DNA of 64,000 bases, taken from contig JACPJN010000007.1 of NCBI GenBank assembly GCA_016187515.1, positions 140,336-204,335 of the forward strand, given 5' to 3'. The notes under the pieces were generated by a model that saw nothing but the letters and a program-made list of their open reading frames with translations, had not been told where the DNA came from and ran no database searches. The position numbers and the translations under genes were made by a program. The stretch comes from Candidatus Uhrbacteria bacterium (GTDB taxonomy: Bacteria; Patescibacteriota; Patescibacteriia; GWA2-47-26). Positions 1 through 64,000 of this stretch are shown here, in pieces. Position 1 is the first letter of the stretch. Each line of letters opens with the position of its first letter.

Positions 1-446
1 CAGTGCTGACTGGGGCAAATTTCCAGATCAAAGACAAGCAGAAACCCGCACCCCGGCTGCGGACAGCGCACGGACGCTTGCTGGGGTTTTCCCAGATCCT
101 CAATGGAAGTTTCCAGCGGTTTTTGGTGGACAGGGCATCTCTCCAGCGTAGGAACAGCAAGCATTGCTTCCTCCTTGATTTGGCGGTTGACTGGGCCTGA
201 TTGGGTTAGGTAAAGAGCAAAACGAAATACCACCGGTACCTCCGGTGGCTTGCTGACAAGGTGAACTCTTGGAACTCCCTTGCTATGGTATCCTTACCAG
301 CTTAGCCACCGGAAATACGGAAATAAGCGTCGCTTTCACGTTAAGCGCGACGATCTTGCCGCAATTCTTAATGGCTTTCTGGTATGGCATACTTATGCAC
401 TTTATCACATCGCCACTTTCTTTGTCAAATCCAGGTGGGGATAAAC

Positions 447-1037
447 TTAAAATCCCAGCTCTTCCCCCACCCTCTTATATTCAAAAATCTCCGGATGCTT
501 GCCAAACCAATGCTTGATTTCATGCTCGGCTTCTTCCGGGGTCTCTGACACATGCAGTATGTTCTGCACCGCCCGTTTTTCTTTATTAGCTATCGCGGCA
601 GAATCACCTGAAAAATCGCCGCGAATCGTGCCCATCTCCGCAAGCACCGGCATGGTGTTCCCGGCAAGTTTGCGCACTACATCAATGGCGTGCGGACCTT
701 CAACTACGGCTTTAACCAGCGGGTAAGATACCATAAAATCAATAAGCCAGCCGCGCACCATTTTCCCAATCGCGAGTTTGTCCGCCGTGCCAAATTCTTT
801 GCGCGCATTGTAGCCGTACTTTTTATAGGTCAACAGGGTTTTTTCGCCAAGCCGCGCGATCCACTTTTCATCTTTGGGATAATGATCGTCAATCTGCTTA
901 CGCGTCGGCTTAAACATTTGCAGTGCGACAATTTTAAGTCGGCGCTGCTCAATGCGGGAGATTACCTCGCCAATCAGACCCTTGGCCACGCCGTCGGGTT
1001 TAATCAGCACGAATACGCGTTCTTGCTTATGGTTCAT
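447..1037 (-). CDS. ndk: nucleoside diphosphate kinase (long form with about 50-aa insertion)
   Basis: VFVLIKPDGV N-terminal motif, NILHVSE active-site His region and GDFSGD are NDK signatures. ORF 447..1064 trimmed to the MNHKQ start because the N-terminal extension overlaps the putative promoter. Confidence 0.82.
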   Translation of the reverse strand: MNHKQERVFVLIKPDGVAKGLIGEVISRIEQRRLKIVALQMFKPTRKQIDDHYPKDEKWIARLGEKTLLTYKKYGYNARKEFGTADKLAIGKMVRGWLIDFMVSYPLVKAVVEGPHAIDVVRKLAGNTMPVLAEMGTIRGDFSGDSAAIANKEKRAVQNILHVSETPEEAEHEIKHWFGKHPEIFEYKRVGEELGF

Positions 1038-1046
1038 ATGCCAAAT

Positions 1047-1075
1047 ACCATACCACACCCACAAGAACTTGACAA
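1047..1075 (-). promoter_or_regulatory. candidate sigma70-like promoter for ndk (TTGTCA, 17 nt, TATGGT), giving a near-leaderless mRNA
   Basis: Minus-strand -35 TTGTCA at 1075-1070, 17-nt spacer, -10 TATGGT at 1052-1047, then ATG at 1037-1035. Confidence 0.3.
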
Positions 1076-1099
1076 ATTCCGCCCACTATGATAGTGTAT

Positions 1100-1557
1100 A
1101 AACACGTAAGAAAGGACCGGCGCGGGTCCGCAAGGGCCTGGCTGGTCTAAGGGTTGTATGCGGAGGAGTCCGCCTGAACCTTCGCACAGTGGGGTAAAGA
1201 GACACTAAAAATCAACAGGTGGAATCAACAGATGGGTAAAATTGCCGTCTCACCCGGTCCTGTCGCGCGCAGGGCTGAAACCTCATACTTTCTTCGCACC
1301 TTCACCACAGTCGGGCATGGGAGTCATGGGTGTTGTCGGGTGGCAGCACACCTAGCGGGACTCCCGGAGAATGATTAGCAGTCACAATGCGCCTGACTGT
1401 GGCGCCACCTTTGTGGAACAGTTGTGGAAGCGGCGTAACCCCCTGGAGGAAGCATGCAGCACAAGGCCAGGGCCCAGCGTCCGTGCGCCACATCGTTGCA
1501 TTCCACATTCCCCCCCGAACCGTCACTGCGGCGCGGGGGGGGTTTTCTTTATTTTTT
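1100..1557 (+). ncRNA. candidate structured non-coding RNA, unclassified, in the ORF-free GC-rich gap between ndk and comEC-C
   Basis: About 450 bp with no credible ORF between two minus-strand genes. Multiple stable hairpins, e.g. GGACCGGCGCGGGTCC at 1114-1129 and GCGGAGGAGTCCGCC at 1160-1174, plus CCCTGG(N20)CCAGGG at 1441-1472. Plus-oriented intrinsic-terminator-like structure at the 3' end. Confidence 0.3.
1510..1557 (+). terminator. intrinsic-terminator-like hairpin (C7 / G8 stem) followed by TTTTCTTTATTTTTT on the plus strand
   Basis: CCCCCCC at 1510-1516 pairs with GGGGGGG at 1536-1542, then a T-run at 1543-1557. Plus strand only; on the minus strand an A-run precedes the hairpin. Overlaps the comEC-C stop codon. 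Confidence 0.4.
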
Positions 1558-2652
1558 CCGCTGCACGCGATATTGAAGCGCGGTTCCATCACTTTCAAAC
1601 ACCACATCCCCATCCTGATCATTTCTCAAAATCTCCACCCCTTGCTGTTTTAGTCGCCAGAGAGTTTGAAAATGCGGATGGCCAAAACGATTTTTGCGGC
1701 CGGATTGAATTACCGCATACTTTGGCGCCACCGCTTGCAAAAATTCTTTACTGGTTGAGGTTTTTGAGCCATGATGCCCGACTTTCAACACGTCTGAGCG
1801 CAGACGTGAGTCATCAGTTATCAGTTCACAGTTCACAGTTTTGTTTTGACACTTCCGTGAACCGTGAACCGACGACTGTGGACTAAGCAACGCGTCCTCC
1901 ACCCCTTCTTCCGCATCTCCGGTAAATAGAAAACTGGTTTTGCCATAAGTAAGTTTAGCCGCAATTGAGGTGGCGTTCAATCCTCCATCCGCTTCGCTTT
2001 TCTCGGCAATACGTTTTCCCGAAAGATCTTCTTGCGGCCAAAGAATTTCAAGTTTAGGTATTGGTATTTGTGATTCGTTTGGAAATTGGGAATTGTCTCC
2101 CTTTGGGAGATCTTCCGTAGGGAGAGAAATTGGAAATTCTTGGCTGGCTTTTGCGACCGCCATTGGGATCTCTCTATTCTTTATCTCTTTTAGCCACTCC
2201 AGATATTCGTCGGTGGTGTGCAGGACTCCGGTGGCCAATACCTGCTTCACGGTAAACCGTCGCAACACCTCAATTTGTCCCACGAGATGATCCGCGTGCG
2301 GATGGGTCAAAATCAGGAGTTCAATGGTCCGGTCCCAAAACGGTAAAGTGCGGCCCAATTTTTCCACCACCCGCGCGGATGGCCCGCCATCAATGAGTAC
2401 ATCAAATCCCTGCGCGGTACGCACATGAATCGCATCCCCCTGCCCCACATCATAAAAATGCACCGTAAGCGGCGCACCATCAGGGATGCCTTGAAACCAC
2501 AGCACGGAGGAAAGCGCGAAAATCCCCCAGACCCAGCGTGCCGCGGTACGATACTGGGGCGGTACCAGTGATCGGTACCCTTTGTAGATTGTCTGCTTCA
2601 GATCCGCCGCCGCTTCAGTTAATCGGGTTAAGCGAACTGCCGTTTTGAGCAT
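1549..2652 (-). CDS. comEC: ComEC/Rec2-family metallo-beta-lactamase domain protein (standalone C-terminal module of the competence channel) with N-terminal TM helix
   Basis: HFYDVGQGDAIHV, LILTHPHADHLVG and KVGHHGSKTS motifs of the ComEC C-terminal MBL domain. TM helix RWVWGIFALSSVLWF. Confidence 0.8.
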   Translation of the reverse strand: MLKTAVRLTRLTEAAADLKQTIYKGYRSLVPPQYRTAARWVWGIFALSSVLWFQGIPDGAPLTVHFYDVGQGDAIHVRTAQGFDVLIDGGPSARVVEKLGRTLPFWDRTIELLILTHPHADHLVGQIEVLRRFTVKQVLATGVLHTTDEYLEWLKEIKNREIPMAVAKASQEFPISLPTEDLPKGDNSQFPNESQIPIPKLEILWPQEDLSGKRIAEKSEADGGLNATSIAAKLTYGKTSFLFTGDAEEGVEDALLSPQSSVHGSRKCQNKTVNCELITDDSRLRSDVLKVGHHGSKTSTSKEFLQAVAPKYAVIQSGRKNRFGHPHFQTLWRLKQQGVEILRNDQDGDVVFESDGTALQYRVQRKK

Positions 2653-2671
2653 AAGAAAGTTTATTATCCCG

Positions 2672-2703
2672 GATCTATTATAAGCGATCGCTTATAATAG
2701 ATC
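2672..2703. promoter_or_regulatory. 32-bp perfect palindrome GATCTATTATAAGCGATCGCTTATAATAGATC (operator/promoter-like; TATAAT on both strands), 20 bp upstream of the comEC-C start
   Basis: Self-complementary over all 32 bp. Core GCGATCGC. Near-identical to the palindrome at 3350-3379. Confidence 0.55.
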
Positions 2704-2734
2704 TTATTCAGTATCGGCTTTTGAATTGCTACTG

Positions 2735-3337
2735 TTAAATCTTGAGCTTGCGCAAAAAACGTACGCTGCATTTTTTACAATCCACCTCTAAAACCTCGAA
2801 GAAACGCTCCAATCCGATATATTTCAACAATTCATCAATGCTGGGACGCGGATCACAGCGTGAAATCCAGATACTCCGCTGCAGCATGATAAATCCCCCC
2901 TGCTTTAGTAGCCGCCGAAAAAATTCCCGATGCGCCCGCTTGGATTCCGGCACATCATACATCGCCAGCCACAGTCGGCCATCGCGTTTTTTCTGATCGG
3001 GATTGCGCATCTGCATGAGAAACTGCAGTCGGAGAACTTCATACTTACCCTTGGCAGTTAGTTTGACAAGCTGCCGCTCGCCTTCTTTCACGGTTTCAAT
3101 ATAATGCTGATCCTTCAGATGCTTAATGCGCTGCCGCAGCCAATCGCGGTCGCGTAGGCGCCGCCGACGCTCTCGTTCACGGTAACCCCCCAGTCCTATC
3201 GCACTTTGACCGCGGCGCACATAACCCGGGATGTGGATAGAATCGGGGTTCATGTTGGCGGCCTGTAATTCCAGCAACGCAATCTGAAATTCCATTAATT
3301 CTAGGCGTATACTCATATCCTTCTGATTGTACCACAT
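2735..3337 (-). CDS. winged-helix + Cas2-like (PaaX-like) small protein; putative transcriptional regulator
   Basis: C-terminal segment RLWLAMYDVPESKRAHREFFRRLLKQGGFIMLQRSIWISRCD matches the Cas2 beta1-alpha1 pattern (xxVxxYDV..KR..k..kxLxxyGxrxQxSvf.c). N-terminal part has a wHTH-like pattern. The longer ORF (to 3463) reads through the palindrome and the comEC-N 3' end, so a start at M43 (3337) or M50 (3316) is preferred. Confidence 0.5.
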   Translation of the reverse strand: MWYNQKDMSIRLELMEFQIALLELQAANMNPDSIHIPGYVRRGQSAIGLGGYRERERRRRLRDRDWLRQRIKHLKDQHYIETVKEGERQLVKLTAKGKYEVLRLQFLMQMRNPDQKKRDGRLWLAMYDVPESKRAHREFFRRLLKQGGFIMLQRSIWISRCDPRPSIDELLKYIGLERFFEVLEVDCKKCSVRFLRKLKI

Positions 3338-3349
3338 TAACTGCGCGGG

Positions 3350-3379
3350 AGCTATAATAAGCGATCGCTTATTATAGCT
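3350..3379. promoter_or_regulatory. 30-bp perfect palindrome AGCTATAATAAGCGATCGCTTATTATAGCT (twin of 2672-2703), overlapping the comEC-N stop codon and 13-42 bp upstream of the Cas2-like gene
   Basis: Perfectly self-complementary. Differs from the first palindrome only by a TTA/TAA swap in the arms. TATAAT present on both strands. Confidence 0.55.
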
Positions 3380-4916
3380 CCGATTCCTCTGACTGAATAA
3401 GCGGCGATTTTTGCTGCGGATTTTCCTGACGTTTCCATTGCCGCATTGTCCAGACGATCGCACAAAATAAAACTACGGCGGATAAAAAAGAAAGACGAAT
3501 TTGAAAAACGCCAAATTGGGCCAGCCACTCCGCGATACGCACGATGTATTGAAGCGGCACGCGCGCGACCAGGGCAATCCCCAAGCCGAAAGGACGCCAG
3601 AGGAAATCCGCAACTACGGAGAGGAATCCCAGCGCCATCACCGCCGGAACCATGGGCACCACCAGAATATTAGCGAACAGCGAAAAGGGGCCCAAAATGC
3701 CGGTGTGATAGAGCAAAAGCGGAGTGGTAAACAGCAGGGCCGCCACTGAAGCCGCGCCAGCTTTGCGAATTTCCCAGACCTCGGGAAGCTTGCGCACCAG
3801 AGTACGCCGCGCAATATCATCAGCAAAATATATCAGCGCGATGGTGGCGACAAAAGAAAGCAAAAATCCTAAATCAAAACGCAGCAGCCGAGGATTAACG
3901 GCCAGCATTATCACGCCGGCCAGCGCGAGAGCATTGCGCGGATGGCGCGCGCGGCCAACTCCCTGCGCCAGAGAAACCAGCGAGCCCATAATCGCGGCGC
4001 GCACCACCGAGGATTCCGCGCCCGTGGCCAGCACAAAGACCAAAATCAAAAGCAGAGTTACGGGCAAGGCCTGTTTACGAGTCAGCCCCACATACACCAA
4101 GCCCCCCACCAGCACCCAAGAAATAATGGTGATGTTATAGCCGGAAAGCGCGGTGATATGGGCCAGACCAGTGGCGCGGAAGGCCTCTTTCAGCTCGCGC
4201 GTTAGACCAGAAGTATCGCCATAAAGAATTCCCGCCAGCAGTCCCCCGTAGGGATCGGGGAAAAGAGATTGCAGGCGAGAGTGGAAAATTTCACGGATTT
4301 GATAAAGTACGCCTCTCACCCCGCTCATCTCCTTAAGTAGCGCGGGGGCTAGTCCCCCGCTTGGCGGCACATTAAATGCCGCGCTACGCATCACAGAAAC
4401 ATGTTCCGGAAACGCGCAGGAAACATGAACTCCTTCGCGCACCGCCCAACGTTCATAGAAGGAGAGCGGCTGGGGTGCGCATTTAATAAAAAGTTCATCG
4501 CCAAAACGATACTCCGGGTATGTTGGCGCGTTAAGCAGCAGCTTACCGCTGGGGGCGGACAGTTGGAGGATATAGGCCGTGTTTTTTTCTCGCTTCCGGG
4601 GCGGACTATCCACTAAGCCGCGAACGGATATTTCCTGTCCAACATAGTAGGCAATATGCCGGGCGTTAATAACCGGTATAACTTGCGCGAAACGAAAAAC
4701 GCCAAGAAAAAATATTCCCAGCGCCAAGATCCCAATGACGGTTAATCGGGAACCCCCGAAGCTAAAACCGAGCGCGGATAAAACGCCACAGCCAATAAAT
4801 AAGGCGTACCAGATAAACGGCGGAGTAATCAGCCGATCCGCGGCGATCAAGGAGTGCAGTCCAATGCCGGCGATAAACGCGCAGCAAAAAGCAAAAAATG
4901 CCTTGGATTTGGTCAT
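3372..4916 (-). CDS. comEC: ComEC/Rec2 competence protein, polytopic membrane channel module (DUF4131 + competence domain)
   Basis: Many TM helices and a TALSGYNITIIS-type competence-domain motif. The start is placed at MTKSKAFFAF. The ORF's upstream extension overlaps the CGAAT repeat region. Confidence 0.75.
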   Translation of the reverse strand: MTKSKAFFAFCCAFIAGIGLHSLIAADRLITPPFIWYALFIGCGVLSALGFSFGGSRLTVIGILALGIFFLGVFRFAQVIPVINARHIAYYVGQEISVRGLVDSPPRKREKNTAYILQLSAPSGKLLLNAPTYPEYRFGDELFIKCAPQPLSFYERWAVREGVHVSCAFPEHVSVMRSAAFNVPPSGGLAPALLKEMSGVRGVLYQIREIFHSRLQSLFPDPYGGLLAGILYGDTSGLTRELKEAFRATGLAHITALSGYNITIISWVLVGGLVYVGLTRKQALPVTLLLILVFVLATGAESSVVRAAIMGSLVSLAQGVGRARHPRNALALAGVIMLAVNPRLLRFDLGFLLSFVATIALIYFADDIARRTLVRKLPEVWEIRKAGAASVAALLFTTPLLLYHTGILGPFSLFANILVVPMVPAVMALGFLSVVADFLWRPFGLGIALVARVPLQYIVRIAEWLAQFGVFQIRLSFLSAVVLFCAIVWTMRQWKRQENPQQKSPLIQSEESEL

Positions 4917-4921
4917 GGGGT

Positions 4922-4968
4922 GCGAATTGCGAATCAAACCCGAATTTACGAATCTGCGAATTCGAAAT
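4922..4968. promoter_or_regulatory. cluster of six CGAAT direct repeats (GCGAATTGCGAATC...CCGAAT...ACGAAT...GCGAAT...CGAAAT) immediately upstream of comEC-N
   Basis: Repeats at 4923, 4930, 4941, 4949, 4957 and 4963. The 14-mer GCGAATTGCGAATC recurs as ACGAATTACGAATC at 31752-31765. Confidence 0.4.
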
Positions 4969-5053
4969 TCGCAAATTCTCCGCCCAAGGCGCTGTGCCCG
5001 CCTTGGGCTGGGGATCCGCCTCGGGCGGAGAACCTCATTCGTTATTCGCACCC

Positions 5054-5386
5054 TTATCTGCGGTCATCAAGATCGCGCAAGGCAATCTTTTTTACCAAAT
5101 CCGAAAGCTGATGTTCGAGGTTTTCGAGCTTTCCAAAAAGCCGAAACACCGTATAAAAAAGCAGAATTACGGAAATGTAAAATACCGCGTCCGCTCCGCG
5201 GCCAACCCCGAGGAAGGTCGCGAGGCGGTTGGTAATTTGCGGTACCCAGACCAGCGCCCCGGCGGCAATCCATAGAACAATCCAAAATAAAAATCCGGCG
5301 CGAGAAATTGCTCCGTGCTTAAAGCGGCGGATTACTCCACTTGCGGCAATCAGCGCCAGGATGGAAATCAGGGGTTTAATCAGCAT
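5054..5386 (-). CDS. small membrane protein (DUF2304-like, typically partnered with GT2 / GtrA-type genes)
   Basis: 110 aa with 3 predicted TM helices. Lies directly downstream of a GT2 gene. Confidence 0.45.
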   Translation of the reverse strand: MLIKPLISILALIAASGVIRRFKHGAISRAGFLFWIVLWIAAGALVWVPQITNRLATFLGVGRGADAVFYISVILLFYTVFRLFGKLENLEHQLSDLVKKIALRDLDDRR

Positions 5387-5398
5387 ATTGCAGTAAAT

Positions 5399-5484
5399 TA
5401 AGTGAATAAGTTGTAAGTGAGTAAGTTGTAAAGTAACCTACTACTCACAATTACTTACTACTTACAACTTACTTACTTACACAC
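5399..5484. repeat. long imperfect inverted repeat built from GTAAGT / ACTTAC (TTGTAAGT) units
   Basis: Left arm taagtgaataagttgtaagtgagtaagttgtaaagtaa, right arm tactcacaattacttactacttacaacttacttacttac. A 12-nt exact complement (taagttgtaagt) plus flanking partial complementarity. Confidence 0.5.
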
Positions 5485-5492
5485 TAAATTTA

Positions 5493-6245
5493 CTATCGGA
5501 AGAACTTCAACACAATGAGTTTCCAGAGCGTTTCCAGTCCTCTTAAAAATCCCTGGCCTTTGGAAAGCGAATATTTATCGTACTTAACCGTAATCGGCAC
5601 TTCCGCCATTTTGAGTTTTAAGCGGGCAATCTCGCGGATAATTTCGGAGGAAACCTCCATGGTGGAGGTGCGCAGGCGCAACTTCTCGGCGGCTGCTCCG
5701 GAAAAGGCCCGAAAACCGGACTGACTATCAGTTACCCATATTCCGAACAGCAGCCAGGTAAAAAAGTTGCCACACCAATTCCCTATCTTCCGTGTTATTG
5801 GTATCCACCGTGCTGTCCTGTTGTCATGCTGTCCTGTTGTCATAAATCTTGAACCGATCACCACCTCCGCTTGCCCCTCCAGGATTGGCTGTATCACCCG
5901 CGCTATCTCGGCGGGATCATGCTGAAGATCGGCATCCAGAGTAACAATTATTGAGTTATTAGTTATTGAGTTATTGGTTATTAGTTGAATTGCTCCGTCA
6001 ATGCCGGTAGAAAGCGCCGCGCCCAGTCCGCGATTAATCGGGTGACGCAGCACGATCGCGCCGGCGGCGCGCGCAACTTCCGCAGTGCGATCAGTGGAGC
6101 CATCGTCAACTACAATAGTTTTAACCCCCTCTTCATCTCCCCCTTGAAAAGGGGGAGAAAGAAAGGGCTGCATTTTACATTTCCCCACCACCTCACCCAC
6201 CGTGCGTTCTTCGTTATAAGCAGGGATTACGACTACGACTTTCAT
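5493..6245 (-). CDS. GT2 family glycosyltransferase (polyprenol-phosphate sugar transferase, DPM1/GtrB-like)
   Basis: VVVIPAYNEE, VVDDGSTD and LDADLQHDP motifs. Contains an in-frame palindromic insert (MQPFLSPPFQGGDEEG) and two in-frame tandem duplications. Confidence 0.8.
   Translation of the reverse strand: MKVVVVIPAYNEERTVGEVVGKCKMQPFLSPPFQGGDEEGVKTIVVDDGSTDRTAEVARAAGAIVLRHPINRGLGAALSTGIDGAIQLITNNSITNNSIIVTLDADLQHDPAEIARVIQPILEGQAEVVIGSRFMTTGQHDNRTARWIPITRKIGNWCGNFFTWLLFGIWVTDSQSGFRAFSGAAAEKLRLRTSTMEVSSEIIREIARLKLKMAEVPITVKYDKYSLSKGQGFLRGLETLWKLIVLKFFR
6136..6158. repeat. CTCCCC-GGGGAG palindromic element copy a (TCTCCCCCTT GAAA AGGGGGAGA), in-frame inside the GT2 CDS
   Basis: Perfect hairpin. 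Encodes a P/G/E-rich loop absent from the other GT2s in the window. Confidence 0.6.
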
Positions 6246-6264
6246 AGTCCATTAGTGTAACACA

Positions 6265-6292
6265 AGGGGCCGGGTTTTCAAACCCGACCCCT
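6265..6292 (-). terminator. strong hairpin (13-bp stem, 1 mismatch) downstream of the FN3 surface-protein gene; possible terminator
   Basis: AGGGGCCGGGTTT tc AAACCCGACCCCT, followed by a direct repeat TCATGCTTCCTA x2 at 6296-6323. Confidence 0.3.
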
Positions 6293-6320
6293 AATTCATG
6301 CTTCCTAATTTTCATGCTTC

Positions 6321-7595
6321 CTACTGAAGCGCGTAGCCCCAGGCGCGTACGGTTGCCCAATCAATTGGTGACTTCGGAATGCGCCCAAAGACCGCTTTGA
6401 ATTTGGTAATACCGACTCGTTCCTTGACAAGATCCCGTTTGAATCGAATCCGATAAAGCATCGTATTCCAGGCCAGATCTTCTTTAGCAACCTTGAAGTC
6501 CGGCGCGGATTTACCAGTAAGCACTTTCCAGTATTTATCCCGCGCCACTCCGGCTTGCGCCACCTCTTTAGTCAGATTGCGCACCGTCGGCTTTTGTCCG
6601 TTCGAAATCTGCTCCGCAGCCAAGAGGAACTTACCGGCATCAGCGGCCACGGTTGCACCCAAAGTTTCGAGCATATCGCGTACCACCGCCAACCGCTCGC
6701 CAGAACCCAGCGCTTTAACCGCGGAGTTGATTGTTCCATAAGTGACGAAGTTGCTAGCCACTGCGCTGACTTCTGCGCCGAGCGTAACTTTGAATTCGCC
6801 GGCGCTGGATCCTACTTTCGCCGTATTCTGGGTTTCGGCCGCGGTATTGCGGACCACTCCAACGGCTTGCGCAAGAGCAGTCGCGTCTTTAACTATATTG
6901 ACTGAAACAGTGGGTGTAACAATCGGGGCCACCGGTGTTACTCCGGTTGTAGCGGCTGGCGCCGCCACGGTTGGCGCCGCAGTTGGGAAGGTCGGACCGG
7001 TTGCTCCGCCGCCGCCACCACCAGATGCTACTGCGGCTGTTCCACCACCGGAAGAGGTGGTAGTAAATGAGCCAGTCAACGCCGCGCTATCGTTCAGGTT
7101 GTTATCACGAGCGCAAACTGCCACATTATAGGTGGTTCCAGCAGTCAAGCTGCTCAAACTCACTGAGGTAGAAGTTGAGGTAGTAGAGCTTCCGCCGGAA
7201 CATCCGGATTGCGCGCTAGTGCTGTAATGGATCAGATAAGTGGAAATACTGCCGCTGCCAGTGGCAATCGCAGTCCCCAAAGTTGTGGTAGTTGGCGCGG
7301 TCCAGGAAACCGTAACCGAGGTCTGCTGCATACTGCTTGTGGATAAACTCGTAGGCGCTCGCGGCGGGGCATCAGAAGATGTCCTTGCGGCATTATAGCC
7401 ATAGCTTCCGCTGTAGTATCCATAATTTCCTGCGGCTTGGTTCAAGGCCTGCACGCTTTGGTTTACAAACGCGGATGAAAGCACAAAAAGGGTAAATATA
7501 GTAATACCCAGTCCACTTTGCCAGCTCTTCCTCTTTTTCGAATCACTCATCACGTTTTTAAAAATTTTCTCGACAAAATGACCAAAATCTCGCAT
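6321..7595 (-). CDS. secreted/cell-surface protein with N-terminal signal/TM segment, fibronectin type III-like domain and a G/T/A/P-rich linker
   Basis: Hydrophobic N-terminus GLGITIFTLFVLSSAFV. FN3-like pattern SVTVSWTAP...YLIHYS...TTYNVAVCARD. Low-complexity GGGGGGATGPTFPTAAPT linker. Confidence 0.5.
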   Translation of the reverse strand: MRDFGHFVEKIFKNVMSDSKKRKSWQSGLGITIFTLFVLSSAFVNQSVQALNQAAGNYGYYSGSYGYNAARTSSDAPPRAPTSLSTSSMQQTSVTVSWTAPTTTTLGTAIATGSGSISTYLIHYSTSAQSGCSGGSSTTSTSTSVSLSSLTAGTTYNVAVCARDNNLNDSAALTGSFTTTSSGGGTAAVASGGGGGGATGPTFPTAAPTVAAPAATTGVTPVAPIVTPTVSVNIVKDATALAQAVGVVRNTAAETQNTAKVGSSAGEFKVTLGAEVSAVASNFVTYGTINSAVKALGSGERLAVVRDMLETLGATVAADAGKFLLAAEQISNGQKPTVRNLTKEVAQAGVARDKYWKVLTGKSAPDFKVAKEDLAWNTMLYRIRFKRDLVKERVGITKFKAVFGRIPKSPIDWATVRAWGYALQ

Positions 7596-7768
7596 ATATA
7601 TGGGTATTTACGATATTACTTTTAATTAAAGAGAGAATTATCCACACCTTTCGGTGTTTTACATGGTCTATTATAGCACTTTGTATAAAGAACAGAAACC
7701 CTACTTATCCACAACAAACTACCCTAAACTATGGGCCGCAGTCCACCCGCTTGTTCATTAAGACGTAA

Positions 7769-7797
7769 TTGACAACCCTCTTGTTACAATTCATACT
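7769..7797 (+). promoter_or_regulatory. candidate promoter (TTGACA, 17 nt, CATACT) for the 7824 gene
   Basis: -35 at 7769-7774, -10 at 7792-7797, in an AT-rich divergent intergenic region. Confidence 0.3.
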
Positions 7798-7823
7798 ACC
7801 CTACACGCTTACACGCGTAATAT

Positions 7824-9557
7824 ATGGGATTAGTATCCGCTATACAATCCGGGACAGGTCAGCGCGCACTCAAAGCGGCGTCGTTTCTCATTTATCTTAC
7901 AGCGATTGTCCTGGTACTGCCGGGATTTATTTCCTGGGTTCATCGCCTGATCTTTATTGGCTATGGCTTATTCATTTTATGGGTAATCCGAGACAAGTCC
8001 GCCAATAATAAATCAGGGGATGCGGATCCCGAAATAATCCCAGGCAAAAATTTCTGGACGGCTTTACTGATATTTTCTCTACTATATTTATTCTTAGGCC
8101 GCCTTTACATGTTTATCCGCTATGGCGCCTCCCCGCTGGGATATGATACCGGATTCTATTGGCAATATTTTCGCCTCATTATTATTAACGGGAATATCGG
8201 CACCGCGGTCGGTTCGCACCTGACCTATTCTTCGTGGTTTCCGTTGGGATTTTTAGGGTTGCCCGCGCTTACCGTAATTCATCTACTCCACGTCTTCCAT
8301 CAGTTGCTCACCGCCGGCGCGCTTTATTTTCTTCTGCGCTCGCTGCCGTTGCGCAAGTACTCGTTTCCCATCAGCGTACTTGGTGTATTTTTGTTCGCCC
8401 TTTCCATCAACCAATTCATGGCCTTTTGGTGGATGTTTTATAAACAGCTGCTGGCGATTCCGTTTCTCCTTTTGGCCATGGGATTATTTTTCCGCCGCTC
8501 CATAATCGCGATACCGGTCGCCGGGCTTGCCGCCGCTATACATCTTTCAAGCGCCATCCCGCTTGGCTTAGCGTTAATTATATTTATTACTATTCAACTT
8601 CTCATCTGCGTTGCCAAAAGACATCTTCCGGAAAAAGAATTCATCTACCTTATTCTGGCGGGACTACTGGGGTCAATACTGTTCATTGCCCTTAAAGGTA
8701 CCGCGGACATCCACTACTATCTTACGCTGTTTCTCAAGTATAAAGGGCTGGCGACCAACGCGCGCTCCTGGGAGATTGAACAAATCCGCGGACTGTTTAT
8801 TCCCTTTACTACTTTTCGCCTAAACGCGCTCTTCTATCTTCCCTTCGCGCTTATCGGAATCCTACAATTGCGCCGCTTTATCGAAACTCGCCTAACCGAA
8901 CGCACCCTCTTAATTCCCATAACTTTTGCGGCCTCGCTGATTTTGGTCAGCTTTCCATTTATCCACCAAACTCGCTCGCTGATTTTCTTTGACCTTTTAC
9001 TGATTATTTTAGCGGCCGCGCCGATATTTCATTTTATTAAAAACTTCCGGCGCGAGCGTCATGGCACAGTACTGCTCGGCCTCTTATGCTTTGGTTTTGT
9101 GGCCTTTACCTCTAGGGTAATCTGGAATCATGAACCGCAATTGTACGCCGCCGAGGCCGCTGAACTGCGAGTATTGGAACGCCAAGGCACGGCCGAGGAC
9201 CTTCGTAAAATTGACGACTACGTCATGGTGGTCTCTTCGCTCTATACCCCTTGGGCTTATGCGTTTACCGGATTTGGACCAACTATTGTGCCGGGCTGGC
9301 TAACCTGGGATAAATGGGATTTAAAAATGTGGGAGGAATTCTGGTTTAAAGCCAATAATGATCGGCGGCTGCAGCTTCTGCAAATGTACGGAGACCATGT
9401 TATATATATTTTTATTGGAGAACATCAGCTAAAACAGGTTAATACCCCGCGGCTAAAAGAATTTATTGAGACCGATCCGCACTTTACCCGTTTTAGCCCG
9501 CACATCTGGAAATATACGCCGCACCTTCAGGATACCGATTCACCCACAAACCTATGA
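7824..9557 (+). CDS. large polytopic membrane protein, putative GT-C-fold glycosyltransferase (ArnT/PMT/YfhO-like)
   Basis: More than 10 predicted TM helices, then a C-terminal soluble domain. Sits in a glycan locus. Family not resolvable by eye. Confidence 0.35.
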   Translation: MGLVSAIQSGTGQRALKAASFLIYLTAIVLVLPGFISWVHRLIFIGYGLFILWVIRDKSANNKSGDADPEIIPGKNFWTALLIFSLLYLFLGRLYMFIRYGASPLGYDTGFYWQYFRLIIINGNIGTAVGSHLTYSSWFPLGFLGLPALTVIHLLHVFHQLLTAGALYFLLRSLPLRKYSFPISVLGVFLFALSINQFMAFWWMFYKQLLAIPFLLLAMGLFFRRSIIAIPVAGLAAAIHLSSAIPLGLALIIFITIQLLICVAKRHLPEKEFIYLILAGLLGSILFIALKGTADIHYYLTLFLKYKGLATNARSWEIEQIRGLFIPFTTFRLNALFYLPFALIGILQLRRFIETRLTERTLLIPITFAASLILVSFPFIHQTRSLIFFDLLLIILAAAPIFHFIKNFRRERHGTVLLGLLCFGFVAFTSRVIWNHEPQLYAAEAAELRVLERQGTAEDLRKIDDYVMVVSSLYTPWAYAFTGFGPTIVPGWLTWDKWDLKMWEEFWFKANNDRRLQLLQMYGDHVIYIFIGEHQLKQVNTPRLKEFIETDPHFTRFSPHIWKYTPHLQDTDSPTNL

Positions 9558-9961
9558 AAAAATCGCAACTTAAAAAAATCAGCGCTATCTTCGCGCTTAT
9601 CTTAATCGGACTTTTTCTGTTGTTTAAAACCTGGCTGCCGGACCGTGGGGCATTCTTACTTGCCATTGGAATGCCTTTTCTCTATTTTCTGCCGGGATTT
9701 TTAATAACCAAGGCGTTTTTCCGCTCCGGCCTGGATCAAATAGAGACCATTTTTCTGGCCCTGCTCTTTTCTTTAATGTTATCTCACCTGGGCATCTATA
9801 TTGTTGAGGAAACCACTCGCCAAATAACTAGATCGGGCATCGCGTTCACGGTTATCGCAATCAATATCCTAGCCGCGCTTACTTATCTTGTAAGCCGCAA
9901 GCAACTATCGCCCGCGCGCTTGCTTACGCGCTTGCGAAGCAAACTCTACAAACACGACTAG
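9554..9961 (+). CDS. small 4-TM membrane protein, translationally coupled (ATGA overlap) to the upstream membrane protein
   Basis: ATGA start/stop overlap at 9554-9557. Hydrophobic profile. Confidence 0.4.
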   Translation: MKKSQLKKISAIFALILIGLFLLFKTWLPDRGAFLLAIGMPFLYFLPGFLITKAFFRSGLDQIETIFLALLFSLMLSHLGIYIVEETTRQITRSGIAFTVIAINILAALTYLVSRKQLSPARLLTRLRSKLYKHD

Positions 9962-10990
9962 AAACAGCCCCAGGATAAACCCCACTCCGCCAAAGATCGC
10001 GAGCGTCTGATACAAGACGCCCTCCAATGGAAGCCGCGGGAGTCGTGAGGGTTCCAGTGAAACGCGCGTGCTGCGGAAATTATCAATTTGAAAGGTGATA
10101 TTATCAATCACCTGCTGTTGTTCGATTTGCGACCGCTTTAGTTGCGCCACTTCTCCGTCAAGCACAGTACGCTCTTGCGGAAACTGCACAAACAGTTGCT
10201 CTTCAAGCGCGCGGAGTTTTTCACGATGTTTCGCAATAGTGTCATCCAATAAAAGAAAGGTGGTCGCCAGAGATTGATCAATACTTTCTTTGGTTGCTGC
10301 GGAAATCAGCGCTCGCGCCCGATCTTTTTCAGCGGTATTGATCAGGTCTTCGGTTGCCCCTATTTGACGCTTCACCAGCGCTATTTTTTCATCCAGCAAT
10401 TCGCGCTTGCTCGGCAACAACGCTTCCGCTTCTTTCAGTTCATCCAGCTTATGTTCAGCGCGCACTTTTTCTTGCGCCAGCTCTCTTTTCTGCAGTGCGG
10501 CTTGCTCCACATGGTCATCCACCAAACGCTTGGCAATCCTTTTATGGATCTCTAAAAGCGCTGGGGTCGTGCTTTCTCCGCCTTTTGATTCAATCACCAG
10601 CGTATTACTACTCGTGTTTTCCTGGTTTTTGCCTTTCCCTTCTTTTTCTTCTTCTTCACCGTTGATCTTCACCCCATAGCGAGCATCAATATACCCTTCC
10701 TCTTTGGCATGACCCACCAACACCTCAGGAATATAGACACCTTCCAGTTTGGCCTTAACCGAGGGTAATGATTCAATTAGAGTTCCGTCTCCTTTAGTGC
10801 CGATTTCAAAAGCGGTACGATGCACAAATGGAAGCAGGGGGCGGCCCTTAAACTGCACAGTTCCAACCGTTAAAAAAATCACTACAATAAACGCAAACAG
10901 TTTCCAATGCTTAGCCCAGGAATTTATAAAATCCGCCAGGGTAAAGCTGGGTTCGGCTTGATGATCAATCTCGGATGGTCGTTCCATCAT
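9905..10990 (-). CDS. polysaccharide co-polymerase (Wzz/PCP chain-length determinant-like)
   Basis: N- and C-terminal TM helices flank a long charged coiled-coil region (LDELKEAEALL..., LRALEEQL...). Typical Wzz topology. Confidence 0.55.
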   Translation of the reverse strand: MMERPSEIDHQAEPSFTLADFINSWAKHWKLFAFIVVIFLTVGTVQFKGRPLLPFVHRTAFEIGTKGDGTLIESLPSVKAKLEGVYIPEVLVGHAKEEGYIDARYGVKINGEEEEKEGKGKNQENTSSNTLVIESKGGESTTPALLEIHKRIAKRLVDDHVEQAALQKRELAQEKVRAEHKLDELKEAEALLPSKRELLDEKIALVKRQIGATEDLINTAEKDRARALISAATKESIDQSLATTFLLLDDTIAKHREKLRALEEQLFVQFPQERTVLDGEVAQLKRSQIEQQQVIDNITFQIDNFRSTRVSLEPSRLPRLPLEGVLYQTLAIFGGVGFILGLFLVVFVEFASQARKQARGR

Positions 10991-11051
10991 AAACGGCTAA
11001 TTTAGGGCCATACGACTGTTTCGAGTATCCTATCAGATGGCGTTTTCTCTG

Positions 11052-11861
11052 TCAAATGCCGCCGGTTTTAAGCCCTAGCGCAACTATCCAGTAACCGGCG
11101 CGGCCAATCCATTCGTGAAGTGCGGCGAGCGAAGCGCTAAACGCGTCAATGGAGGGAAGCCATTGCAATGGACTTAAAAAAACTGGCTGGGTAACTCGGA
11201 AATCCGCCGGTATTGGCAAAACTTTGATATTGTGCCGCTCCATTACCGAAACGGCGCGCGGCAAATGCGTAGCCGAGGTGACGAGCACAATCGTGTGTTG
11301 CGCCGCCTTCGGGAACCGTTCATCAAGCATGCGGCGCACATAAATTCCGCTTTCGGCGGTCGTGCGGGCCTCAACTTCAGTCCAAAAATCATCCTGGGGA
11401 ATACCCATGGAAACCGCATACTGCTTCGCCAGTCCCGGCTCGCCCGCATATTGATCAAACGGATCTCCGGAAATACCGCTGTATATGATCGGCATTTTTT
11501 TATCGAGCTGGCGATAGATTTCCAGGCCGCGCCAGAGCCGCCGCCAGCTTATTCCGGAAAGTTCGGCAAAGGGCTTGTCTTTACCGGACTGATCAGCCCC
11601 GCCGGCCAAAATCACAATCGCCTCGGCTCCGCCGGTCTCCGGAGACGGCGCCGCAAGATACTGCTGATCCAAACTGCGCGTCAGGAAATATGCCGCTGGC
11701 AAAGTGGACAGCAAATAATAAACGGCGAGGGTCGCGCCAAGGATAAGCTTACCGGCGCGCGTTCTTTTTTTAAGAATCAAAATTAAACTGGCGAGCATCC
11801 CCAGGGCAATAAGCGTCGGCGGCAGAAAAAACGGTTTAATGACTTTTAGGATGGTAAACAT
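11052..11861 (-). CDS. DUF218 (YdcF/ElyC/SanA-like) membrane-anchored protein
   Basis: N-terminal TM helices plus the AIVILAGG motif characteristic of DUF218. Confidence 0.6.
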   Translation of the reverse strand: MFTILKVIKPFFLPPTLIALGMLASLILILKKRTRAGKLILGATLAVYYLLSTLPAAYFLTRSLDQQYLAAPSPETGGAEAIVILAGGADQSGKDKPFAELSGISWRRLWRGLEIYRQLDKKMPIIYSGISGDPFDQYAGEPGLAKQYAVSMGIPQDDFWTEVEARTTAESGIYVRRMLDERFPKAAQHTIVLVTSATHLPRAVSVMERHNIKVLPIPADFRVTQPVFLSPLQWLPSIDAFSASLAALHEWIGRAGYWIVALGLKTGGI

Positions 11862-13687
11862 TTATCAAATTCCTCAATGCGCACGGAAAATTGCCGCACT
11901 TTTACCGGATGACTTAATTTCTGCTCCAGGCCGCGGGCAAAGGCGCGCACCCGTTCTTCTTTAACATTGGCAGACGATACCCAGATTTCGTGTACGGTAT
12001 GTTCGGCCTCCGCCGCGCCGGAGATAAAGTCCTCTTGTTTATGAATGACCAGTCCGGCCATGGCCAGATTCCATTTGTTCGGATCATCATCCACAAATCC
12101 GACAATGTAGTGCTGTCCATAATTGGGATTTTGCAAACATTCCTCGTAGAGCAATTTTCCCGCCTTGCCGGCTCCATACACCACTATGTTTACGGTTTTG
12201 CCGCGCCAGGCGCGCTCCCGAATCACCTCATCAAGAATGCGCATGGACAAGCGGCTGCCGGTTACAAATAAAAACAGCAGAAATCCAAAATTGATAAATA
12301 CGGCCCGCGAGTAACCGTTAAACTGATAAATAATCGCGATCAAGAAAACGCTCATCCCCACTCCGACAATCACGCCTTTCATATATCTTCCCAGATCCGC
12401 GACCGTAATCAAACGCCAAAGTCCCCGATATACTCCGGAAATATAAAATCCAATAAGGCAGGCGGCCACGATAAGCGGCAGTGACTGCACATAATAGGCG
12501 GCCTGCTCCCGCAACAAGCCCTCAAAACGCAAATAATACGCGCCGTAATAACTCGCGGAAATTATCAAAAAATCCAACAGCACTTCGGCGGCGCGCCGTT
12601 TATATAAAAACTCCGTAACGAGCGGTGTCCAACGGCCTTTTTGCTCGCCCTCCGCCGGTTCTTGGTAGGTTTTTACCCGACCCAGATACAACCCCACCAA
12701 AATTAAAAATATGCCGTAGAAGATCAGCAGCGGAACCGCGTAGGATTGCCACAGTTGAATGGCAATCGCCACTAGTCCGCCAACGACCGAAAAACCGTAC
12801 AAAATCAAGACGGCGTGATCTTCGGAAAATCCCAAACCCACCAGCCGGTGCGACGAGTGGTCTTTTCCGCCCTGAAATGGCGAATGTCCGTGCCAGATCC
12901 GATTGAAGCTAACGAGCAGAGTGTCAAAAATCGGAATCGCCAAGACGGCAATGGGTAAAATCAGGGTCAGCATGGCGGAGGAGGTTTTTAGCAAACCACT
13001 GCGATCCAGCGGAATCGCGAGCGCCGCCAACATATATCCGATAAACAAACTGCCGGAGTCCCCCATAAAAATCGAAGCCGGATAACGATTAAAAATCCAA
13101 AAACCGGCGAGCACATAGACAAACACCACGGCCGCAGCGAAAAGAATATCCTGCGGAACCGCCCCGGCGGCGATAATGCGCAAGGCGATAAAGGTCAGCG
13201 CCGCGATGATGGCAATGCCGGAGGCCAAGCCATCCATATTATCCAGCAAGTTCATCGCGTTCATAATGGCGATAAACCAAAAAAAGGTCAGCAGGACATT
13301 GACCAGATGCCAAGGAGTCGCCGCCAAGACCACTCCGGCGGCAATCGGGATGCTTACGGCGATAATCTGACCGATAAGTTTAGTGGCGGGTTTGATGTTT
13401 AGCCGATCATCCACCAACCCGACCACAAAGGCGGTAAGCGCGCCCAAGGCCAGCGCGGATAATTTCCAGGCCAGCGGTCCAATATCAAATAAGATCAAGA
13501 CCGACCCGATACCGGCCGCAAAGGCCAAGCCAATCCCGACTCCGCCGTAAAGGGCGACCGGTTTAGTATGCCAGCGGTTTTTTTGAGGATAGACCACGAA
13601 GCCCCAGCGGTAGGCCAGTGATCCGACAATCCAGACGGCTAGCAAGCTAAATAGAAAAACTCCAAACCCGATAATCACAATGCTCAT
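11846..13687 (-). CDS. polyprenol-phosphate N-acetylhexosamine-1-phosphate transferase (WecA/MraY, GT4-family PNPT) fused to a C-terminal TM + CoA-binding (WbaP/PglF N-terminal-like) module
   Basis: AMNLLDNMDGLASGIAI (the DNxDG PNPT motif). C-terminal NIVVYGAGKAGKLLYEEC Rossmann motif as in the PglF/WbaP N-domain. Confidence 0.7.
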   Translation of the reverse strand: MSIVIIGFGVFLFSLLAVWIVGSLAYRWGFVVYPQKNRWHTKPVALYGGVGIGLAFAAGIGSVLILFDIGPLAWKLSALALGALTAFVVGLVDDRLNIKPATKLIGQIIAVSIPIAAGVVLAATPWHLVNVLLTFFWFIAIMNAMNLLDNMDGLASGIAIIAALTFIALRIIAAGAVPQDILFAAAVVFVYVLAGFWIFNRYPASIFMGDSGSLFIGYMLAALAIPLDRSGLLKTSSAMLTLILPIAVLAIPIFDTLLVSFNRIWHGHSPFQGGKDHSSHRLVGLGFSEDHAVLILYGFSVVGGLVAIAIQLWQSYAVPLLIFYGIFLILVGLYLGRVKTYQEPAEGEQKGRWTPLVTEFLYKRRAAEVLLDFLIISASYYGAYYLRFEGLLREQAAYYVQSLPLIVAACLIGFYISGVYRGLWRLITVADLGRYMKGVIVGVGMSVFLIAIIYQFNGYSRAVFINFGFLLFLFVTGSRLSMRILDEVIRERAWRGKTVNIVVYGAGKAGKLLYEECLQNPNYGQHYIVGFVDDDPNKWNLAMAGLVIHKQEDFISGAAEAEHTVHEIWVSSANVKEERVRAFARGLEQKLSHPVKVRQFSVRIEEFDKCLPS

Positions 13688-14652
13688 ACGCTCTTGCGCT
13701 GCTCTTGAATTACGGATTCCAGGATATTATCCAAAGTCGCCGTAGTTTGCCACCCCGTCAGCGCGCGTAATCGCTCCGTAGACGGAAATCTGCGCTGCAT
13801 ATCTTCAAATCCCTCTTCGTAGGCCTTCTCGTACGGCACATAAATAATCTTGGATTGACTCTTAGTCATGGCAATGACCTTTCGGGCCAGCTCCTCAATA
13901 GTAATTTCGTCTTCATTGCCAATGTTAAAAACCTTGCCGACCGCGGCCGGGTGGTCCATGAGCTTCACCATGGCCGCGACCGCGTCTTTGACATGTAAAA
14001 ATGAACGCAACTGTTTTCCGGTCCCAAATACGGTCAGGTCTTTTCCTTGCAGGGCTTGCTCGACAAACCGCGGTACCACCATGCCATAAACCCCCACTTG
14101 TCGCGGTCCCACCGTATTAAACAATCTGATGATCACGGTCGGCACGGCTTTTTCCTTAAAATATATGTAAGCCAACAATTCATCAATCGCCTTGGCGGTA
14201 GAATACCCCCACCTACTTTTCAAAGGCGACCCTAAGATACGATCGTCATCTTCGCGCAAGGGGCCATTGGTATTTTTCCCGTAAATCTCCGAGGTGGAAG
14301 CCACCAATACTTTTTTATGGTACCGATGCACCATCTCCAGGACAATTTCACTGCCTTTGATATTGGTAATCAACGACTCCAGGGGCTTCGCGACCACGAG
14401 CTCCACTCCCACTGCCGCGGCCAGATGATATACCTGGTCAGCGCGCTCAACCAGCTTATCTACCAACTGCTCATTGAGAATCGTGCCGTTTACAAATTGG
14501 AAACGCTCCTGATTCACCAACGGTTCAATATTGCGCAAACGACCGGTCGAGAGATTATCCAAGACCGTAACGCGATCACCGCGCGCGATTAATGCGTCGG
14601 CAAGATGCGAGCCGATAAATCCTGCTCCGCCGGTAATTAAAACATGGGTCAT
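13684..14652 (-). CDS. NAD-dependent epimerase/dehydratase (UDP-glucuronate decarboxylase / GalE-like SDR)
   Basis: TGGAGFIGSHL Rossmann motif and YSTAK (YxxxK) catalytic motif. UXS-like architecture. Confidence 0.75.
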   Translation of the reverse strand: MTHVLITGGAGFIGSHLADALIARGDRVTVLDNLSTGRLRNIEPLVNQERFQFVNGTILNEQLVDKLVERADQVYHLAAAVGVELVVAKPLESLITNIKGSEIVLEMVHRYHKKVLVASTSEIYGKNTNGPLREDDDRILGSPLKSRWGYSTAKAIDELLAYIYFKEKAVPTVIIRLFNTVGPRQVGVYGMVVPRFVEQALQGKDLTVFGTGKQLRSFLHVKDAVAAMVKLMDHPAAVGKVFNIGNEDEITIEELARKVIAMTKSQSKIIYVPYEKAYEEGFEDMQRRFPSTERLRALTGWQTTATLDNILESVIQEQRKSV

Positions 14653-14676
14653 AACTTCGTACTCGTCAATAAGGTA

Positions 14677-15123
14677 TTACCGTTCTTCCGCTTTCCAAAT
14701 ATCCCAATACCGCGCCTCAAAGCGATAATCATCGGTTTTGGTTTCCTCCAGGGTGTCCGTGGCAAAGTACATGATTTTCGCGTCTGAGGTCAGGGTCATC
14801 GCGCCATTGGCATAGCCGGGCGGTATATACAGTACGGCTGGTTTATTAGCGCTCAACACAAAACGATGTACCTTTGCTTCTTTTGAAGGTGCTTCAAAAT
14901 TATCCAGCCGTACCGCGCCAATCAAAGCCGCGCCGTTTATCACCAACACATATTTACCGGCTTGCTTATGCCCATGCCAGGCGCGCACAAATCCTTGAGC
15001 ATAATTTTCCACCAAATAAAACCGCTTGACTCCGGCAAAATTAAACTCGTTTACAAAAGCGGTTTGCCCGCGGTCGTCAACCGAGAGTCCGCCCGTAATT
15101 ATTCGTGGTTCTTCAGCGGGCAT
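14677..15123 (-). CDS. WxcM/FdtA-like cupin (NDP-sugar 3,4-ketoisomerase-like)
   Basis: About 148 aa cupin with RGxHxH-like WHGHKQ and FVNEF..KRFY pattern. Confidence 0.5.
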   Translation of the reverse strand: MPAEEPRIITGGLSVDDRGQTAFVNEFNFAGVKRFYLVENYAQGFVRAWHGHKQAGKYVLVINGAALIGAVRLDNFEAPSKEAKVHRFVLSANKPAVLYIPPGYANGAMTLTSDAKIMYFATDTLEETKTDDYRFEARYWDIWKAEER

Positions 15124-15131
15124 AAAGCAAG

Positions 15132-16115
15132 TCAGCTGACTGCCTCGTTAATTTCGTTAAAACCATTTTCGTATTTGGCAATGGCCTGCAGGAGATATTT
15201 CTCGTTCGAATAAAACTCATGGTCAAAATTCCGCACGCGGTTGGAAAGCACCAGGCCCTTAATTTCCCGAATGCCATAACGAACATCAAACGGAGTAATC
15301 TCGGGCAAGATCATGGCCGCGCGGGCTTTGGTCGTATCCGCGTTGTAGTTGCGGGGATCCTGAAATTTTCCGGTTTTGGTTTCAATCGCGCACCCGGTTT
15401 CTTGTTGAATCAACGCTCCCACCTGATCAATCGTAATATTTTGGGTCGCCAGATTAAATATCCCGCGATGAGCAGTGTCCAGCGTACGCGCGATGATAAT
15501 CCCGATGTCCTTAATATGGATAAACGGACGCCATTGCTGGCCGCCGAAAATGGTCAACTTCCCTTGGGTCATCGCGTTCATCGTCATATAGTTGATGGCC
15601 AGATCCATCCGGATGCGCGAGAAAGCGTCCGGTATGCCAAAAGCCGTGCCAAGCCGAAAGATCAAGGCGTTGCTGCCTTGCAGATACTGCTCGGCGGCAT
15701 ATTTGGTCTGCGCGTACATGGACAAAGGACTGATGAGCGAATTCTCGGATACCGGATTATCATTCGCGCCATATACTGAACAGGTCGAGGTAAAAATAAT
15801 TCGACCGGTGTAAACTTTGGAAAGCCACGCCAGCGGGTCTTGATTAATTTGCCGAGTCAGTTCGGGTTTAATCGCGCAAGCGCCGTCACCGACAAGCGCC
15901 GCCAGCCAGACGACATGGCTATAGCGCGGCAGAAGCGCGGCTAATTTTTCGCGGTCGCGAATATCGCCATACACAAAATCCGCCGGCTTTAGATAATGAT
16001 TTTCGTAAGTCAAGTTATCGTACACGGTAAATGGAATATTGGCGGCAACCAGCTGATCGGTTACCGCGCCGCCGATGTATCCGGCTCCGCCCACTACCAA
16101 AACTCGTTCGATCAT
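15132..16115 (-). CDS. NAD-dependent NDP-sugar epimerase/dehydratase (extended SDR)
   Basis: VVGGAGYIGG motif, STCSVYG and YAQTK catalytic residues. Confidence 0.75.
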   Translation of the reverse strand: MIERVLVVGGAGYIGGAVTDQLVAANIPFTVYDNLTYENHYLKPADFVYGDIRDREKLAALLPRYSHVVWLAALVGDGACAIKPELTRQINQDPLAWLSKVYTGRIIFTSTCSVYGANDNPVSENSLISPLSMYAQTKYAAEQYLQGSNALIFRLGTAFGIPDAFSRIRMDLAINYMTMNAMTQGKLTIFGGQQWRPFIHIKDIGIIIARTLDTAHRGIFNLATQNITIDQVGALIQQETGCAIETKTGKFQDPRNYNADTTKARAAMILPEITPFDVRYGIREIKGLVLSNRVRNFDHEFYSNEKYLLQAIAKYENGFNEINEAVS

Positions 16116-16184
16116 ACCCGTCTAAATTTTTGACTTTACAAGTAATGTTGTGTCAACGAATTTTATACCCCCTGTTTTTCACTG

Positions 16185-17441
16185 TCAATGTGGGCGATTT
16201 GTGATTAACTTCGCGAGGATATCCAGGCAGGATGACCGGCTAAAATGCTTCGCCGCGTAGGTTTGGCCGCTTTTGCCATATTCTTTCAACTTTAATCGTT
16301 CAGTATACATCTGACGAATCATTTTTTCCGCCCGCTCGGGGTCATCTGAAACAATGGAGTAACCGCACCGGGCTTCCCGGATAATCCGATGACCCTCGCT
16401 TACTGCCTGCAAAAACGCCGCGACCGGCAAACCGGCCGCCATATAACCCAAGAGTTTGCCCGGAACCACCGCAGTCGTATTTTCCGGAGCCAAACACATT
16501 AGTCCAACATCCGCCTCGGCCAGGAGCGCCGGATATTGCCGCGGCGGCACAAACGCTCCAAAAGTAACATTTCCCAAACCGTATTTATTAGCCAGTTGCT
16601 TTAGCCGCTCTTTTTCAGTGCCCTCTCCCACCAATAAAAAATGCGCCTCCTTAATGTCCGCCATACGCCGCGCCACTTCAATTACCAGCTCTAATCCTTG
16701 GGTTGGTCCAAAAATTCCGGCAAACAAAAAAATGAACTTGCCTTCCAGTCCATACTGTCTGCGAAATGACTCATGCTCTCCCTCTCCCCCGGTGGGAGAG
16801 GGTGGGGGTGAGGGGCAAGCAAATCCCGCGACATCTATCCAATTATATACGGTGGTAATCTTCTCCGGCGGCACGGCTTTTTTTTGAATAAGGAATTCTC
16901 GACCACCGCTCGTATGGGTGGTCAGCGCATCGGCCGCACGATACGCGCGGCGTTCCAGATACTCGTAAAACTTAATCAGCGCTTGGTGCTTCATTATGCC
17001 CGCATCGATCGCATTTTGCGGAAAAATATCCTGCACGTTTAAAAGATAGCGCGCGCCATATTTCTTTTTTACCCAAGCGCCCACTTGCGCCAAAGGAAAA
17101 TGCGGTATATAGACAACTACACCATCAATCGTCCCTGCCACGAACTTTTTTATGGCGCGTCGGTATACAAAAGGGAGCGTAAGCTCGCTTAATCCGCGCA
17201 ACACATAATTGGATGTCCGCTGTCCAAATGTTTTGATTCTTACCACCGTAACCGCTCCTTCTTTGACAACTGTGGGCCAGGATTTCCCTTTTTCATCATC
17301 AGGCAGGTTATCCTCCGGCTGGGGAGTCATAACCGTTACCGTATGTCCGCGCGCCACTAACCCTTCCGCCAACTCGCGCATCATCGTCGAAATTGAGCGG
17401 ATCTCCGGAGGATAAAAGCTAGTAAGCAGAAGAATATTCAT
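16185..17441 (-). CDS. GT4 family glycosyltransferase (GT-B, retaining)
   Basis: Glycos_transf_1 C-terminal pattern (GEG..., EGxxxxxxEAMAAGLPV). Carries an in-frame palindromic insert (CPSPPPSPTGGEGEHES). Confidence 0.8.
   Translation of the reverse strand: MNILLLTSFYPPEIRSISTMMRELAEGLVARGHTVTVMTPQPEDNLPDDEKGKSWPTVVKEGAVTVVRIKTFGQRTSNYVLRGLSELTLPFVYRRAIKKFVAGTIDGVVVYIPHFPLAQVGAWVKKKYGARYLLNVQDIFPQNAIDAGIMKHQALIKFYEYLERRAYRAADALTTHTSGGREFLIQKKAVPPEKITTVYNWIDVAGFACPSPPPSPTGGEGEHESFRRQYGLEGKFIFLFAGIFGPTQGLELVIEVARRMADIKEAHFLLVGEGTEKERLKQLANKYGLGNVTFGAFVPPRQYPALLAEADVGLMCLAPENTTAVVPGKLLGYMAAGLPVAAFLQAVSEGHRIIREARCGYSIVSDDPERAEKMIRQMYTERLKLKEYGKSGQTYAAKHFSRSSCLDILAKLITNRPH
16776..16816. repeat. 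CTCCCC-GGGGAG palindromic element copy b, in-frame inside the GT4 CDS
   Basis: CCTCTCCC CCGGTG GGAGAGG plus GTGGGGGTGAGGGG. Confidence 0.55.
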
Positions 17442-17454
17442 ATCAATCCAATCT

Positions 17455-17486
17455 CCTCCCCTTAAAGTAAGGGGAGCTAAGAGGGG
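17455..17486. repeat. CTCCCC-GGGGAG palindromic element copy c (CTCCCCTTA AAG TAAGGGGAG), intergenic
   Basis: Perfect 9-bp arms. Confidence 0.6.
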
Positions 17487-17564
17487 TTATGAGTGTAGTG
17501 ATCATAACAAAAATCGACTCACCCGGCAAGAACCCGCCTTTAGCAGCGCCGCTCATACCTCGGG

Positions 17565-17612
17565 AAAAAACAAATAAAAAAGCGACCCTCGCGCCGCGAG
17601 AGTCGTCGTTTT
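17565..17612. terminator. bidirectional intrinsic-terminator-like hairpin (CGACCCTCGCG/CGCGAGAGTCG) flanked by an A-run and a T-run; terminator for the MFS gene
   Basis: 11-bp stem with 1 mismatch, directly downstream of the MFS stop (17620). T-run on both strands. Confidence 0.5.
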
Positions 17613-17619
17613 CCACCTG

Positions 17620-18813
17620 CTATAGAATCTCCCCTGCGATCCGCTCCCGCACCACCGCAAGCGGAACACGGCGCAACGGAAGAAATATGAGATAAGAGAA
17701 GACGATGACCGCGAGAGACACCGAGTAGACCGCCTGTCCTTCAAAAAACACTGAAACAACAAGCGCCGCGGTAAACGCAATGCTTTGCACCATCCAAACC
17801 AGCGCCGAGACGGATTCGACATTTTGTTCGTTGGAGATATCGCCTACGAGCGCAAAGGTAATCGTGCGAGAAATTCCAAAGTTGAACGCGAGCAGAAGGA
17901 TCGCCGCCACCAGTACTGCCGGAACACGCGCGCCAAGCATAAGGCCAACCCCGGCAATGCTTAACACATACATCAGCGTGATCATGCCGCGCCGTCCGCG
18001 CAAATCAGAAAGTTTTCCAAATAGGTAAGCAAAAAGCATGGGCATGATATAAAAACTTCCCACAAGCAATCCAATCGCCCATACTCCAATGGTGCGCTTT
18101 ATCTCAAGAGGGACAATGCCGAGCATGAGCCCCTGAATGAAATTAAAAACAAACCAAATCGCCGACATCCGCAGCGCGGTACGACTGACCATCGCACGTC
18201 TCATCTCACGCCATTTATTGCTTTTCACCTCCACACGGATGTCATCGACGCGCCCAAGAAATGGCAATGCGACAAGCGGAACAAGCGCGAACAAGGCGAA
18301 CCCTCCGCGATAGCCCAGAATCGGAAGCAAGAGTCCCAGGAGCAATACTCCGCTTGCGGCGCCAACCGAAAAAAGCGTGGAAAAGAAACCGGCATTTGCG
18401 CCATACACCGCGGGGTCGCTGGCGCGAATAAGGTACGAATTCTGCGCGGTCCACAGCACCGCGCCAAACGCGCCAAGCAGCGCGGAAGCCGGATAAATCA
18501 GTGCCGGGTTTGCTGTCAGCAATGAAAGACAATAAAGCGTGTAAAAGAATACTGATCCAATCATGCTTCGCTTGGCGCCAATCTTGGAGATCACCACCGC
18601 GCCGATTGGATTTACCAGCGTGAAAACCGAGTACAGAATGATAAGCGAGACAAAACCAACTTGCTTGATCCCCGCCCCATCAAAAAACGTAGTCACGTAC
18701 TGCTGAACTCCGTCAAATCCGAAAAAGATAAGCAGGAATGCTGCGCTCAAGAGCTTGGCGTTTCGATTTATGGAATGTGCCATACTATTCCTCCGCCCCC
18801 ACCCTATCACCAC
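17620..18813 (-). CDS. MFS transporter
   Basis: About 12 TM helices with MFS-like charged loops. Confidence 0.65.
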   Translation of the reverse strand: MVIGWGRRNSMAHSINRNAKLLSAAFLLIFFGFDGVQQYVTTFFDGAGIKQVGFVSLIILYSVFTLVNPIGAVVISKIGAKRSMIGSVFFYTLYCLSLLTANPALIYPASALLGAFGAVLWTAQNSYLIRASDPAVYGANAGFFSTLFSVGAASGVLLLGLLLPILGYRGGFALFALVPLVALPFLGRVDDIRVEVKSNKWREMRRAMVSRTALRMSAIWFVFNFIQGLMLGIVPLEIKRTIGVWAIGLLVGSFYIMPMLFAYLFGKLSDLRGRRGMITLMYVLSIAGVGLMLGARVPAVLVAAILLLAFNFGISRTITFALVGDISNEQNVESVSALVWMVQSIAFTAALVVSVFFEGQAVYSVSLAVIVFSYLIFLPLRRVPLAVVRERIAGEIL

Positions 18814-18854
18814 GCGCGTCAGTTGTCAAAAACAAAAAGAATCCCGTATCCATC

Positions 18855-19280
18855 TTACTTGTGTGTGGCAATAAACTTTGTAATCGCTTCGATATATTGC
18901 GGGTACTCGCGCACCGCATCACTTATCGCGTCATATAATACATCGTAGCGGATCCCGTCATATTCATGAATAAGGCGATTGCGAAGGCCGGCGGACTTGG
19001 CGACTTCACCGGCAAATTTCGCCGTAAGTACTCCAAACTCTGCGAGTTTCAAAAACGAATCTTCATAAGTATCTGGGGGAGCTTTTCCTGATTCCACTAA
19101 AAGATGACTATTGATATCAATCGCGCGATTCACAATATGTTCAAGCAAATGCTCGGTAACATGCCGTGTGCGTGAGTCCTCTAAAAATACTTCCCAATGC
19201 GGTGGTTTTTCCCGCCGAAGTTCTTCAAGATCCGCCTTGATTAATTTTAGTTTTTGCTCCACAAATTCTCGATCAATCAT
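18855..19280 (-). CDS. hepT: HepT-family (DUF86) RNase toxin of a type VII toxin-antitoxin pair
   Basis: Rx4HxY motif (RNRLIHEYDG). About 140 aa. 4-bp overlap with the upstream MNT gene. Confidence 0.8.
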   Translation of the reverse strand: MIDREFVEQKLKLIKADLEELRREKPPHWEVFLEDSRTRHVTEHLLEHIVNRAIDINSHLLVESGKAPPDTYEDSFLKLAEFGVLTAKFAGEVAKSAGLRNRLIHEYDGIRYDVLYDAISDAVREYPQYIEAITKFIATHK

Positions 19281-19684
19281 ACCGCACGGAGATATTTACG
19301 AGTAAGCGCGCGGAGATGCGCAGTATCTAAATATTCAGAAACTGCTCGCGTTCGAAATTGTGCCGCGGTTCTAGGATCGCCGTATAAAAGTTTCGAGGCG
19401 CGCACCAGCTGCATTTTAAGAAGCGGACTCGTATGCGTCAAAACCGTCAAGTCAACATTTTTTTTAAATACACGAGTTAAATCAGAAATAAGATCCAATT
19501 CGTCTTTATTGGAAAGCGACTTGGTTGGGAGCACGGCAATATCAAAATCACTATCCGGCCTGGCATGACCTTTTACGTAAGACCCAAATGCAAAGATAAG
19601 CGCAAGATGATATTGCGCCGCAATGCGATCTATCTCTTTAGTCGGTATATTCTTTAACTTCTCCATATGGTGTAATTCTACCAT
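19277..19684 (-). CDS. mntA: MntA-family minimal nucleotidyltransferase antitoxin
   Basis: GSx10DxD motif (GSYVKGHARPDSDFDIAV). About 135 aa. Confidence 0.8.
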   Translation of the reverse strand: MVELHHMEKLKNIPTKEIDRIAAQYHLALIFAFGSYVKGHARPDSDFDIAVLPTKSLSNKDELDLISDLTRVFKKNVDLTVLTHTSPLLKMQLVRASKLLYGDPRTAAQFRTRAVSEYLDTAHLRALTRKYLRAV

Positions 19685-19699
19685 ACCTCCAATAATCAG

Positions 19700-19738
19700 T
19701 CAAAAACAAAAGCCGCCCGTGTTGTGCCACGCGCGGCA
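19700..19738 (-). terminator. intrinsic-terminator-like hairpin (GCCGC...GCGGC) with a downstream T-run on the minus strand, after the HAD hydrolase gene
   Basis: Plus strand reads caaaaacaaaagccgcccgtgttgtgccacgcgcggc. On the minus strand the hairpin is followed by TTTTGTTTTTG. Confidence 0.4.
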
Positions 19739-19760
19739 GTAACCCCCTATCGTTTGTGTA

Positions 19761-20399
19761 CTACTTGAACAATCCGTGCTCGCGCAGGGCGGCGCGGAGT
19801 TTTTGTACGCCCACAACCGGGGTGGGGTCGTACTGGTGCGTCTGCAAGCCGGCGCGGCGGGCCGCTTCGCAGTTGGCCAGCGCATCGTCCACAAGGAGAA
19901 TCGCGGATGGATCTTTGTCCTGCCAGTGAAGCGCCTTAAGGATCACCGGCCAGGCGCCTTCATCGGTCTTGGTCTTGCCGATGTCGTGTGAACGAACGAC
20001 CTGACCGAACCGCTTCTCAAGCTCGATGAGTTGCATCTCCCGCATGGTCTGCCACTTGTTGGTGGTCGTGACAAACGCAAGCGGAACCTTGACCATCTTG
20101 AGTCCATCAAGCAGGTTCACCACAACATCATCAACGATGTAAATGTGCGCATCGTGGGCGGCGCGCAACTCGATGTAGCCCAGCCAGCTGTTCTTGAGAT
20201 GGCGAGATCCGAGCCGGTTTGCAAACTCCGTACCAGTCAGCTTCCCTCGCGCGAAGTCGGCGTAATCCTCGTTCCGAAAAAATTGCACCGCGACATCGGG
20301 GGGGATGCCGTAGTCCTCGAGGATCGCCCATGTAATGGCATGCGTTGCGCGCACGATCACGTTGCCGACGTCAAAGAGCACAAATTGGATTTGGGTCAT
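19761..20399 (-). CDS. HAD-superfamily hydrolase (subfamily IA-like)
   Basis: Motif I VLFDVGNV (DxG). GC-rich gene. Confidence 0.65.
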   Translation of the reverse strand: MTQIQFVLFDVGNVIVRATHAITWAILEDYGIPPDVAVQFFRNEDYADFARGKLTGTEFANRLGSRHLKNSWLGYIELRAAHDAHIYIVDDVVVNLLDGLKMVKVPLAFVTTTNKWQTMREMQLIELEKRFGQVVRSHDIGKTKTDEGAWPVILKALHWQDKDPSAILLVDDALANCEAARRAGLQTHQYDPTPVVGVQKLRAALREHGLFK

Positions 20400-20539
20400 C
20401 GAGCTTCTCCTTGTCTGTTATTGTCATTTCGACCAAGCGAGCCGGGCGAGCGCGTGGAGAAATCTCTACCGCCAGGCATACCATGGTGTAGGGATCTCTC
20501 GCCCCGACTTTATGTCGGGGCTCGAGATGACGAAAATGG

Positions 20540-21547
20540 TTACTTCAGCCACCCCAGCGCCTCCAGCACGGCGCGGCCGATATGGGTTACGGCCAGCGCG
20601 CGGTTTTCGCCGTCAAGCACAAAGTGGTGACCAAAGTCATTCAGCCCGCCCTCGAAATTGAGGGCGAACACGACCGGCGAACGATCCGGACGCGGCGCGA
20701 TTGCGACCATGCGGCGGCGCATGGGCGTGCCGTTATGCGTCTCCAGGTCGCGGAACTTCCAACCCGTACCTTCAAGCTGCAACTTGGCTACGCTCGTGAT
20801 GGCAAAATCGCCAACCGGGCCGGCGGTTACAACACCGGCCTGGCCATTGAGAGTGTCGCGACCAACTGTAAGCAGCTCAAGTCCCACATCCCGGCTGAAA
20901 AAACTCGTAGACGGACTGACGTCTCCCTCTGGACGAGCAATGAAAGGATCCCACGCCTGCGTCTGCACGACGTCAAACTTTTCCTGATGATCTGTCAGCT
21001 CTCTGGGGAGCACGAAACGCGCCCGACCATCTTCCTTATACACCCCCATCTCCACCATCTCGCCGATCTGGTCGACCAAGAGATTTACGGTCTCGGCCAT
21101 TCCGCCGGACGGCTCGGCATCGTTTTGCCGCCCAGGCGCGCCGGTATTGCGCACGTGCATGATCGCGACCCACTCCGGAAACGCCGGCTCGGGCATGTAC
21201 CCGAAGTACTTTTCCAAAAGCCGCGACATGCGCCGCTCGTCCAGATGAGCGAGCGCCACCCACCGCACGAGCATCGCAGTTGCGCCGCCAAAGTGCGCCA
21301 CACCTTCAAACTTGCCCGGCTTGCGCTCCTTGTGGACGCGCTCAAGCGTATCCACGTCGAGTCCCGCTTTTCTTGCCGCATCCGGATCCGGCGGCTTGGG
21401 TGTGGTCATAACCTGCAGATCGCGCGTTTGCGCCACGATCCGACCGTCTTGCGTCACTTCTCCGAAAACGATTCCTTTGGTCCAGGGCATTGGTTTTCTC
21501 CTTGTGTTGTGGGGGGTTTCGTGGTTGTCAATGAAATGAACAAGCAT
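20540..21547 (-). CDS. hypothetical protein (GC-rich island); start may be at MPWTKG (21490)
   Basis: Balanced amino-acid composition on the minus strand. The overlapping plus-strand ORF 20582..21691 is Arg-rich and looks like an antisense artefact. Confidence 0.4.
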   Translation of the reverse strand: MLVHFIDNHETPHNTRRKPMPWTKGIVFGEVTQDGRIVAQTRDLQVMTTPKPPDPDAARKAGLDVDTLERVHKERKPGKFEGVAHFGGATAMLVRWVALAHLDERRMSRLLEKYFGYMPEPAFPEWVAIMHVRNTGAPGRQNDAEPSGGMAETVNLLVDQIGEMVEMGVYKEDGRARFVLPRELTDHQEKFDVVQTQAWDPFIARPEGDVSPSTSFFSRDVGLELLTVGRDTLNGQAGVVTAGPVGDFAITSVAKLQLEGTGWKFRDLETHNGTPMRRRMVAIAPRPDRSPVVFALNFEGGLNDFGHHFVLDGENRALAVTHIGRAVLEALGWLK

Positions 21548-21590
21548 CCCTTTTGGGATGCTTCTACCTTACATAAAACGCTACACCGTG

Positions 21591-22430
21591 TCAAGTCCAG
21601 GAAAGCATTGCCCGCACTGGCAGATGATCGGAAACGTCTACCTCCGGCGCATCAATGGACTCCACGCGAAAATGCGGCGAGGTGTAGATAAAGTCCACCA
21701 ATCGCCCGGCGCCGAGAACCTCCGCGGCGCGGTGCGTGCGAAGATTAAGGGTATTGTTGATGCCCGAACCATAGCAGGTATTACTCGCCGCCTTATCAAG
21801 AATCCGTATCACTTCCGAACCCGGCTCCATATTAAAATCACCGCCCAGTATAAATGGCTCATCGCCAAGTCCCCGCAGATACTCCGCGAGCAGGCGTGCC
21901 TGACGAATTTTTTCCGGCGTATCAACTGGAGCTTTGGTCCAAGCGCCATGAGTGGAAAGTATATGGAAAATACCCTCTCCCACCCCCTCTTCTCCCACCA
22001 CCCCCCGCCCCTCCTCTGGCAGGAGGGGAGACCCCCCTCGGGCAGGGGGAGAAAAACGCACGATTACGTCCAGCGCATTGCGCGGCATTTCCGGCCCGTC
22101 TTTTTCCCAAAGCAAATCCGAATAATCACGATATGCTTTTAACTGAACCGTATTACTGGCTAGGATTTTACCGCGAGCAAGCACCGCGTTACTTTCATAC
22201 GAAGATGAGTCGCCAATCAAACGAAACATCGGGGCTACAACCCCTTCAAGACCCAAGGCACTCCTAAGGTGCTGAAAAATATCCATACGCTGATCAGCCC
22301 AAAAGTTAACCCGCCCGCCAGAAACCTCCTGCATGGTAATGATATCCGGCTGCTCGCCGCGCAAAAACGAAATCAACTTATCCAAGAATTTACCGTGATA
22401 GATATTGATCTGAATGACTTTCAACCGCAT
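21591..22430 (-). CDS. endonuclease/exonuclease/phosphatase (EEP) family protein
   Basis: GDFNM and SDHLPV EEP motifs. Carries an in-frame G/P/E-rich insert from a palindromic element. Confidence 0.7.
   Translation of the reverse strand: MRLKVIQINIYHGKFLDKLISFLRGEQPDIITMQEVSGGRVNFWADQRMDIFQHLRSALGLEGVVAPMFRLIGDSSSYESNAVLARGKILASNTVQLKAYRDYSDLLWEKDGPEMPRNALDVIVRFSPPARGGSPLLPEEGRGVVGEEGVGEGIFHILSTHGAWTKAPVDTPEKIRQARLLAEYLRGLGDEPFILGGDFNMEPGSEVIRILDKAASNTCYGSGINNTLNLRTHRAAEVLGAGRLVDFIYTSPHFRVESIDAPEVDVSDHLPVRAMLSWT
21974..22054. repeat. composite CTCCCC-GGGGAG palindromic element copy d, in-frame inside the EEP CDS
   Basis: CCCCTCCT CTGGC AGGAGGGG at 22008-22028 and CCCCCCTC GGGCA GGGGGAG at 22032-22051. 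Confidence 0.6.
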
Positions 22431-22431
22431 A

Positions 22432-23340
22432 CTAAATAATTTTATGGCGTCGCGCCAGCTCGGACATGGTGATTATTTTCCGGCCGCTTTGCAGGATATT
22501 CTCAATGGCCCGCTCCAAGTGGTGGATTTTTTCTTCCAAAGGCGTACCCAGCCGCTCTAGCGGAACTTTTCGTCCGGGATCAAGATCGCGGCGATCCATC
22601 AGATCCGCCGGATGGATTAAATAGTAAAACGCATCAATCTCCCGCAGGCAGGACTTAAGCAGTTGCAGATGCCGCTTCCAACCAATCATAAATCCCAGCG
22701 TATGCCAACAGGCGACTCGGAAGCGATTGGTCGGCAAGGGCAGGACGGTCACTCCTTGTTTCTGACATACTCCTCGCGTTCCAAACGCAAGCGTGAGCCA
22801 ATCCTTGCGCTTCAATATAGCAAAGAATTTTTTGTTTCCCAGATGATTGTACAGATTTTTTGCAATTACTGGAAACATGATCCATGAAGGAAATATGGAT
22901 GTATCATACTCATACCCGAGTTCGCTAAGCACTGTATAAAGTGTCCGAGACGTATTCCAGGCAGGTGAGATAAATCCTCTAGGCGCGCTCCCCGTAGTTT
23001 CTGCAATGGCATCGTGCGCGTGTTTCACATCTTCGTAGATCGCCGCGCGTGACATTGCGCCCAAATCCATCTGATGCAGCCAAGAATGGTTTCCTATCTC
23101 ATGTCCATCGCGTGCCCACGCGCGGACCCGCTCACGATTTTCGGGCTTTTCCAAATCCTTTCCCACCACATAAATACTGTATTTGAAATCATATTTGCGC
23201 GCGATCTGAAAAAAACGATCCGCGATTTGAAAAAAAGACGGGTCCGGGTATCCCGACGGCCATCCGTATGCCTCTCCAAGCGAGTCAAGATTCAAGCTAA
23301 TCGCGGCGTACTGCATACAATAGATCACTCCATTTAGCAA
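22432..23340 (-). CDS. polysaccharide deacetylase-like protein (CE4/NodB-related)
   Basis: HSWLH motif-2-like region. Family call is tentative. Confidence 0.45.
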   Translation of the reverse strand: MLNGVIYCMQYAAISLNLDSLGEAYGWPSGYPDPSFFQIADRFFQIARKYDFKYSIYVVGKDLEKPENRERVRAWARDGHEIGNHSWLHQMDLGAMSRAAIYEDVKHAHDAIAETTGSAPRGFISPAWNTSRTLYTVLSELGYEYDTSIFPSWIMFPVIAKNLYNHLGNKKFFAILKRKDWLTLAFGTRGVCQKQGVTVLPLPTNRFRVACWHTLGFMIGWKRHLQLLKSCLREIDAFYYLIHPADLMDRRDLDPGRKVPLERLGTPLEEKIHHLERAIENILQSGRKIITMSELARRHKII

Positions 23341-24082
23341 TGCTACAATCGTTCTTTTTTACATCCACGCGCGTCGGAAGGCCAGAATAACTAGATGGGA
23401 TATCCGGACGCGGGTTTTGATATTCTCCGCGCACAAGGCGCTCCACCGCGCGCGACGCAAGATCGGGGAAATCGCGAAACACTTGGATATAAAACCGCAG
23501 CATGGATTGGTTGCGAGCATATTCTTTCTGCACCAGGATTTTTCCGGCATCAATCTTCTCCTCTACCTGATGAAAGGTTACGCCAGTCGGCTGATTGTGC
23601 GCGTGCGCCCAAAAATACGGAAACAATCCGCGACAGGACGGCAACATGGCCGCGTGCTTGTTAATAATGCCGACTCGCGGCGCGCCAATAATTTCTTTTT
23701 TAAGCACCTGGCCCACGGTAATCAATACCACATCAATCTTATTATCTTTGATCCATTGCGTTACGGCAGGATCGTTGGGGGTATCGGCGGTATGCAGGGT
23801 TAGGCCGTGTTTATTCGACAACTGTCGCCAGGTTTTTATACCGGAGCATAACTGCACTAGACGAGTTTTAGACGCATACAATCCAAGAATCACAAAATTC
23901 CAAAACCCGAAAACTCGCCGGTACCATAATGAGATCCGCGCACCTTTGAATTTCCCCAGCTGATCCGGAAACACATACAATCCCACTACCCGATACTGCT
24001 TTTGCAACTCTGGGATGGCGCGCTTCCAGGCCGGAAACGCCCAAGTATAATCATTGGCTGTAAAAATGGCAAGGCGGATCAT
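23297..24082 (-). CDS. formyltransferase-domain protein (Fmt/ArnA-N-like; putative sugar N-formyltransferase)
   Basis: HAAMLPSCRG (SLLPxxRG-like) and GVTFHQVEEKIDAGKIL motifs. Start set at MIRLAIF to avoid overlap with the next gene. Confidence 0.6.
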   Translation of the reverse strand: MIRLAIFTANDYTWAFPAWKRAIPELQKQYRVVGLYVFPDQLGKFKGARISLWYRRVFGFWNFVILGLYASKTRLVQLCSGIKTWRQLSNKHGLTLHTADTPNDPAVTQWIKDNKIDVVLITVGQVLKKEIIGAPRVGIINKHAAMLPSCRGLFPYFWAHAHNQPTGVTFHQVEEKIDAGKILVQKEYARNQSMLRFYIQVFRDFPDLASRAVERLVRGEYQNPRPDIPSSYSGLPTRVDVKKNDCSIAKWSDLLYAVRRD

Positions 24083-24099
24083 GTCTAAACAGTTCACGA

Positions 24100-25251
24100 T
24101 TAAAATCCAAAAAATCCTAAAATCTTTTTCGCTGTCCGTTTCATCTTGGAAGGCCAAAATACTCTTCGACTGCCATCCGTATAAACACTCTTCTCTAACA
24201 CCATGGTGCGGTAGTATTCCAATGTTTGTTTTTCTTTAACGTATTCTTTAAAAAATGGGGAGTGATCAGCAATAATAAGATCAAGCTCTTTCGGACTTTC
24301 CGTAAATGCGGCGTGATTTTCAAAATAGTGCGCGTCCAGGGTGCGATAGTAAATACCGTTTTTTTTGATTACGGCCCAAATATTGATGGTTTGATTCACC
24401 CGCGGCGCAAAATCAGTATGCTCCTCCGCGATAAGATAGGGCCGCTCCTTTTCGGAAAACAAAGAAATTCCGTCAATATTCTCCGCCACCGGCGCCCCGA
24501 TAATTTCGCACAGCGTCGGATAAATATCCATGACGGATGAAAACCGTTCGCTGACGACCAGGCCGCGGTCAGCTTTCTTTCTGTGCAATAAAAAAGTATT
24601 GGTGCGAGCTTTATTTAAAAGCAGATAAGCCGGTTCTTTCTTAAACTCGCGGCGCAGCTTAAAGCCATGATCGGAGAAAATCAGAAGGTGATCAAAGTCG
24701 TCAACATTCAGATCGCGGCGAAGTATCCGTAGGGAATTCGCGACTTTTTGATGTCCTTTTTTGACAAACCGCGGATAATAATCAAAATCATCCATCGCAT
24801 AGTGAAAATCTGCTAAAGAAATATAGACCAAACTTTTATCTTTAATGTCCAATCCTTGTAAAAATTTCTCCAGATTCAGATCTGTATTGTGTACTCCTCT
24901 GGAGTTAAATCCCGGGGGGAATACCCCATTCCTTTTTTCATTCGGATTATTGAAAAAAGATAAATTAAAGCCATGTTCCAACAAAATTTCCAGGATATTT
25001 TTTCCGTCATTTTTCAAAAAAAATCCCGGATATTTTATCCGTTTATCACAGCCATTTTTGTAAGGATACTTTCCTGACCAAACACACGCCAAACTCCTGG
25101 CCGTGTCCGGGGCCGGCGTAAAACAATTTCGATATAATGTCCCGCCGATCTTTTCAAATTCTTCATCCAGCGACCCCTTCTCCCGAGTGCGGTTCACGAC
25201 ATGCAGCATCTCCGGCCGCAGCATGTCTATAAAAATAATGAGAATCTTCAT
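24100..25251 (-). CDS. alkaline-phosphatase superfamily protein (sulfatase/phospho-headgroup transferase-like)
   Basis: IFIDMLRPEM N-terminal metal-site region and FSDHGF motif. AT-rich gene. Confidence 0.5.
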   Translation of the reverse strand: MKILIIFIDMLRPEMLHVVNRTREKGSLDEEFEKIGGTLYRNCFTPAPDTARSLACVWSGKYPYKNGCDKRIKYPGFFLKNDGKNILEILLEHGFNLSFFNNPNEKRNGVFPPGFNSRGVHNTDLNLEKFLQGLDIKDKSLVYISLADFHYAMDDFDYYPRFVKKGHQKVANSLRILRRDLNVDDFDHLLIFSDHGFKLRREFKKEPAYLLLNKARTNTFLLHRKKADRGLVVSERFSSVMDIYPTLCEIIGAPVAENIDGISLFSEKERPYLIAEEHTDFAPRVNQTINIWAVIKKNGIYYRTLDAHYFENHAAFTESPKELDLIIADHSPFFKEYVKEKQTLEYYRTMVLEKSVYTDGSRRVFWPSKMKRTAKKILGFFGF

Positions 25252-25940
25252 ACCCGCATTACAACATTAAAGTTAAACGGGCTATTGCCGTAACCCTGTA
25301 TCTCCTGTCTGGATATTTCCACCTCCGCGCCATAGTGCGCTCCCAATTCTTCAAACCATTCCTTACTGTAGTATAAACGGGGCAAATCCTTGTACTTCTG
25401 ATCATACTCGTTTGGGCTAAGCTTTCCCCGCCGTACATTTTCCGCCTCCATCTCCAGCGCTTTGTTTGGCACATCCAAAACCGCTATTGATTTTTTTGCT
25501 TTTTTTATCATCCGCGCAATAACTGCTTCGGCGTAGGCAAGTGTGGAAAAATACTGAAACACGCTGTTGGAAAAGACCACGTCATACAAGGGTTCCTCTT
25601 CCAGAGCCACTGCCTCGCGACAGATAAAGTCACTTCCCATGGTCTTACACGCCTCTTCAATAAGTACAGGTGAATAATCTAATCCCCCAACCCGGTGACC
25701 TGACTGCCAAAACGGATACAAAAACGCTCCGCTCCCGCATCCTACTTCATACAACGAATCGCCTGCTTTTATGCCAAGGTTTTCGGCAATGCGTTTCGCG
25801 TACATTTCCCAATCCGCGACTTCTACCGCACCGGCTCCGGTATCAAAACCATCCAGGCGAATCAAACGCTCGAGCGTATTTATCGCCGCGGGACTGGCGG
25901 ACCGTGAGTCCCAAATTTTTTTCCACCGATTACTGTCCAT
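25248..25940 (-). CDS. class I SAM-dependent methyltransferase
   Basis: YEVGCGSGAF motif I. Confidence 0.7.
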   Translation of the reverse strand: MDSNRWKKIWDSRSASPAAINTLERLIRLDGFDTGAGAVEVADWEMYAKRIAENLGIKAGDSLYEVGCGSGAFLYPFWQSGHRVGGLDYSPVLIEEACKTMGSDFICREAVALEEEPLYDVVFSNSVFQYFSTLAYAEAVIARMIKKAKKSIAVLDVPNKALEMEAENVRRGKLSPNEYDQKYKDLPRLYYSKEWFEELGAHYGAEVEISRQEIQGYGNSPFNFNVVMRV

Positions 25941-25943
25941 AAG

Positions 25944-26690
25944 TTATTTTGTAAGACGCGGATAAATAACCTCTCGCGCGCGCTTTAAATCCTCTTCACG
26001 ATCAATCTCAATCCACGGAAAAGCTGTAGGGAGCGTATAGACCGGCAAGTCCTCGGTCGTAGCGCGCATAACACACTCTTCATAATGATAAAGGCGTTCC
26101 CCTCGCGCGTAATCGTCTTCGGCGGTTTTAAAAAGGTGTTCTAAAAAATTCGCGGAAAAACGGGAAATGCCCACCATCTCGCCGCAGGCCTGACGCTTTT
26201 GATCATCGGATAATTGCTTTCCCAGCGCGCGAAGTTGATTCCGTTTATCAGCGCACACATACACTTCATCTCCTGAACCGGAAAGCGGTGAGACCAGCAT
26301 TACATTCCGGTGCGGCGAGCGAAGCGCGATATCAATAAGCTGTTGATCATAGAGAAGATCGGATTCCAGAAGAAGCACCGCGCTATTTTTAACCGCCTCT
26401 TTTGTCTTTGAAAACGAATACATACTGCCCGTCACCGCGTATTCTGCGTTTAAAATATAGCGCAACGGCATTCCTTGAAAATTATCCCCAAAACGAGTTT
26501 GGATCATCTCATGAAGGTATCCTGCCGCGATAACAACTTCGGACATACCGGCTTGCTTGAGCGCTAGAAAAGATCGTTCGAGCAAAGTTTTACCGTCAAC
26601 TTCCAAAAGACCCTTGGGCAGTTTTTGAGTCCGCGGTCGCAAACGCAGTCCCATCCCGGCCGCGAGAATAACCGCTTTTAAATTGCTCAT
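25944..26690 (-). CDS. nucleotidyltransferase (LicC/AEP cytidylyltransferase-like)
   Basis: AVILAAGMGLRLRP (GxGxRL) sugar/phospho-headgroup nucleotidyltransferase motif. Confidence 0.65.
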   Translation of the reverse strand: MSNLKAVILAAGMGLRLRPRTQKLPKGLLEVDGKTLLERSFLALKQAGMSEVVIAAGYLHEMIQTRFGDNFQGMPLRYILNAEYAVTGSMYSFSKTKEAVKNSAVLLLESDLLYDQQLIDIALRSPHRNVMLVSPLSGSGDEVYVCADKRNQLRALGKQLSDDQKRQACGEMVGISRFSANFLEHLFKTAEDDYARGERLYHYEECVMRATTEDLPVYTLPTAFPWIEIDREEDLKRAREVIYPRLTK

Positions 26691-27769
26691 ACAACCTCTT
26701 GCATGGCTACAAACAGCCGGTCAATATCAGTTTTCTCAATCTCTCCCATATTGGCAATCCGAAACATCACTTTGCCCGCCTCTCCTTGCCCGGCATAGAT
26801 TATAAATCCGGCGGCCTTTAAATGATCATGCAAAGTTTGGTAGGACATACCGTGGGGCAGACGAAACGCAGTAAGCGTGGATGCCAGCATTCCTTCTTCC
26901 AGATACATTTTTATCCCCAGCTCCTGCGCGCGGGTTCGGATATATTGGGCGAGCTGACGGTATTTTTCATGGCGCGCCCTCCAGCCGCCTTGTTCCTGAA
27001 ATTCCCGTAACGCTTCATCCAGCGCATAGAGCACTTGAACCGTCTGAGTAAATGGCGTTCCGCCGCGTTCCTGCTCGCGATAATATCCTCGCAGATCAAG
27101 GTATACTGAACGCGGCTGAAAATCAATCTGCTCCAGTAATTCTCGCCGAACGACTACAAAAGATATTCCCGGGATGCCATGCAGACATTTATTGGCTGTC
27201 GCGCAAACCGCGCCGATATTCCATTCGTCAAAATTCAGCTCTTCTCCGCCAAAGGAGCTCACTCCGTCGATCAATAACACTTTCCCATAAGTCCGCGCAA
27301 GCTCGGAGATCATGCCAAGATCATTTAGCCGTCCGGTGGTGGTTTCATGATGGATAGCCGCAATATGGCTAATTGCCGGATCGCTTTTTAAGGCCTCCTC
27401 AATTCTATACCGATCCAGCTCTTGTCCCCACTCATGCTCAACCATCGTAAAAGCAATTCCATGGGCCTTGGCTATTGCCGCGATACGCTCACCATAGACC
27501 CCATTTTTAAGCATCAGCAGTTTTCCGTTTGGCGGAACAATACTTGTCACCATCGCCTCCACCGCGGCAGTGCCCGATCCGGTTAAAATAACGCTCGTGT
27601 AACGCGCTTTGGGTAATCCATACACCGCAAGCAGGCCTTGTCGCACCGCTTCTTGCAAAACCGAAAATTCATTCTCGCGATGGCACATATCGGACTGCAT
27701 AAGCGCGCGGCGCACACGCTCGCTAACATTGACCGGCCCGGGATTAAGCAGAATCATTTTTTTGTCCAT
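26687..27769 (-). CDS. 2-aminoethylphosphonate:pyruvate aminotransferase (class V aminotransferase, PhnW/AepZ-like)
   Basis: LLNPGPVNVSERV N-terminus typical of class V/PhnW. Operon context with pepM and ppd. Confidence 0.7.
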   Translation of the reverse strand: MDKKMILLNPGPVNVSERVRRALMQSDMCHRENEFSVLQEAVRQGLLAVYGLPKARYTSVILTGSGTAAVEAMVTSIVPPNGKLLMLKNGVYGERIAAIAKAHGIAFTMVEHEWGQELDRYRIEEALKSDPAISHIAAIHHETTTGRLNDLGMISELARTYGKVLLIDGVSSFGGEELNFDEWNIGAVCATANKCLHGIPGISFVVVRRELLEQIDFQPRSVYLDLRGYYREQERGGTPFTQTVQVLYALDEALREFQEQGGWRARHEKYRQLAQYIRTRAQELGIKMYLEEGMLASTLTAFRLPHGMSYQTLHDHLKAAGFIIYAGQGEAGKVMFRIANMGEIEKTDIDRLFVAMQEVV

Positions 27770-27770
27770 A

Positions 27771-28901
27771 TCACTTACCGTTTAAAAATTGCATAAAGGC
27801 CGCTTTATTTTGCTGCGGCGTAGTGGTTGGTCGCCCGAGATTTGCGCGCGCGCCCTTGCGTACGCGCACCTCTAAAAGACATGGCCCTTTTTGCAAACGT
27901 AATTCGTTAAGTGCGCCGACCAGTTGCGCGGCGGTCTCTACACACCAAGCTTTTTTATAAGCGCACGCCAAGGCAACTTTGGCTATATCAACTTTAAAAC
28001 CCGCGGTGGGCTGACCCCCTACTGAATCGTGGGCGCCGTTGTTAATCACAATGTGCTTCAAATTCTCCCGCGCTTGCGCGCCAATTACTGCCAGCGCCCC
28101 CATATGCATAATCAACGCTCCATCACCGTCAACACAATATACCTGGCGATCCGGTTTAGCAAGCGCGATCGCAAGCGCGATCGAGGAAGAATGGCCCATC
28201 GATCCAACCGTTAAAAAATCGCGATGATGACCTTGTCCTTTGGCTTCTCGATATTCGTAAAGCTCACGGGACGCCATTCCGGTGGTTGAGACTATTACAT
28301 CGTTTTCTCCCAAGGAATCTACAATGCGCTTAAGCGCATCTTCGCGAGTCATCTCCAAATGAGTTTCAACCGGCGCGCCTATCGGATACGCTTCAAAAAC
28401 GCCTTTTCGTACGATAAGCGCGTATGGCTGACTCTCGGATTGCATTATTTTAAAAGCACGCGCCAGCGCGGCATTGGCACCCTCCGGATCCGATGGAAGA
28501 ATCTCAAATGGAATACCAAGCGTTTCAAAAAGTGTAGTGGTAACCTCCCCTTGCTTAAGATGCTGGGGCTCATCATGGACGCCCGGCTCACCGCGCCAAC
28601 CAATCAAAAGTAGCATGGGGATCCCGTATACTTTTGGATCGGTAAGCGAAGTTAAGGGGTTCACAATATTGCCTTGACCGGCATTTTGGAGATAAACCAG
28701 GGCCGGATTGCCGGTTGCCAAATAATGCCCGGCGGCAAGCCCAACGGCGTTACCCTCATTGGCCGCGATAATATGGTTCTCTTGCGAAACCTCCGCGCTC
28801 ACGCACGCGCAGAACTCTTTCAGCAGGGAATCCGGCACGCCGGTAAAAAAATTTATACCCTGCGCCCGTAACCTGACGACAAAATCTTTCGGGGATATCA
28901 T
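27771..28901 (-). CDS. ppd: phosphonopyruvate decarboxylase (ThDP-dependent)
   Basis: Ppd-like N-terminus with [10 protein letters not shown], plus the ThDP-binding motif [14 protein letters not shown]. Confidence 0.78.
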
Positions 28902-30550
28902 AATTGCCTTTGATAAGTAAGCCCTTGGGTAAAAGTCGAAGCGCGTTCAACATCCGGTAAATTATTTACGTCCAGCCAGTCACCGCTTATATACATCACT
29001 CGCGGCGGATGTTCGAAAGTCACAAGATCATCTAAAAGATCCGTCACGCTAAAATTCGGAAAATCTGAACGACTTTGCAGGCGCGTCAGGGACTCTTTTA
29101 GCAAGCCCAGCCCTGGTCCGCGCACCAGCAGGGCGCCGATCCATTGTCCATGGGCCTGCCGGAAGGACTCGCCCGCCGCGCTGTTCAGGCATTTCACAAG
29201 GCGCGCGTCTGGACTAAACACGCTGCGCTCGTCCGGAACATTGCAGACCACATAATCACCTTTGACCTTGTCCGTAATCTTCTGACGCACATTCGAATCT
29301 ACCACAATCGTTATTGGAGCATCCGATTCAATAAGATCGCGTACAATATACCGCCGTAACAGTAAATCTCCATACAAAATCAGCGTATTGTCTTTAACTT
29401 TGGGAAGCGCGCAAGCCAAGGTAGCCAGATCTTTGGAATGCTCAAAATCAGGATTATGCAGGAGTGTGATTCCGTCAATGGTAATTGTTTCTGGTTTGTA
29501 TCCGGCCACAACCGCGATATCACGGATACCGTGGCTTCGCAAATCTTCCACCAACCGCGCCAGTATTGGTTTACCGCCAATCGGCAACATGGCCTTGGGG
29601 CGCGCTTGGGTAAGTTCCCCTAATTCACTGCCCCGCGAGGCCGCTAAAATGACAGCGTTGGGCTGCTTTGTAAAAGAGGGTTGGAGATATTTTTCTTCCG
29701 CTGCTATAAGTTCTTCGGACTTTTGTAAACGAAATATCTCTTTGACTGGAACAATGTGATCTTCTACATTCGTGAGTGACTCTTCTTTGTAAACCTTAGC
29801 CGCGGTTTGCTGCATCGCGGAGATTGCGGCGCGCAACAAATGATTGGCCCAAATGACCACGCTAATTTTATGGGCGCGAAACTGCTGGGTCGGCGTGCTA
29901 TAATACATGGTTGGCACAATTATGAGCGGCGCGCGGCCGTCCCAGGTGCGGGCAAATTCAAAAATTTCTCCAGCGTCTTTTTTCTTACTATGCATCAAAA
30001 TGGCATCCGCCCCGGCGGCGCGATAGGCCTCTGCCCGTCGCATCGCCTCCGCCAGCCCCCAGCCTGCAATCAGCGCCTCGACCCGCGCGACTAAACAGAA
30101 ATTCGGATCTTGCTGGGTATCTTTGGCCGCTTTAATTTTCCCGCAAAATTCGGCAATCTCTGCCAGCGGTTGGGCTTCCCCGTTAATAAAGCTGTTGGTC
30201 TTTGGAAATAATTTATCCTCAATGCACAACCCCGCAACTCCGCGCTGTTCCAACTTTTTTACCAGACGGCGCACACTATTAAAATCACCGTAACCAGTAT
30301 CCCCGTCAACCAGGATGGGAATACTGGTCGCGTCGCTCATGAATTCCAGCGTCTCAAGAACCTGCGTCCAAGACGCCTCATTATTGTCGCGCACTCCAAG
30401 AGCCGCCGACATCGTCAGCCCGCTGGCCCAGATTCCTGGAAATCCGGCTTCCTCCACAATCTTGGCGGACAAACCATTATGCGCTTCCATTAGAAAATTA
30501 AGACCATTGCCGGTCAAGAGATCTCGCAGTTGTGCCGCCCTGCTTTTCAT
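28898..30550 (-). CDS. pepM: phosphoenolpyruvate phosphomutase fused to a C-terminal nucleotidyltransferase domain
   Basis: ICL/PEPM-family motifs ([20 protein letters not shown]). C-terminal [34 protein letters not shown]-transferase domain. Confidence 0.8.
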
Positions 30551-30558
30551 AAAAAATT

Positions 30559-31743
30559 CTACAAGCCATCTTCCCGATACGATCGTTCAATCCAAAGATG
30601 GTGGTCCTCCGGCTTATGCATGCGGAAGGCGTCATTGTCCAGCCGCCAAAGCAGATCGTCAGCAATGCGCTTGGACGCCAGCCCATCACCTAAGCCATGG
30701 TTCCACTTTTTTCCGTACAGTCCTTCAAATTTTTGAAACACTGTCTCGGCCGGATATTTTCCCGGCTCCGCCGGGTCAAACTTAACTGATGATCCAACAT
30801 CATATACCTGCGGTCGTTCAGTGGACTTGCGCATCTGAAGCGATGGTACTTGCAAGACGCAGGTTTCTTCAACAATCGTACCTGAATCGGTAATTACTCC
30901 GCGACTGTTTACCATCAATGCCACAATTTCCATATAGCCAATCGGATCTACCATAATCACATTGCGAGGAAGCGCCAGTCCATACTCTTTAAGCACTTTT
31001 TGCGTGCGATAGCTCAAGGGCAGATAAATCTTGCGCTTGGTACTGCCAATCAACTTCAAAATTGCCTCAAACGAGGAGCGGATATGCACATTTTCACGGC
31101 GATGCCAAGTCATTAAATAATATTCGCCTTTTTCCAAACCGCGCGATTGGAAAAATTCCGGCGTGGCCAGCGCGTCAAACTTGGCTTTTTGCTTGAAATA
31201 ATAAGTATCCAGAATCTCCACAATCGGATTACCGTAGGTAATCACAATATTTTTTGGATTGAGCCCGGCAAGCATGCCTTGATATTTGTATTCCGGAAAA
31301 TAGGTGTAAATCACATCCGAAAGCTGATCAATAAGATTGCGGTACTTCGTTTCCGGCATGCGCCAGTCGTACGCGCTCCAACATCCTTCAAAATGCACAA
31401 TCGGGATATTTAACTGCGCCGCGGCAATCGACCCTACTACGGTATTGGTATCGCCTAAAAACATTACGGCCTCGGGCTGCAATTTTTCAAGCACCGGATA
31501 GAGTTTTCTTAACACATCCGAAGCGACCTCGGCATCATTGTCGCCGGTTGCTCCCAGTTCAATGGAGGGGCGCGGTACGTCCAATTCTTGAAAAAAAACT
31601 TCCTTCAGATTATCCGAGTAATGCTGGCCAGACCAAATAAAAACAATCTCATGCTTGTCCTGCGCAAACAGTTGTTTTAGTACGAGAGAAGCCCGGATAA
31701 TATCCGGACGAATACCGAGAATGATGGCGAGTTTCTTCTTCAT
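30559..31743 (-). CDS. wecB: UDP-N-acetylglucosamine 2-epimerase (non-hydrolysing)
   Basis: N-terminus [15 protein letters not shown] and overall Epimerase_2 pattern. Confidence 0.78.
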
Positions 31744-31750
31744 ATTTGTG

Positions 31751-31784
31751 TACGAATTACGAATCTTGTACGAATACTACGAAT
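31751..31784. promoter_or_regulatory. four TACGAAT direct repeats (spacing 7, 11, 9) immediately upstream of wecB
   Basis: gTACGAATTACGAATCttgTACGAATacTACGAATcc. Shares the 14-mer RCGAATTRCGAATC with 4923-4936. Confidence 0.4.
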
Positions 31785-31789
31785 CCGCA

Positions 31790-31868
31790 CCCCCTCTAAC
31801 TCCCCCTCCGGGAGGGGGAGAAATCGATTTTCCTCCCCTGCCCGAGGGGAGGTTAGGAGGGGTGGGAG
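31790..31868. repeat. composite CTCCCC-GGGGAG palindromic element copy e (nested perfect palindromes), overlapping the last codons and stop of the RmlD-like gene
   Basis: CTCCCCCT CCGG AGGGGGAG at 31801-31820 and CCTCCCCT GCCCG AGGGGAGG at 31832-31852, with outer CCCTCTAAC / GTTAGGAGGG arms. Confidence 0.65.
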
Positions 31869-32665
31869 AACTTTTTTAATTCCTCCACCGCTTCCTCCAT
31901 CGTCCTTCCATACGGAAACAACTTCTTCAACCCTTCATACTTCGTCGTAAGCACTCTCTCTACCGAACCACGATGATCTTCCATCCGTTCCACATTTACA
32001 TTTTTTTCAAACACCTTTTTAAACAGGCACAGTAAATCATATTTCGTAATCGGTTCATTAGGCGTGAAATGAAAAACTGACGCCTCAGCGCGCAAGTCCT
32101 CAAACCGGTCTTCGCGGATTATCTTCTCACAAAGCTGGGCAAATTGCAAGGTGGTTACGCCATTCCAGATATGGTTGGTAAAACCCTGCACAGTGGCACC
32201 CTCCGGCTGGGACAAAAACCACTCCAGAAGCCCTTTTTTCTTATTTGGACTGGGGCCAATGATGGAGGTGCGAATATTGATTACATTGGGCGCTTCAACC
32301 TCTCCCTTAATCTTACTTTTTCCGTACGCATCTTCAGCATCACACGGCGAATCTTCATCATATGGACCACTCTTGCCGGAAAACACTCCGTCGGTAGACA
32401 TGTGAATGATCCTTGCGCTAGTTGCCTTTGCTAGCCAATGTGGAAACTCTGCGTTCACTTTTTTCATCTTTTCTTCTTCACCGCCAGCCAATACGCCAAT
32501 GCAGTTGATCACATAATCGTAGTCATGCGTATCCGGGACATCATTTGCGGCATCAAAATCACTCGCATTCATTCCCTTCACCTTCCATGCTTTTTCCTGC
32601 GCCAACACCTTAAGCACCATGTGCCCGAGCATTCCGGTACTGCCGAGGACAAGAATTTTTTTCAT
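31853..32665 (-). CDS. NAD(P)-dependent sugar-nucleotide reductase (RmlD-like, dTDP-4-dehydrorhamnose reductase family)
   Basis: ILVLGSTGMLG N-terminus and RmlD-like fold pattern. Start trimmed to MKKILV. Confidence 0.55.
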   Translation of the reverse strand: MKKILVLGSTGMLGHMVLKVLAQEKAWKVKGMNASDFDAANDVPDTHDYDYVINCIGVLAGGEEEKMKKVNAEFPHWLAKATSARIIHMSTDGVFSGKSGPYDEDSPCDAEDAYGKSKIKGEVEAPNVINIRTSIIGPSPNKKKGLLEWFLSQPEGATVQGFTNHIWNGVTTLQFAQLCEKIIREDRFEDLRAEASVFHFTPNEPITKYDLLCLFKKVFEKNVNVERMEDHRGSVERVLTTKYEGLKKLFPYGRTMEEAVEELKKFSHPS

Positions 32666-32667
32666 AA

Positions 32668-32697
32668 CTCCCCTAACCCCTCTTATCTTAAGAGGGG
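32668..32697. repeat. CTCCCC-GGGGAG palindromic element copy f (CCCCTCTTA TCT TAAGAGGGG), intergenic
   Basis: Perfect 10-bp arms. Confidence 0.6.
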
Positions 32698-32702
32698 AAA
32701 AA

Positions 32703-33968
32703 TTATTCAGGTACAATTTTTACGTTCGGCAGCGGCACAATAAACTTTCCCCCGCGCGCCACATAATCCTGCCGCTTGTTTAATACCTCTTTCATAAAAC
32801 TCCACGCAAAAAGCAAGGCGTAGTCCGGAAATTTTCCCTGCTCGACATGCTCCCATGGAAAAATTTGAACATGGGTCCCTGGGGTATAAAATCCATGCTT
32901 AGCCGGCGCGTCGTCAACGACATAATCCAAATGCCGTCCATCAATCCCGCAATAATTCATCACCATGGTTCCACGGCCGGAAGCGCCATAGCCGATAATC
33001 ATTTTCCCCTCCGCTTTCAGCTTCTCGAGAAGATCCATCAGCGCGACCTTCGTGCTCTCAATCTTTTTTCCATACGCCATAAATGTTTCGGCCCGGTCGT
33101 AACCCTTCGCCAGCTCATCCCGTTCCATCGTCCGAACCGCTTCGGTTATCGCGCGACCGCCGCCTTTTTTTTGTCCGTAAAATCTTACCGCTCCGGAACG
33201 CACGCCCGGGGTGAATTTAATGTCAAAAATTTCCATCCCATGCCGGCCAAGAAAATTTTGCAACGACTTCAGCGAATAATAGTTACAGTGTTCATGGTAA
33301 ATCATGTCATATTGCATCTCCTCCATCAGCGTACCCAGATAATATACCTCAATCATCGCGACCCCATCATCTTTGAGAAGCTCGGCCACGCCCCTACCTA
33401 CGCTAACCATGTCATCAATATGCGCGAACGAAAAACTGGTGGTAATGGCATCGAATTGTCCGTACTGCGCGCGGATCCGCTTCGCCACTTCTTCATTAAA
33501 AAAATCATTGATAATCGTAAATCCTTCCTGCTTGACGGAGTTGACTACATTGGTGGCCGGATCAACTCCGACGGCTTTGACGCCCAGCGCCGCAAACGGT
33601 TTAAGCATTACGCCGTCATTGCAGCCGATTTCAAACACCGAGGGATTGGGGCGATTTTTTAGAAATCGCTCATGCGCTTCGCTCGCCCACTGCGCGCAAT
33701 GATCAACCAGGGTCTTGATTGCCGAGGAAAAATAAAAATAATCTTTAAACAGCGTTTCCGGGGGAATGGCTTGCGGAACCTGTACTAAGGTGCAGTCGCG
33801 GCAGAAAGACACATGCAACGGATAAAGTTTTTCATCCGCAAACTGATCTGGCTTCAAAAATCCGCCCGCCAGCGGCATATTCCCAAAATCAATAACTTTT
33901 ACCAAATTTGACCCTTTGCAACAGCGACAGGTAGTGTGATCAGTATAAGCTCCGATTTGTGGATTCAT
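32703..33968 (-). CDS. NDP-hexose C-methyltransferase (TylC3-like: Zn-ribbon + class I MT + C-methyltransferase C-domain)
   Basis: N-terminal CRCC...CRDC zinc ribbon, SAM-MT core (FEIGCNDG) and C-terminal C-MT domain. Confidence 0.65.
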   Translation of the reverse strand: MNPQIGAYTDHTTCRCCKGSNLVKVIDFGNMPLAGGFLKPDQFADEKLYPLHVSFCRDCTLVQVPQAIPPETLFKDYFYFSSAIKTLVDHCAQWASEAHERFLKNRPNPSVFEIGCNDGVMLKPFAALGVKAVGVDPATNVVNSVKQEGFTIINDFFNEEVAKRIRAQYGQFDAITTSFSFAHIDDMVSVGRGVAELLKDDGVAMIEVYYLGTLMEEMQYDMIYHEHCNYYSLKSLQNFLGRHGMEIFDIKFTPGVRSGAVRFYGQKKGGGRAITEAVRTMERDELAKGYDRAETFMAYGKKIESTKVALMDLLEKLKAEGKMIIGYGASGRGTMVMNYCGIDGRHLDYVVDDAPAKHGFYTPGTHVQIFPWEHVEQGKFPDYALLFAWSFMKEVLNKRQDYVARGGKFIVPLPNVKIVPE

Positions 33969-33995
33969 AAAAAATTCTATAACAATTAACGGGGT

Positions 33996-34754
33996 TTATT
34001 TAAAGAAATTTATAAATTTTACAATTACCCATACCACCGGACGCGGAATAAATTTTATAACAATATTGTACATTCGCGCCCGGGGAAGATACTGTTTGGG
34101 ATGCACTAGGGATAGCACCGCTGACTCGGCTTGTTCAAATTCTTTTTTTAGCTTGTCATTTGTTTTTAGATAATCTTTTTTAGCAAACAGCAAGATATTT
34201 TGGGCATACCAAAAACTTACCTCCTCATTATTCCAAATTTTTTTTCTAATACAATCAATGGGGGCATAATCTTTTTGGGCAAAAAGTTTAGCCCAGTATT
34301 CCGGCCATTGCTCATTGATATGATGAATTCCTCCTTGAAATGGAATTGCCGCGGAGAACACAACGATTGGGGAAAGATCCGTAAGGGTTTGTACAAATGT
34401 TGACGCGGAGTCCTGAGACAAGTGCTCCGCAACCTCCAAAGCAATTGCCAGATCAAATTTTTTATCAATGCTAACCGGTTTTTCCAAATCGGCATGCTGG
34501 AAAAATTCTTTTGGAATACGCAGTTTGTCTTTATCTATCCATGGGCCATCTATGCCGAAAATGTTTTTTATGCCTTGCTCTTGAAAAACAGATAAAAACT
34601 CTCCGGTTCCGCATCCAACATCAACTACGCTCTGGGGCTGAATCAAATCTACTATAATTGGCACAATTACCTTTGCCGATTTCAGCGAATCTAATCTCTC
34701 GCCAAAGGAATTTCTATGATATTTTTTGTTCATACTAAAATAGGGTTGATCCAA
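33996..34754 (-). CDS. class I SAM-dependent methyltransferase
   Basis: VVDVGCGTGEF motif I. Confidence 0.65.
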   Translation of the reverse strand: MDQPYFSMNKKYHRNSFGERLDSLKSAKVIVPIIVDLIQPQSVVDVGCGTGEFLSVFQEQGIKNIFGIDGPWIDKDKLRIPKEFFQHADLEKPVSIDKKFDLAIALEVAEHLSQDSASTFVQTLTDLSPIVVFSAAIPFQGGIHHINEQWPEYWAKLFAQKDYAPIDCIRKKIWNNEEVSFWYAQNILLFAKKDYLKTNDKLKKEFEQAESAVLSLVHPKQYLPRARMYNIVIKFIPRPVVWVIVKFINFFK

Positions 34755-34756
34755 GA

Positions 34757-35989
34757 TTAACTATTATACACATCTGTAAATAATTGTACAAGGGTAACGG
34801 CGGTGTCCTCCAGCTTATACTTTTTTACCTGTTCTTTACCGCGGACAATCAATTGCGCGCGCGCTGGAGCATCCGCAAGGACACGCGCAATGCATGTTGC
34901 CATATCCTCCGGATCAAACGGATTAAAGTATACTGCGGCATCGCCGCAAATTTCCCGAAAAGGATTAAAACACTTTCCGCGATACGCGGGATCAAGATCG
35001 CAATCAGCGGCGGCAATAGACACACCGGCCGCCATTGCCTCCAGAAGCGGTATGCCAAAGGTTTCCTCCAGTGAGGGGAAGACAAATGCATCAGCGTGGT
35101 TGAAATAGGTACCGACATCGCGATGCGGCACCTCATCCTTGAATACCACTTTTGAACCGAGTCCAAGCTCGTGAACAAGCGCATCAAGCGCTCCCCGCCA
35201 TGTGTGAGATCCTGTGTTGCCCACCACCATCAAATCGCCGCCATACCCATATCGCGTTACGAGGATGGAAAACGCCTTGAGCAATCGTACAGTATTACGA
35301 TGCGGGCCATTGGCGCCGATCGTGAGGATGTAGGGATTCCCCCTCCTGCCCGAGAATTTCCCCCCCTGCCCGAGGGGGGGCTCGGGGGGGTGGGAGGGGG
35401 TGATGGAAACCATTCCCACAAGACCCCTCCTAACCTCCCCTTCAAAAGGGGAGGAAATATTCGCAACCCCGTGCGGAATCACCTCGCACTTTTTAGAATC
35501 CACTCCGAGTCGCGGCACAATCAAATCGCGAGAATTTCGAGACACAAATCGAATTTTTGTTGCTCGCCGCGCCGACAACCATCCTAAAGACCGCAACAGC
35601 CCTAACCGCACTTGTTCCTTGCGCGACCACGGAAGTTTAAGCCGCGAATATGGATTGGCGTTCTCCATTAAAAGCGCGACTTTACACGGGGCCAAGATGC
35701 AAGTAGTGTTTCCAACTGAATAAAGCACATCTACTTTATGCCACGCTAAATAAACAGGAAATATCAATTGCTCCCACAACACACGCGCAAACGGATTGCG
35801 CGGAACATACGCAATTTCCACTTTTTCAAACTGTCCCGGAATCACGAGAGCAAACGCGCGCTGGCGCGCGGAATAAAAGACGATATATGAATTTTTCTGA
35901 TCCGTCCGGGCAAGTTCCGGTAAAAGTTTTTGCATCTGGCTTATACCGGCGCCGGTTTGCGCGCTCAAGGCATTGATGCCAATTTTCAT
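34757..35989 (-). CDS. GT4 family glycosyltransferase
   Basis: GT-B, Glycos_transf_1-like C-terminus. In-frame palindromic insert (HPPEPPLGQGGKFSGRRGNP). Confidence 0.72.
   Translation of the reverse strand: MKIGINALSAQTGAGISQMQKLLPELARTDQKNSYIVFYSARQRAFALVIPGQFEKVEIAYVPRNPFARVLWEQLIFPVYLAWHKVDVLYSVGNTTCILAPCKVALLMENANPYSRLKLPWSRKEQVRLGLLRSLGWLSARRATKIRFVSRNSRDLIVPRLGVDSKKCEVIPHGVANISSPFEGEVRRGLVGMVSITPSHPPEPPLGQGGKFSGRRGNPYILTIGANGPHRNTVRLLKAFSILVTRYGYGGDLMVVGNTGSHTWRGALDALVHELGLGSKVVFKDEVPHRDVGTYFNHADAFVFPSLEETFGIPLLEAMAAGVSIAAADCDLDPAYRGKCFNPFREICGDAAVYFNPFDPEDMATCIARVLADAPARAQLIVRGKEQVKKYKLEDTAVTLVQLFTDVYNS
35338..35456. repeat. composite CTCCCC-GGGGAG palindromic element copy g (three sub-palindromes), in-frame inside the GT4 CDS
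   Basis: CCCCCCCTGCCCGAGGGGGGG CTCGGGGGGG at 35361-35390 and CCTCCCCTT CAAA AGGGGAGG at 35435-35455. Confidence 0.6.
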
Positions 35990-37605
35990 AGTCCGTCAGC
36001 TATTCGCTCGTAGAGGAAAAATGCGCCGTCTGAATGCAGCAGTTGCCATTGTTTAGGGCTATTCATAACTTTCGGTATTTCCGGAACAACCTTAAAGACC
36101 ACCGGACTTTCTGGCGGTAAACCATTATGCGTAATATCCAGCAACACATATTCAGCGCGCACTAACCCATCCTCGGATTGCAGCCGCGGAAATACCATAG
36201 CGCCTTTTTTCTTAAACAGCCGAGGCACGAGAAATTCATTCGCCGACACTACCGCATCATCGGGAATCATTCGTACGAATCGCTCCGCATTGCGCTGGTG
36301 GTTATTCACTAGATACACTGACCAGTGGAAATCTTGGGTTCGAAATGGCGCCGGGCGCAAATCCTTAAACCAGAATTGCAGAGAGATCGGCGACGGCCCA
36401 AACCAGATGTTTGAGAGTAAGACACCGGCAAGGACCGCGCACATGAATGGTGTCTGTGTTTGTACCCTCACCCCAACCCTCTCCCAAAGGGAGAGGGAGA
36501 TCAAACGAGGCCAGGCTTTAATAAACGCATAAAAAATAAAAGGAATAGCCGGCGAAATATAATATAACATATATGAGTTATGCAGCGGAGAAACGCTGAT
36601 AAGCCCAATGCCAATCGCGGCCAGCGTCCCTAAAAGCGCGCCAGACGCCAAAAATGGGATCAGCAGAAGCGGTACAAACAACATGAGCACATTGGCAAAC
36701 TTTTGTACGGACAGTATGGTTGTCAGGGCGCGAGCCGGATGGGTAAGAATATTTATGGAAATCTCCGATAAGCTACTGCCCCACTGATTGAGGGATCCCG
36801 CCGCCACCTGATGCGCAAACGAATCCAAAGTATTAAACGCTGGCATAACTGCGCTGACGATAATAAAAAACATGGCCAGACCAAAAATCGCGGTAATAAT
36901 CCCGAGGCGCTTTTGTTTCCTAAATAACCAAGCATACAGACCGAACATCAAGATGGTCAGGCCAACCTCCTCGCGCGCCAGTGCGGCGGCCAACACCAAG
37001 ACCGCATAAAGCACGGTGCGCCTGGTCTCAAAAAGATAAAGCATCCAGAACAGTATTGGAATACTGAAACGCAGCATTTCAAATTCATAAAGCGTAATGT
37101 ACTGAAAGCTGGGATACCAGAGAAATGCAACTGCAACGACACGCGCAAACAAACGGTCTTTGGAAAAGTGCAGCGCGAGTTTGTAGAGCGGTATGATCGC
37201 GGAAAACATCAAAAGAAAGTTTAATACAAAAATAGTTTCCGCGCGGGGTAACAGTTTAAATGGCAGAGCGAAAAAATAAATGAAGGGCACAAAATGCGCG
37301 GCAAAATAATTGCCGAAATCAGGATCAGAAAACGCCGAATTGGGGCTTAGCGGTATTCCGGCAATTCCGAGGTTATACAGCACCTGCAGCCAATGTGAAA
37401 CATCCGCGTACATGTGCAACGAAGAATACTTTAAAATCTCCGCGGCCGGGATATATAAAACCAAACCGAAAAGTATCGCCAGCGCGATATAAAACCAACG
37501 GTTTATTAGCGCACTGAAGCGTGCGGATAAAAAATAAACCAGCGCACTCCCGCCAAATATCACTGCGACTCCGACAATGTAGAACGTCATCAATCGTGAG
37601 TCCAT
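35986..37605 (-). CDS. large polytopic membrane protein, putative GT-C-like glycosyltransferase (DUF2079-like)
   Basis: More than 12 TM helices. In-frame palindromic insert (SLSLWERVGVRV). Confidence 0.4.
   Translation of the reverse strand: MDSRLMTFYIVGVAVIFGGSALVYFLSARFSALINRWFYIALAILFGLVLYIPAAEILKYSSLHMYADVSHWLQVLYNLGIAGIPLSPNSAFSDPDFGNYFAAHFVPFIYFFALPFKLLPRAETIFVLNFLLMFSAIIPLYKLALHFSKDRLFARVVAVAFLWYPSFQYITLYEFEMLRFSIPILFWMLYLFETRRTVLYAVLVLAAALAREEVGLTILMFGLYAWLFRKQKRLGIITAIFGLAMFFIIVSAVMPAFNTLDSFAHQVAAGSLNQWGSSLSEISINILTHPARALTTILSVQKFANVLMLFVPLLLIPFLASGALLGTLAAIGIGLISVSPLHNSYMLYYISPAIPFIFYAFIKAWPRLISLSLWERVGVRVQTQTPFMCAVLAGVLLSNIWFGPSPISLQFWFKDLRPAPFRTQDFHWSVYLVNNHQRNAERFVRMIPDDAVVSANEFLVPRLFKKKGAMVFPRLQSEDGLVRAEYVLLDITHNGLPPESPVVFKVVPEIPKVMNSPKQWQLLHSDGAFFLYERIADGL
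36465..36500. repeat. CTCCCC-GGGGAG palindromic element copy h (CCCTCTCCC AAA GGGAGAGGG), in-frame inside the membrane-protein CDS
   Basis: Perfect 9-bp arms. Confidence 0.6.
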
Positions 37606-37611
37606 AGGAAA

Positions 37612-38352
37612 CTATATTCTTTTGGAAAGGCGCTTTGTCCAAAACGCTTTCCAAACATACTTAAGATACGCTTTGTAGGTTGGCCAGCCGTAGGAAAAAC
37701 TGGTCCGCCCTCGCGCCTCCGCGCGGCTAGTCAATACATACGGAACTTCGCAAAAAGTTCGCGCGTACTTTTTGGCCTGCCAAAGTTCTTCCACAATAAT
37801 TGGGAAGCTACGCTCGGTAAGCGCCATTTTCGCAAGTACACTCACTTTTACGGCTCGAAATCCGTTGGTAAAATCACTTATCGGAATCCTAAAAGCCGGA
37901 CCCGCAAGCGTATTACCTGCCCACGATACAATTCTTCTTTGCCAGGGTACTCCTTCCACTTTTCCACCTTTGGAATACCGCGTGGCTTTAATATAATCGT
38001 AACCTTGCCCCATTTTCTCGTAAAATTGCGGAAGGTCGCGCGGGTGATTGGTCAGATCAGAATCCATGAACACCGCGTAATCATAGCCGCGGTCAATCGC
38101 ATAGCGTATACCCGTGCGCAGAGCGGCGCCATATCCTTGGTTCCGCTCATGCGCGACCAGCGTAACTTGTCCACTTCCCCACGTAGAGATAAAATCTTCA
38201 ACAATCTTTCTGGTCGCGTCTTTAGATCCGTCTTCCACCACGAGCACGGTGTTTTCTCCGGGTAAGGCGCGAAGATATGGCACAATCACCGAAAGGCACT
38301 CGTGCGCTCCGACTTCTTCATTATACATGGGAATGATAATGCAAACCCTCAT
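37612..38352 (-). CDS. GT2 family glycosyltransferase (DPM1-like)
   Basis: IIIPMYNEE, VEDGSKD and MDSDLTNHP motifs. Confidence 0.8.
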   Translation of the reverse strand: MRVCIIIPMYNEEVGAHECLSVIVPYLRALPGENTVLVVEDGSKDATRKIVEDFISTWGSGQVTLVAHERNQGYGAALRTGIRYAIDRGYDYAVFMDSDLTNHPRDLPQFYEKMGQGYDYIKATRYSKGGKVEGVPWQRRIVSWAGNTLAGPAFRIPISDFTNGFRAVKVSVLAKMALTERSFPIIVEELWQAKKYARTFCEVPYVLTSRAEARGRTSFSYGWPTYKAYLKYVWKAFWTKRLSKRI

Positions 38353-38368
38353 AATGTGATGGGATATT

Positions 38369-39955
38369 TTATTCGCTCCGGCCGCTAAATATCCGTTTAA
38401 ATCGCACTAATGGAAGCTTACAAACCGCGAGAAATACTCGCCGCTCATGAGGGCGAAACCATATCAGATAAGTACCGAGCAGTCCGATGATGGCCGCGGC
38501 GGCAAAAGTTATGCCGAGGCGAAGCGCCCAATTTATCTCCAATCGTCCAATAAGTTCAACAACCGTAAATTGCAATCCGGCAAACATGGCTCCGACCCCC
38601 AGCATTCCGACAAAACGCCGCATTGGTTCCTTGATAAGGCGCAAGGTCATATAAGGGATCACCGTAAGATCAACCAGCGCCTCCGGAATTAAAAATCCAA
38701 CCACAATGCCGGCAATGCCGAAACGGCGCACAAAGTACGCCGCCAAAATCCAACCAATGATTGCTGAAAAAACTCGGACTATAGCATACCATCTATATTG
38801 ATTTACCGCAATTTGAAAACGCGCGCTCGCGTCTACCACACTATAAACCACCACCTCCGCAAGAAGCAAACCCCATAGCAGATTATTAAACCCAATCGCG
38901 CCTCCGGTCCATACCGCCAGAACATCTTTGCCGACTACGAGCAGAAACGCGGCGGACGAGATTGAAACGGCTACCACAATCTTCATGAATATATTATAGA
39001 TGTCTTGCACTTTGCGCAAATCGCCGCGTTCTAAATTCGCGGTAACCTCATGTTGGAGCGCCGGAGTCATGATACTTATGGCGCGGGGAATAAGATGCGC
39101 CAGCGTCCGATGAATGCTAAAGAGCGCGACAATTGCTCCTCCAAATATTGAACCAGCCAGCAAGACGCTCCCTTGCATTTTTATAAACTGCGCCAACGGA
39201 ATAAGTAAAAACATGAATCCGGGAACCAAAAAACTCCGAGCTAATTTTTTATCCCGATATTTTATCGTACCGCGAAATTCAACTTCCGGATGCCGCCGTA
39301 AAATATCTAAATATAACAGAGCCGCGAAAGCCACAAACACGCTAAGATACGCGCCTGCCACAGTAATAAATCCACCCTTAAAAAGCAGCACTATGCCAAC
39401 CAATGCCAAAGTCGCAATCTCGCGGATGTTCAGCAGCATTCTCCAGCGCGGATATTCTCCGGTCCCAATGTAGATGCCGCTGAACAAAACCATCAGACGG
39501 CTCAACAGCAGCTGCAGGCCCAGGAGAAAAATCGCGATACGCACTGATGCTTCGCTTACATGCGTAAAATGAAACCACTGTGTAAACGGCGCAAAAAACG
39601 CGAACCCGAAAAAAATAAAAAAAAGCGCGCCGATATTTAACCGATACAAATACCACGCGCTCCAAAGCGTTCGCTTATATCCGTCCGTATCTCCAACCGC
39701 GTAACGCTGCAGCATCCGATTGATTACAAAATTGGTCATTCCAATATCAGCAAACACCAGGTAAGCCACTCCTGAAAACACAATCAGCCACTCTCCGTAA
39801 ATCGCGCCACTCCAGGCGAAGAGAAAAAGCGGCACTAAAATAATATGCTCCAGCGCGCGTATCGCCTCGCCAAAAAAATTTGCAAAGCCACCGCGCACTA
39901 CCCGTCGCGTGGCTCCGAAGGTTGGAAATACATTCGCTTTATTTTGATCACTCAT
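38369..39955 (-). CDS. oligosaccharide flippase (Wzx / MOP-superfamily polysaccharide biosynthesis protein)
   Basis: About 14 TM helices with MOP-like topology. Confidence 0.65.
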   Translation of the reverse strand: MSDQNKANVFPTFGATRRVVRGGFANFFGEAIRALEHIILVPLFLFAWSGAIYGEWLIVFSGVAYLVFADIGMTNFVINRMLQRYAVGDTDGYKRTLWSAWYLYRLNIGALFFIFFGFAFFAPFTQWFHFTHVSEASVRIAIFLLGLQLLLSRLMVLFSGIYIGTGEYPRWRMLLNIREIATLALVGIVLLFKGGFITVAGAYLSVFVAFAALLYLDILRRHPEVEFRGTIKYRDKKLARSFLVPGFMFLLIPLAQFIKMQGSVLLAGSIFGGAIVALFSIHRTLAHLIPRAISIMTPALQHEVTANLERGDLRKVQDIYNIFMKIVVAVSISSAAFLLVVGKDVLAVWTGGAIGFNNLLWGLLLAEVVVYSVVDASARFQIAVNQYRWYAIVRVFSAIIGWILAAYFVRRFGIAGIVVGFLIPEALVDLTVIPYMTLRLIKEPMRRFVGMLGVGAMFAGLQFTVVELIGRLEINWALRLGITFAAAAIIGLLGTYLIWFRPHERRVFLAVCKLPLVRFKRIFSGRSE

Positions 39956-40995
39956 ATATACCGCGCTAAAAAGCGCCCGAGTTTTGATTGTTTGAGGCGA
40001 TGGCGAGTGGCAATTGGCAAGTTATCTCTAACCACGCGGAAAATAAACTTCACGGCCGGGCGCCGGTCGCTTAAACGAGCCGCGCTAAGCCGGCGCTGCA
40101 TATTACTTTTAAGATATGCTCGGACACCCGGGGTCAATTCAAAGGTCTGTTCCATATATTTGTAAAACTGCCCGATCAGCGCGATCAATTCGGCTTTATA
40201 CGCGGTCGGTAAAAAGCGCGTCGGTTCAACCAGCCATTCGCACGCCGCCAAAGACGGCGTACTGCCGATAACGCGGGTAAAAAATGCGCGCCGAATCTCC
40301 GCGTCATACCGGCGCTGTGCCGCGTAATGCGCACTCCCGACGGATTTTCCATGCATACGCCGATAATGCAGGACCTCAGGAAGATTTGCGAATTTCGTGC
40401 GTTCAAGCAATCGGCTCCAAAGTTCCGTATCTTGCGCGCACGGGAATTCTTCATTATATCCATGGACGGCATTAAAAAGATCGGCGCGCAGCATCACCGT
40501 GGGATGCTGCAGCGCTAATCCGAAAAAGAATCGCCAAAAAATCAGTTCATGCGTTTCCGGATATACCAGCGTGGACAGCGCGCGCCCGCGTGCATCGGTT
40601 TGCCGCACCGCGGTACCCACCACTCCGACTTCGGGATTAAGCTCAAAGAATTTAACCTGCTTTTCCAATCGCGCGGGGTGGCTGACATCATCCGCGTCCA
40701 TGCGCGCCAGGTATTTACCCTGCGCTTTTTGCGCCGCGAGATTCAACGACCGAACTAACCCGAGATTTTCCGGGTTGCGCAGGCGTAAAATACGAGTATC
40801 GTGAAACTGATCAAGAATAGCGGCGGTGCGATCAGTGGAGCCGTCATCAATAACAATCAATTCAAAATCGCGATAGGTCTGCTCCAGCATGCTTTGTACA
40901 GCTTCCGCGATGAACTTCTCTCCATTGTACACGGGAAGCAGCACTGATACGGTTGGGTTGGTCATACTAAAATTATCGATAAACGACTTGCTCAA
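39952..40995 (-). CDS. GT2 family glycosyltransferase
   Basis: VSVLLPVYNGEKF, VIDDGSTD and RMDADD motifs. Confidence 0.8.
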   Translation of the reverse strand: MSKSFIDNFSMTNPTVSVLLPVYNGEKFIAEAVQSMLEQTYRDFELIVIDDGSTDRTAAILDQFHDTRILRLRNPENLGLVRSLNLAAQKAQGKYLARMDADDVSHPARLEKQVKFFELNPEVGVVGTAVRQTDARGRALSTLVYPETHELIFWRFFFGLALQHPTVMLRADLFNAVHGYNEEFPCAQDTELWSRLLERTKFANLPEVLHYRRMHGKSVGSAHYAAQRRYDAEIRRAFFTRVIGSTPSLAACEWLVEPTRFLPTAYKAELIALIGQFYKYMEQTFELTPGVRAYLKSNMQRRLSAARLSDRRPAVKFIFRVVRDNLPIATRHRLKQSKLGRFLARYI

Positions 40996-41002
40996 AGGAT
41001 AT

Positions 41003-42865
41003 TCATAGATTTTTTCGCGACCAGTGCATCAGGACATACCAAACCCATACCCGCGCGCTGGTAATTCTATTCTTTCCCGCAAGAAATTGTTCCCACAAAT
41101 TACGGCACGCCTGTACATTAAGCCCCACCGGATTATCTTCAGGAAATTCAGCCAGCAATGCTTCGATATCAGGGCGAAATACGGTACGCAGCCAATATTC
41201 CCAAGGAAAGGTAAACCCCATTTTCTTGCGCTGATATATTTCTTTGGGCATTTTATCCATTACCGCAGAGACCAAAAGCGGTTTGGCCATACCACGGGCC
41301 ATTTTTTCTCCTAGGGGCACTCCCCATACATATTGTACCAGACGATGATCAAGAAACGGTACACGCACCTCAAGACTATGCGCCATACTCATCACATCTC
41401 CATCGCGCAAAAGCATATTACCAAGATATCCTCGCAATTCCAAAAGAGAAATCGCGCTGAATATATCACTGTCCTTAATCTGGGCGCGCAAGAGCTCGCG
41501 CATTTCTGGTATAATTCCGTCGTCGGATAGCTGCGGACCGGATCGTAATTCATTTCTTTGAATGGGCGGAAGGAGTTGGCGGGCAATCATATAAAGCGAG
41601 AGTATATCTCCTCCCGATCCAATAAGCTGCGACAGTTTTGAAACTCGAATATGCCGCGTGGGTAACTGTGCCACGATTGCGTTACGTAGTGTGGAGGGCA
41701 GCAGCGCAAAAAACCGTGCCAAGCGCCGCATAGAGGGAATTTTTTGAAACGTGGGATATCCGCCAAATACTTCATCGCCGCCTTGCCCGGACAATACCAC
41801 TTTAATTCCGGTTTGTGCCACCGCATGCGACACGACATACGAATTTAAACCGTCAACCGTGGGTTGATCCATAGCCGCAAGTGCAGCAGGGAGCATGCCC
41901 TGTAAGTCAGAGGCCGAAAGAGAAATTTCATGATGCGCGGCACAAAACTGCTTCGCAATTAACCGCGCGTACTGCTCCTCCGAGAATTGTTTTTCCGGAA
42001 ATACCACGGAAAACGATTCCAATCCTTTCCCACCGCTTACCTCATGGGCCGCAATGGCAATCGCGCTTGAATCAATGCCCCCGCTTAAAAACAAGCCTAC
42101 CGGCACGTCGCTTACCAAGTGATGCCGAACACTGTCATAGAGCGCCTCTTTGCAAGAAGTAAATTGCGATTCCCCCGCATGCAACTGCCAATAGATTTGC
42201 GGTGCAACCGCACCTGTAGCGGCCTTGTAGATCATGTAGTGCGCAGGTAAAAGCGCACGCACCCCTTTGATCATGGTCAACGGCGCCTGCACCGCGCCAA
42301 ACGCAAAAAATGAATCAACCGCCTGTAAATCAATCTCTTTTGGAACCAACCCGCTTGCAAGAAGCGCGCGCACCTCCGAGGCAAATACCAAAGTTGTCCC
42401 ATTGTGAAAATAATACATCGGCTTAATGCCGAACCGATCAACTGCCAACATCAATTTTTCCTGTGCCGTATCCCAAAGCGCAAAGGCAAACATGCCGTGC
42501 AGTTTTTCCAAACACGTAATTCCGTACCGTGCGTATGCTTTTAAAATAACTTCCGTATCACTATCAGAAATGAATTTATCTCCGAGCCGTATCAGTTCGC
42601 GTTTCAGTTCGCGATAATTGTAAATCTCCCCGTTAAAGGTAATCCAGTTCCCGGTTACCGGATCCTTCATCGGCTGATGGCCCGCGGGCGAAAGATCAAT
42701 AATGGAAAGACGCCGGTGTACCATGCCCAGCATCTTGGTATGTGCCACAACGGACATTCGTTCGATTCCCTCATCATCAGGTCCGCGGTGCATCAGTGCC
42801 TGCGCCATTCGCTTTAGGCACATTTCATCCACTTCATGCGCCATTATTCCTGCGATACCGCACAT
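41003..42865 (-). CDS. asnB: asparagine synthetase B-like glutamine amidotransferase (sugar amidation in glycan clusters)
   Basis: MCGIAG N-terminal nucleophile and SGGIDSS PP-loop. Confidence 0.85.
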   Translation of the reverse strand: MCGIAGIMAHEVDEMCLKRMAQALMHRGPDDEGIERMSVVAHTKMLGMVHRRLSIIDLSPAGHQPMKDPVTGNWITFNGEIYNYRELKRELIRLGDKFISDSDTEVILKAYARYGITCLEKLHGMFAFALWDTAQEKLMLAVDRFGIKPMYYFHNGTTLVFASEVRALLASGLVPKEIDLQAVDSFFAFGAVQAPLTMIKGVRALLPAHYMIYKAATGAVAPQIYWQLHAGESQFTSCKEALYDSVRHHLVSDVPVGLFLSGGIDSSAIAIAAHEVSGGKGLESFSVVFPEKQFSEEQYARLIAKQFCAAHHEISLSASDLQGMLPAALAAMDQPTVDGLNSYVVSHAVAQTGIKVVLSGQGGDEVFGGYPTFQKIPSMRRLARFFALLPSTLRNAIVAQLPTRHIRVSKLSQLIGSGGDILSLYMIARQLLPPIQRNELRSGPQLSDDGIIPEMRELLRAQIKDSDIFSAISLLELRGYLGNMLLRDGDVMSMAHSLEVRVPFLDHRLVQYVWGVPLGEKMARGMAKPLLVSAVMDKMPKEIYQRKKMGFTFPWEYWLRTVFRPDIEALLAEFPEDNPVGLNVQACRNLWEQFLAGKNRITSARVWVWYVLMHWSRKNL

Positions 42866-42886
42866 ACTGCTATATTACCGATGCCT

Positions 42887-44332
42887 TTATATGGCATCTT
42901 TTGTATAATCTTCCCTCTGTAGAATATCCCCTTTTGCATAACCAAGATAGATGCATAGCCCGAATGCAACCCATAAATAGGTATCATTGAGTAGACCGGA
43001 AAAAGATAATCTTTGGACGAGAATTCCCACAAGCCCGAGCATAAATATCCAATTGATCTTTCTGAAATCTAAATCAGTTGAACGCCTACGATAATTTCGA
43101 AAAAGCCCGTATATTATCGAACCAATAAACACAAAAAAGATGCTCAATCCGATCACTCCGGTATAGAGGATAATTTGATTATACAGGTTGTAGGAGCCGC
43201 CTATTCCGCCTTTCCAGTTCGCATCATTACCCAGACCTACACCGAACGCAAGCCGCTGATTCTCTATAAGCGGTTGAATTTCTTCCACCGCTCCGGCCCG
43301 GCCCCACGGTTTTATCTCATCATATTTAGTTTTATGAAGGATTAGGCGAGTCAATAATGCTTGCGAAACCGGATTGGATTGTTTTACCTCTTCAGGCGTC
43401 ATTGTGCCGGCATACACAATCAAGAAGATAAGCGCTCCGACTGTCAAAACTCGTATCCAGCGATCAGTAAAAAATCCCAGCGCGGTTTTTACCCGTCGAG
43501 GATACAGCAGAAAAAATAACGGCGCAAGCACGGAAATCGTCAAAATCGTGGATCTTGAAAATGTTCCTAAAAGTACCAGCAACTGTAATACTAAAAGCGG
43601 CCAATACTTTTTCCAGGGTATTTGATATAAAACACGATAAACCAGGGAACTCATAATGCCTAGTATCTGGAAATTATTCAACTCAATCGGTTCAATAAAT
43701 GTGACACGAGCTCTAAATATGTAGTACCCAGAGGCAGTTCCAAATCCGGAATACCAATAGTACGGAACCATATTGTTTAAATTAAGATACGGCAGATGGA
43801 AGTAGCTTGCCGCAAGCTCGTAGAGCGCCGCGAGAGCCACGGCAACCGAAAGCCAATGCAAAACGCGTATGGTATGGCGGAAGTATTGTCCTTTTTTTAA
43901 AATTGCAAAGGTTGTCATGGTAATAAAAATCATCATAATCAGTTGACCGGATTGTATTAAAGGCCGAAGAAATGTCGCTCGAGACTCGCCCGAAGTTGCC
44001 GCGCCAATCAGATCAAGGTTCAAAAATATACCCGCGATTCCGGTAAGCACAAAAAGCGCAAGGAATAAGGCATATTTCCAAGGAAAGGTCAGGCCACGCG
44101 CCACAGTTCTTATCGCAAGTATCAATCCGATTACATAACTTGGGCGCACAAAAAAACCGATATCAATAACAAAAGCTGTTTCAAAAATCAAAGTAATAAG
44201 AAAAAGCGTGAATAACCGCTTTTCTTTCCGCATCCAATACGGGCTAAAAAAAAGAAGCGCGCCGTAAAATACCCAGGTTAGATAGGGGTACAGATTTATC
44301 TCCCGCAGGGTACTTTGTGAAAAAAATTCCAT
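42887..44332 (-). CDS. O-antigen polymerase/ligase-like membrane protein (Wzy/WaaL superfamily)
   Basis: AT-rich gene with about 11 TM helices and a large loop. Confidence 0.5.
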   Translation of the reverse strand: MEFFSQSTLREINLYPYLTWVFYGALLFFSPYWMRKEKRLFTLFLITLIFETAFVIDIGFFVRPSYVIGLILAIRTVARGLTFPWKYALFLALFVLTGIAGIFLNLDLIGAATSGESRATFLRPLIQSGQLIMMIFITMTTFAILKKGQYFRHTIRVLHWLSVAVALAALYELAASYFHLPYLNLNNMVPYYWYSGFGTASGYYIFRARVTFIEPIELNNFQILGIMSSLVYRVLYQIPWKKYWPLLVLQLLVLLGTFSRSTILTISVLAPLFFLLYPRRVKTALGFFTDRWIRVLTVGALIFLIVYAGTMTPEEVKQSNPVSQALLTRLILHKTKYDEIKPWGRAGAVEEIQPLIENQRLAFGVGLGNDANWKGGIGGSYNLYNQIILYTGVIGLSIFFVFIGSIIYGLFRNYRRRSTDLDFRKINWIFMLGLVGILVQRLSFSGLLNDTYLWVAFGLCIYLGYAKGDILQREDYTKDAI

Positions 44333-44344
44333 GTTGGCAATGCA

Positions 44345-45139
44345 TCAAGAATCCTTTCTCAAGAAAGTGGCAAGCTGATTTTTACAAAATACAGCCGTAT
44401 AGCGAATAATGGCGTAATAATATCTTACCCGATTTACATACTCCCTGTTTTTAGAAAATGCTCGAAGCACATTCTTAAAATGACGCCAACTATTCTTCGC
44501 CGAGATACTTTCCGGACGATCTATATACCACACTAATGCTTCGGGAATCATAACAATATTCAACAAGGGCGACATTCTAAGCCACATCTCATAATCTTGC
44601 GCGGAAGGAAATGTTTCGTCAAATCCGTTATAGGATAATAATATATCGCGTTTACATACCACTGCAGAAGTACCGATGAAATAATTAGTAAAGAGCTGTT
44701 TGGGAAGAGGAATATCCCGCCGATAACGTGAAGCGAGATCCTTGAGCACCTGCTTACCATTTAAAAAATGGTATACATTGTGGCAAAAAAAATTTACCCC
44801 GTGATGCGCGCGAATCGCCACGCAGACGCGTGCGATTTTCTCCAAATGCCAAAGATCATCAGAATCAAGAAATGCGATCCATTCTCCTCGCGCTGCGCGA
44901 ATTCCCGCATTACGCGCTGCGCCAGGTCCGGCATGAGTATTCTGTAAAATTTGCACAGGAAAGGGAGCCTGCTCAGTCGCCTGCCGCACTACTTCAAGAG
45001 TTTGATCGGAAGATCCGTCATCCGATATGATCAATTCAAATGGCGACACGGATTGTTCAAGAACTGTCCTAATAGTTTCTTTTACAAACGCGGCTGAATT
45101 CCATGTTGGACAGACGACTGATATTTTCGGAGAAGCCAT
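44345..45139 (-). CDS. GT2 family glycosyltransferase
   Basis: ISVVCPTWN, ISDDGSSD and FLDSDD motifs. Confidence 0.75.
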   Translation of the reverse strand: MASPKISVVCPTWNSAAFVKETIRTVLEQSVSPFELIISDDGSSDQTLEVVRQATEQAPFPVQILQNTHAGPGAARNAGIRAARGEWIAFLDSDDLWHLEKIARVCVAIRAHHGVNFFCHNVYHFLNGKQVLKDLASRYRRDIPLPKQLFTNYFIGTSAVVCKRDILLSYNGFDETFPSAQDYEMWLRMSPLLNIVMIPEALVWYIDRPESISAKNSWRHFKNVLRAFSKNREYVNRVRYYYAIIRYTAVFCKNQLATFLRKDS

Positions 45140-45177
45140 ATTTATACTGTTACCCCAAAAAATAATGCCCGTATAAT

Positions 45178-46098
45178 CTAGTTAATTTTTTTGGCAATAA
45201 TGCCAAAGGAATTTTTTATGCGCAATTGCGAACCTATCTTTTGCCAGAAAGGGCTTTGTGTGGAAAAATATTTAACAATCAAACAGTCAAATTTGAGTTC
45301 GCTAAATAATTTCTGAATAGCCTCTTGATCAACACCATTGCGCCCCACATGATACTCCGCGTCATCTTCCATGCTTCCTGTTATGTAGATGCCTTTGCTT
45401 CTCCGAATGCGCCGACGAATTCCACCAATAATGTCTCCTTGAAAAATGCGCCAACAAAAGTATGCTAGGATACTAAACGCATAGGTGGCTTTACTTAAAG
45501 AATCGTACCGCAGCGGATCCTGAAATGAAAAAAATTGACCATGCGGAGCAATAACACCGCCCGTAAGGCGAATTAATTCCAAATAATCTGGAATGTGGTG
45601 GAGAAAGGAATTCGCAACGACAATATCAAACTGTTTTCCATCGCGTTGCAATGATCTTAAGGCCTCAACTACAGCCTCGCAACGCGTCTCCAGGCGATCT
45701 CCATAGTTAACGCATTGCTTTCTTAATAATATTAACTGATCATTGGAAATATCAACTGCCATAACTTTCGCTCCCAAATCTAAAAATTGACGAGTAGCTG
45801 ACCCCTCTCCCGCTCCCAAATCAAGGATCCGTGGCACCGAGAAATAGTGTGTCGCGTAATTATAACGATCCGCAACCATCCGCCCGTACATCTTTCGGAG
45901 AGCGGCGTGTTTAACATGAGGAGCGCCATGTACATATTTTTTGATATGTTCCGAATTATACATCGCGGCATTCGCAAGAGCGGCTGCTTTATCAATTCGT
46001 TGATCCATAATACTGGAATTATACGGCACGATACCTAATAAGAAATCGACCGGCAGAAAAGTTATCGTAACATAGTCAAAGAAGAATGTCCAACTCAT
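45178..46098 (-). CDS. class I SAM-dependent methyltransferase
   Basis: ILDLGAGEGS motif I. Confidence 0.65.
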   Translation of the reverse strand: MSWTFFFDYVTITFLPVDFLLGIVPYNSSIMDQRIDKAAALANAAMYNSEHIKKYVHGAPHVKHAALRKMYGRMVADRYNYATHYFSVPRILDLGAGEGSATRQFLDLGAKVMAVDISNDQLILLRKQCVNYGDRLETRCEAVVEALRSLQRDGKQFDIVVANSFLHHIPDYLELIRLTGGVIAPHGQFFSFQDPLRYDSLSKATYAFSILAYFCWRIFQGDIIGGIRRRIRRSKGIYITGSMEDDAEYHVGRNGVDQEAIQKLFSELKFDCLIVKYFSTQSPFWQKIGSQLRIKNSFGIIAKKIN

Positions 46099-46874
46099 TG
46101 ACTCAACGCAGCGAGGCGACTCCGTTGAGATCTATAGTACCAATCAAACCCACCCTGCAGAAGAAACTCCTGGTACTTTATAGGACAACCAAGGTCGATC
46201 GGATCCCGCCATTGTGTATATTTATTTTCATTCCCGATATTATTTCCACGAATTCCAGTAAAACACGAGCGATAACGACGCCTGATTATCTTATAGGCAC
46301 GCTCATCAATACTTTTTAGATCCCCAAATGGGTAGGCAAAATGATCAACTTTTACTTGCAGCATATCCTCAATCCGGTCTCCTGAACCGATGATCTCATA
46401 TTCCAATTCCTTTTGAGATCTAATCTTGGAAAGCCGTGCGTGCGTCATAGTATGAGAGCCAATTGCATGACCAAGCTTCACGAGCGTGCGTAGATCATCC
46501 CACGAAGCGGGCCGTACCGCCCGCTCCAATTCGTACTGACGCAGGTCTTCTGTACGTAGCAAATTATGATGAAAAAACTCTTGCCACCGGTTGGTATGTG
46601 CGCGATTAATAAATTCAGGGGCTACAAAAAAGATCGCCTTCCTATTTTTGAGCGCCTGAATAGCACGGTATGAGGAATGGAATCCATCATCGAACGTAAT
46701 GGTTGTCTGTATCGCTGTAGATGCATCCAGAAAAGAAAGGAAACTGCGTAAGGGTGCCTCCTGGAAGGCATGAATATCATGAAAAATGATCACCCGTTGT
46801 TGTGGTCCTTTTTTTGCAAGTAAAAGGGCGGTCATTCTCCATAAATAAAGTTTTAAGAATGAGCGTAAAATCAT
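46095..46874 (-). CDS. polysaccharide deacetylase (CE4/NodB)
   Basis: TFDDG motif 1 and HTMTH motif. Confidence 0.7.
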   Translation of the reverse strand: MILRSFLKLYLWRMTALLLAKKGPQQRVIIFHDIHAFQEAPLRSFLSFLDASTAIQTTITFDDGFHSSYRAIQALKNRKAIFFVAPEFINRAHTNRWQEFFHHNLLRTEDLRQYELERAVRPASWDDLRTLVKLGHAIGSHTMTHARLSKIRSQKELEYEIIGSGDRIEDMLQVKVDHFAYPFGDLKSIDERAYKIIRRRYRSCFTGIRGNNIGNENKYTQWRDPIDLGCPIKYQEFLLQGGFDWYYRSQRSRLAALSQ

Positions 46875-47878
46875 GCAAAGTGTGCTACGATGTTTTTAGT
46901 TAACCGAGCGAGCGTTCCATGCGCTGCTTCAAAAGTGCCAACCAGTTGATAAGCGGTTCCACGGAAACCAGACTTAAAACGGAGGATACCCTCCGGGGTC
47001 TCCTTCGGATGTACGCCTCCAAGATCGAGTAAGAGAAACCCTCGCTGTTTCAACCCAAGGAGCGCGTTCCAAAAAAGCAATCTTCCCGCATTACTCTGCC
47101 GGCCTTCTTCATTCAATGTCTCGGCCAAAAATTCAGCCGTATGCCCATAGCAACCAAATAGAATACTCCCTTGACTTTGTTTGTCTTTATATCCTCGTAT
47201 AATATACATCTTGCGCTCTAATGGAAGGAGATTCTGCAACGTGCGAATAAAATGCGGGGTAAAATTTGTTTTAAACCTCTTCCTCTGCAAGAAAATCTGA
47301 TATTCTTCATTGATCCTTTGGACAAAATTCTCTGAACTGCCAACTTCGTAACTAAGCCCGGACTCCTCCGCTTTCTTAAGTCCACGTCTCCAATTTTGGC
47401 TCAACTGCTCTCGTAGGTCATCTACATCTTTTGTAAGATCAACCCGAGCAGAAATCCATTGCGACTTAGGAATAATCTGTAAACCGCATTCCTCCATCAA
47501 TTGTAACGAGGAAGGACTATCCGGGAGTGTCGGCACGATGCGAAGATACATCCTCCGCTCATCAACCCAATACCTCTTGAGGGTGAAACTCATTTCCTGG
47601 AGTAGATCACTGTAGGGCGCACCATAAAGCTTCGCGAGTGGTGCGCGGTTTATCCATACCAATCCTCGGCGCGTAAAAGGTAACGTCTTCACTAATGCCT
47701 GCGCAGCTCCTACGATCTTTCCATGTACCCGAAACAAGTGGCGAAAGACCTGCCATCCTTGAGTAATGCGTTTTGCTTCGCCATATTCCCAAAGCTGCAT
47801 GAAATTCAGATCTTCAAATTGTACTACAACAGCATTCCATTCCTCCTGCAAAAAATTTCTCGTCTCCATTGTTAGCAT
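46871..47878 (-). CDS. FemAB/BioF2-like GNAT-fold acyl/aminoacyl transferase
   Basis: Two-lobe FemAB-like pattern, about 335 aa. Tentative. Confidence 0.45.
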   Translation of the reverse strand: MLTMETRNFLQEEWNAVVVQFEDLNFMQLWEYGEAKRITQGWQVFRHLFRVHGKIVGAAQALVKTLPFTRRGLVWINRAPLAKLYGAPYSDLLQEMSFTLKRYWVDERRMYLRIVPTLPDSPSSLQLMEECGLQIIPKSQWISARVDLTKDVDDLREQLSQNWRRGLKKAEESGLSYEVGSSENFVQRINEEYQIFLQRKRFKTNFTPHFIRTLQNLLPLERKMYIIRGYKDKQSQGSILFGCYGHTAEFLAETLNEEGRQSNAGRLLFWNALLGLKQRGFLLLDLGGVHPKETPEGILRFKSGFRGTAYQLVGTFEAAHGTLARLTKNIVAHFA

Positions 47879-47923
47879 ACATTCATACCTCCAGCCTACT
47901 ATAATAACTCTACTTTTTAATGC

Positions 47924-48550
47924 TTACACATGCTCGAAGTTCCATCGCTCATAAAATCGCACCGCCGAAGGCCTCCGGCCATCAATCACAAGCAGAAGTC
48001 GTCGACATCCTTGCTGTCTCGCATAATCAAGAATTCTTACAAGTACGGAGGAATATACAAGAGTTCCGCGCGCACTAGGGTGAGTAAATACAGGACCAAC
48101 ATAGGCATCTCCTTTCTTTGCTTTGCGTCGCTGAGACCATACCTTCATAAAGGGTGATGCGGTTGCATCATGGAAAAACCATGCATAGTGAATAATTTTA
48201 CCTTCTCTTTCTGCAATAAAACATTGCGCACGAGGATCTCCCAATCTTAAAAAGTAATGCTTATCATACTCGTGCTCCTTTATAAGCACAGGAAATAAAT
48301 CACGGGTTATTTGCTTATAATCCGCGGGGGTTGCAATATGAATTTTTAGCAAGTCTGAAATTGGAAATTGAATCAGAGGTCGATCGAGGGAATACGCAAA
48401 GCATACCAAATGTCGCTCCTCAAAAAGATGATAATGCGCGTATTTTAATATTTTCCGCCCGAAATCCATAGCATTACACTTCCATGCTCTGATCAATGAT
48501 GAACATTGTTTCATAGCAATCACCAAGAGAAATGATGTGTCATCGTACAA
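47924..48550 (-). CDS. GNAT family N-acetyltransferase
   Basis: Q/RxxGxG/A-like motif GPVFTHPSARGTL. About 200 aa. Confidence 0.5.
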   Translation of the reverse strand: MYDDTSFLLVIAMKQCSSLIRAWKCNAMDFGRKILKYAHYHLFEERHLVCFAYSLDRPLIQFPISDLLKIHIATPADYKQITRDLFPVLIKEHEYDKHYFLRLGDPRAQCFIAEREGKIIHYAWFFHDATASPFMKVWSQRRKAKKGDAYVGPVFTHPSARGTLVYSSVLVRILDYARQQGCRRLLLVIDGRRPSAVRFYERWNFEHV

Positions 48551-50367
48551 GGGAGATTCGCCTTACAATAAACTTTCGTCGTCAGAGAAGGTATCATAAC
48601 ACCGTAGGCGGGGCATGTCCAATCCGAAATCGTCTCAGGTGCCCCAGTGGAATGCCGGCTATATATTCCTTCAATGCCTGGAGCAAAATGAAAAAAAGTT
48701 TCAACCGCATGAGCGCGCGCGCCATATAATTCGTCTTCTACCTCGAACGCAGGACGATTGCACTGAACTTTGAAGCGGCGTGTGTGCTTAATCATATCGC
48801 CTTGGATCCGAAGAAAACCAGTATGGCTGATTGAAAACACGAATTGATCGCCGATCTTTTGCCACTGCGCGAACACATTACGCTTCTGATAAAACGCCGG
48901 AAACTTCTGCGCACGGTCATAAAGAAATGGACCCAAACTATCTATAGTAAGTGATGTATGTGCCGAAGCTCCGCCGCTATAGATATACAAAGGGTCGCTT
49001 GCTTTATAGGTTGGCCTTCCTGGGTCAATAACTACCGGCACCCCGGAAGCAAAAAATACAAAAGAGCACACATCTGCATGACCATGCGATGCGCGGTGAA
49101 TCATGCATGCTTGCGGGATGTGCCAAAAAAGCGTATGAACACCATGGTTCAAACGAAACCAGCCGCTTTCCGGAAACGCTTGCCACCCTCCCCTAGCCCC
49201 TCCCACAAGTGGAGGGGGATTTCCATTTACTACCTCTCCCTTTATGGGAGAGGGTTGGGGTGAGGGTGATCCTATCAAAGGCATCAGATAGTGGATCAAC
49301 CACTCCGGCGTACAATCCGGCGATACATCCCCGATAAGCGGTATCTGCCAGTGTCCATCTGTATCCTCCACCAGAAAAAACCAACACCGCTCTGCAAGTT
49401 TTTTAACCCATGGCGCAAGACACATCTCCATTTCCTGATGCCCTGTTTCCTGCGCAAGTTCATACATCTCCAATATCCAGCGGGTAAAAAGTAAATGATA
49501 ATGGCTTGACTCTTCGCGCAAAAATCCATCCTCGGTTACAAGCCATGGCAATGCGTCTTTAACAATAGCAAATGCCAAATCTGATAACTCTTTTGCCTTA
49601 AGCATTTGTCCGGCAAAAAATAGCGCGCGTGCGTTATTAACCACATGATTGCCGGTTCCGCGCGTTCCGTGGTATTCCAAATGCCGTGCCACATGGTATG
49701 CCATCTCTAACAGTGCCGCACTAATATCTTTCGGGGTCTCCGATCTCTGTTGCGCAAAAAACAACAACGCATTTACCATTCGCTCCCCTGTGGTATACGT
49801 TGTCCCGGAAATCCCTTCCGGAACCGGCCTCATTGCCGAAAGCCAAGAACGCATCAACGTAACACCTTGCTCATTGTCCATCTCATCGTAGATTAGCCAA
49901 TGCCAGCGGTGGAGCGACATGGTCTGCTCCGGATCGTCAAATTGTGTGTGCCAGTTCGGTTCACCATCGTACTCGAGAAATCCGGTGGCGAGTTTAAGGC
50001 GACCGCACGCGATACCGTCATTCTGAGGAATCGGAGATGACGAAGAATCCCGTGGGTACGTGGACGGGATCCTTCGTTGTCGCTCAGGATGACGAATTAT
50101 AGAATTAAACGCCCTCCGCACCTCTTTCGGATAATTCCACACCGGCGGAGTATAACGATATTGCAATGAAAACAAACCACGACGCACGAAAAAAAGTAAA
50201 GTCCGCGCGCAAAAAATCGGATTCACACAACGCCATAGTAAATTGCGGACTTCATTGGTCATACAGCTTTTGTAACGGCATGCCGGTCTGCAAAGAAACG
50301 GTAAGTCGTTGATACACATCGGCAACCTGTGCATAATCAAACTCTCACAACGCATTCTTAAGTTCAT
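48520..50367 (-). CDS. heparinase II/III-like domain protein (start probably internal)
   Basis: SHGHADVCSF motif of the Hepar_II_III family. In-frame insert SPSPQPSPIKGEVVNGNPPPLVGGARGG from a palindromic element. Confidence 0.5.
   Translation of the reverse strand: MNLRMRCESLIMHRLPMCINDLPFLCRPACRYKSCMTNEVRNLLWRCVNPIFCARTLLFFVRRGLFSLQYRYTPPVWNYPKEVRRAFNSIIRHPERQRRIPSTYPRDSSSSPIPQNDGIACGRLKLATGFLEYDGEPNWHTQFDDPEQTMSLHRWHWLIYDEMDNEQGVTLMRSWLSAMRPVPEGISGTTYTTGERMVNALLFFAQQRSETPKDISAALLEMAYHVARHLEYHGTRGTGNHVVNNARALFFAGQMLKAKELSDLAFAIVKDALPWLVTEDGFLREESSHYHLLFTRWILEMYELAQETGHQEMEMCLAPWVKKLAERCWFFLVEDTDGHWQIPLIGDVSPDCTPEWLIHYLMPLIGSPSPQPSPIKGEVVNGNPPPLVGGARGGWQAFPESGWFRLNHGVHTLFWHIPQACMIHRASHGHADVCSFVFFASGVPVVIDPGRPTYKASDPLYIYSGGASAHTSLTIDSLGPFLYDRAQKFPAFYQKRNVFAQWQKIGDQFVFSISHTGFLRIQGDMIKHTRRFKVQCNRPAFEVEDELYGARAHAVETFFHFAPGIEGIYSRHSTGAPETISDWTCPAYGVMIPSLTTKVYCKANLPCTMTHHFSW
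49186..49270. repeat. composite CTCCCC-GGGGAG palindromic element copy i, in-frame inside the heparinase-like CDS
   Basis: CCCCTCCCAC AAGT GGAGGGGG at 49197-49218 and CTCTCCCTTTATGGGAGAGGG at 49234-49254. Confidence 0.6.
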
Positions 50368-50368
50368 T

Positions 50369-51394
50369 TCATTTTTTTATGCACGCGGTAACAATACGCC
50401 AAAGCCATGGGGGGGCGTCTGCTATGCGCACAATGCGAATGTGCCCGTCGCGTACGCGGATACCGGAGGAATCGGACTTGACCGCAGTGACGTATCTGCC
50501 GTGCAAATAGACGCCGCCAAACGCACGGATACGGCGCTCAATTTCCGCAACACTCAGCGCACGCGCATCATCTATAGTAGCAAACCGCTTCAATGCCTTG
50601 CATGAATAAGACGACGCCTCACCGTGCTGCGGCGTACCCGCACTCCTGCTCGTGATAAGGGTGAGGAGTTCCGGCACGCGCGTCGCTGCCAAAAGCACCT
50701 TTTTCCATTCATGCGCATACCATCCTTCTCTACGATCAACCGGTACTGCGTCCTGAATAAGCACATTGCCTGCATCAAGCCCCTCGGTCAGGATATGGAA
50801 GGTAAAACCGGTATGTGTTTGTTGATGGTAGAGTGAAAGCGATGTCGCGCCAATGCCGCGGTAACGCGGGAGCAGCGAGTTATGGTAATTAACACCATAC
50901 GCAAAACGCGCAAGCAGGGCAGCAGAAAGTATCTGGTGATTTGCGACAGAAAAAATAATGTTTGCGTGCGCGGTCAACAGAGCCAGCATGTCAGGCATAT
51001 CTATCCGCCCTCCCTTTTTGTTCAGCACCGGAATGCCGTGTTGTTCGGCAAGCTGCTTAAGCGGTGTATAGCTGCGAAACTGCTTATCAGGATTGAGGGA
51101 GCGTTTCACCCACTGCTCTACGCTCGCGCAACGGCTACGTAACCGCTGAACGCTCCGCATCGGGACCGACTCTACCACACAGCCAATGCTGATATCGGTG
51201 CGCTCTCGCGTCACCGCGATCAACGATTCCAAGAGCACGGAACTAATAAATGACTGCGCGGTTCCGATGACGGCAATGCGATCCGCAACACCATCATGTC
51301 CCGGTGCAACATTGTACTTATAAGCCATACGGCGAGACATAATTCTGCGAATGAAAGGGAAAAAGACACTACTCATATGATAAAAGCATATCAA
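50369..51394 (-). CDS. formyltransferase-domain protein (second copy)
   Basis: HNSLLPRYRG and GFTFHILTEGLDAGNVLIQ motifs. Confidence 0.6.
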   Translation of the reverse strand: MICFYHMSSVFFPFIRRIMSRRMAYKYNVAPGHDGVADRIAVIGTAQSFISSVLLESLIAVTRERTDISIGCVVESVPMRSVQRLRSRCASVEQWVKRSLNPDKQFRSYTPLKQLAEQHGIPVLNKKGGRIDMPDMLALLTAHANIIFSVANHQILSAALLARFAYGVNYHNSLLPRYRGIGATSLSLYHQQTHTGFTFHILTEGLDAGNVLIQDAVPVDRREGWYAHEWKKVLLAATRVPELLTLITSRSAGTPQHGEASSYSCKALKRFATIDDARALSVAEIERRIRAFGGVYLHGRYVTAVKSDSSGIRVRDGHIRIVRIADAPPWLWRIVTACIKK

Positions 51395-51415
51395 AAATGG
51401 TATGTCTCCTTAATT

Positions 51416-51931
51416 TCAATCAAATCGTGTAATTGATAATGATCTATCATATTTTGACAACCCGATTTTTGCAAAACGCCGCAACGCAGACATAAGGCGC
51501 TCATTAAACATACCGTGCTGTACCAGCCAATCGCGCCGGCAGACTACAGCCGAAGTGGCAAACGGACAATTGCGAAAAAGCTGACGAGGTACAATCATGC
51601 CTTGATACCTCTTTGCAAGATTGAGTGGCTCTTCGCGCCCATCTAAAAATCGATGATATTGATCGTGGTAGAAAAAATTGGTCCGGGGGTACTGTGAATC
51701 AGAACACATCCTTTGGCTGCTCCGATAAACCTCGCGATAATTGCGCTCCAAATCTTTCTCGTTTGGCACAGGATATGCAAAACCGATGCACTCTTCCGGA
51801 CACCAGTATAGACCCATTGACTGCGAAAATATCCCTTGATCTTCATTAAAAGGAGACCAGTACTGATCTATAAATCGCGCGGGCCTTACACAAAAACGGC
51901 AAGCAATGGAGGGAATGGTTTGGGTGGGCAT
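51416..51931 (-). CDS. hypothetical Cys4 (putative zinc-ribbon) protein
   Basis: CRFC...CPEEC. Start trimmed to MPTQ to avoid overlap with the divergent 51998 gene. Confidence 0.3.
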   Translation of the reverse strand: MPTQTIPSIACRFCVRPARFIDQYWSPFNEDQGIFSQSMGLYWCPEECIGFAYPVPNEKDLERNYREVYRSSQRMCSDSQYPRTNFFYHDQYHRFLDGREEPLNLAKRYQGMIVPRQLFRNCPFATSAVVCRRDWLVQHGMFNERLMSALRRFAKIGLSKYDRSLSITRFD

Positions 51932-51997
51932 AACGTAACTATTGGCAAAAATTTCTAAAGATGGTAGTATCGTATAGAATACGATATTATTCTTTCT

Positions 51998-52921
51998 ATG
52001 TCCAGTCAGATTAACCTGGCACTTATTGGTAGGGGACACTGGGGAAAGGTATACGAAAGAACGATCACCGGCCTTACGCAAGTGACCGCCGGAGGTTATT
52101 CCGTCTCCCTCCTCCAACACATCTTTGGGAAAGATTACAAAGAGGCATTCACGCACCCCCAAATGCGTAACGTGGATGGAATCATTGTGGCCTCCTCAAC
52201 CTCCGCGCACTATGAAATTGCCGCCCACCTTTTCTCACGGGGTTTCCGCAATCTGCTTATTGAAAAACCGCTGACGAGAACGTATGAAGAAGCGCAGAAA
52301 CTGCAAGAGCTTGCGCAAAAGCATCCTGAGGCGATTCTAATGGTGGACCATACCTTGCTTTACGATCCGGCGGTACGCCTGATGAAAGAGCAGGCAACGC
52401 ACACCATAGGCACGATCAAACACGTCAATTATACGAGTCTAAAAACGCCCCTGATTGAGGGCAACACGATCATTCCGGACGCGGGCTCGCCCCCAATATA
52501 TCTTTTTTTGGATATTGCCGGAGCTTCTCCTTTAAGCATTGCCGCAAAGCCAAAAGAAAACGACAACGTGGAGATTACGGTTGAATTCAAGAATGGGATG
52601 CGTGCGGTTGCCAAAATCGGTAGTGTCTATTCCGAGCGAAAAAGAGAGATCGTGTTTTCCGGCGAGCATGGTACGCTTATGCTTACAGAATTTATGAACC
52701 CGCGGGAGATCATTTTTGCCGATCTGAATGGGAACCAAACACCCTTAGCGTTTCCGACCGACCGCACCGCGCTTGAGGGCGCACTCTTGGAGTTTGCTGA
52801 GTGCATCGCAGATAAAAAACAGCCGGCCACACCGTTTTCCGCCGGAGCTGAGGTGGTCAAAATGATTGAACTGGCGGAACAATCATTTAAAAAAGGGGGT
52901 GAACCCGTACTATGCATATGA
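51998..52921 (+). CDS. Gfo/Idh/MocA family oxidoreductase (sugar-nucleotide keto-reductase/dehydrogenase)
   Basis: LALIGRGHWGKVY Rossmann N-terminus and EKPL motif. Confidence 0.72.
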   Translation: MSSQINLALIGRGHWGKVYERTITGLTQVTAGGYSVSLLQHIFGKDYKEAFTHPQMRNVDGIIVASSTSAHYEIAAHLFSRGFRNLLIEKPLTRTYEEAQKLQELAQKHPEAILMVDHTLLYDPAVRLMKEQATHTIGTIKHVNYTSLKTPLIEGNTIIPDAGSPPIYLFLDIAGASPLSIAAKPKENDNVEITVEFKNGMRAVAKIGSVYSERKREIVFSGEHGTLMLTEFMNPREIIFADLNGNQTPLAFPTDRTALEGALLEFAECIADKKQPATPFSAGAEVVKMIELAEQSFKKGGEPVLCI

Positions 52922-54063
52922 GAGTGCCATTCAACATTCCCTACCTAACCGGTAAAGAAGAAGAATATATCCTAGCGGCGTTAAAATCGCGCGCGCACTG
53001 CGGTAATAATGAATTTTCCAAACGCTGCATCGCGTTCATGAAAAAAAAATATGGTTTCAGCGAAGTGTTTTTAAATACCTCTTGTTCCACCGCTATGGAA
53101 ATGGGGGCAATGCTCGCCGGGGTAGGCCCGGGAGATGAAGTCATTCTACCTTCCTACACTTTTAGCTCTACCGCAAACGCTGTACTTCGACAAGGTGCGC
53201 GTCCGGTATTTTGCGAGATAGAACCGGACACCATGAATATTGATGTCGCTAAAATCAATGCTCTTATTACTAAAAAAACAAAGATGATTATCCCAGTTGA
53301 TTACGCAGGAATTCCCTGTGATATAGATCCTATCATGGAGATTGCGCACAGACATAATCTCATTGTGATGGTTGATGCGGCACAATCGTTTCACTCTTTT
53401 TATAAAGGAAAGCCCGCAGCAGCGATTCCCGATCTTGCGGCATTTAGTTTTCATGAAACAAAAAATGTTACCTGCGGCGAAGGGGGCGCGCTAGTGGTAA
53501 ATAAACCGGAATGGATTGAACGTGCACATTTCTTGCAGGAAAAAGGTACTGACCGCAAACTCGTACTTGACGGTGTAAAAAACAAATACCAATGGGTGGA
53601 TATTGGTTCAAGCTTTCTGCTTTCCGATATTCTCGCCGCGATGCTTTTGGCGCAAATTGAGGAAGTGGAAAATATGGTGCAGGAAAGAGCAAAGTTGACT
53701 TTTGCCTATTACACACTTCTTGAACCATATGAAAAAGCGGGTCGTATCACGATTCCACACCCACCTGCCCATACCGAGGTAAATCATCATGCGTTTTTTG
53801 TCATCTTTGACATCAAAGAAAACCGCCAACGATTCCTCGCACTCCTGCGCGAAAAAGAAATCTCGGCCTATATCGGCTATGTACCTTTACATTCCTCCAC
53901 CATGGGGCTACGTTTAGGTTACAAACCTGAAGACCTTCCTTTAACTGAGGATATCGGCTCGCGCATTGTACGCTTACCGTTCTACACAGATTTGCCGAAA
54001 AACGGCATGGATTACTGTATAACCGAGATGAAAAACGTACTTTCCACGCTTTATGAACATTGA
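52912..54063 (+). CDS. DegT/DnrJ/EryC1/StrS family sugar aminotransferase
   Basis: FSFHETKNVTCGEGG PLP-lysine motif. Confidence 0.85.
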   Translation: MHMRVPFNIPYLTGKEEEYILAALKSRAHCGNNEFSKRCIAFMKKKYGFSEVFLNTSCSTAMEMGAMLAGVGPGDEVILPSYTFSSTANAVLRQGARPVFCEIEPDTMNIDVAKINALITKKTKMIIPVDYAGIPCDIDPIMEIAHRHNLIVMVDAAQSFHSFYKGKPAAAIPDLAAFSFHETKNVTCGEGGALVVNKPEWIERAHFLQEKGTDRKLVLDGVKNKYQWVDIGSSFLLSDILAAMLLAQIEEVENMVQERAKLTFAYYTLLEPYEKAGRITIPHPPAHTEVNHHAFFVIFDIKENRQRFLALLREKEISAYIGYVPLHSSTMGLRLGYKPEDLPLTEDIGSRIVRLPFYTDLPKNGMDYCITEMKNVLSTLYEH

Positions 54064-55582
54064 CGCGGATACCGCAAAAAACGCGATTGATCGCCTTTAT
54101 GATGAACTCCGACAGATTCTTCATTTTTCCGGCGAATCAAAAAATGTGGATTTTTATCTGTCAGCTCTGATCAAATACAATCCGTTTAACGGTACGGAGG
54201 AAATTGAGGGGTGGCTTCGTTCTCTAAACAGCCAGCAATATTTTTCCGTCCAGCAAATTCCACTGCGAGAATTACGCCAATGGAGTTTTCATCCGACTAC
54301 CGGCAACCTTGAACATGCCTCCGGCGGATTTTTCAGCATTCGCGGCTTGAAAGTTAGGACTAACATCGGGTCAGTCACGGAATGGTCCCAACCGATTATT
54401 TACCAGCCGGATATTGGAATTTTAGGGATAATTACAAAAAAATTTCATGGCATCTTATATTTTTTGATACAAGCTAAGGCGGAACCAGGCAACCTGAACA
54501 ACTATCAGCTTTCCCCGACCGTCCAGGCCACGCGCAGCAACTACACGCGCCTGCATGGTGGAAAATCGACTTTGTATCTTGAGCATTTTTTAGGCGACCA
54601 GCCAGCACACGTGCTGATTGATCAATTGCAATCCGAGCAAGGCGCCAGGTTTTTCTGCAAACGCAATCGGAATATGATCGTGCGTCTTCGTGATGATGAA
54701 AACATCGAGCTGGGACCATACCACCGTTGGGTAACCTTAGGGCAACTGCACACCCTTCTGCAAAAAAATAATGTTGTAAACATGGACACGCGTTCGGTTA
54801 TTTCGGAAATTAATTTTGCTCCAGAACGCGTATCCTCGCTTGAGCCGGTGCGTGCCTCTGCCCTGCGTGCCGCACTCGAGGCCTCACCGCTGGTTCAAAA
54901 ACCGATCTTTGATCTGGCCGTGTCGCTCATGATTTCTCTGCATCCAAACACTACGCCTCTCCATACTACGGAAGAGCTTCTGCAAAAAATAACCAGAGAA
55001 AAATGCAAAATCATTCTGGAGCGTCAGCTTATTCCTCTAAATGAAGTTACCCACTGGCCCCAAACAGCAAATGAAATTTTCCACGAAAAGAAAAAGTATT
55101 TCTCAATTATCGGCGTGCAGATTCAGGCGCATGATCGCGAAGTTACGTCCTGGGACCAGCCCATCGTTAAGCAGCATCACGCTGGAATTATTGGTTTTAT
55201 TGCCAAAGAGATAAACGGAGTTATTCACTTCCTGGTTCAACTAAAAATGGAAAGCGGGGTTATGGATCTTCTGGAGATGGCGCCGACTGTCCAATGCATT
55301 ACTGACAACTATACTCCGGACGACATGCCGCTCTACACTCAAAAATTCCTCAATCATGAAGGCTGCGCCATTATCGCTGATTCCTACCAGTCCGAGGAGG
55401 GGGGAAGATTTTTTCAAGAATCAAATCACAACATTGTCTTGCTCGCCGATCAAATCTTCTCCGAAGCCGAGCCGCCATTTTTTATGTGGATGAGTCTGAA
55501 ACAGCTCAAAGAATTTATCCAATTCAGCAACTTCATCAACGTGGAGGCGCGAAGCTTATTAGCGTGCCTAAAAATGATATGA
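54053..55582 (+). CDS. NDP-hexose 2,3-dehydratase (EvaA/TylX3-like; duplicated Nudix-like halves)
   Basis: Internal duplication with QSEQGARFF and QSEEGGRFF. Size and pattern typical of NDP-hexose 2,3-dehydratases. Confidence 0.75.
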   Translation: MNIDADTAKNAIDRLYDELRQILHFSGESKNVDFYLSALIKYNPFNGTEEIEGWLRSLNSQQYFSVQQIPLRELRQWSFHPTTGNLEHASGGFFSIRGLKVRTNIGSVTEWSQPIIYQPDIGILGIITKKFHGILYFLIQAKAEPGNLNNYQLSPTVQATRSNYTRLHGGKSTLYLEHFLGDQPAHVLIDQLQSEQGARFFCKRNRNMIVRLRDDENIELGPYHRWVTLGQLHTLLQKNNVVNMDTRSVISEINFAPERVSSLEPVRASALRAALEASPLVQKPIFDLAVSLMISLHPNTTPLHTTEELLQKITREKCKIILERQLIPLNEVTHWPQTANEIFHEKKKYFSIIGVQIQAHDREVTSWDQPIVKQHHAGIIGFIAKEINGVIHFLVQLKMESGVMDLLEMAPTVQCITDNYTPDDMPLYTQKFLNHEGCAIIADSYQSEEGGRFFQESNHNIVLLADQIFSEAEPPFFMWMSLKQLKEFIQFSNFINVEARSLLACLKMI

Positions 55583-56904
55583 CTGCTCCCCGCAAAATAC
55601 GCCTCGGGCTTTTTATTTATACGCCGATGATTGGCGGCGCCGAACTTTATTTCAAAGACCTGCTTTGGAACCTTGACCGAGAGCAATTCACTGTGACTTT
55701 GTTTTGCGAACCATGGGACGAATTTGTCAGCTACTTAGACCTGCCCCATTGTCCGCCAGTTACCATTTGTACAATTAAAATGCGCGAAGTGGGCGGACAC
55801 TACGGCGCCAAGGAATTGACGGATGGGGCTGCGCCAAAGCAGTTGCGCTGGTCGGAAAAGAAATTATTGCGAGCCATCACCGCGCAAAAAAAACTTCGCT
55901 CCCCACTCTTGAAAATTCCGGGAAGAATTGTAAGGGCGTTCATGCATTATGGATTCATGGTTTCAAATACCGCGCGCTTATTTGCCGCATTCCGTAAAAA
56001 TCCGATTGACGTGCTGCATGTGATAAATGGAGGGTATCCGGGAGCGCAAAGCGCCCAGCTTGCCGCATTTGTGGCAAAACGCGCCGGATGCCAAAGAGCG
56101 CTCATGAGTGTCTGTAACACTCCGGTTCCCTACCATTTCCCAAAGACATACGAGCGACTACTCGACCGCTTGGTCCGGCGTTATTTTGACGCCGTTATTA
56201 TAGCTGGGGACTTTATAGGTAAACTTTTGATTGACCTCCGCGGATTTGATCGGACGCTCTTAAAAAAAATTCCGGAGGGAGTGGCTAGTCCGGAAGAATA
56301 CGGAGCCGCGCTTTACGGAGCGCCGACGCAGGGTCAGCGCTTAGAAAACCCAACCATAGCCATGGTAGCCGGTTTCCTTCCCCACAAGGGCCACCGCTTC
56401 TTACTGGAAGCCCTGGCGCTATTGCGCTCGGAATTCCCTAGCACCCGCGCAACGCTTATTGGCGACGGTCCAATACTCGGCGAAACGCGAGAGCTAGCTA
56501 ATCGCCTTGGTGTTTCAGATGCAGTCATTTTTGAGGGATTCCGTCCACTCAAAGAAATGCTGCAGATCGTGAATACCGCGGATATGTTGGTTCACCCCTC
56601 ACTTATGGAAGGAATGCCTTACGTCATTCTCCATGCTATGAGTTTAGGTAAACCGGTTATTGCAACACCTGTTGGTAGTATACCGGAAGTCGTCCTGCAT
56701 GAAAAAACCGGTTTTATTATTCCAGTAAATAACAGCGTCGCGCTCGCAAACGCCATACGCGGACTACTAACTAATGCGAATCGCGCCAAGGAAATGGGGA
56801 CTGCGGGGAAAAAAAGATACGATGAAAATTTTACTATTACAGTCATGGTACAGCGTCATACTGACCTTTATAAAACCCTCTACCAATCTAATCCTCGCCG
56901 CTAA
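55579..56904 (+). CDS. GT4 family glycosyltransferase
   Basis: EGMPYVILHAMSLGKPVIAT GT-B motif. ATGA overlap with the upstream gene. Confidence 0.72.
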   Translation: MTAPRKIRLGLFIYTPMIGGAELYFKDLLWNLDREQFTVTLFCEPWDEFVSYLDLPHCPPVTICTIKMREVGGHYGAKELTDGAAPKQLRWSEKKLLRAITAQKKLRSPLLKIPGRIVRAFMHYGFMVSNTARLFAAFRKNPIDVLHVINGGYPGAQSAQLAAFVAKRAGCQRALMSVCNTPVPYHFPKTYERLLDRLVRRYFDAVIIAGDFIGKLLIDLRGFDRTLLKKIPEGVASPEEYGAALYGAPTQGQRLENPTIAMVAGFLPHKGHRFLLEALALLRSEFPSTRATLIGDGPILGETRELANRLGVSDAVIFEGFRPLKEMLQIVNTADMLVHPSLMEGMPYVILHAMSLGKPVIATPVGSIPEVVLHEKTGFIIPVNNSVALANAIRGLLTNANRAKEMGTAGKKRYDENFTITVMVQRHTDLYKTLYQSNPRR

Positions 56905-56918
56905 AATTGCGCCAAACC

Positions 56919-57485
56919 CTACCCGGCCTTAATTTCCCAAAACCCTGTTCCAAAGTATTCCGGCGGCAAACGGAACTCGTCACAGACCTTCGAATTGGAA
57001 TTGAACTGCTCGGTAACAAAATAAATCAAACTCATCGGGCGCTCATACGGATTCGCCACGCCATGCGCTACGCCATTGGGAATCCGCACCATCCGCGCGC
57101 GTCCGGCACCCAAAACAAAGCGCATCACTACTCCTTCGGTAGCTGAACCTGAACGAATATCCTTCAAGCCAACCAATAGCCGGTCATGTGAGGGGACGAA
57201 CCAAAAATCAACTTGCTTTTTATGAAGATGAGTTGCTTTTATCGCGCCGGGTAAGACTACAGAGTAATTAATCTGCCGCACTTCCAAACCGGAAGCACCC
57301 TGTAAATGCCCTGCATCAAGCCGACCCATTTCCAAAAATGACCCACCGTCGTCGGCAAACTCCTTCAAATCAATAACCTCGACTCCGCCAATTCGTTGAG
57401 TGGGTGTATAATCTTGTTTTGTTAATTGTGCTTCTATATCGCTATCAAACATATTTGAGATGGTTACGTTTTCATTATACTGCAT
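56919..57485 (-). CDS. RmlC-like cupin (NDP-sugar 3,5-epimerase, EvaD-like)
   Basis: About 188 aa cupin with THLHKKQVDFWFV and conserved His/Lys pattern. Confidence 0.55.
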   Translation of the reverse strand: MQYNENVTISNMFDSDIEAQLTKQDYTPTQRIGGVEVIDLKEFADDGGSFLEMGRLDAGHLQGASGLEVRQINYSVVLPGAIKATHLHKKQVDFWFVPSHDRLLVGLKDIRSGSATEGVVMRFVLGAGRARMVRIPNGVAHGVANPYERPMSLIYFVTEQFNSNSKVCDEFRLPPEYFGTGFWEIKAG

Positions 57486-57509
57486 TTGCTAATTTGCGTC
57501 CATCCTATG

Positions 57510-59204
57510 CTACGCAATTATTTCTTGAAGCGATACGCCCTCCTGTAACGATCGGGTAAGTTTCTTATAAGCGTCGCGCGCATCATCCTCATTGTAGGTC
57601 CTGATACATTGCTGAATTTCCTCACGATTGTATGCGTGGGGAAGGCCAATACTTTTAAGAACACCTAAGCGATCAATGCCCATGCCAAAGGTAATAATTG
57701 GGATGCCGGAAGCGACTGCCTCAAGAATCCCTGTAGTCGCGCCCATAATAACAAGATCACATCCGAAAAAACGGTCCTGTTTATACGCCTCTACAGTATG
57801 CAGCTTAAATTCCATTTCCAGTTCGTCTTGGAGGCGTTGAAATCCTTGATGCTTCGCGTCCATCACCGCCTTGATTGATGAGTGATGAAAAGAAACTAGG
57901 ATATTTTCTCCAGCTACTCCAGCCGTTCTTAATCCGTTATATATTTCTATAAAGTCAACTATCGCGCAGTCTTCCCGGCCCGCCAGGGAAACCCCGTACC
58001 ATTCCGGGATAAAAACAAATACTTTCCACTGCGCGCGGTTGGAAGAAAGTGGACGCAATGGCTGCGACTTATTTTGGAATTGAGGATGGCGGATGGTCAG
58101 CGACGGCCATTTTATTTTTTCAAATTCCTCTTCAGACGAGCAAGACCACGCGAGAACCCGGTCCGGTTGAAATGGAGAGTCAAGCCGTTTTTTCCCAAGA
58201 TAACTCTCCCACACCACGCCATGAGGTAAATAAGCGGTGTCTACTCCCTCTTGCTTTGCCGCGGCGTACAAAAACCGATTAAGGTCATTCTGATCAGTGG
58301 CCCCTACGTAGCATTTCGGCTTCATCACCTTAAATATGTATCTAACACGCTCTACAACCCGATCAAGGATGCGCGCTTTGTAACGATCAAAAAACCGCGT
58401 GAGTATATGATTAATAAGCACGCGCTCGTCAGAAGAAAACAGTGACCAGATTGAATCCTGTATCAGCATTGGTACTCCTGTATCCATGGTATTGTCAAGA
58501 TCAACAAGTGTTTCCGGCTGTGGAATATGTAATATACGCCGGAGTTTCTTTTTTAGCGCGGACAAAAATCCAATTGACCTGGCCAGGCGAAACACTAAAA
58601 AATTCTTTGGCAACTTTGTAAGATTGCCATAAGTCTCAATAAAAACCTTCTGTGGACGAGACAAGCTACTAATTCTCCAACGCAACGCAAAAAACCACCA
58701 CGGATCGTAGGCCCGCGGTATGCCATAAGGCGCCTGACGATATAAAATATTGGTAGTAGTTTGATCAAGTACTCCATTCCCGATCTTGCAAAGTATGTTC
58801 ATTTCTTTGGCCACCGCAACGGTTGCCGCGACCATTTCCACATCCTTATCCGAGGAGATCGTCACGGATGTTGAATTGAACTCGCGCATCATCTTGCGCA
58901 GGCATTCCTTTAACCAGCAGTAACGCGACAGACGCCACTTGACCTGCTGGAGCGCAAGCGGCGCCCATTTCAATCGCGGATTGCTACGAGATTCGTCATG
59001 CAAGCATTGATCAATTTTTTCATGCAGTTCAATATCCATCACCTTACCCTTCTCATTTCCGGGACTAAAATCGCTAAAAAGATAGTTCTCTACACCATCC
59101 CGCTTGAGTCCGTGATATCGAATCGGACACCAGGTTACGATCGCAGTAAATCCATCAAGGGAACAATCCACCTCCCCGCATAAAATAAACAACGCACCGC
59201 TCAT
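57510..59204 (-). CDS. hypothetical protein with GT-B-like C-terminal domain (MurG/GT28_C-like)
   Basis: FFGCDLVIMGATTGILEAVASGIPIITFG resembles the Glyco_tran_28_C motif. Confidence 0.35.
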   Translation of the reverse strand: MSGALFILCGEVDCSLDGFTAIVTWCPIRYHGLKRDGVENYLFSDFSPGNEKGKVMDIELHEKIDQCLHDESRSNPRLKWAPLALQQVKWRLSRYCWLKECLRKMMREFNSTSVTISSDKDVEMVAATVAVAKEMNILCKIGNGVLDQTTTNILYRQAPYGIPRAYDPWWFFALRWRISSLSRPQKVFIETYGNLTKLPKNFLVFRLARSIGFLSALKKKLRRILHIPQPETLVDLDNTMDTGVPMLIQDSIWSLFSSDERVLINHILTRFFDRYKARILDRVVERVRYIFKVMKPKCYVGATDQNDLNRFLYAAAKQEGVDTAYLPHGVVWESYLGKKRLDSPFQPDRVLAWSCSSEEEFEKIKWPSLTIRHPQFQNKSQPLRPLSSNRAQWKVFVFIPEWYGVSLAGREDCAIVDFIEIYNGLRTAGVAGENILVSFHHSSIKAVMDAKHQGFQRLQDELEMEFKLHTVEAYKQDRFFGCDLVIMGATTGILEAVASGIPIITFGMGIDRLGVLKSIGLPHAYNREEIQQCIRTYNEDDARDAYKKLTRSLQEGVSLQEIIA

Positions 59205-60967
59205 AATTGATATATTTGTATCTCTTTATCCTCGTATATTTTTCTTAGCTTCGGATTTTGAATTACTGGATCTTCAGCGCCAAGCGCTTTTTCATTTGGT
59301 CCAAAATACACATAATCTAATTTAAATGGCGGGTTGTTGATGTCCATATCTCTATAGCGCACAATTTTTTCCTCAAACACCTCCGGTGGAACTTCTTGCG
59401 AATTTCCGGCTTGGAAGTAACTGTTTAGTTCTTCGGAATAAAACATATTGTGAAAAAGATAAAGTCCCATTTCGCTATCTTCCGTAAGCAATCCCTTTAA
59501 CTTATGCTCCGGCACATTGTATAGGTGCGCTAGATAGAAAAACCTTTGCCAAATTTCTTCGTTGGGGGCAATAGTATTTAATCCGTAGGGAAGAAACAGT
59601 TTAGTATTGGTATACAATTGAAGATCAAGGTTGGTTACAGGCGATATAACACCCACTACCGTGCCCTTTTTAAAATTATCCTTCATCCAACGATAACTTG
59701 CCGCACCATGTTTTGGCATAAGATGCTGTGCGCGGGTAACTTCCGCCCCCTTAAACGCATCATGCGTTTGTCCGCGCTCCCCCACTTTGACCAAATAATA
59801 CCCCTCCACGGAAAAAAGCAACATAAGAAGCAAAACACCGCTGACAATCCACCACCGCATGGAAATGCGTTTCAAATAGCGCTCATGCACTGCGAGCGCG
59901 ATCACGGCCAGTGCCCCATACAGGAATGGCAATAATGGACGCGCCCAGTGATCAGGTTGGGGTACCACCCCGGTAATCACCTGCAGATTAAGTGTTACAA
60001 AAATAGGCAAAATAAAAGCCAGAAGATAGGCGGTGGTTTGCGTATCGCGTTTTCGCCATAGCCAAGAGAGTAACGCGGATATCACCGCAACGCGCGCATA
60101 AATACCCCAGGTGAAGAAACGCAATCCATGGGATCGCTCAACTCCCACGCGGGTAACTAGATCCTGATATTGCGGCAAATGTGTGAGATCCCAAAAATTC
60201 ATCCAATAGCCGATTGAAACCGCAAGCCCGATGGCAATAATTGAACCGATAATTTTCGCGTCCTTATACGCGCGCGTTAAAATAAACCCCGCTAAAAGAA
60301 AACCAAGTCCGGTATAAAAGGTTACCCACTCATACAGATCCGTAAAAAAAAGCGCTCCGGCAAAAATGCCAGCCAACCCAATCATCAGATTACGCTTCCC
60401 CGTAAACGCAAGATAGGTGAAAATGGCGGCTAAAAGGTAAAATGGCATGGTCAGCTTTGGCCAATCAATGTGGTCAAAAGGAAAACTAAAAATCGGAGGT
60501 ATAATATTGTCCGTGAATTGCCAAAATGGCAACCCTGGCCCAAAAATAAAAAAACAAGCCGCCACCAGCGCAACCAATTTTCTTTTTGTCAATAAACTAA
60601 TAAACCAATAAAATAATAAAAATATCCCGGCTGGAAAAACAAAATCAGAAACCACCATTCCCATTTTCATGGAGCCGAACAATTTTGCAAAATTCCCCAT
60701 GATTATGGGACTGATGATGGACATCCAAGCAGGGCTGGCAACATATTCCGCAACATTAAAATCACCCACCAGCAAATCCCCCTCAAACACCGCTTTTGCC
60801 CGCGGGTAATACGTGGCCGCGGCGTCAAAATCAGATGCAATTGTAATCGGTTCGTACGAATCAAATCCTAACTTATTAATCTGCAAAATGTGGCCCCTAC
60901 CGTAAATCACACTTACCGCTATGGCCAGTACAATCAAAGCCCGATATTTCTTTAGCAACATATACAA
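59201..60967 (-). CDS. large polytopic membrane protein (putative GT-C-like glycosyltransferase)
   Basis: More than 12 TM helices plus C-terminal soluble domain. 4-bp overlap with the upstream gene. Confidence 0.4.
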   Translation of the reverse strand: MYMLLKKYRALIVLAIAVSVIYGRGHILQINKLGFDSYEPITIASDFDAAATYYPRAKAVFEGDLLVGDFNVAEYVASPAWMSIISPIIMGNFAKLFGSMKMGMVVSDFVFPAGIFLLFYWFISLLTKRKLVALVAACFFIFGPGLPFWQFTDNIIPPIFSFPFDHIDWPKLTMPFYLLAAIFTYLAFTGKRNLMIGLAGIFAGALFFTDLYEWVTFYTGLGFLLAGFILTRAYKDAKIIGSIIAIGLAVSIGYWMNFWDLTHLPQYQDLVTRVGVERSHGLRFFTWGIYARVAVISALLSWLWRKRDTQTTAYLLAFILPIFVTLNLQVITGVVPQPDHWARPLLPFLYGALAVIALAVHERYLKRISMRWWIVSGVLLLMLLFSVEGYYLVKVGERGQTHDAFKGAEVTRAQHLMPKHGAASYRWMKDNFKKGTVVGVISPVTNLDLQLYTNTKLFLPYGLNTIAPNEEIWQRFFYLAHLYNVPEHKLKGLLTEDSEMGLYLFHNMFYSEELNSYFQAGNSQEVPPEVFEEKIVRYRDMDINNPPFKLDYVYFGPNEKALGAEDPVIQNPKLRKIYEDKEIQIYQL

Positions 60968-61025
60968 TGATACCTTCTAAAATTAGAGAATAAGTATCTC
61001 AACAGATAGTACAACAAGATCGGGG

Positions 61026-61054
61026 TTGACGCAAGAATGCCCTGCTGGTACGAT
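61026..61054 (+). promoter_or_regulatory. candidate promoter (TTGACG, 17 nt, TACGAT) for gtrA
   Basis: -35 at 61026-61031 and -10 at 61049-61054, 12 nt before the ATG at 61066. Confidence 0.3.
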
Positions 61055-61065
61055 AGAGCTATTCT

Positions 61066-61542
61066 ATGGCTAATGCACGGCATCATCCTTATCTGGAGTA
61101 CCTATTGATCAAACTTCCTTGGTTTGAAAAATTCCCCACCCACTTTATTTTTTTCGCATTTTTCGGAGGGATTGCGACTGCAGTGGATTGGAGCGTATTC
61201 TATGTAACTCATCTGCGGCTTGGCTGGCACTATCTTCAAAGCGTGACCTTGACCTTCATTTTGGGCACACTGATAAGTTTTTCCGGCAATAAGTATCTTA
61301 ATTTCCAAGATTCCTCAAAAAAAATAATCCGTCAATATGTAATATTTGCCTCTTTGGCGGCAGTAGGTCTACTGATCACTTACGGACTGCTTACAATATT
61401 TATTGAGTATCTGCACTTGCACGCGATGGTCGCTCGCGCCATTTCAACCTTCATCGTGCTTTTCTACAACTACTTTTCGCAAAAACACATTACTTTCAAT
61501 AAACGATTCACTCATAACCCCTCCCCCCTCCCCTTACCTTAA
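61066..61542 (+). CDS. gtrA: GtrA-family membrane protein (polyprenol-linked sugar translocase-like)
   Basis: 4 TM helices with GtrA-like pattern. C-terminal PSPLPLP tail and stop come from a palindromic element. Confidence 0.6.
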   Translation: MANARHHPYLEYLLIKLPWFEKFPTHFIFFAFFGGIATAVDWSVFYVTHLRLGWHYLQSVTLTFILGTLISFSGNKYLNFQDSSKKIIRQYVIFASLAAVGLLITYGLLTIFIEYLHLHAMVARAISTFIVLFYNYFSQKHITFNKRFTHNPSPLPLP

Positions 61543-61550
61543 GGGGAGGA
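61517..61550. repeat. CTCCCC-GGGGAG palindromic element copy j (CCTCCCCTTA CCT TAAGGGGAGG), supplies the last codons and stop of gtrA
   Basis: Perfect 10-bp arms. Confidence 0.6.
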
Positions 61551-61562
61551 GAATGATGGAGT

Positions 61563-62504
61563 ATGTCTACCATATCTTTGGTCCTGCCGGTCTACAACGA
61601 GGAAGAAAACTTGCCCAAACTTTTTGCTGAACTACAGAAATTGATTGCTAAACTTCCAAACGAAGAGGTGGAGCTGATTTTTGTTGATGATGGAAGCCAC
61701 GACCGATCGTATGAAATCCTAACGGGATTTGCACAACAATATCCATTTGTAAAAACAGTCAGCTTTTCTAGAAATTTTGGTCATCAAATTGCTTTTACTG
61801 CCGGCATTGATCATGCAACAGGAGACGCGGTAATTGTCCTGGACTCTGACCTGCAAGATCCGCCGGAAGTTGCGCTCCAGATGATTGAACAATGGCGCGG
61901 CGGTGCAGCGGTAATCTATGCCAAACGCCGCAAACGTCCGGAAGATGAGAGTTGGCTTAAAAAAACCACCGCGCATTGGTATTACCGGATCCTTAATCGC
62001 CTTTCCGATATTCCGATTCCAACCGATACCGGGGATTTCCGATTGATGGATAGAAAAGTAGTGGAGGAACTGAAACGCTGTCGGGAGCACAGTCGCTACA
62101 TGCGCGGTCTTACCTCTTTTGTAGGATTTCCGCAGACAGCCATATTCTATGATCGTCATGAGCGGTTCGCCGGGAAACCAAAATATAAATTATTCAAGCA
62201 ATCATTGAAACTGGCCCTTGACGGCTTAACTGGATTTTCTGCAAAACCACTACGACTGATCTCTTATATTGGATTTGTTACCGCATTGCTAAGTTTCTTG
62301 GGTATCATATATGCAATTTTTATGAAAATATTTTTCCCCGAGATTACCGTATCTGGTTTTACCTTAACCATCATTGCAATATTTTTCATTGGAGGCATGC
62401 AAATGCTTATCTTGGGGATCATCGGCGAGTATATCGGCCGTATTTATATCGAAGCGCAAAATCGCCCGCTCTACATTGTAAAGCATAAAATGAATTTGGA
62501 TTAA
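61563..62504 (+). CDS. gtrB: GT2 polyprenol-phosphate glycosyltransferase (GtrB/DPM1-like)
   Basis: LVLPVYNEE, FVDDGSHD and LDSDLQDPPE motifs, plus two C-terminal TM helices. Confidence 0.8.
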   Translation: MSTISLVLPVYNEEENLPKLFAELQKLIAKLPNEEVELIFVDDGSHDRSYEILTGFAQQYPFVKTVSFSRNFGHQIAFTAGIDHATGDAVIVLDSDLQDPPEVALQMIEQWRGGAAVIYAKRRKRPEDESWLKKTTAHWYYRILNRLSDIPIPTDTGDFRLMDRKVVEELKRCREHSRYMRGLTSFVGFPQTAIFYDRHERFAGKPKYKLFKQSLKLALDGLTGFSAKPLRLISYIGFVTALLSFLGIIYAIFMKIFFPEITVSGFTLTIIAIFFIGGMQMLILGIIGEYIGRIYIEAQNRPLYIVKHKMNLD

Positions 62505-62516
62505 ATCCTGCCGCTT

Positions 62517-63836
62517 ATGCCTAAACGGATTGCCGTAATTGGCGGCGGATTTACCGGGCTGGTTGCCGCCTATGAGCTTGGGAAGCGCGGTTGCCAGGTT
62601 GCGCTTTTTGAGCGCGGCGATTATCTTGGGGGCTTGGCCAGCGGCTTTGCTATTGAAGACCATCCGCTGGAAAAGGCCTATCATCATCTGTTTACCACGG
62701 ATTCCGCCATGCTTGCGCTGGTCCATGAGCTGGGGCTGGACTTTGAGCTGATCATGTGCGCTGATTCCAAAGCGCTCTACCATGCCGGACGCCTGTATCC
62801 CTTTACTACCCCTTTTGACCTATTGCATTTTACGCCGCTTTCTTTTTTTAACCGCCTGCGCTTCGGATTTGTAACCTTGTATCTTACCCATGCGCCGAAT
62901 TGGCAGCGTTTTATTCCCATCCCGGCCGCCGCATGGCTTAAAAAATGGTATGGCGCGCAGGCCTATGCGATCGTCTGGGAACCACTCTTAAAAGGAAAAT
63001 TTCACAATCACTATACGGATGTTTCCATGGCTTGGCTTTGGGCGCGGATTAACTCCCGCGGAAATTCAAAAGACCAGGGAAGGGAACGCGTAATCTATTT
63101 CAGGCATGGCTTTGCCGTCGTCGTGAAAGCGCTTACGCGCAAACTCAAAGAGCTTGGCGTAGACATTAAATACCAAACGCAAATTACCGCGGTTACTTCG
63201 TCAACCGTGCCGACAATCACATTTACGGACGGTACAAGCGAATCATTTGACCGGATTATCTGCACTACCCCAAGCCATGTGTTTGCTCGCCTTATTGAAA
63301 CCGATGCGCATGCATCGGAGGAATATCTTGCGCAGTTAAACAGCATTAACTATCTTGGAGCAGTGCTCATTATATTTTCCTCATCCCAATCATTAAGTAA
63401 ATACTTTTGGCACAATCTTAATGACCCGGCCTCTCCCTTTCTGGTATTTTTACAGCATACCAATCTGGTGGACCCGGCCTGGTACAACGGCAAGCATATT
63501 TATTATCTGGGCGCGTATTTGTCCCATGAGCATGCGTTTTTCCGCAATAGTGACCAAGAAGTGGCAAGCGAAGGATTTGACTATATTAAAAAACTCTTTC
63601 CTTCTTTTAAAAAAGAAGCGGTGCGGCAGATGCAGGTGTTCCGTTTTCCCAATGCCCAGCACATTGTAGATACAGATTATACAAAAAAAATACCGGACTA
63701 TAAGACCCCGCTTCCCGGAATCTATCTCGCTAACTTTTCCCAAATTTTCCCGGAAGACCGCGGCACCAATTTTGCGGTGCGGGAAGGCATAAAAATCGCC
63801 AAACTCGTCTGCGCTGATCTACGGCCTCTTCTTTAG
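62517..63836 (+). CDS. FAD/NAD(P)-binding oxidoreductase (amine oxidase / protoporphyrinogen-oxidase-like)
   Basis: IAVIGGGFTGLVAAYEL (GxGxxG) motif. Confidence 0.65.
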   Translation: MPKRIAVIGGGFTGLVAAYELGKRGCQVALFERGDYLGGLASGFAIEDHPLEKAYHHLFTTDSAMLALVHELGLDFELIMCADSKALYHAGRLYPFTTPFDLLHFTPLSFFNRLRFGFVTLYLTHAPNWQRFIPIPAAAWLKKWYGAQAYAIVWEPLLKGKFHNHYTDVSMAWLWARINSRGNSKDQGRERVIYFRHGFAVVVKALTRKLKELGVDIKYQTQITAVTSSTVPTITFTDGTSESFDRIICTTPSHVFARLIETDAHASEEYLAQLNSINYLGAVLIIFSSSQSLSKYFWHNLNDPASPFLVFLQHTNLVDPAWYNGKHIYYLGAYLSHEHAFFRNSDQEVASEGFDYIKKLFPSFKKEAVRQMQVFRFPNAQHIVDTDYTKKIPDYKTPLPGIYLANFSQIFPEDRGTNFAVREGIKIAKLVCADLRPLL

Positions 63837-64000
63837 TATACTTCTCCTGTTTTATACCCTTCCATTCGGACTGCCCAAAATTACCTGACTCTTAATATTC
63901 CCCCACGTCCAGCGTGCCGCATAGCGCTCTTCATATGACGCGGTGCTCGCGATCATTTTCCGAAAATTTCTATACATCGCTTCTTTTCCGCGCGCATCGG

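Follow-up and report, generated by a model that had tools for sequence, protein, structure and literature searches.

Among known systems, those closest to the locus described here are the phosphonyl tailoring (Pnt) clusters that Rice et al. 2019 (PMC6697681) describe from Treponema denticola, Atopobium rimae and Olsenella uli. In these, Ppm, Ppd and AEPT, together with a cytidylyltransferase of the PF12804 family, lead to CMP-AEP, with a nucleotidyltransferase fused to Ppm, a second one nearby, and adjoining glycan genes. All of these features recur in our locus, as do the two amine-contacting Glu residues named for PntC (PMC6697681, section 8). However, the Pnt clusters are known to come with glycosyltransferases or with phosphotransferases of the LicD-like kind, whereas in our locus we found no LicD but a sulfatase-fold protein and a methyltransferase following PntC, which stands alone and is not fused to AEPT as in T. 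denticola. The same three-gene AEP core is found in the AEPT cluster families of Li and Horsman 2022 (PMC8942020), an inventory built on complete RefSeq genomes. Its Burkholderiales_CDP-OH family has two PntCs, one fused to Ppm, but additionally carries phospholipid genes and a 2OG oxygenase, neither of which occurs in our locus, and its Selenomonas GCF 400 has 'multiple sulfatases' beside the AEP core, as we see a sulfatase-family neighbour. In that paper N-methylation is not discussed, sulfatases are given no role, and the terms Patescibacteria, 'candidate phyla' and 'phyla' do not occur in the text.

The same logic, in which a PF12804 enzyme activates a small zwitterionic phosphorus-containing head group with cytidine before its transfer to a glycan of the cell surface, underlies LicA/LicC/LicD phosphocholine decoration in Streptococcus pneumoniae and Haemophilus, although here the head group would be synthesised de novo and contain a C-P bond, and LicA, LicB and LicD are lacking. 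The phosphoethanolamine N-methyltransferases known from plants, Plasmodium and nematodes (5WP4, 5WP5, 3UJ7, 4KRH) resemble our methyltransferase only in the generic SAM-binding core, and the substrate we propose is a phosphonate, possibly as its CMP conjugate. EptA/MCR-1, EptC and LtaS, which transfer phospho-alcohol head groups such as phosphoethanolamine, the phosphate counterpart of AEP, share with our sulfatase-like protein the metal site and a nucleophilic Thr placed where a helix begins.

The host, a Candidatus Uhrbacteria bacterium, is an uncultivated member of the CPR with a tiny genome; database proteins identical to the methyltransferase and to the sulfatase-like protein bear this name. 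From a stretch of 64,000 nucleotides (the window) we consider it likely that a phosphonoglycan head-group operon, in which we include the roles proposed below for the methyltransferase and the sulfatase-like protein, lies within a cell-surface glycan locus of about 50 kb.

The operon and its surroundings

Five minus-strand genes proposed in a sequence-only reading to lie in operon order were recovered at precisely the coordinates it gave (28898-30550, 550 aa; 27771-28901; 26687-27769; 25944-26690; 25248-25940), and the family assignments were likewise confirmed. Neighbouring genes overlap or nearly abut, with spacings of -4 to +8 nt, consistent with a single operon. The tightly packed run reaches past 25248-30550, downstream to 21591 and upstream at least to 31743:

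30559..31743, minus strand: UDP-GlcNAc 2-epimerase-like gene (PF02350, 202.7 bits; TIGR00236 wecB, 176.5 bits, under the cut-off of 210)
29675..30550, minus strand: PEP mutase (PepM) domain, aa 1-292 of the fusion protein (TIGR02320)
28898..29674, minus strand: C-terminal nucleotidyltransferase domain NT1, aa 293-550 of the PepM fusion (PF12804)
27771..28901, minus strand: phosphonopyruvate decarboxylase (Ppd), ThDP-dependent (TIGR03297)
26687..27769, minus strand: 2-aminoethylphosphonate aminotransferase (AEPT), PLP-dependent (TIGR03301)
25944..26690, minus strand: stand-alone PntC-type cytidylyltransferase NT2 (PF12804 and PF00483; 6PD1 match)
25248..25940, minus strand: class I SAM methyltransferase (MT; generic methyltransferase domains)
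24100..25251, minus strand: sulfatase-like (alkaline-phosphatase-superfamily) protein (PF00884, 37.8 bits)
23297..24097, minus strand: formyltransferase-family gene (PF00551, 54.3 bits)
22432..23316, minus strand: polysaccharide deacetylase-family gene (PF01522, 61.2 bits; gene calls in L165)
21591..22430, minus strand: Exo_endo_phos (endonuclease/exonuclease/phosphatase family) gene (PF03372 on the identical L165 gene and L001 relatives)
21542..21563, minus strand: terminator-like hairpin, 9-bp stem, 28 nt past the last gene (Exo_endo_phos)

The epimerase-like gene, 8 nt upstream of PepM and syntenic in Uhrbacteria loci L001-L004 and L165, is probably part of the PepM transcription unit. Downstream, the run continues with the sulfatase-like, formyltransferase, deacetylase and Exo_endo_phos genes. 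The formyltransferase gene, syntenic in L001-L003 and L169, starts at 24097 in gene calls on identical contigs (L165), and its longest ORF extends to 24157. The Exo_endo_phos gene, 1 nt from the deacetylase gene and the final member of the run, has no NCBIfam match. The hairpin beyond it is consistent with an operon end and is read no further than that, because the hairpin scan overall did not rise above shuffled controls.

Glycosyltransferases and sugar-nucleotide enzymes lie to either side of the operon, and the window encodes GT2, GT4, a WecA-like phosphoglycosyl transferase, a Wzy-like protein, DUF2079, DegT and an NDP-hexose dehydratase. With so large a glycan-biosynthesis locus around the operon, a phosphonoglycan is the natural prediction, in line with the phosphonate-decorated surface glycan foreseen from the sequence alone. 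That such a pathway would be unusual for this lineage is a fair remark, as the host belongs to the CPR and we found no paper on an AEP operon in a CPR host, although public Uhrbacteria assemblies (GCA_0017914xx-series accessions) already label the genes as PEP mutase. Syntenic loci of 87% identity are also present in Uhrbacteria assemblies.

The AEP core and the two nucleotidyltransferases

Equivalog status of PepM, Ppd and AEPT was judged by score over curated model cut-offs. The PepM domain reaches 394 bits with TIGR02320 (cut-off 319.6) and matches Mytilus PepM 1M1B at 6.9e-129, with 66% identity over 287 gap-free residues. The motif [10 protein letters not shown] is present at aa 111, and every active-site residue of Mytilus PepM that was compared is kept. 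Loss of the catalytic residues had been named as the observation that would speak against this assignment, and the domain is instead, by its sequence, a true PepM. Ppd scores 504.5 bits with TIGR03297 (cut-off 312.5) and carries the ThDP motif GDG-x25-NN at aa 259, which had been suggested as a check. AEPT scores 409 bits with the TIGR03301 PhnW-AepZ model (cut-off 360.8) and under the cut-off of the catabolic-type model TIGR02326, and has Lys194 within ATANKCLHG. With the core above equivalog cut-offs and a cytidylyltransferase present, the predicted products make up a complete route from PEP through phosphonopyruvate (PnPy) and phosphonoacetaldehyde (PnAA) to AEP, followed by its cytidylyl activation, in agreement with the canonical route to CMP-AEP proposed earlier. 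The three-enzyme core is itself an ordinary, well-known pathway.

The PepM-nucleotidyltransferase fusion pointed out earlier is not special: PF12804 is the commonest domain fused to PEP mutase, carried by 33% of these enzymes (PMC6697681, PMC8942020), and clusters in which a free nucleotidyltransferase accompanies a fused one have already been described (Rice 2019, PMC6697681; PMC8942020). NT1 matches PF12804 (60.6 bits, aa 299-422) and matches T. denticola PntC (Tde-PntC) at just 5.2e-6; it has LAASRGSEL in place of GxGxRL, without equivalents of PntC Glu104 and Glu196. NT2, previously termed LicC-like, has the Tde-PntC domain 6PD1 as its closest solved relative (2.8e-31, 112 bits) and matches LicC 1JYK more weakly (1.1e-16). 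It retains LLESDL and SGDEVY and keeps both Glu equivalents (Asp/Asp in LicC), that of Glu196 lying in HYEEC (EYEHA in Tde-PntC), and has WIEID for WREID. By these comparisons NT2, not NT1, corresponds to the characterised AEP cytidylyltransferase PntC.

The methyltransferase

MT (230 aa) matches only generic class I SAM methyltransferase domains in Pfam, and its family comprises 406 homologues. Gene context was counted in 54 loci, one per species, with adequate flanks. PepM, Ppd and an aminotransferase occur together in 33 of these and a nucleotidyltransferase fused to a CobD-like decarboxylase in 15, only 5 having neither; an NTase or CyTase is present in 48/54, and every locus with PepM and Ppd has an amine-generating enzyme. 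The linkage spans Firmicutes, Beta-, Gamma- and Alphaproteobacteria, Campylobacterales, Nitrospirota, Ignavibacteriota, Balneolales, cyanobacteria and one methanogen, and holds where the NTase family changes from PF12804 to PF01467. The order PepM-NT, Ppd, AEPT, NT2, MT is repeated in five loci (L012, L035, L047, L058, L064). The gene is strain-variable, being present in L165-L168 and L169 and missing from the 87%-identical Uhrbacteria loci L001-L003, L085 and L086.

The sequence-only reading took MT and the second activating enzyme as signs of a modified head group. For MT this has gained comparative support from the 48 loci, whereas NT2 occurs also in relatives without MT and so provides no such evidence. 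The context supports, without proving, the N-methylation that had been suggested, and we lean slightly towards MT methylating the nitrogen of AEP, CMP-AEP or an already attached residue to give an N-methyl-AEP-type head group. Gene context fits N- and phosphonate O-methylation equally well, and any form of AEP as target. Heavy methylation before activation is disfavoured, as NT2 resembles Tde-PntC, an enzyme with a small pocket for which exclusion of the trimethylated phosphocholine has been demonstrated.

The sulfatase-like protein

The sulfatase-like gene, which overlaps the MT gene by 4 nt, was overlooked in the earlier reading and is the most interesting unassigned part of the locus. In its alignment the CxPxR formylglycine motif is absent; Thr50 occupies the column of the formylglycine Cys/Ser, and the family has Thr/Ser at this nucleophile position. 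In the predicted structure (pLDDT 94.5) strand beta1 begins at residue 2, which leaves no signal peptide and marks the protein as cytoplasmic. The family is small, with about 230 clusters (about 229 at E<=1e-30). Among 32 metagenomic loci having at least 6 kb upstream, PepM is present in 25 and missing in 7, at a median distance of 4.5 kb, and an NTase or CyTase is present in 27; in L099 and one JGI contig the gene directly follows PntC/AEPT. No TagF-like or LicD match was seen in any locus of the family with three tblastn query proteins, and the gene is never among the MT loci bearing TagF-like or LicD genes. The protein and other transferases do not exclude each other strictly, as L099 has a LicD-like ORF 10 kb away. 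Within the window, ORFs of at least 180 aa include no LicD, Glyphos_transf or CDP-alcohol transferase. We tentatively regard the protein as a candidate phosphonyl (AEP) transferase, at somewhat less than even likelihood.

Discussion

From the sequence matches, the PepM domain would convert PEP to phosphonopyruvate, and Ppd would decarboxylate this to phosphonoacetaldehyde and CO2, drawing forward the unfavourable mutase equilibrium. The class-V aminotransferase would then form AEP, and NT2 (25944-26690) would combine AEP with CTP to give CMP-AEP. For the remaining steps we infer that MT methylates the amine of AEP, of CMP-AEP or of the residue once attached, relatives without MT presumably bearing plain AEP, and that the sulfatase-fold protein, through its Thr50/metal site, detaches the phosphonyl group of the CMP conjugate and hands it to a sugar hydroxyl of a nucleotide- or lipid-linked glycan precursor. 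The protein would thus stand in for the LicD or TagF-like enzymes of other clusters, and the formyltransferase, deacetylase and epimerase may tailor the acceptor amino-sugar.

Other assignments for MT seem less plausible. O-methyl phosphoramidate on Campylobacter capsules and DhpI in dehydrophos biosynthesis provide analogues for methylation of the remaining P-OH, before or after transfer, to a neutral methyl phosphonate ester with the nitrogen untouched, and O-methyltransferases such as ChlM and DhpI score almost as well against MT as N-methyltransferases do, the fold and profile matches being generic; nevertheless we think this unlikely. Still more improbable is action on a glycan sugar, whether N,N-dimethylation of an amino-sugar as by DesVI or O-methylation, as an incidental adjacency fails to explain why the family lies beside aminoethyl-phosph(on)ate and cytidylyltransferase genes in 48/54 loci across very different glycan contexts and phyla.

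An appreciable though minority likelihood attaches to the sulfatase-like protein being a hydrolase, either of phosphonate monoesters or phosphodiesters, to trim, recycle or proofread intermediates, or CMP-AEP pyrophosphatase-like. Its nearest structural relatives are indeed hydrolases, namely S1 sulfatases and phosphonate monoester hydrolase, rather than the transferases EptA or LtaS. However, it lacks the formylglycine motif that sulfatases and phosphonate monoester hydrolases require, has at that position the Thr/Ser of superfamily transferases and diesterases, is cytoplasmic, and fills the slot right after the activating/methylating enzyme that TagF-like or LicD proteins hold elsewhere, in a window where we found no known head-group transferase family. 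Were it a hydrolase, the real transferase would be another, unrecognised protein of the locus; the products of 38369-39955, 57510-60967 and the Exo_endo_phos gene lack an assignment and could serve. A phosphonolipid or a diffusible small-molecule phosphonate as the product, rather than a glycan decoration, appears to us very doubtful: AEP clusters make phosphonolipids too, and sulfatase-bearing Selenomonas clusters were once classed 'Group 4 phosphonolipids', but we found no lipid-synthesis, CDP-alcohol transferase, NRPS or ATP-grasp genes, and both flanks hold glycosyltransferases, sugar-nucleotide enzymes, the Wzy-like protein and the WecA-like initiating transferase.

Returning to the proposed phosphonoglycan operon and its probably methylated head group, two points are new: the occurrence of this MT family in cassettes for aminoethyl-phosph(on)ate synthesis and cytidylyl activation across many phyla, and the linkage of the sulfatase-like family to PEP mutase.

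The phosphonate operon and its surroundings

A six-frame ORF list returns five minus-strand genes at exactly the coordinates claimed for them in the sequence-only reading, and the family scans agree with that set. Because adjacent genes either share 4 nt or are separated by gaps of 1-8 nt, we regard them as one tightly coupled unit, and the packed run continues past 25248 through a sulfatase-like gene, a formyltransferase, a polysaccharide deacetylase and an Exo_endo_phos gene to an end at 21591. The sulfatase-like gene is missing from the earlier list and is translationally coupled to the methyltransferase gene. The region's best terminator-like hairpin follows the last gene; it is weak evidence of an operon end, the only hairpin of note from a promoter and terminator scan that does not rise above shuffles, as its counts exceed the shuffled controls by little more than one standard deviation.

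Features of the phosphonate operon
28898-29674, minus strand: nucleotidyltransferase domain (NT1) fused to PEP mutase (PepM)
27771-28901, minus strand: phosphonopyruvate decarboxylase (Ppd); TIGR03297, 504.5 bits against a cut-off of 312.5
26687-27769, minus strand: 2-aminoethylphosphonate (AEP) aminotransferase (AEPT), PhnW-AepZ type; TIGR03301, 409.4 bits against a cut-off of 360.8
25944-26690, minus strand: nucleotidyltransferase (NT2); PF12804/PF00483
25248-25940, minus strand: class I SAM methyltransferase (MT); generic domain matches only
24100-25251, minus strand: sulfatase-family gene; 4-nt overlap with MT
8 nt upstream of the packed run: UDP-GlcNAc 2-epimerase-like gene

PepM scores 394.4 bits against TIGR02320, which has a curated equivalog cut-off of 319.55, and the models of its paralogues (phosphonopyruvate hydrolase, methylisocitrate lyase and CPEP mutase) all remain below their own cut-offs. 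It aligns with the Mytilus edulis PEP mutase (1M1B) ungapped over 287 residues (E 6.9e-129, 66% identity), carries the EDKxxxxxNS motif at residue 111, and is identical to the Mytilus enzyme at W44, S46, G47, L48, D58, D85, D87, E114, K120, N122, S123, R159 and H190 (Mytilus numbering), the 13 positions which we take, from the Mytilus structures, to be the active-site set including the Mg2+ and substrate residues. As the motif and all of these residues are in place, the enzyme does not appear to be an isocitrate-lyase-family paralogue, the outcome that would have undone the earlier proposal, and by sequence membership it is assigned as a mutase predicted to convert PEP to phosphonopyruvate. 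The ThDP-binding motif sought in Ppd (GDG-x(24-27)-NN) is present as GDG-x25-NN at residue 259, and AEPT has the PLP-binding Lys194. A catabolic (PhnW) reading of the aminotransferase was rejected because PepM and Ppd are present, TIGR03301 is above and TIGR02326 below its cut-off, and none of PhnX, PhnA and PhnY was found.

The four core proteins fall within their expected families in each of the comparisons applied, the cluster is predicted to work like the Pnt pathway of Rice et al., and we have little doubt that the core pathway to CMP-AEP is present. There is nothing new in this core, which is very ordinary and holds little surprise. Among motif-bearing PEP mutases 59.5% have further domains fused to them, the most frequent partner is PF12804 (33%), and clusters with one Ppm-fused nucleotidyltransferase and another one or two genes away are explicitly reported (Rice et al. 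2019, PMC6697681). The PEP_mutase plus PF12804 architecture is found in all of the best 120 listed of at least 8000 homologues.

Exact copies of both MT and the sulfatase-like protein occur on a 318-kb contig under the name 'Candidatus Uhrbacteria bacterium', the PepM fusion shares 87% identity with its counterpart in Candidatus Uhrbacteria RIFCSPLOWO2_01_FULL_47_24, and the locus is syntenic in four Uhrbacteria assemblies; on these grounds the host is a CPR/Patescibacteria bacterium. Pfam scans of every ORF of at least 180 aa place the operon in one glycan-biosynthesis region that occupies approximately 5.4-56 kb of the window and encodes GT2 and GT4 glycosyltransferases, a WecA/MraY-family initiating transferase, a Wzy-like protein, DUF2079, asparagine synthase, a DegT aminotransferase, an NDP-hexose 2,3-dehydratase, a sugar C-methyltransferase, two formyltransferases, two deacetylases, and FemAB and GNAT proteins. 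No lipid-synthesis or natural-product-type genes were seen among these ORFs, as might have pointed to a phosphonolipid or a small molecule. Because the operon is embedded in this region, a phosphonate-decorated surface glycan, as predicted from the sequence, is the natural product of the locus, and we consider a glycan destination highly probable.

Several other features of the region may be recorded here. The second formyltransferase and second polysaccharide deacetylase lie with a FemAB-family protein, a GNAT and a heparinase II/III-like protein at 46095-51394 (minus strand), an unusual mix of genes that suggests peptide-bridged or N-formylated amino-sugars. A 335-aa ORF without a Pfam or NCBIfam match (20540-21547, minus strand) lies in an island of GC 0.575, within 20001-22000, in a locus of about 0.49 and has a long overlapping ORF on its opposite strand; unannotated genes of 307-316 aa occupy the equivalent position in two Uhrbacteria relatives, L001 and L165. 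ORFs of 361-588 aa without a Pfam match lie within or beside the glycan locus at 38369-39955, 57510-59204 and 59201-60967 (minus strand), 7824-9557 (plus strand) and 9905-10990 (minus strand). The L165 contig, otherwise identical to the window, has an NTP_transf_2/HepT-like toxin-antitoxin pair at 12173-12609 after a HAD hydrolase gene, and the counterpart stretch of the window, downstream of 19761, is a gap at 18813-19761 that holds no ORF of at least 180 aa.

Assignment of the cytidylyltransferase step

The CMP-AEP step had been assigned to the PepM-fused domain, with the second enzyme described as LicC-like, and our comparisons reverse this. Among solved structures NT2 is most like the Tde1415 PntC domain of T. 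denticola (6PD1; 2.8e-31, 112 bits), with S. pneumoniae LicC far behind at 1.1e-16. In the Tde-PntC structure Glu104 and Glu196 contact the amine of AEP, and LicC has Asp there (PMC6697681). NT2 keeps Glu at both positions, with the LLESDL block and the Glu196 equivalent conserved and the SGDEVY and W-x-EID blocks also retained. With its PF12804 fold, a PntC as nearest characterised relative and both glutamates, it belongs on sequence with PntC and not with LicC, having Glu rather than Asp at the D105 and D192 equivalents and matching PntC far better.

NT1 matches 6PD1 at only 5e-6. In it and in its orthologues the Glu104 site reads Y-G-D, the Glu196 site reads S/T-x-D and the GxGxRL NTP-binding loop is replaced by LAASRGSEL, so that both the glutamates and the canonical loop are missing, and NT1 should not be filed as PntC but as a PF12804 domain. 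The two cytidylyltransferases that Rice et al. characterised kinetically are a monomer (Ari1348) and an AEPT fusion (Tde1415), neither of which is presented as a Ppm fusion (PMC6697681). Five aligned PepM-fused nucleotidyltransferases (28898-29674, minus strand, of the window and those of the comparison loci L001, L005, L012 and L064) share LAA[SG][RQ]G.EL, one of them with a one-residue gap, and have neither a canonical GxGxRL loop nor the glutamates with which PntC binds the amine; it may be that the domain most often fused to PepM is no AEP cytidylyltransferase at all. NT2 is also found in relatives that lack MT, and therefore the second activating enzyme is no evidence for a modified head group, as had been supposed.

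Distribution and possible role of the methyltransferase

MT varies between strains. The window carries it, as do eleven contigs of one sequencing project with an identical MT (the four shown having the same gene order) and a 70%-identity relative, L169, where the MT and sulfatase-like pair has an identical 4-nt overlap; the 87%-identity Uhrbacteria loci lack it, and in them NT2 is followed directly by the sulfatase-family gene. Recent acquisition of MT was considered but receives no support from composition, as its GC (0.483) and GC3 match those of its neighbours, the low-GC gene of the cluster being the sulfatase-like gene (0.418). Gain in the window strain and loss in the RIFCSP Uhrbacteria lineage are equally likely. 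The L169 cluster (553-13552, about 70% identity) has in addition a TauD-family 2OG oxygenase, a second methyltransferase, a GMC oxidoreductase and an FGE-sulfatase-domain protein; because of these extra genes the head group appears to be further diversified, perhaps by hydroxylation, between related strains.

The MT family is coherent, consisting of proteins of about 230 aa with 406 homologues, and its carriers include Firmicutes, several proteobacterial classes, Campylobacterales, Nitrospirota, Ignavibacteriota, Balneolales, cyanobacteria and a Methanoregula MAG. We surveyed 80 loci with 10-kb flanks from a one-genome-per-species collection, searching them with the window proteins and with the proteins of two alternative contexts, and base the counts on the 54 with adequate flanks. 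PepM, Ppd and an AEPT-like aminotransferase occur together in 33 of these, and in 15 others PepM is absent and a PF12804 nucleotidyltransferase is fused to a CobD-like phospho-amino-acid decarboxylase (best match TIGR01140, about 165 bits, below its cut-off). Neither context is seen in 5/54, which come from the lower part of the ranking (33-43% identity), and a nucleotidyl- or cytidylyltransferase is present in 48/54. The window order PepM-NT, Ppd, AEPT, NT2, MT recurs in five loci from Beta- and Gammaproteobacteria and Nitrospirota. In Methylophilus, Methylotenera and others the nucleotidyltransferase, both PepM-fused and free, is swapped for an unrelated PF01467 cytidylyltransferase; MT keeps its slot in these clusters and is followed by a TagF-like glycerophosphotransferase-family gene.

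Cytidine-conjugate activation of a 2-aminoethyl-phosph(on)ate is common to these cassettes, and an amine-generating enzyme is always present; N-methylation of the amine is for that reason the most economical function for MT. We think it likely that MT acts on the head group, rather than for example on a sugar of the glycan, and lean slightly towards nitrogen as the specific target. The N-methylation of AEP proposed from the sequence is thus favoured by a gene context that points to an amine head group, although methylation of the phosphonate oxygen is equally compatible with that context; we nevertheless consider the oxygen quite improbable as the target, and fold and PDB profile searches of MT do not discriminate N- from O- or C-methyltransferases. 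The substrate may be free AEP, CMP-AEP or AEP already attached, and one or more methyl groups may be added, although the small, PntC-like pocket of NT2 argues against trimethylation before activation. N-methyl-AEP is reported to be common in nature, the sources cited being eukaryotic, and bacteria have dedicated oxidases for it (PMC10590968); dehydrofosmidomycin has a trimethyl-AEP intermediate, with mention of 'putative SAM-dependent N-methyltransferases' (PMC9296572).

Two of the other settings of MT are of interest in themselves. The cluster of Methylophilus methylotrophus DSM 46235 (L038, 2679-19698; CyTase-PepM, Ppd, aminotransferase, CyTase, methyltransferase, TagF-like) adjoins flagellin, FliD and FlaG genes and a gene for a 2493-aa TPR/glycosyltransferase-like protein, which suggests that in Methylophilaceae (methyl)AEP is used to modify flagellin. 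In PepM-less loci from cyanobacteria, Vibrio and others (L017, 8091-11859; L028, 9998-13133; also L010, L011, L016, L019, L044 and others) MT lies beside the PF12804 nucleotidyltransferase-CobD-like fusion and a TagF-like or LicD gene, and these may constitute a de novo route to an N-methyl-phosphoethanolamine or phosphocholine-type surface decoration.

A sulfatase-fold protein as candidate transferase

A word-indexed search finds 93 homologues of the sulfatase-like protein (24100-25251, minus strand), and among 1.84 billion representatives the family comprises 229 clusters at 50% identity (E<=1e-30), with a clear gap before the generic sulfatases. Invariant or near-invariant are D9, P48-D49, R52, D148, H150, D187, S193-D194-H195-G196, R216, E276-D277 and H278; position 50, enclosed by D49 and R52, is usually Thr, with Ser in 4 of the 37 aligned members. 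The AlphaFold model (pLDDT 94.5) is a compact single domain of 383 aa with the sulfatase fold of S1 sulfatases and phosphonate monoester hydrolases; ranked below these nearest relatives are PbgA, LtaS (25.6), EptC (22.4), NPPs and MCR-1/EptA (about 20). Two independent HMMER alignments place Thr50 at the formylglycine-forming Cys/Ser of sulfatases, and the C/S-x-P-x-R motif is not retained, the family consensus being PDT(P/A)RS. Despite its sulfatase fold, formylglycine chemistry would thus be impossible for the protein, because Thr50 occupies the Cys/Ser position and the motif Pro and Arg are replaced. A Thr/Ser nucleophile is a hallmark of the phosphoryl-transfer branch of the superfamily. 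D9, T50 and D194-H195, invariant or nearly so in the family, lie at the expected secondary-structure positions in the model and may correspond to the Thr nucleophile and the Asp/Glu plus Asp-His metal site of EptA/LtaS.

In EptA, MCR-1, EptC and LtaS an N-terminal multi-pass membrane domain is combined with extracytoplasmic catalysis and a lipid donor, whereas here that membrane domain is missing. Because the first core strand (beta1) begins at residue 2 of the model, leaving no N-terminal signal peptide or membrane domain, the protein is predicted to be cytoplasmic, in the same compartment as CMP-AEP. Some homologues, P0251 and P0252, are extended at the C-terminus by a segment like the NDP-sugar C-methyltransferase C-terminal domain (PF08484; 29.5 bits in P0251 and a weak sub-threshold match in P0252), which hints at a nucleotide-sugar ligand.

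A metagenome scan with a 15-sequence alignment supplied 80 loci, and we base the counts on the 32 with at least 6 kb upstream. PepM is present in 25/32, at a median distance of 4.5 kb, Ppd in 24/32 and a nucleotidyltransferase or CyTase in 27/32; the order is PepM, Ppd, PntC, AEPT, sulfatase-like in the locus L099 and NTase, AEPT, sulfatase-like in a JGI contig. TagF-like and LicD queries (three tblastn queries only) gave no match in the sulfatase-like loci, and no sulfatase-like gene is found in those of the 54 MT loci that carry a TagF-like (25) or LicD (3) gene. The window's ORFs of at least 180 aa likewise include no LicD, Glyphos_transf or CDP-alcohol transferase. The exclusion is not strict, as L099 has a LicD-like ORF 10 kb away. 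Li and Horsman note of the Selenomonas AEP clusters only that they 'encode multiple sulfatases' (PMC8942020); one member of the present family is from Selenomonadaceae.

The sulfatase-like protein therefore sits at the position expected of a head-group transferase. In the model we propose, it would take the phosphonyl group off CMP-(methyl)AEP and, by way of a Thr50 intermediate, hand it on to the hydroxyl of a sugar, and we put the chance that it is the transferase a little short of even. Its closest folds favour a hydrolase acting in editing or recycling, a serious rival if a somewhat doubtful one, and a protein of the window that has no assignment could be the actual transferase.

Discussion

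Compared with the characterised Pnt examples, the present cluster differs in its CPR host lineage, in an additional, putative head-group methyltransferase, and in a Thr-type sulfatase-fold protein instead of LicD or TagF-like transferases. Neither the methyltransferase nor the sulfatase-fold protein is confined to the window: both belong to uncharacterised families that recur as partners of phosphonate clusters across many bacteria. Taken jointly, the claims that MT founds a family of aminoethyl-phosph(on)ate N-methyltransferases widespread in bacteria and archaea, and that the sulfatase-fold protein is the missing cytoplasmic transferase that carries the phosphonyl group from CMP-AEP to the glycan, are unlikely to hold in full. 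If they do, MT would be a bacterial source of N-methyl-AEP and, in the PepM-less clusters, part of a de novo route to phosphocholine-like decorations; the two proteins would define a LicD-independent phosphonoglycan pathway, by which an ultra-small CPR bacterium would vary its surface between strains.

Those who defined the pathway call what follows CMP-AEP enigmatic (PMC6697681). A literature search that covered few subscription journals, so that absence is weak evidence, returned nothing specific on an AEP transferase, on AEP N-methyltransferases in surface clusters or on phosphonates in CPR/Patescibacteria; it found no assigned biosynthetic N-methyltransferase for surface phosphonates, and bacterial AEP N-methylation in the dehydrofosmidomycin case only. 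The sulfatase-like family, being small and discrete and tracking PepM in its loci, is a concrete and testable candidate for the transfer step, and since the MT family occurs in cultivable species (Paenibacillus, Methylophilus, Vibrio) the N-methylation hypothesis can be tested without the CPR host. Both the fate of the head group after CMP-AEP and the maker of N-methyl-AEP are in this way open to direct test. The genomes of CPR bacteria are small, and most of these organisms are believed to need a microbial host (PMC12577380); a costly, strain-variable phosphonate on the surface glycan of such an organism would bear on host attachment and on resistance to enzymes or phage.

What the first reader, a model, noticed from the sequence alone, without database searches (positions are those of the whole stretch)
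31790..31868. Palindromic elements donate C-terminal residues and stop codons to two genes
Copy e overlaps the last codons (..SHPS) and the TAA stop of the RmlD-like reductase gene. Copy j (61517-61550) supplies the PSPLPLP tail and stop of gtrA through the cTTAAgggg arm.

Together with copy f just upstream of the same reductase gene, that gene is bracketed by elements on both sides. Insertion of these elements near the 3' ends of genes can therefore remodel C-termini and termination sites.
Basis: seen in the sequence. Interest (0 to 1): 0.6.

Follow-up and report, generated by a model that had tools for sequence, protein, structure and literature searches.

The report
Palindromic repeats supplying gene ends
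In this Candidatus Uhrbacteria genome piece, copies of a dispersed family of C-rich/G-rich palindromic repeats sit on the 3' ends of two sugar-pathway genes and encode their last 3 and 9 amino acids plus the stop codon, which is real but is the known behaviour of REP/MITE-type repeats, seen here in an uncultivated lineage.

Summary

**Element e (31788-31864).** It is a two-hairpin compound palindrome (RNA fold -58.9 kcal/mol, z -5.5). Its outer arm encodes H268-P269-S270 and the TAA of the RmlD-like reductase.

**Element j (61513-61551).** It encodes H150-P158 (HNPSPLPLP) and the TAA of gtrA. Its G-rich arm, GGGGAGGAG, lies 11 nt before the next gene's ATG.

**More than chance.** The window holds 14 such hairpins, against 1.3±1.1 in shuffles.

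**Orthologues.** gtrA orthologues with the element share the tail. Those without it end differently, and one shows an empty site. The closest reductase orthologue lacks the element and ends ..HNYK*.

**Evidence for a dispersed family:**
- Copies lie in frame inside six other window genes.
- Copies lie inside reductase orthologues at a site that is empty here.
- A 21-base core occurs in at least 120 metagenome contigs, with the consensus CATAAC…hairpin1…hairpin2…GTTAT.

**Size of the effect.** The tails are short, and both models place them after the last helix as coil; the GtrA model is weak.

**Prior knowledge.** REP termini supplying stop codons, and in-frame MITE/RPE insertions, are already documented.

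**Not shown.** The transposition mechanism, any duplication of the insertion site, and any regulatory role such as an SD-sequestering hairpin giving translational coupling.

The parts
31788..31864 (-). Copy e: a compound palindromic element made of outer arm, hairpin 1, AT-rich spacer, hairpin 2 and outer arm. It lies between the reductase and UDP-GlcNAc 2-epimerase genes.
   Evidence: Sequence and coordinates. The sense-strand RNA fold is -58.9 kcal/mol, z -5.53, with 0 of 200 shuffles as stable. It is collinear with a metagenomic full element (L061) and with the in-frame copy inside the L011 reductase.
31853..31864 (-). Element-encoded end of the reductase: codons H268, P269 and S270 plus the TAA stop (31853-31855), inside the right outer arm GTTAGGAGGGGTG.
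   Evidence: The AlphaFold model has its last helix at residues 256-267, with residues 268-270 as coil.
31853..32665 (-). RmlD-like SDR reductase CDS (270 aa).
   Evidence: Pfam PF04321, E 1.6e-18. 100% identical to P0001, Candidatus Uhrbacteria.
32666..32697 (-). Copy f ('module 2' type): CCCCTCTTAAGATAAGAGGGG-TTA-GGGGAGTT, ending directly at the reductase ATG (32663-32665).
   Evidence: A nearly identical copy sits at the same junction in L016, whose reductase is about 50% identical. The junction is empty (3-5 nt spacers) in L005, L010 and L011.
61513..61551 (+). Copy j ('module 1' type): CATAACCCCTCCCCCCTCCCCTTAcctTAAGGGGAGGAG. It encodes gtrA residues H150-P158 and the TAA stop (61540-61542, in the hairpin loop). 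Its 3' arm is Shine-Dalgarno-like and lies 11 nt before the ATG at 61563.
   Evidence: The same element is present at the same site in L051 and L053 and absent in L054. The element is 93-98% identical across these three, against 68-79% for the flanking CDS.
61066..61542 (+). gtrA-like CDS (158 aa).
   Evidence: Pfam PF04138 matches residues 30-144. In a low-confidence model (mean pLDDT 64) the last helix ends at residue 142 and residues 143-158 are coil, with pLDDT below 50 for 141-154.
61563..62504 (+). Downstream GT2 glycosyltransferase gene, whose likely ribosome-binding site is the 3' arm of copy j.
   Evidence: Pfam PF00535. The gtrA-to-GT2 gene order is kept in L051, L053, L054 and L056.
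17453..17491 (-). Copy c, a second module-1 copy: CATAACCCCTCTTAGCTCCCCTTActtTAAGGGGAGGAG. It ends 11 nt upstream of the GT4 gene's ATG (17441).
6125..6167 (-). In-frame hairpin inside the GT2 gene 5493-6245 (peptide ..QPFLSPPFQGGDEEGV..).
   Evidence: The Pfam GT2 match spans the insertion.
16770..16812 (-). In-frame hairpin inside the GT4 gene 16185-17441 (..CPSPPPSPTGGEGEH..), in the linker between the two domains.
22006..22050 (-). Two adjacent in-frame hairpins inside the endonuclease/exonuclease/phosphatase-family gene 21591-22430.
   Evidence: The Pfam match covers residues 7-269 against a 225-position profile.
35340..35455 (-). Two in-frame elements inside the GT4 gene 34757-35989. They lie in the linker between IPHGV and YILTIG.
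   Evidence: The 16 orthologues in the alignment are 373-397 aa, against 410 aa here. Several carry their own hairpin-like peptides at the same place.
36460..36498 (-). In-frame element (outer arm plus hairpin) inside the DUF2079 membrane-protein gene 35986-37605.
49183..49268 (-). In-frame compound element (copy i, with the same architecture as copy e) inside the heparinase II/III-like gene.
   Evidence: It sits in a loop that varies among homologues. It aligns with copy e.

Best explanation
Copies e, f, j and c belong to a dispersed family of small, non-coding, quasi-palindromic repeats that resemble REP/REPIN or MITE elements.

**Structure of the family.** The arms are runs of C (CCCCTCC-like) and their G-rich complements. 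The arms are joined by short linkers and loops that carry TAA (..ATAAC.., ..TAAC.., ..CTTAAG..). A full element is about 85-95 nt: CATAAC-CCCTCC.., hairpin 1 (CCTCCCCTTA/TAAGGGGAGG), a short spacer, hairpin 2 (CCCCTCTTA/TAAGAGGGG), then GGGGAGTTAT. Half elements are also common (module 1 = copies j and c; module 2 = copy f).

**How the tails arise.** The arms contain no stop codons. A reading frame that enters a copy therefore reads Pro/Ser/Leu codons until it meets a TAA in a linker or loop. That gives HPS* for the reductase and HNPSPLPLP* for GtrA. If the frame stays open through the element and the length is a multiple of three, the gene continues. The result is a Pro/Ser-rich then Gly/Glu/Arg-rich insert in a loop or linker.

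**Shown:**
- the element overlaps the gene ends
- the family is dispersed
- presence and absence vary among orthologues
- copies occur in frame inside genes

**Inferred:**
- The copies arose by insertion. The mechanism is unknown.
- The appended tails are functionally neutral.
- At gene junctions the hairpin sequesters a Shine-Dalgarno-like arm (GGGGAGGAG, about 11 nt before the next ATG). Because the upstream stop lies in the loop, translation of the upstream gene would open the hairpin and couple the two genes.
For: **Enrichment.** The window has 14 hairpins, against 1.3±1.1 in shuffles.

**Distribution.** Related hairpins are present in Uhrbacteria and Parcubacteria relatives. They are essentially absent from about 30 other, almost all non-CPR, loci encoding the homologous reductase; the few detector hits there do not look like family members.

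**Filled and empty sites:**
- gtrA 3' end: filled in the window, L051 and L053; empty in L054.
- Methyltransferase-reductase junction: filled in the window and L016; empty in L005, L010 and L011.
- Internal reductase site ..STDGVFSG^: empty in the window; in L010 a 57-nt and in L011 a 105-nt segment replaces the 12 nt found here.

**Tails track the element.**

**Discrete architecture.** Copy e, copy i, the L011 internal copy and a metagenomic full element share the same layout.

**Wide occurrence.** The flanks are conserved starting at CATAAC. Module 2 lies within 60 nt in 42 of 119 copies.

**Relation to genes across those copies:**
- 13 copies have an ORF of at least 100 aa whose stop lies inside the element
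- 26 have such an ORF starting in, or within 30 nt after, the element
- 15 have such an ORF running through the element, including a leucyl-tRNA synthetase

**Assembly behaviour.** Four of the four independent Logan contigs of this organism break inside copy e, as expected at a repeat.

**Support for a junction role.** Copy j is 93-98% identical among three species whose flanking CDS is 68-79% identical.

[quoted passage not shown] In-frame MITE fusions are 'not unusual' (PMC10969869).
Against: - There is no transposase in the 64-kb window.
- No duplication of the insertion site (TSD) could be defined from the filled and empty pairs, because the orthologues are too diverged.
- The only Y1/RAYT-like gene found near a copy (L171) is flanked by a different palindrome. 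Mobility is therefore inferred only from distribution.
- The reductase tail FS(H/P)P is shared by several orthologues that also carry an element there. That insertion is either old or recurrent, and its polarity is not strictly proven.
- High conservation of copies j and f at orthologous sites fits selection for a host function as well as it fits a selfish element.
- Most genes in the window have no obvious Shine-Dalgarno sequence, so the importance of the donated one is uncertain.
- The start-codon spacing after module 1 across metagenome copies is broad, from about 6 to 26 nt.
Confidence: 0.75

Rival explanations
1. The hairpins are host-evolved regulatory structures that punctuate operons, and they are not mobile. 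They could be SD-sequestering or translational-coupling hairpins, mRNA stabilisers or RNase processing sites. On this view the overlap with the C-termini is incidental to their position at gene junctions.
For: - Copy j is more conserved than the surrounding coding DNA across three species.
- Copy f is nearly identical in L016 although the reductase there is only about 50% identical.
- G-rich arms lie 8-13 nt before start codons in copies j and c, in L010 and L011, and in many metagenome copies.
- Module 2 recurs directly upstream of ORFs in 31 IMG/VR viral contigs, and 36 of its 41 copies there end in GTTATG.
Against: - The same sequences occur in frame inside unrelated enzymes: six window genes, the L010 and L011 reductases and the L063 LeuRS. 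No junction function is possible there.
- Presence and absence among orthologues are patchy and do not follow sequence relatedness.
- Copies occur in both orientations relative to neighbouring ORFs.
- The two views are not exclusive. Junction copies could be co-opted.
Confidence: 0.15
2. The hairpins are rho-independent terminators, and the genes simply end inside them.
For: They are stable GC-rich stems located at gene 3' ends.
Against: - No run of T follows copies e, j, f or c. The terminator scan of 30500-33000 reports none at these positions.
- The genes before and after are tightly packed on the same strand in what looks like one operon.
- Many copies lie inside ORFs.
Confidence: 0.04
3. 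The pattern is a chance or compositional artefact, or an artefact of metagenome assembly at repeats, such as chimeric joins that create false gene ends.
For: Logan contigs of this organism break inside copy e, so assemblers do struggle at this point.
Against: - The enrichment over shuffles is more than tenfold.
- The reductase end plus the first 13 nt of the element is reproduced in independent assemblies.
- The gtrA tail is reproduced in an independent protein cluster, P0121 (145 aa, N-terminally shorter), seen on 7 contigs.
- The same junctions are found in other species.
Confidence: 0.03

Closest known systems
REP elements and REPINs (repetitive extragenic palindromes; GTAG- and CGTC-tagged super-families; RAYT-mobilised doublets)
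   Same: - They are short GC-rich stem-loops dispersed in many copies.
- They are often paired into larger hairpins.
- They lie mostly between genes transcribed in the same direction.
- Their termini can supply the stop codon of the flanking ORF.
- A minority lie wholly inside ORFs, in loops or linkers (PMC3733652; PMC3337134 abstract).
   Different: - By inspection of the element sequences, these elements carry no GTAG or CGTC tag at the hairpin ends. They have CATAAC/GTTAT ends and TAAC/GTTA linkers instead.
- Their arms are C-tracts and G-tracts that mimic the anti-SD and SD sequences.
- No RAYT linkage was shown.
- The host is a CPR bacterium.
Rickettsia palindromic elements (RPEs)
   Same: They are palindromic repeats inserted in frame into unrelated protein-coding genes of a small genome, apparently at sites that tolerate them (PMC10969869).
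   Different: RPEs are about 100-150 bp, belong to alphaproteobacterial sequence families, and encode a conserved peptide. The units here are 25-95 nt, unrelated in sequence, and read in different frames in different genes.
Bacterial MITEs such as Correia/NEMIS, ERIC and RU-1/2/3
   Same: They have terminal inverted repeats, fold as RNA hairpins, become fused to host ORFs (including at C-termini), and affect neighbouring gene expression (PMC2229807).
   Different: Those families have defined target-site duplications or partner IS elements, and motifs such as IHF or RNase III sites. None of these was shown here.
SD-sequestering hairpins that give translational coupling
   Same: This is a resemblance in how it would work, not membership of a family, and it rests on my own knowledge (for example the phage MS2 coat-replicase junction). 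In copy j a stable stem pairs GGAGG with a CCUCC-like arm. The upstream stop codon lies in the loop and the next start lies about 11 nt downstream.
   Different: The function is untested here. The same sequence also occurs where no downstream gene start exists.

Membership tests
REP / REPIN | A short (20-40 bp) GC-rich imperfect palindrome present in many dispersed copies. | tested here: met
   The window has 14 hairpins against 1.3 expected. The core occurs in at least 120 metagenome contigs.
REP / REPIN | A conserved GTAG or CGTC tetranucleotide tag at one end of the stem-loop. | tested here: not met
   By inspection, the element sequences and the position frequencies show CATAAC…GTTAT ends and TAAC/GTTA linkers. 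No GTAG or CGTC tag is seen at the hairpin ends; no dedicated search for these tags was run.
REP / REPIN | [quoted passage not shown] | tested here: met
   Copy e folds as a single hairpin of about 85 nt, -58.9 kcal/mol, z -5.5. Copy i and the L011 internal copy have the same layout.
REP / REPIN | A cognate single-copy RAYT (Y1 transposase) flanked by the same REPs. | tested here: inconclusive
   There is none in the window. One Y1_Tnp gene (E 3.9e-8) lies about 1 kb from a copy on L171, but it is flanked by a different palindrome, CAACTCCGGGTGTTGA. The rest of the genome was not available.
MITE | Terminal inverted repeats and a size of about 50-500 bp. | tested here: met
   Full elements are about 85-95 nt, with CATAACCCCTCC… and …GGGGGAGTTAT ends or outer arms. 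Many copies are half elements.
MITE | A target-site duplication flanks each insertion. | tested here: inconclusive
   The filled and empty pairs are too diverged to define exact insertion boundaries.
MITE | A parent IS with matching ends. | not tested
   No IS was found in the window or the loci. A whole-genome search was not possible.
Rickettsia palindromic elements | In-frame insertion within protein-coding genes. | tested here: met
   Six window genes carry in-frame copies, with Pfam domains spanning the inserts. The L010 and L011 reductases and the L063 LeuRS also do.
Rickettsia palindromic elements | Membership of the RPE sequence families of Rickettsia. | not tested
   No comparison with RPE sequences was run. 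The host is a CPR bacterium and the units are far shorter than RPEs (PMC10969869), so I do not file it as an RPE.
Intrinsic terminator | A GC-rich hairpin followed by a run of T. | tested here: not met
   No terminator-like site was reported at copies e or f. The sequence after copies j and c has no T-run.
Any Rfam RNA family | A score above the family's gathering threshold. | tested here: not met
   There were 0 matches in the whole window.

The most novel reading that the evidence does not exclude
The family may be a portable gene-boundary cassette rather than a merely selfish repeat. Its features fit that reading:
- TAA-bearing ends and loops, which close two of the three reading frames in most copies
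- an anti-SD/SD hairpin
- a GTTATG end that can supply a start codon

On this reading the element is selected at operon junctions as a translational-coupling or insulation device in Uhrbacteria/Parcubacteria and other groundwater and sediment bacteria. It would also be exchanged with phages, which use module 2 upstream of their own genes. Its in-frame copies inside enzymes, including an aminoacyl-tRNA synthetase, would be a CPR counterpart of Rickettsia RPEs.
Probability: 0.2. Interest if true: 0.7.

Novelty: new member of a known kind. Interest (0 to 1): 0.45.

Why it matters
**For annotation.** C-terminal tails such as HPS* and HNPSPLPLP*, and odd Pro/Ser-then-Gly/Arg inserts in CPR proteins, are repeat-derived. 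They should not be read as functional motifs or used as phylogenetic characters. The repeats also break short-read assemblies at gene junctions.

**For biology.** A small CPR genome tolerates a dense population of palindromic repeats. There are about 11 loci in 64 kb, and six of them lie inside genes. That parallels Rickettsia and REP-rich proteobacteria.

**If the junction copies do couple translation.** The family would then be a simple, testable example of a repeat supplying a stop, a ribosome-binding site and sometimes a start codon to neighbouring genes.

Tried and rejected
- **Rfam.** The scan of the whole window found nothing.
- **Terminators.** The promoter and terminator scan found no terminator at the elements.
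- **Literature.** Searches for palindromic, MITE or REP elements in CPR, Patescibacteria or Parcubacteria found nothing relevant.
- **Transposase.** Pfam was run on 58 ORFs chosen as the likely genes of the window, and no transposase was found. A motif screen of 2276 ORFs from all loci found one RAYT-like gene (L171). It is flanked by a different palindrome that is absent from the window.
- **Target-site duplications.** They could not be resolved from the filled and empty pairs.
- **Taxonomy of the metagenome contigs.** Exact protein look-up returned no organism names. The host range beyond Uhrbacteria and Parcubacteria is therefore unknown. The contigs have 33-65% GC, and some encode PurD, SecA or sugar ABC transporters.
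- **Viral contigs.** Module 1 was not found there.
- **Stops in all three frames.** I first thought this was general. It holds for only 13 of 118 copies, and two frames are closed in 81 of 118.
- **Overlap with stop codons in the window.** By my own rough estimate, 2 of about 11 loci overlapping a stop is not clearly more than random placement would give, which is about 0.6 expected.

Full report
**What is at the coordinates**

The window is part of a long, mostly minus-strand cluster for polysaccharide and phosphonate biosynthesis (Pfam). It comes from a Candidatus Uhrbacteria (CPR) bacterium. The RmlD-like reductase encoded at 31853-32665 (minus strand) is 100% identical to an NCBI protein of that name.

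The reductase ends ..KKFSHPS, with TAA at 31853-31855. Between it and the next gene, a UDP-GlcNAc 2-epimerase at 30559-31743, lies a compound palindrome. Its parts are:
- outer arm CACCCCCTCTAAC, 31788-31800
- hairpin CTCCCCCTCCgGGAGGGGGAG, 31800-31820
- an AT-rich spacer
- hairpin CCTCCCCTgcccgAGGGGAGG, 31832-31852
- outer arm GTTAGGAGGGGTG, 31852-31864

The stop and the codons for H268, P269 and S270 lie in the last arm. As sense RNA the region folds into one long hairpin of -58.9 kcal/mol (z -5.5).

gtrA (61066-61542, plus strand) ends ..FTHNPSPLPLP. Its TAA (61540-61542) sits in the loop of the hairpin CCTCCCCTTAcctTAAGGGGAGG. Copy f (32666-32697) fills the spacer between the upstream C-methyltransferase stop and the reductase ATG.

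**More than chance, and a family**

Hairpins with a C-rich 5' arm and a G-rich 3' arm number 14 in the window, against 1.3±1.1 (maximum 4) in dinucleotide shuffles.

Eight of them, at six loci, lie inside long ORFs and in frame:
- GT2, 5493-6245
- GT4, 16185-17441
- an endonuclease/exonuclease/phosphatase-family gene, 21591-22430
- GT4, 34757-35989
- DUF2079, 35986-37605
- a heparinase II/III-like gene, 48520-50367

Pfam domains span these inserts. Alignments place two of them in variable linkers or loops.

Related hairpins occur in Uhrbacteria and Parcubacteria loci. They are essentially absent from about 30 other, almost all non-CPR, loci that encode the homologous reductase; the few hits of the same hairpin detector there do not resemble the family.

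**Orthologue test for gtrA**

Three orthologues (73-82% identity) carry the same element at the same place and end ..THNPS[SP]LPLP*. Five others end ..KTATTCK*..KRSLTL*..RPSQKVE*..RQPHHPPERL* or ..RKTKPRLSLEQPKV*.

The DNA of L054 shows the empty site..ctc TAA, a 17-nt spacer, then ATG. Against the family consensus the element starts at CATAAC (61513), so nine residues plus the stop are element-encoded.

**Orthologue test for the reductase**

The closest orthologue (P0002, 75% identity) has no C/G hairpin and ends ..EELHNYK*. A different palindrome lies downstream of it.

L010 and L011 (64-68% identity) end ..QFSPP*. Each has its own related hairpin (tCTCCCCCTTAGgwTAAGGGGGAg) over the last codons and the TAG. 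Each also has a second, module-1-like hairpin whose GGGGAGGAG arm precedes the epimerase ATG.

Non-CPR loci with the same reductase-to-epimerase order have no element. I found no 'ancestral stop just downstream'. Element-free proteins end at about the same length.

**Evidence that these are inserted, dispersed elements**

1. The reductase genes of L010 and L011 contain in-frame elements at ..STDGVFSG^..YDEDSP, a site that is empty in the window. In L010 a 57-nt segment, CCCCTCACCCCaCCCTCTCCCtaaGGGAGAGGG..GGGTGAGGG, replaces the 12 nt found here. In L011 a 105-nt segment replaces them; it holds a two-hairpin compound element of about 90 nt.
2. That compound copy, copy e, copy i and a metagenomic full element are collinear.
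3. Copy f is nearly identical at the same junction in L016, where the reductase is only about 50% identical. It is absent from the three closer relatives, which have 3-5 nt spacers. This patchy pattern needs repeated gain or loss.
5. In those contigs the flanks are conserved from CATAAC onward. In 42 of 119 copies, module 2 (CCCCCTCTTAnnnTAAGAGGGGG..GGGGGAGTTAY, the copy-f type) follows within 60 nt.
6. Across those copies, counting ORFs of at least 100 aa, 13 have the stop inside the element. A further 14 have it within 30 nt upstream. Twenty-six have an ORF starting in the element or within 30 nt after it. Fifteen have an ORF running through it.
7. One of the ORFs that runs through is a leucyl-tRNA synthetase reading HNPSPPPLTLRGG…TPLKVRGARGVM.
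8. All four Logan contigs of this organism break inside copy e.

**How the donation works**

This part is shown. The C-tract and G-tract arms contain no stop codons, and the TAA triplets sit in the linkers and loops. In metagenome copies, TAA in ATAAC is present in 77%, TAA in CTTAAG in 78%, and TAA in TAAC in 17%. Two frames are closed in 81 of 118 copies and all three in 13 of 118. A gene that runs into a copy therefore gains a few Pro/Ser/Leu codons and an element stop.

The appended residues are few. The reductase model (pLDDT 92.7) has its last helix at 256-267 and then HPS as coil. In the GtrA model the last helix ends at 142 and residues 143-158 are coil, with pLDDT below 50 for 141-154. 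That model is weak overall: mean pLDDT 64, from an alignment of only 8 sequences.

**Possible function at junctions**

This part is inferred. Copies j and c, and the second hairpins of L010 and L011, place GGGGAGGAG about 8-13 nt before the next ATG. That arm is paired with a CCUCC-like arm, and in copy j the upstream stop lies in the loop. This geometry suits translational coupling through an SD-sequestering hairpin.

In support, copy j is 93-98% identical among three species whose flanking CDS is 68-79% identical.

Against a purely regulatory origin:
- the same sequences occur inside ORFs
- copies occur in both orientations
- most window genes lack an obvious SD

No run of T follows the hairpins, so they are not canonical terminators.

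**Mechanism of spread**

This is unknown. There is no transposase in the window. One RAYT-like Y1 transposase lies about 1 kb from a copy on L171, but it is flanked by a different palindrome. Target-site duplications could not be defined.

**Comparison with what is known**

Di Nocera et al. 2013 report four points for GTAG and CGTC REPs (PMC3733652):
[quoted passage not shown] - some lie inside ORFs
- dimers form larger structures

In-frame MITE fusions, with RPEs as the extreme case, are reviewed in PMC10969869 and PMC2229807.

The elements here lack the GTAG or CGTC tag and have no shown RAYT link. I therefore do not file them as REPs in the strict sense. They behave like REP/REPIN or MITE elements. 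I found no description of such repeats in CPR bacteria.

**Verdict**

The phenomenon is a new instance of a known kind, and its consequence for the proteins is small. The wider family is the more interesting lead. It includes in-frame copies in enzymes, gene-junction modules, and module 2 in phage contigs.

Noticed in passing
window 6125-6167, 16770-16812, 22006-22050, 35340-35455, 36460-36498, 49183-49268: The same C/G palindromes lie in frame inside six enzyme or membrane-protein genes. They add Pro/Ser-rich then Gly/Glu/Arg-rich peptides in loops or linkers, much as Rickettsia palindromic elements do.
   Followed up: partly
window 50017-50093 (minus strand); L005 2838-2895: A second, unrelated palindrome family (GTCATCCTGAGCG…CTCAGAATGAC, about 80 nt) lies in frame in the N-terminal region of the heparinase-like ORF (peptide ..RHPERQRRIP…SPIPQNDG..). 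A related sequence follows the reductase stop in the closest orthologue.
   Followed up: no
window 2672-2703 and 3348-3381: There are two perfect 32- and 34-nt palindromes that share the core TAAGCGATCGCTTA (containing GCGATCGC). The second overlaps the last codons and the TAA of the ComEC-like gene (3372-5051). That makes a third gene whose stop lies in a palindrome, from a different family.
   Followed up: no
window 31751-31784; also 4921-4973 and 5392-5494: Four copies of the heptamer ATTCGTA (sense strand) lie between copy e and the epimerase ATG. Other AT-rich short repeats, such as TAAGT-like units, occur in other spacers upstream of genes. Their function is unknown.
   Followed up: no
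L177-L207 (IMG/VR viral contigs), e.g. L196 1930-1962 and 2609-2641: The module 2 motif CCCCTCTTAnnnTAAGAGGGGnnnGGGGAGTTA occurs 41 times in 31 viral contigs of about 55% GC. In 36 of the 41 copies it continues as GTTATG. It usually lies directly upstream of ORFs; on L196 its two copies precede ORFs next to a 357-aa ORF that I take to be the capsid gene from its sequence alone (not checked with Pfam or PHROGs). Module 1 was not found in any viral contig.
   Followed up: partly
L063 about 1300-1400; L086 about 4250: A full two-module element lies in frame inside a leucyl-tRNA synthetase (..HNPSPPPLTLRGGDETVTPLKVRGARGVM..). A module 1 copy lies in frame in a 646-aa protein that I did not identify.
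   Followed up: no
L171, reverse strand 6245-6922: A RAYT-like Y1 transposase (Pfam Y1_Tnp, E 3.9e-8) lies about 1 kb from an element copy. It is flanked on both sides by a different palindrome, CAACTCCGGGTGTTGA.
   Followed up: partly
window 34757-35989: The GT4 protein with the large in-frame insert has no identical entry in the protein collection; the best hit is 64% identical. The neighbouring reductase does have a 100% entry. The gene may have been split or called differently in public annotation.
   Followed up: no
L001-L004: All four Logan contigs of this organism that carry the reductase end within a few bases of its stop codon, where copy e begins (L001 ends 13 nt past the stop). This shows that the repeat breaks short-read assemblies.
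   Followed up: yes
window 18855-19684 and 25944-30550: A HepT/nucleotidyltransferase toxin-antitoxin-like pair sits within the glycan cluster. So does a phosphonate module: a PEP mutase fused to a nucleotidyltransferase, a TPP decarboxylase and an aminotransferase.
   Followed up: no

What the first reader, a model, noticed from the sequence alone, without database searches (positions are those of the whole stretch)
51998..57485. Antibiotic-like 3-amino-2,3,6-trideoxy (vancosamine-type) sugar pathway in a surface-glycan locus
Nearby enzymes match the Eva/Tyl-type route to branched 3-amino-2,3,6-trideoxyhexoses, possibly N-formylated:
- NDP-hexose 2,3-dehydratase (EvaA-like, duplicated Nudix halves).
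- DegT-family aminotransferase.
- Gfo/Idh/MocA keto-reductase.
- RmlC-like 3,5-epimerase.
- At 31853-33968, an RmlD-like reductase and a TylC3-like C-methyltransferase.
- Two formyltransferases.

This chemistry is mostly known from glycopeptide and macrolide producers. Here it is wired to a GT4 transferase in a Wzx/Wzy glycan cluster.
Basis: established knowledge. Interest (0 to 1): 0.6.

Follow-up and report, generated by a model that had tools for sequence, protein, structure and literature searches.

The report
2-deoxy amino-sugar cassette in CPR bacterium

Summary
The genes are real and lie at the stated coordinates. A translationally coupled + strand operon encodes four enzymes:
- a Gfo/Idh/MocA oxidoreductase;
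- a DegT aminotransferase;
- an EvaA-type NDP-hexose 2,3-dehydratase (PF03559 x2, E=3e-140, both catalytic Glu kept);
- a GT4 glycosyltransferase.

A weak RmlC-like cupin lies convergent to this operon. The C-methyltransferase, the RmlD-like reductase and the two formyltransferases are also confirmed at family level.

The "3-amino/vancosamine-type" reading is not supported.
- The aminotransferase is WecE-type, which acts at C-4. It scores above NCBIfam's curated cut-off, and PDB WecE gives 1e-97 against about 1e-38 to 1e-31 for C-3 enzymes.
- In related cassettes from other lineages, the orthologous aminotransferase and dehydratase pair with a KijD10-type sugar 3-ketoreductase.

The logic is therefore 2,3-dehydration, C-3 reduction, then C-4 amination. 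This gives a dTDP-4-amino-2,4,6-trideoxyhexose, which is N-demethyl-vicenisamine/kedarosamine-type chemistry. The sugar may be N-formylated and is handed to the GT4.

The window's own ketoreductase belongs to a small, divergent Gfo subfamily, so its role is inferred from context. RmlA/RmlB and a recognisable Wzx are absent from the window. This is a new variant of a known pathway in an unusual host, and I rate it moderately interesting.

The parts
51998..52921 (+). Gfo/Idh/MocA oxidoreductase (307 aa), the inferred NDP-3,4-diketo-2,6-dideoxyhexose 3-ketoreductase. First gene of the operon.
   Evidence: PF01408/PF02894. GRGHWG Rossmann motif, EKP Lys90 and DAGSPPIY motif. AF2 model pLDDT 91 with a Gfo fold; best match in both directions is GnnA, a UDP-GlcNAc 3-dehydrogenase. 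Not KijD10-like by sequence. The subfamily has only 61 members and they travel with the dehydratase. KijD10-type Gfo genes occupy the same place in L010, L011 and L002.
52912..54063 (+). WecE-type DegT aminotransferase (383 aa), the inferred C-4 aminotransferase.
   Evidence: PF01041 6e-83. NCBIfam PRK11706 459 bits against a cut-off of 375. PDB WecE 6blg/4piw 1e-97/7e-96, against C-3 enzymes QdtB 3e-38 and DesV 3e-31. PLP lysine in SFHETK, K184. Orthologs at 58-79% identity lie next to dehydratase orthologs in L009-L014. The start overlaps the Gfo stop.
54053..55582 (+). EvaA-type NDP-hexose 2,3-dehydratase (509 aa, duplicated Nudix-like halves).
   Evidence: PF03559 3e-140 over two stretches. 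EvaA 4j7g 9e-98 over two domains. EvaA E139/E190 are conserved as E144/E195; their catalytic role is described in PMC8987622. The start overlaps the aminotransferase stop by 11 nt.
55579..56904 (+). GT4 glycosyltransferase (441 aa), the inferred transferase for the product sugar.
   Evidence: PF00534 1e-35, PF13692 1e-33. ATGA start/stop overlap with the dehydratase. A 63% ortholog follows the dehydratase in L012. No TM segments.
56919..57485 (-). RmlC-like cupin (188 aa), a possible 3,5- or 5-epimerase. Its membership of the pathway is uncertain.
   Evidence: PF00908 40.7 bits (cut-off 27), but the rmlC equivalog scores 28.9 against 155.75. PDB best hit is 3ejk at 2e-5. Last gene of a convergent operon. 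Absent from the L012 flank.
50369..51394 (-). Formyltransferase FT1 (341 aa), a candidate sugar N-formyltransferase. Transcribed divergently from the cassette.
   Evidence: PF00551 2e-17. Motif N169-x-H171-x-SLLPRYRG plus D207. Not Fmt: 72.8 bits against a cut-off of 201.5. PDB: fmt 1e-14, GDP-perosamine formyltransferase 4e-13. Unrelated formyltransferases accompany the cassette in L011 and L002.
51416..52162 (-). Chimeric remnant ORF, probably not a gene: a methyltransferase N-terminus joined to a GT2 fragment, filling the divergent 603-bp spacer.
   Evidence: No Pfam or NCBIfam hit. Not called in most independent contigs. tblastn matches to the L012 333-aa methyltransferase-like gene (54% over 71 aa) and to GT2 fragments.
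32703..33968 (-). Sugar 3-C-methyltransferase (421 aa, TylC3/MtmC/TcaB9 type). Possible branch enzyme; the link to the cassette is unproven.
   Evidence: PF08421 + PF13489 + PF08484. MtmC 4rv9 3e-77, TcaB9 2e-72, 5t6b 7e-72, all full length. Same-family C-methyltransferases lie within 10 kb of the cassette in L013 and L014.
31853..32716 (-). RmlD-like SDR (287 aa as listed; an ATG at residue 18 is the likelier start). Possible 4-ketoreductase partner of the C-methyltransferase.
   Evidence: PF04321 2e-18. rmlD equivalog 56.7 bits against 224. YGKSK catalytic motif. Same operon as the C-methyltransferase.
23297..24157 (-). Second formyltransferase FT2 (286 aa), overlapping a downstream PF01522 deacetylase gene (22432-23340).
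   Evidence: PF00551 2e-14. Variant motif NKHAAMLPSCRG plus IDAG. Deacetylase PF01522 1e-16.

Best explanation
The + strand operon Gfo-aminotransferase-dehydratase-GT4 makes and transfers a nucleotide-activated 4-amino-2,4,6-trideoxyhexose for a cell-envelope glycan of a Candidatus Uhrbacteria (CPR) bacterium.

Proposed steps:
1. dTDP-4-keto-6-deoxyglucose is supplied by RmlA/RmlB encoded outside the window (inferred).
2. The EvaA-type 2,3-dehydratase removes the C-2 hydroxyl and gives dTDP-3,4-diketo-2,6-dideoxyhexose. Family membership and catalytic residues are shown; activity is inferred.
3. The Gfo/Idh/MocA enzyme reduces the C-3 ketone (inferred from context).
4. The WecE-type aminotransferase aminates C-4. 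The enzyme type is shown; the regiochemistry on this substrate is inferred.
5. The amine may be N-formylated by the divergently transcribed FT1, perhaps only transiently, as in the Arn pathway (weakly inferred).
6. The translationally coupled GT4 adds the sugar to a growing glycan (inferred).

This is the gene logic of vicenisamine and kedarosamine (2,3-dehydratase, 3-ketoreductase, 4-aminotransferase) without the N-methylase. It is not the Eva/vancosamine logic (2,3-dehydratase, 3-aminotransferase, C-methyltransferase, epimerase, 4-ketoreductase).

The distant C-methyltransferase and RmlD-like pair may draw on the same 4-keto-2,6-dideoxy intermediate to make a mycarose-like neutral sugar, or may C-methylate before amination. 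Stereochemistry at C-3, C-4 and C-5 cannot be predicted.
For: - Dehydratase: PF03559 x2 at 3e-140. EvaA 9e-98, with catalytic E139/E190 kept as E144/E195 (roles from PMC8987622).
- Aminotransferase: above the curated WecE-type cut-off (459 against 375). The top three PDB groups all act at C-4: WecE 1e-97, ArnB-like 5e-52, perosamine synthase 6e-47. C-3 enzymes score 3e-38 or worse. It has Lys184 and not the His of 3-dehydrases.
- Operon: start and stop codons overlap at all three junctions.
- Conservation: aminotransferase orthologs (58-79% identity) lie beside dehydratase orthologs (54-72%) in all six related loci examined, L009-L014. A Gfo gene is beside them in every case.
- Ketoreductase role: in L011 that Gfo is KijD10-type (3rbv, 6e-62). 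L010's is 46% identical to it and L002's 34%. The L010 and L011 aminotransferases are also WecE-type above the cut-off.
- The window-type Gfo subfamily has only 61 members. At least 18 of them have the same longest-contig length as one of the top dehydratase hits, which I take as a proxy for sharing a contig.
- Its fold is closest to sugar C-3 oxidoreductases such as GnnA.
- Formyltransferases lie beside dehydratase-Gfo-aminotransferase sets in three independent lineages: the window, L011 and L002.
- The published vicenisamine gene logic is 2,3-dehydratase, 3-ketoreductase, 4-aminotransferase, N-methylase (PMC8944477).
- dTDP-rhamnose genes are conserved in many CPR classes (PMC9166423).
- The surrounding genes are glycan-assembly genes: GT2/GT4, a WecA-like initiating transferase, a weak Wzy-like protein, DUF2079, GtrA and a PgfS/ArnC-like GT2.
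Against: - No biochemistry exists for any of these proteins. Aminotransferase regiochemistry is inferred from homology.
- The window's Gfo is not detectably KijD10-like, so its 3-ketoreductase role rests on gene context and on replacement of a KijD10-type gene at the same position.
- RmlA/RmlB are absent from the window. The only dehydratase-like SDR (13684-14652) carries the decarboxylase-type TSEIYG motif.
- FT1 is not conserved with the cassette in L009, L012, L013 or L014. Its closest homolog sits at a contig edge.
- Each formyltransferase shares an operon with a PF01522 deacetylase, so formylation may be transient or may act on another sugar.
- The acceptor of the GT4 is unknown.
- The CPR assignment rests on the NCBI label of identical proteins.
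Confidence: 0.6

Rival explanations
1. The aminotransferase aminates C-3 of the 3,4-diketo product, as EvaB and DnrJ do, and the Gfo enzyme (or the RmlD-like SDR) reduces C-4. This gives a 3-amino-2,3,6-trideoxyhexose of the vancosamine/ristosamine/daunosamine type. It might be C-3-methylated by the TylC3-like enzyme and N-formylated.
For: All Eva-like families are present somewhere in the window: dehydratase, DegT aminotransferase, C-methyltransferase, cupin and RmlD-like SDR. Two of the closest structural homologs of the C-methyltransferase, TcaB9 and the 5t6b enzyme, come from 3-amino-sugar pathways (the pathway attribution is my own knowledge). The set dehydratase + aminotransferase + one reductase is also stoichiometrically complete under this model.
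Against: The aminotransferase is WecE-type, above a curated cut-off, and is about 60 orders of magnitude closer in E-value to C-4 than to C-3 aminotransferases. Orthologous aminotransferases pair with a bona fide KijD10-type 3-ketoreductase in L010 and L011, which removes the C-3 ketone. Characterised Gfo-family deoxysugar reductases act at C-3, and known 4-ketoreductases are SDRs (established knowledge). The C-methyltransferase and RmlD-like genes lie 18 kb away, in another operon.
Confidence: 0.12
2. A branched or uncoupled model. The dehydratase and Gfo make dTDP-4-keto-2,6-dideoxyhexose, which is finished as a neutral 2,6-dideoxy sugar, olivose- or mycarose-like, through the C-methyltransferase and the RmlD-like 4-ketoreductase. 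The WecE-type aminotransferase performs its canonical reaction on dTDP-4-keto-6-deoxyglucose and gives Fuc4N/Qui4N, which is then N-formylated.
For: The aminotransferase passes the WecE equivalog cut-off. MtmC, the best homolog of the C-methyltransferase, makes D-mycarose from a 4-keto-2,6-dideoxy sugar (the molecule name is as deposited). C-methyltransferases recur near the cassette in L013 and L014. Branched deoxysugar pathways are known (PMC8944477).
Against: The aminotransferase is sandwiched between Gfo and the dehydratase with overlapping codons. It stays beside the dehydratase in all six related loci. Several of those loci (L009, L012) show no SDR 4-ketoreductase or C-methyltransferase within the flanks read (8-10 kb), so the neutral-sugar branch would be incomplete there.
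Confidence: 0.15
3. A GnnA/GnnB- or WbpB/WbpE-like pair. The Gfo enzyme oxidises C-3 of a nucleotide sugar and the aminotransferase aminates that position, independently of the dehydratase.
For: The best NCBIfam and fold matches of the Gfo enzyme are UDP-GlcNAc 3-dehydrogenases, though all below cut-off or generic.
Against: The aminotransferase is far from WbpE-type enzymes (2e-34, against 1e-97 for WecE). The trio with the dehydratase is conserved and translationally coupled. A 3-dehydrogenase is redundant after a 2,3-dehydratase has already created the C-3 ketone.
Confidence: 0.03
4. The sugar decorates a secreted or membrane small molecule, such as a glycolipid or natural product, and not a surface polysaccharide or glycoprotein.
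For: Every characterised 2,3-dehydratase pathway feeds a secondary metabolite (PMC8987622). The GT4 acceptor is unknown.
Against: No PKS, NRPS or other scaffold genes were found in the 64 kb window. The neighbours are polymer-assembly genes: a WecA-like transferase, a Wzy-like protein, GT-C-like membrane proteins, GtrA/GT2, and many GT2/GT4 genes. Relatives sit beside Wzx, Wzy, PMT_2 or ABC-transporter genes.
Confidence: 0.1

Closest known systems
Vicenisamine pathway (VinD 2,3-dehydratase, VinE 3-ketoreductase, VinF 4-aminotransferase, VinG N-methylase) and the related kedarosamine and N-demethyl-vicenisamine routes of actinomycetes
   Same: The same three-step logic from dTDP-4-keto-6-deoxyglucose: 2,3-dehydration, C-3 ketoreduction, C-4 transamination. 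The product is a 4-amino-2,4,6-trideoxyhexose (gene logic from PMC8944477). Relatives L009, L013 and L014 carry a small methyltransferase near the dehydratase: directly after it in L013 and L014, and one gene further on, on the opposite strand, in L009.
   Different: The host is a CPR bacterium and the destination is an envelope glycan through a GT4. The aminotransferase is WecE-type; its relationship to VinF was not tested. The ketoreductase belongs to a divergent Gfo subfamily and is not KijD10/VinE-like. There is no N-methylase, only a truncated methyltransferase remnant, and a formyltransferase is adjacent.
   Same: An EvaA-type 2,3-dehydratase with conserved catalytic glutamates. A TcaB9/EvaC-family C-methyltransferase, an RmlC-like cupin and an RmlD-like SDR exist elsewhere in the window.
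   Different: No EvaB-type C-3 aminotransferase. An extra Gfo reductase that the Eva route lacks. The C-methyltransferase and reductase are in a different operon 18 kb away.
KijD10 (kijanimicin) and SpnN/OleW-type Gfo/Idh/MocA sugar 3-ketoreductases
   Same: The same superfamily, with the EKP lysine and the D-A-G motif. The gene holds the same position in the cassette as the KijD10-type genes of L010, L011 and L002.
   Different: No detectable specific sequence relationship. KijD10 is absent from PDB hits even with a 23-sequence profile and from the top 50 fold matches.
WecE (dTDP-4-keto-6-deoxy-D-glucose 4-aminotransferase of enterobacterial common antigen)
   Same: Scores above the curated PRK11706 cut-off. 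E=1e-97 to the WecE structures. SFHETK PLP-lysine motif.
   Different: Below the TIGR02379 cut-off (409.9 against 434.85). Embedded in a 2-deoxysugar cassette, so its likely substrate is the 2-deoxy analogue.
ArnA/ArnB/ArnC/ArnD/ArnT (Ara4N) logic
   Same: The window holds comparable pieces: formyltransferases paired with PF01522 deacetylase-family genes, an ArnC/PgfS-like polyprenyl-phosphate GT2, GtrA, a UXS/ArnA-type decarboxylase and multi-TM proteins. This suggests formylation could be a transient handle.
   Different: None of the hits reaches an Arn equivalog cut-off. The aminotransferase is WecE-type and not ArnB-type. The pieces are scattered over 50 kb.

Membership tests
NDP-hexose 2,3-dehydratase (EvaA family, PF03559) | Two tandem Nudix-like Hexose_dehydrat domains | tested here: met
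   PF03559 E=3e-140, two stretches. Two domains align to EvaA residues 37-246 and 256-461.
NDP-hexose 2,3-dehydratase (EvaA family, PF03559) | Pocket-A catalytic glutamates (EvaA E139, E190) | tested here: met
   They align to E144 (QAKAE) and E195 (LQSEQG). Their roles are described in PMC8987622.
NDP-hexose 2,3-dehydratase (EvaA family, PF03559) | Converts dTDP-4-keto-6-deoxyglucose to the 3,4-diketo-2,6-dideoxy sugar | not testable with these tools
   Needs an enzyme assay.
WecE-type dTDP-4-keto-6-deoxyhexose C-4 aminotransferase | Score above the curated family cut-off | tested here: met
   NF008687/PRK11706 scores 459.1 against 375. TIGR02379 scores 409.9 against 434.85, just below.
WecE-type dTDP-4-keto-6-deoxyhexose C-4 aminotransferase | PLP-binding lysine, as opposed to the His of 3-dehydrases | tested here: met
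   SFHETK, K184. The motif assignment comes from general knowledge of DegT enzymes.
WecE-type dTDP-4-keto-6-deoxyhexose C-4 aminotransferase | Amination at C-4 of the actual (2-deoxy) substrate | not testable with these tools
   Inferred from homology and from pairing with KijD10-type 3-ketoreductases in L010 and L011.
EvaB/DnrJ/TylB/DesV-type C-3 aminotransferase (needed for a vancosamine-type sugar) | Closest characterised relatives are C-3 aminotransferases | tested here: not met
   The best C-3 enzymes in the PDB are QdtB at 3e-38 and DesV (2oga) at 3e-31. WecE gives 1e-97, ArnB-like 5e-52 and perosamine synthase 6e-47.
KijD10-type NDP-sugar 3-ketoreductase | Specific sequence similarity to KijD10 | tested here: not met
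   No KijD10 hit with the single sequence, with the 23-sequence profile at 1e-6, or among the top 50 fold matches. The L011 cassette Gfo does match, at 6e-62.
Gfo/Idh/MocA oxidoreductase superfamily | N-terminal Rossmann domain, C-terminal alpha/beta domain and the EKP lysine | tested here: met
   PF01408 and PF02894 above cut-offs. GRGHWG and E89-K90-P91 are invariant across the subfamily. AF2 pLDDT 91, Foldseek E about 1e-20.
TylC3/MtmC/TcaB9 sugar C-3 methyltransferase | Zn-binding N-domain, SAM domain and C-methyltransferase C-domain, with full-length similarity to characterised members | tested here: met
   PF08421 2.5e-21, PF13489 1.5e-22, PF08484 3e-45. MtmC 3e-77 and TcaB9 2e-72 over residues 10-420.
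TylC3/MtmC/TcaB9 sugar C-3 methyltransferase | Acts in the same pathway as the 2,3-dehydratase cassette | tested here: inconclusive
   It lies 18 kb away in another operon. Same-family C-methyltransferases occur within 10 kb of the cassette in L013 and L014, but not in L009 or L012.
RmlC-type dTDP-sugar 3,5-epimerase | Family score and catalytic His/Tyr/Asp | tested here: inconclusive
   PF00908 scores 40.7 against 27, which is met. The TIGR01221 equivalog scores 28.9 against 155.75, which is not met. PDB hits are 2e-5 or weaker. Catalytic residues could not be mapped without a reference alignment.
Sugar N-formyltransferase (N10-formyl-THF dependent) | Asn-x-His, SLLP loop and catalytic Asp; not Fmt or PurN | tested here: met
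   FT1 has N169-Y-H171-N-SLLPRYRG and D207. The fmt model scores 72.8 against 201.5 and PurN 46.3 against 150. The substrate sugar was not testable.
Wzx/Wzy-dependent polysaccharide locus | Recognisable Wzx flippase and Wzy polymerase | tested here: inconclusive
   Wzy_C scores 22.2 bits, below its cut-off of 31.7, on the protein at 42887-44332 (7 TM-like segments). No Polysacc_synt hit was found. A 14-TM protein without a family (38369-39955) is only a candidate.
dTDP-sugar pathway entry (RmlA/RmlB) | Glucose-1-P thymidylyltransferase and dTDP-glucose 4,6-dehydratase present | tested here: not met
   Not present in the window. The SDR at 13684-14652 has TSEIYG, the UXS/ArnA type, and its best PDB hit is UXS1 at 7e-56. 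The nucleotidyltransferase at 25944-26690 is far below the RmlA cut-offs. The rest of the genome was not available.

The most novel reading that the evidence does not exclude
Uhrbacteria, and many other uncultured bacteria that carry the same cassette, display on their envelope a sugar never reported from any surface glycan: a 4-amino (possibly 4-formamido, or in relatives 4-methylamino) 2,4,6-trideoxyhexose. It would be made with a previously unrecognised Gfo-family 3-ketoreductase clade. If so, true 2-deoxy amino sugars would be a widespread feature of environmental bacterial surfaces and not a speciality of actinomycete antibiotics.
Probability: 0.4. Interest if true: 0.6.

Novelty: new variant of a known kind. 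Interest (0 to 1): 0.45.

Why it matters
2,3-Dehydratase pathways are described in the literature only from antibiotic and other secondary-metabolite clusters, and EvaA is the single well-studied enzyme (PMC8987622). This window shows a compact, conserved cassette of dehydratase, ketoreductase and C-4 aminotransferase, wired to a glycosyltransferase inside a large envelope-glycan locus of a reduced-genome CPR bacterium. Thousands of homologs exist in other uncultured lineages.

If the prediction holds, it would do three things:
- extend 2-deoxy amino sugars to cell-surface glycans;
- define a new clade of sugar 3-ketoreductases;
- give glycoengineers a short, soluble four-gene route to a 4-amino-2,4,6-trideoxyhexose.

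It also shows that a CPR organism, generally regarded as metabolically minimal, invests heavily in exotic surface chemistry (this sugar, C-methyl sugars, phosphonates). That is relevant to its episymbiotic lifestyle and to phage and host recognition.

Tried and rejected
- I looked for RmlB in the window. The only candidate SDR (13684-14652) is UXS/ArnA-type: it has TSEIYG and its best PDB hit is UXS1. Rejected.
- I tested whether the window's Gfo is KijD10-like by single sequence, by profile and by fold. All three were negative. Its role therefore rests on context.
- I tested whether the 248-aa ORF at 51416-52162 is a pathway gene. It is a chimeric remnant. Rejected.
- I tried to link FT1 to the cassette through co-occurrence. 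FT1 has only 10 detectable relatives. The closest sits at a contig edge and the next is in an unrelated context. Inconclusive.
- The genome-contig scan with the dehydratase returned only two distant loci. The organism's own genome is not among the GTDB representatives, or its sequence did not match the search patterns.
- The listing of cluster members gave no further taxon names for close relatives, so I make no claim that the cassette is CPR-wide.
- Promoter and terminator scans were not above shuffled expectation. There is one promoter-like site, with an extended -10, ending 28 nt upstream of the Gfo start.
- Literature searches for this dehydratase family in CPR, O-antigens or polysaccharides found nothing specific.

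Full report

Yes.

- 51998-52921 (+): Gfo/Idh/MocA oxidoreductase (PF01408 2e-12, PF02894 8e-8).
- 52912-54063 (+): DegT/DnrJ/EryC1 aminotransferase (6e-83).
- 54053-55582 (+): NDP-hexose 2,3-dehydratase. PF03559 matches twice, at E=3e-140.
  - The only PDB relative is EvaA (4j7g, 9e-98), and both halves align.
  - The two glutamates whose mutation kills EvaA (E139 and E190; PMC8987622) are conserved as E144 and E195.
- 55579-56904 (+): GT4 glycosyltransferase. The listed ORF starts at a GTG at 55486, but independent gene calls on other contigs use the ATG at 55579, giving 441 aa.
- 56919-57485 (-): weak RmlC-like cupin. It passes the Pfam cut-off but falls far below the rmlC equivalog cut-off.
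- 32703-33968 (-): genuine sugar C-methyltransferase. It has the Zn-binding, SAM and C-methyltransferase domains. Full-length matches are MtmC 3e-77 and TcaB9 2e-72.
- 31853-32716 (-): RmlD-like SDR, immediately downstream of the C-methyltransferase in the same operon.
- 50369-51394 (-) and 23297-24157 (-): the two formyltransferases.
  - FT1 carries the canonical Asn-x-His, SLLP and Asp signature.

The four + strand genes overlap start-to-stop at every junction, so they form one translationally coupled operon.

**2. Organism and context.**

Proteins identical to the dehydratase and the Gfo enzyme are labelled Candidatus Uhrbacteria bacterium, on a 318-kb contig. The same cassette occurs on 12 Logan contigs. 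GC content is even across the locus.

The window is a very large glycan-assembly region. It contains:
- a WecA/MraY-like initiating transferase;
- many GT2 and GT4 genes;
- DUF2079 and other multi-TM proteins;
- an AsnB-like amidotransferase and a heparinase II/III-like protein;
- FemAB and GNAT acyltransferases and deacetylases;
- GtrA plus a PgfS/ArnC-like polyprenyl-phosphate GT2;
- a complete phosphonate (PEP mutase) module.

There are no PKS or NRPS genes.

The 'Wzx/Wzy' label is not established. Wzy_C scores below its cut-off and no Wzx family was hit.

RmlA and RmlB are absent from the window. The one dehydratase-like SDR carries the decarboxylase-type TSEIYG motif, and its best match is UDP-xylose synthase. 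dTDP-rhamnose genes are reported as conserved in many CPR classes (PMC9166423), so a supply of dTDP-4-keto-6-deoxyglucose from elsewhere in the genome is plausible. It is not shown.

**3. What chemistry?**

The deciding question is where the amine goes.

- The aminotransferase scores 459 bits on NCBIfam's dTDP-4-amino-4,6-dideoxygalactose transaminase (WecE) model, whose cut-off is 375.
- Its three best PDB groups all act at C-4: WecE 1e-97, ArnB-like 5e-52 and perosamine synthase 6e-47. The best C-3 enzymes are QdtB at 3e-38 and DesV at 3e-31.
- It has the PLP lysine (SFHETK, K184), so it is a transaminase and not a 3-dehydrase.

The comparative evidence points the same way.
- In six related loci (L009-L014), an aminotransferase ortholog (58-79% identity) lies directly beside a dehydratase ortholog (54-72%). 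A Gfo/Idh/MocA gene is always adjacent.
- In L011 that Gfo is a clear KijD10-type sugar 3-ketoreductase (3rbv, 6e-62). L010's is 46% identical to it.
- The L010 and L011 aminotransferases also pass the WecE cut-off.
- In a Psychroflexus locus (L002), a more distant dehydratase is followed by a KijD10-type Gfo, a DesI-like (C-4 type) aminotransferase, WbqC and a formyltransferase.

The recurrent unit is therefore 2,3-dehydratase + 3-ketoreductase + C-4-type aminotransferase. This matches the published gene logic for vicenisamine (PMC8944477). It does not match the Eva/vancosamine logic, which uses a C-3 aminotransferase and has no Gfo reductase.

The predicted product is a dTDP-4-amino-2,4,6-trideoxyhexose. 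Its stereochemistry cannot be predicted.

**4. The window's Gfo enzyme.**

It is not KijD10-like by single sequence, by a 23-sequence profile, or by fold ranking.

It belongs to a small clade of 61 proteins among 5.8 billion. At least 18 of them have the same longest-contig length as one of the closest dehydratase homologs, which I take as a proxy for sharing a contig.

It keeps the Rossmann motif, the EKP lysine and a D-A-G-x4-Y motif. It models confidently (pLDDT 91). Its best bidirectional structural match is the nucleotide-sugar C-3 dehydrogenase GnnA, and several other top hits are sugar C-3 oxidoreductases.

I read this as non-orthologous displacement of the 3-ketoreductase within the same superfamily. 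This is an inference from context and not a demonstrated activity.

**5. N-formylation, C-methylation and epimerisation.**

*Formylation.* FT1 is transcribed divergently from the cassette and looks catalytically competent. It is rare, however, with only 10 detectable relatives. It is absent from the flanks of L009, L012, L013 and L014.

Unrelated formyltransferases accompany the cassette in L011 and L002. Formylation of this class of sugar is therefore plausible and recurrent, but it is not proven here.

Each formyltransferase shares an operon with a PF01522 deacetylase-family gene. ArnC-like, GtrA and multi-TM genes are also nearby. Arn-style transient formylation is therefore possible.

*Methylation in relatives.* L013 and L014 have a small methyltransferase directly after the dehydratase. 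L009 has one a gene further on, on the opposite strand. L012 has a Cys-rich methyltransferase-like gene upstream of Gfo.

In the window that upstream gene survives only as a chimeric remnant at 51416-52162. The N-substituent may therefore differ between lineages.

*C-methylation.* The C-methyltransferase and RmlD-like pair is 18 kb away. Same-family C-methyltransferases recur within 10 kb of the cassette in L013 and L014, but not in L009 or L012. The pair may use the shared 4-keto-2,6-dideoxy intermediate to make a mycarose-like sugar. It may instead belong to another pathway.

*Epimerisation.* The cupin is too divergent to call, and it is not conserved with the cassette.

**6. Comparison with the known, and novelty.**

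The closest known system is the vicenisamine/kedarosamine type of 4-amino-2,4,6-trideoxyhexose biosynthesis in actinomycete natural-product clusters. The differences are:
- a CPR host;
- coupling to a GT4 inside an envelope-glycan locus;
- a WecE-type aminotransferase;
- a divergent ketoreductase clade;
- a formyltransferase in place of the N-methylase.

A 2022 review lists 2,3-dehydratases only from antibiotic pathways. My literature searches found no report of this family in CPR or in surface polysaccharides.

The homolog search nevertheless returned more than 7,500 proteins at E<=1e-30. Many come from uncultured non-actinomycete lineages, including Brocadiales, Hydrogenedentota, Sedimenticola, the FCB group and Bacteroidota.

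I class this as a new variant of a known kind. It is solid as an observation and corrected in its chemistry. It is of moderate interest until the product is determined.

**7. Confidence.**

| Model | Confidence |
|---|---|
| C-4 amino, 2-deoxy model feeding an envelope glycan | 0.6 |
| Uncoupled or branched model (neutral 2,6-dideoxy sugar plus Fuc4N/Qui4N) | 0.15 |
| GnnA/GnnB-like pair | 0.03 |
| Small-molecule destination (an orthogonal question) | 0.1 |

Noticed in passing
window 51416-52162 (-): The 248-aa ORF filling the divergent spacer between FT1 and Gfo is a chimeric remnant. Residues ~36-155 match the N-terminus of a Cys-rich, SAM-motif methyltransferase-like gene that is intact at the same position in L012 (6874-7875). 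Residues 158-226 match a GT2 fragment (75% to the L012 GT2, 48% to the window's own GT2 at 44345-45139). It looks like a rearrangement scar.
   Followed up: partly
window 24100-30550 (-): A phosphonate module: a PEP mutase fused to a nucleotidyltransferase (TIGR02320 394 bits, above its cut-off), a TPP-dependent decarboxylase, a class-V aminotransferase, a second nucleotidyltransferase, a methyltransferase and a sulfatase-family protein. This suggests an aminoethylphosphonate-type decoration of the glycan in a CPR bacterium.
   Followed up: no
window 22432-24157 (-), 13684-14652 (-), 61066-62504 (+): Arn-like pieces are scattered through the locus: FT2 overlapping a PF01522 deacetylase gene, a UXS/ArnA-type decarboxylase (TSEIYG), and GtrA plus a PgfS/ArnC-like polyprenyl-phosphate GT2 next to multi-TM proteins (57510-60967). 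Formylation may therefore be a transient step on a lipid-linked sugar.
   Followed up: partly
window 18855-19684 (-): A HepT-like RNase and a MNT nucleotidyltransferase, i.e. a toxin-antitoxin pair, are embedded in the middle of the glycan locus.
   Followed up: no
window 20001-22000: A local GC peak (0.575, against about 0.47-0.51 elsewhere). It has long overlapping ORFs on both strands (20540-21547 on the - strand and 20582-21691 on the + strand) with no Pfam hit.
   Followed up: no
window 11846-13687 (-): A 613-aa protein with 13 TM-like segments. It combines a WecA/MraY-type (PF00953) domain with a CoA_binding_3 / EPS sugar-transferase N-terminal-like region, which is an unusual architecture for an initiating transferase.
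   Followed up: no
L009 10235-10840; L013 11536-12132; L014 11536-12333: In L013 and L014 a small class-I methyltransferase follows the dehydratase directly, where the window has the GT4. In L009 a GT2 follows the dehydratase and the methyltransferase comes next, on the opposite strand. These could be N- or O-methylated versions of the same sugar. The three methyltransferases are barely related to each other.
   Followed up: partly
L002 8698-18965 (Psychroflexus sp. MAG): A Bacteroidota polysaccharide locus in the order ABC transporter, 2,3-dehydratase, KijD10-type Gfo, DesI-like aminotransferase, WbqC, PurN-like formyltransferase, GT2s. It is an independent instance of the 2-deoxy, 4-amino, N-formyl gene logic.
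   Followed up: partly
L013 17800-20502; L014 20062-21533: In relatives, the sugar C-methyltransferase is flanked by a small FdtA-like cupin, and in L013 also by a 352-aa dehydratase-family SDR. This suggests a separate C-methyl-sugar module that often shares a locus with the cassette.
   Followed up: no
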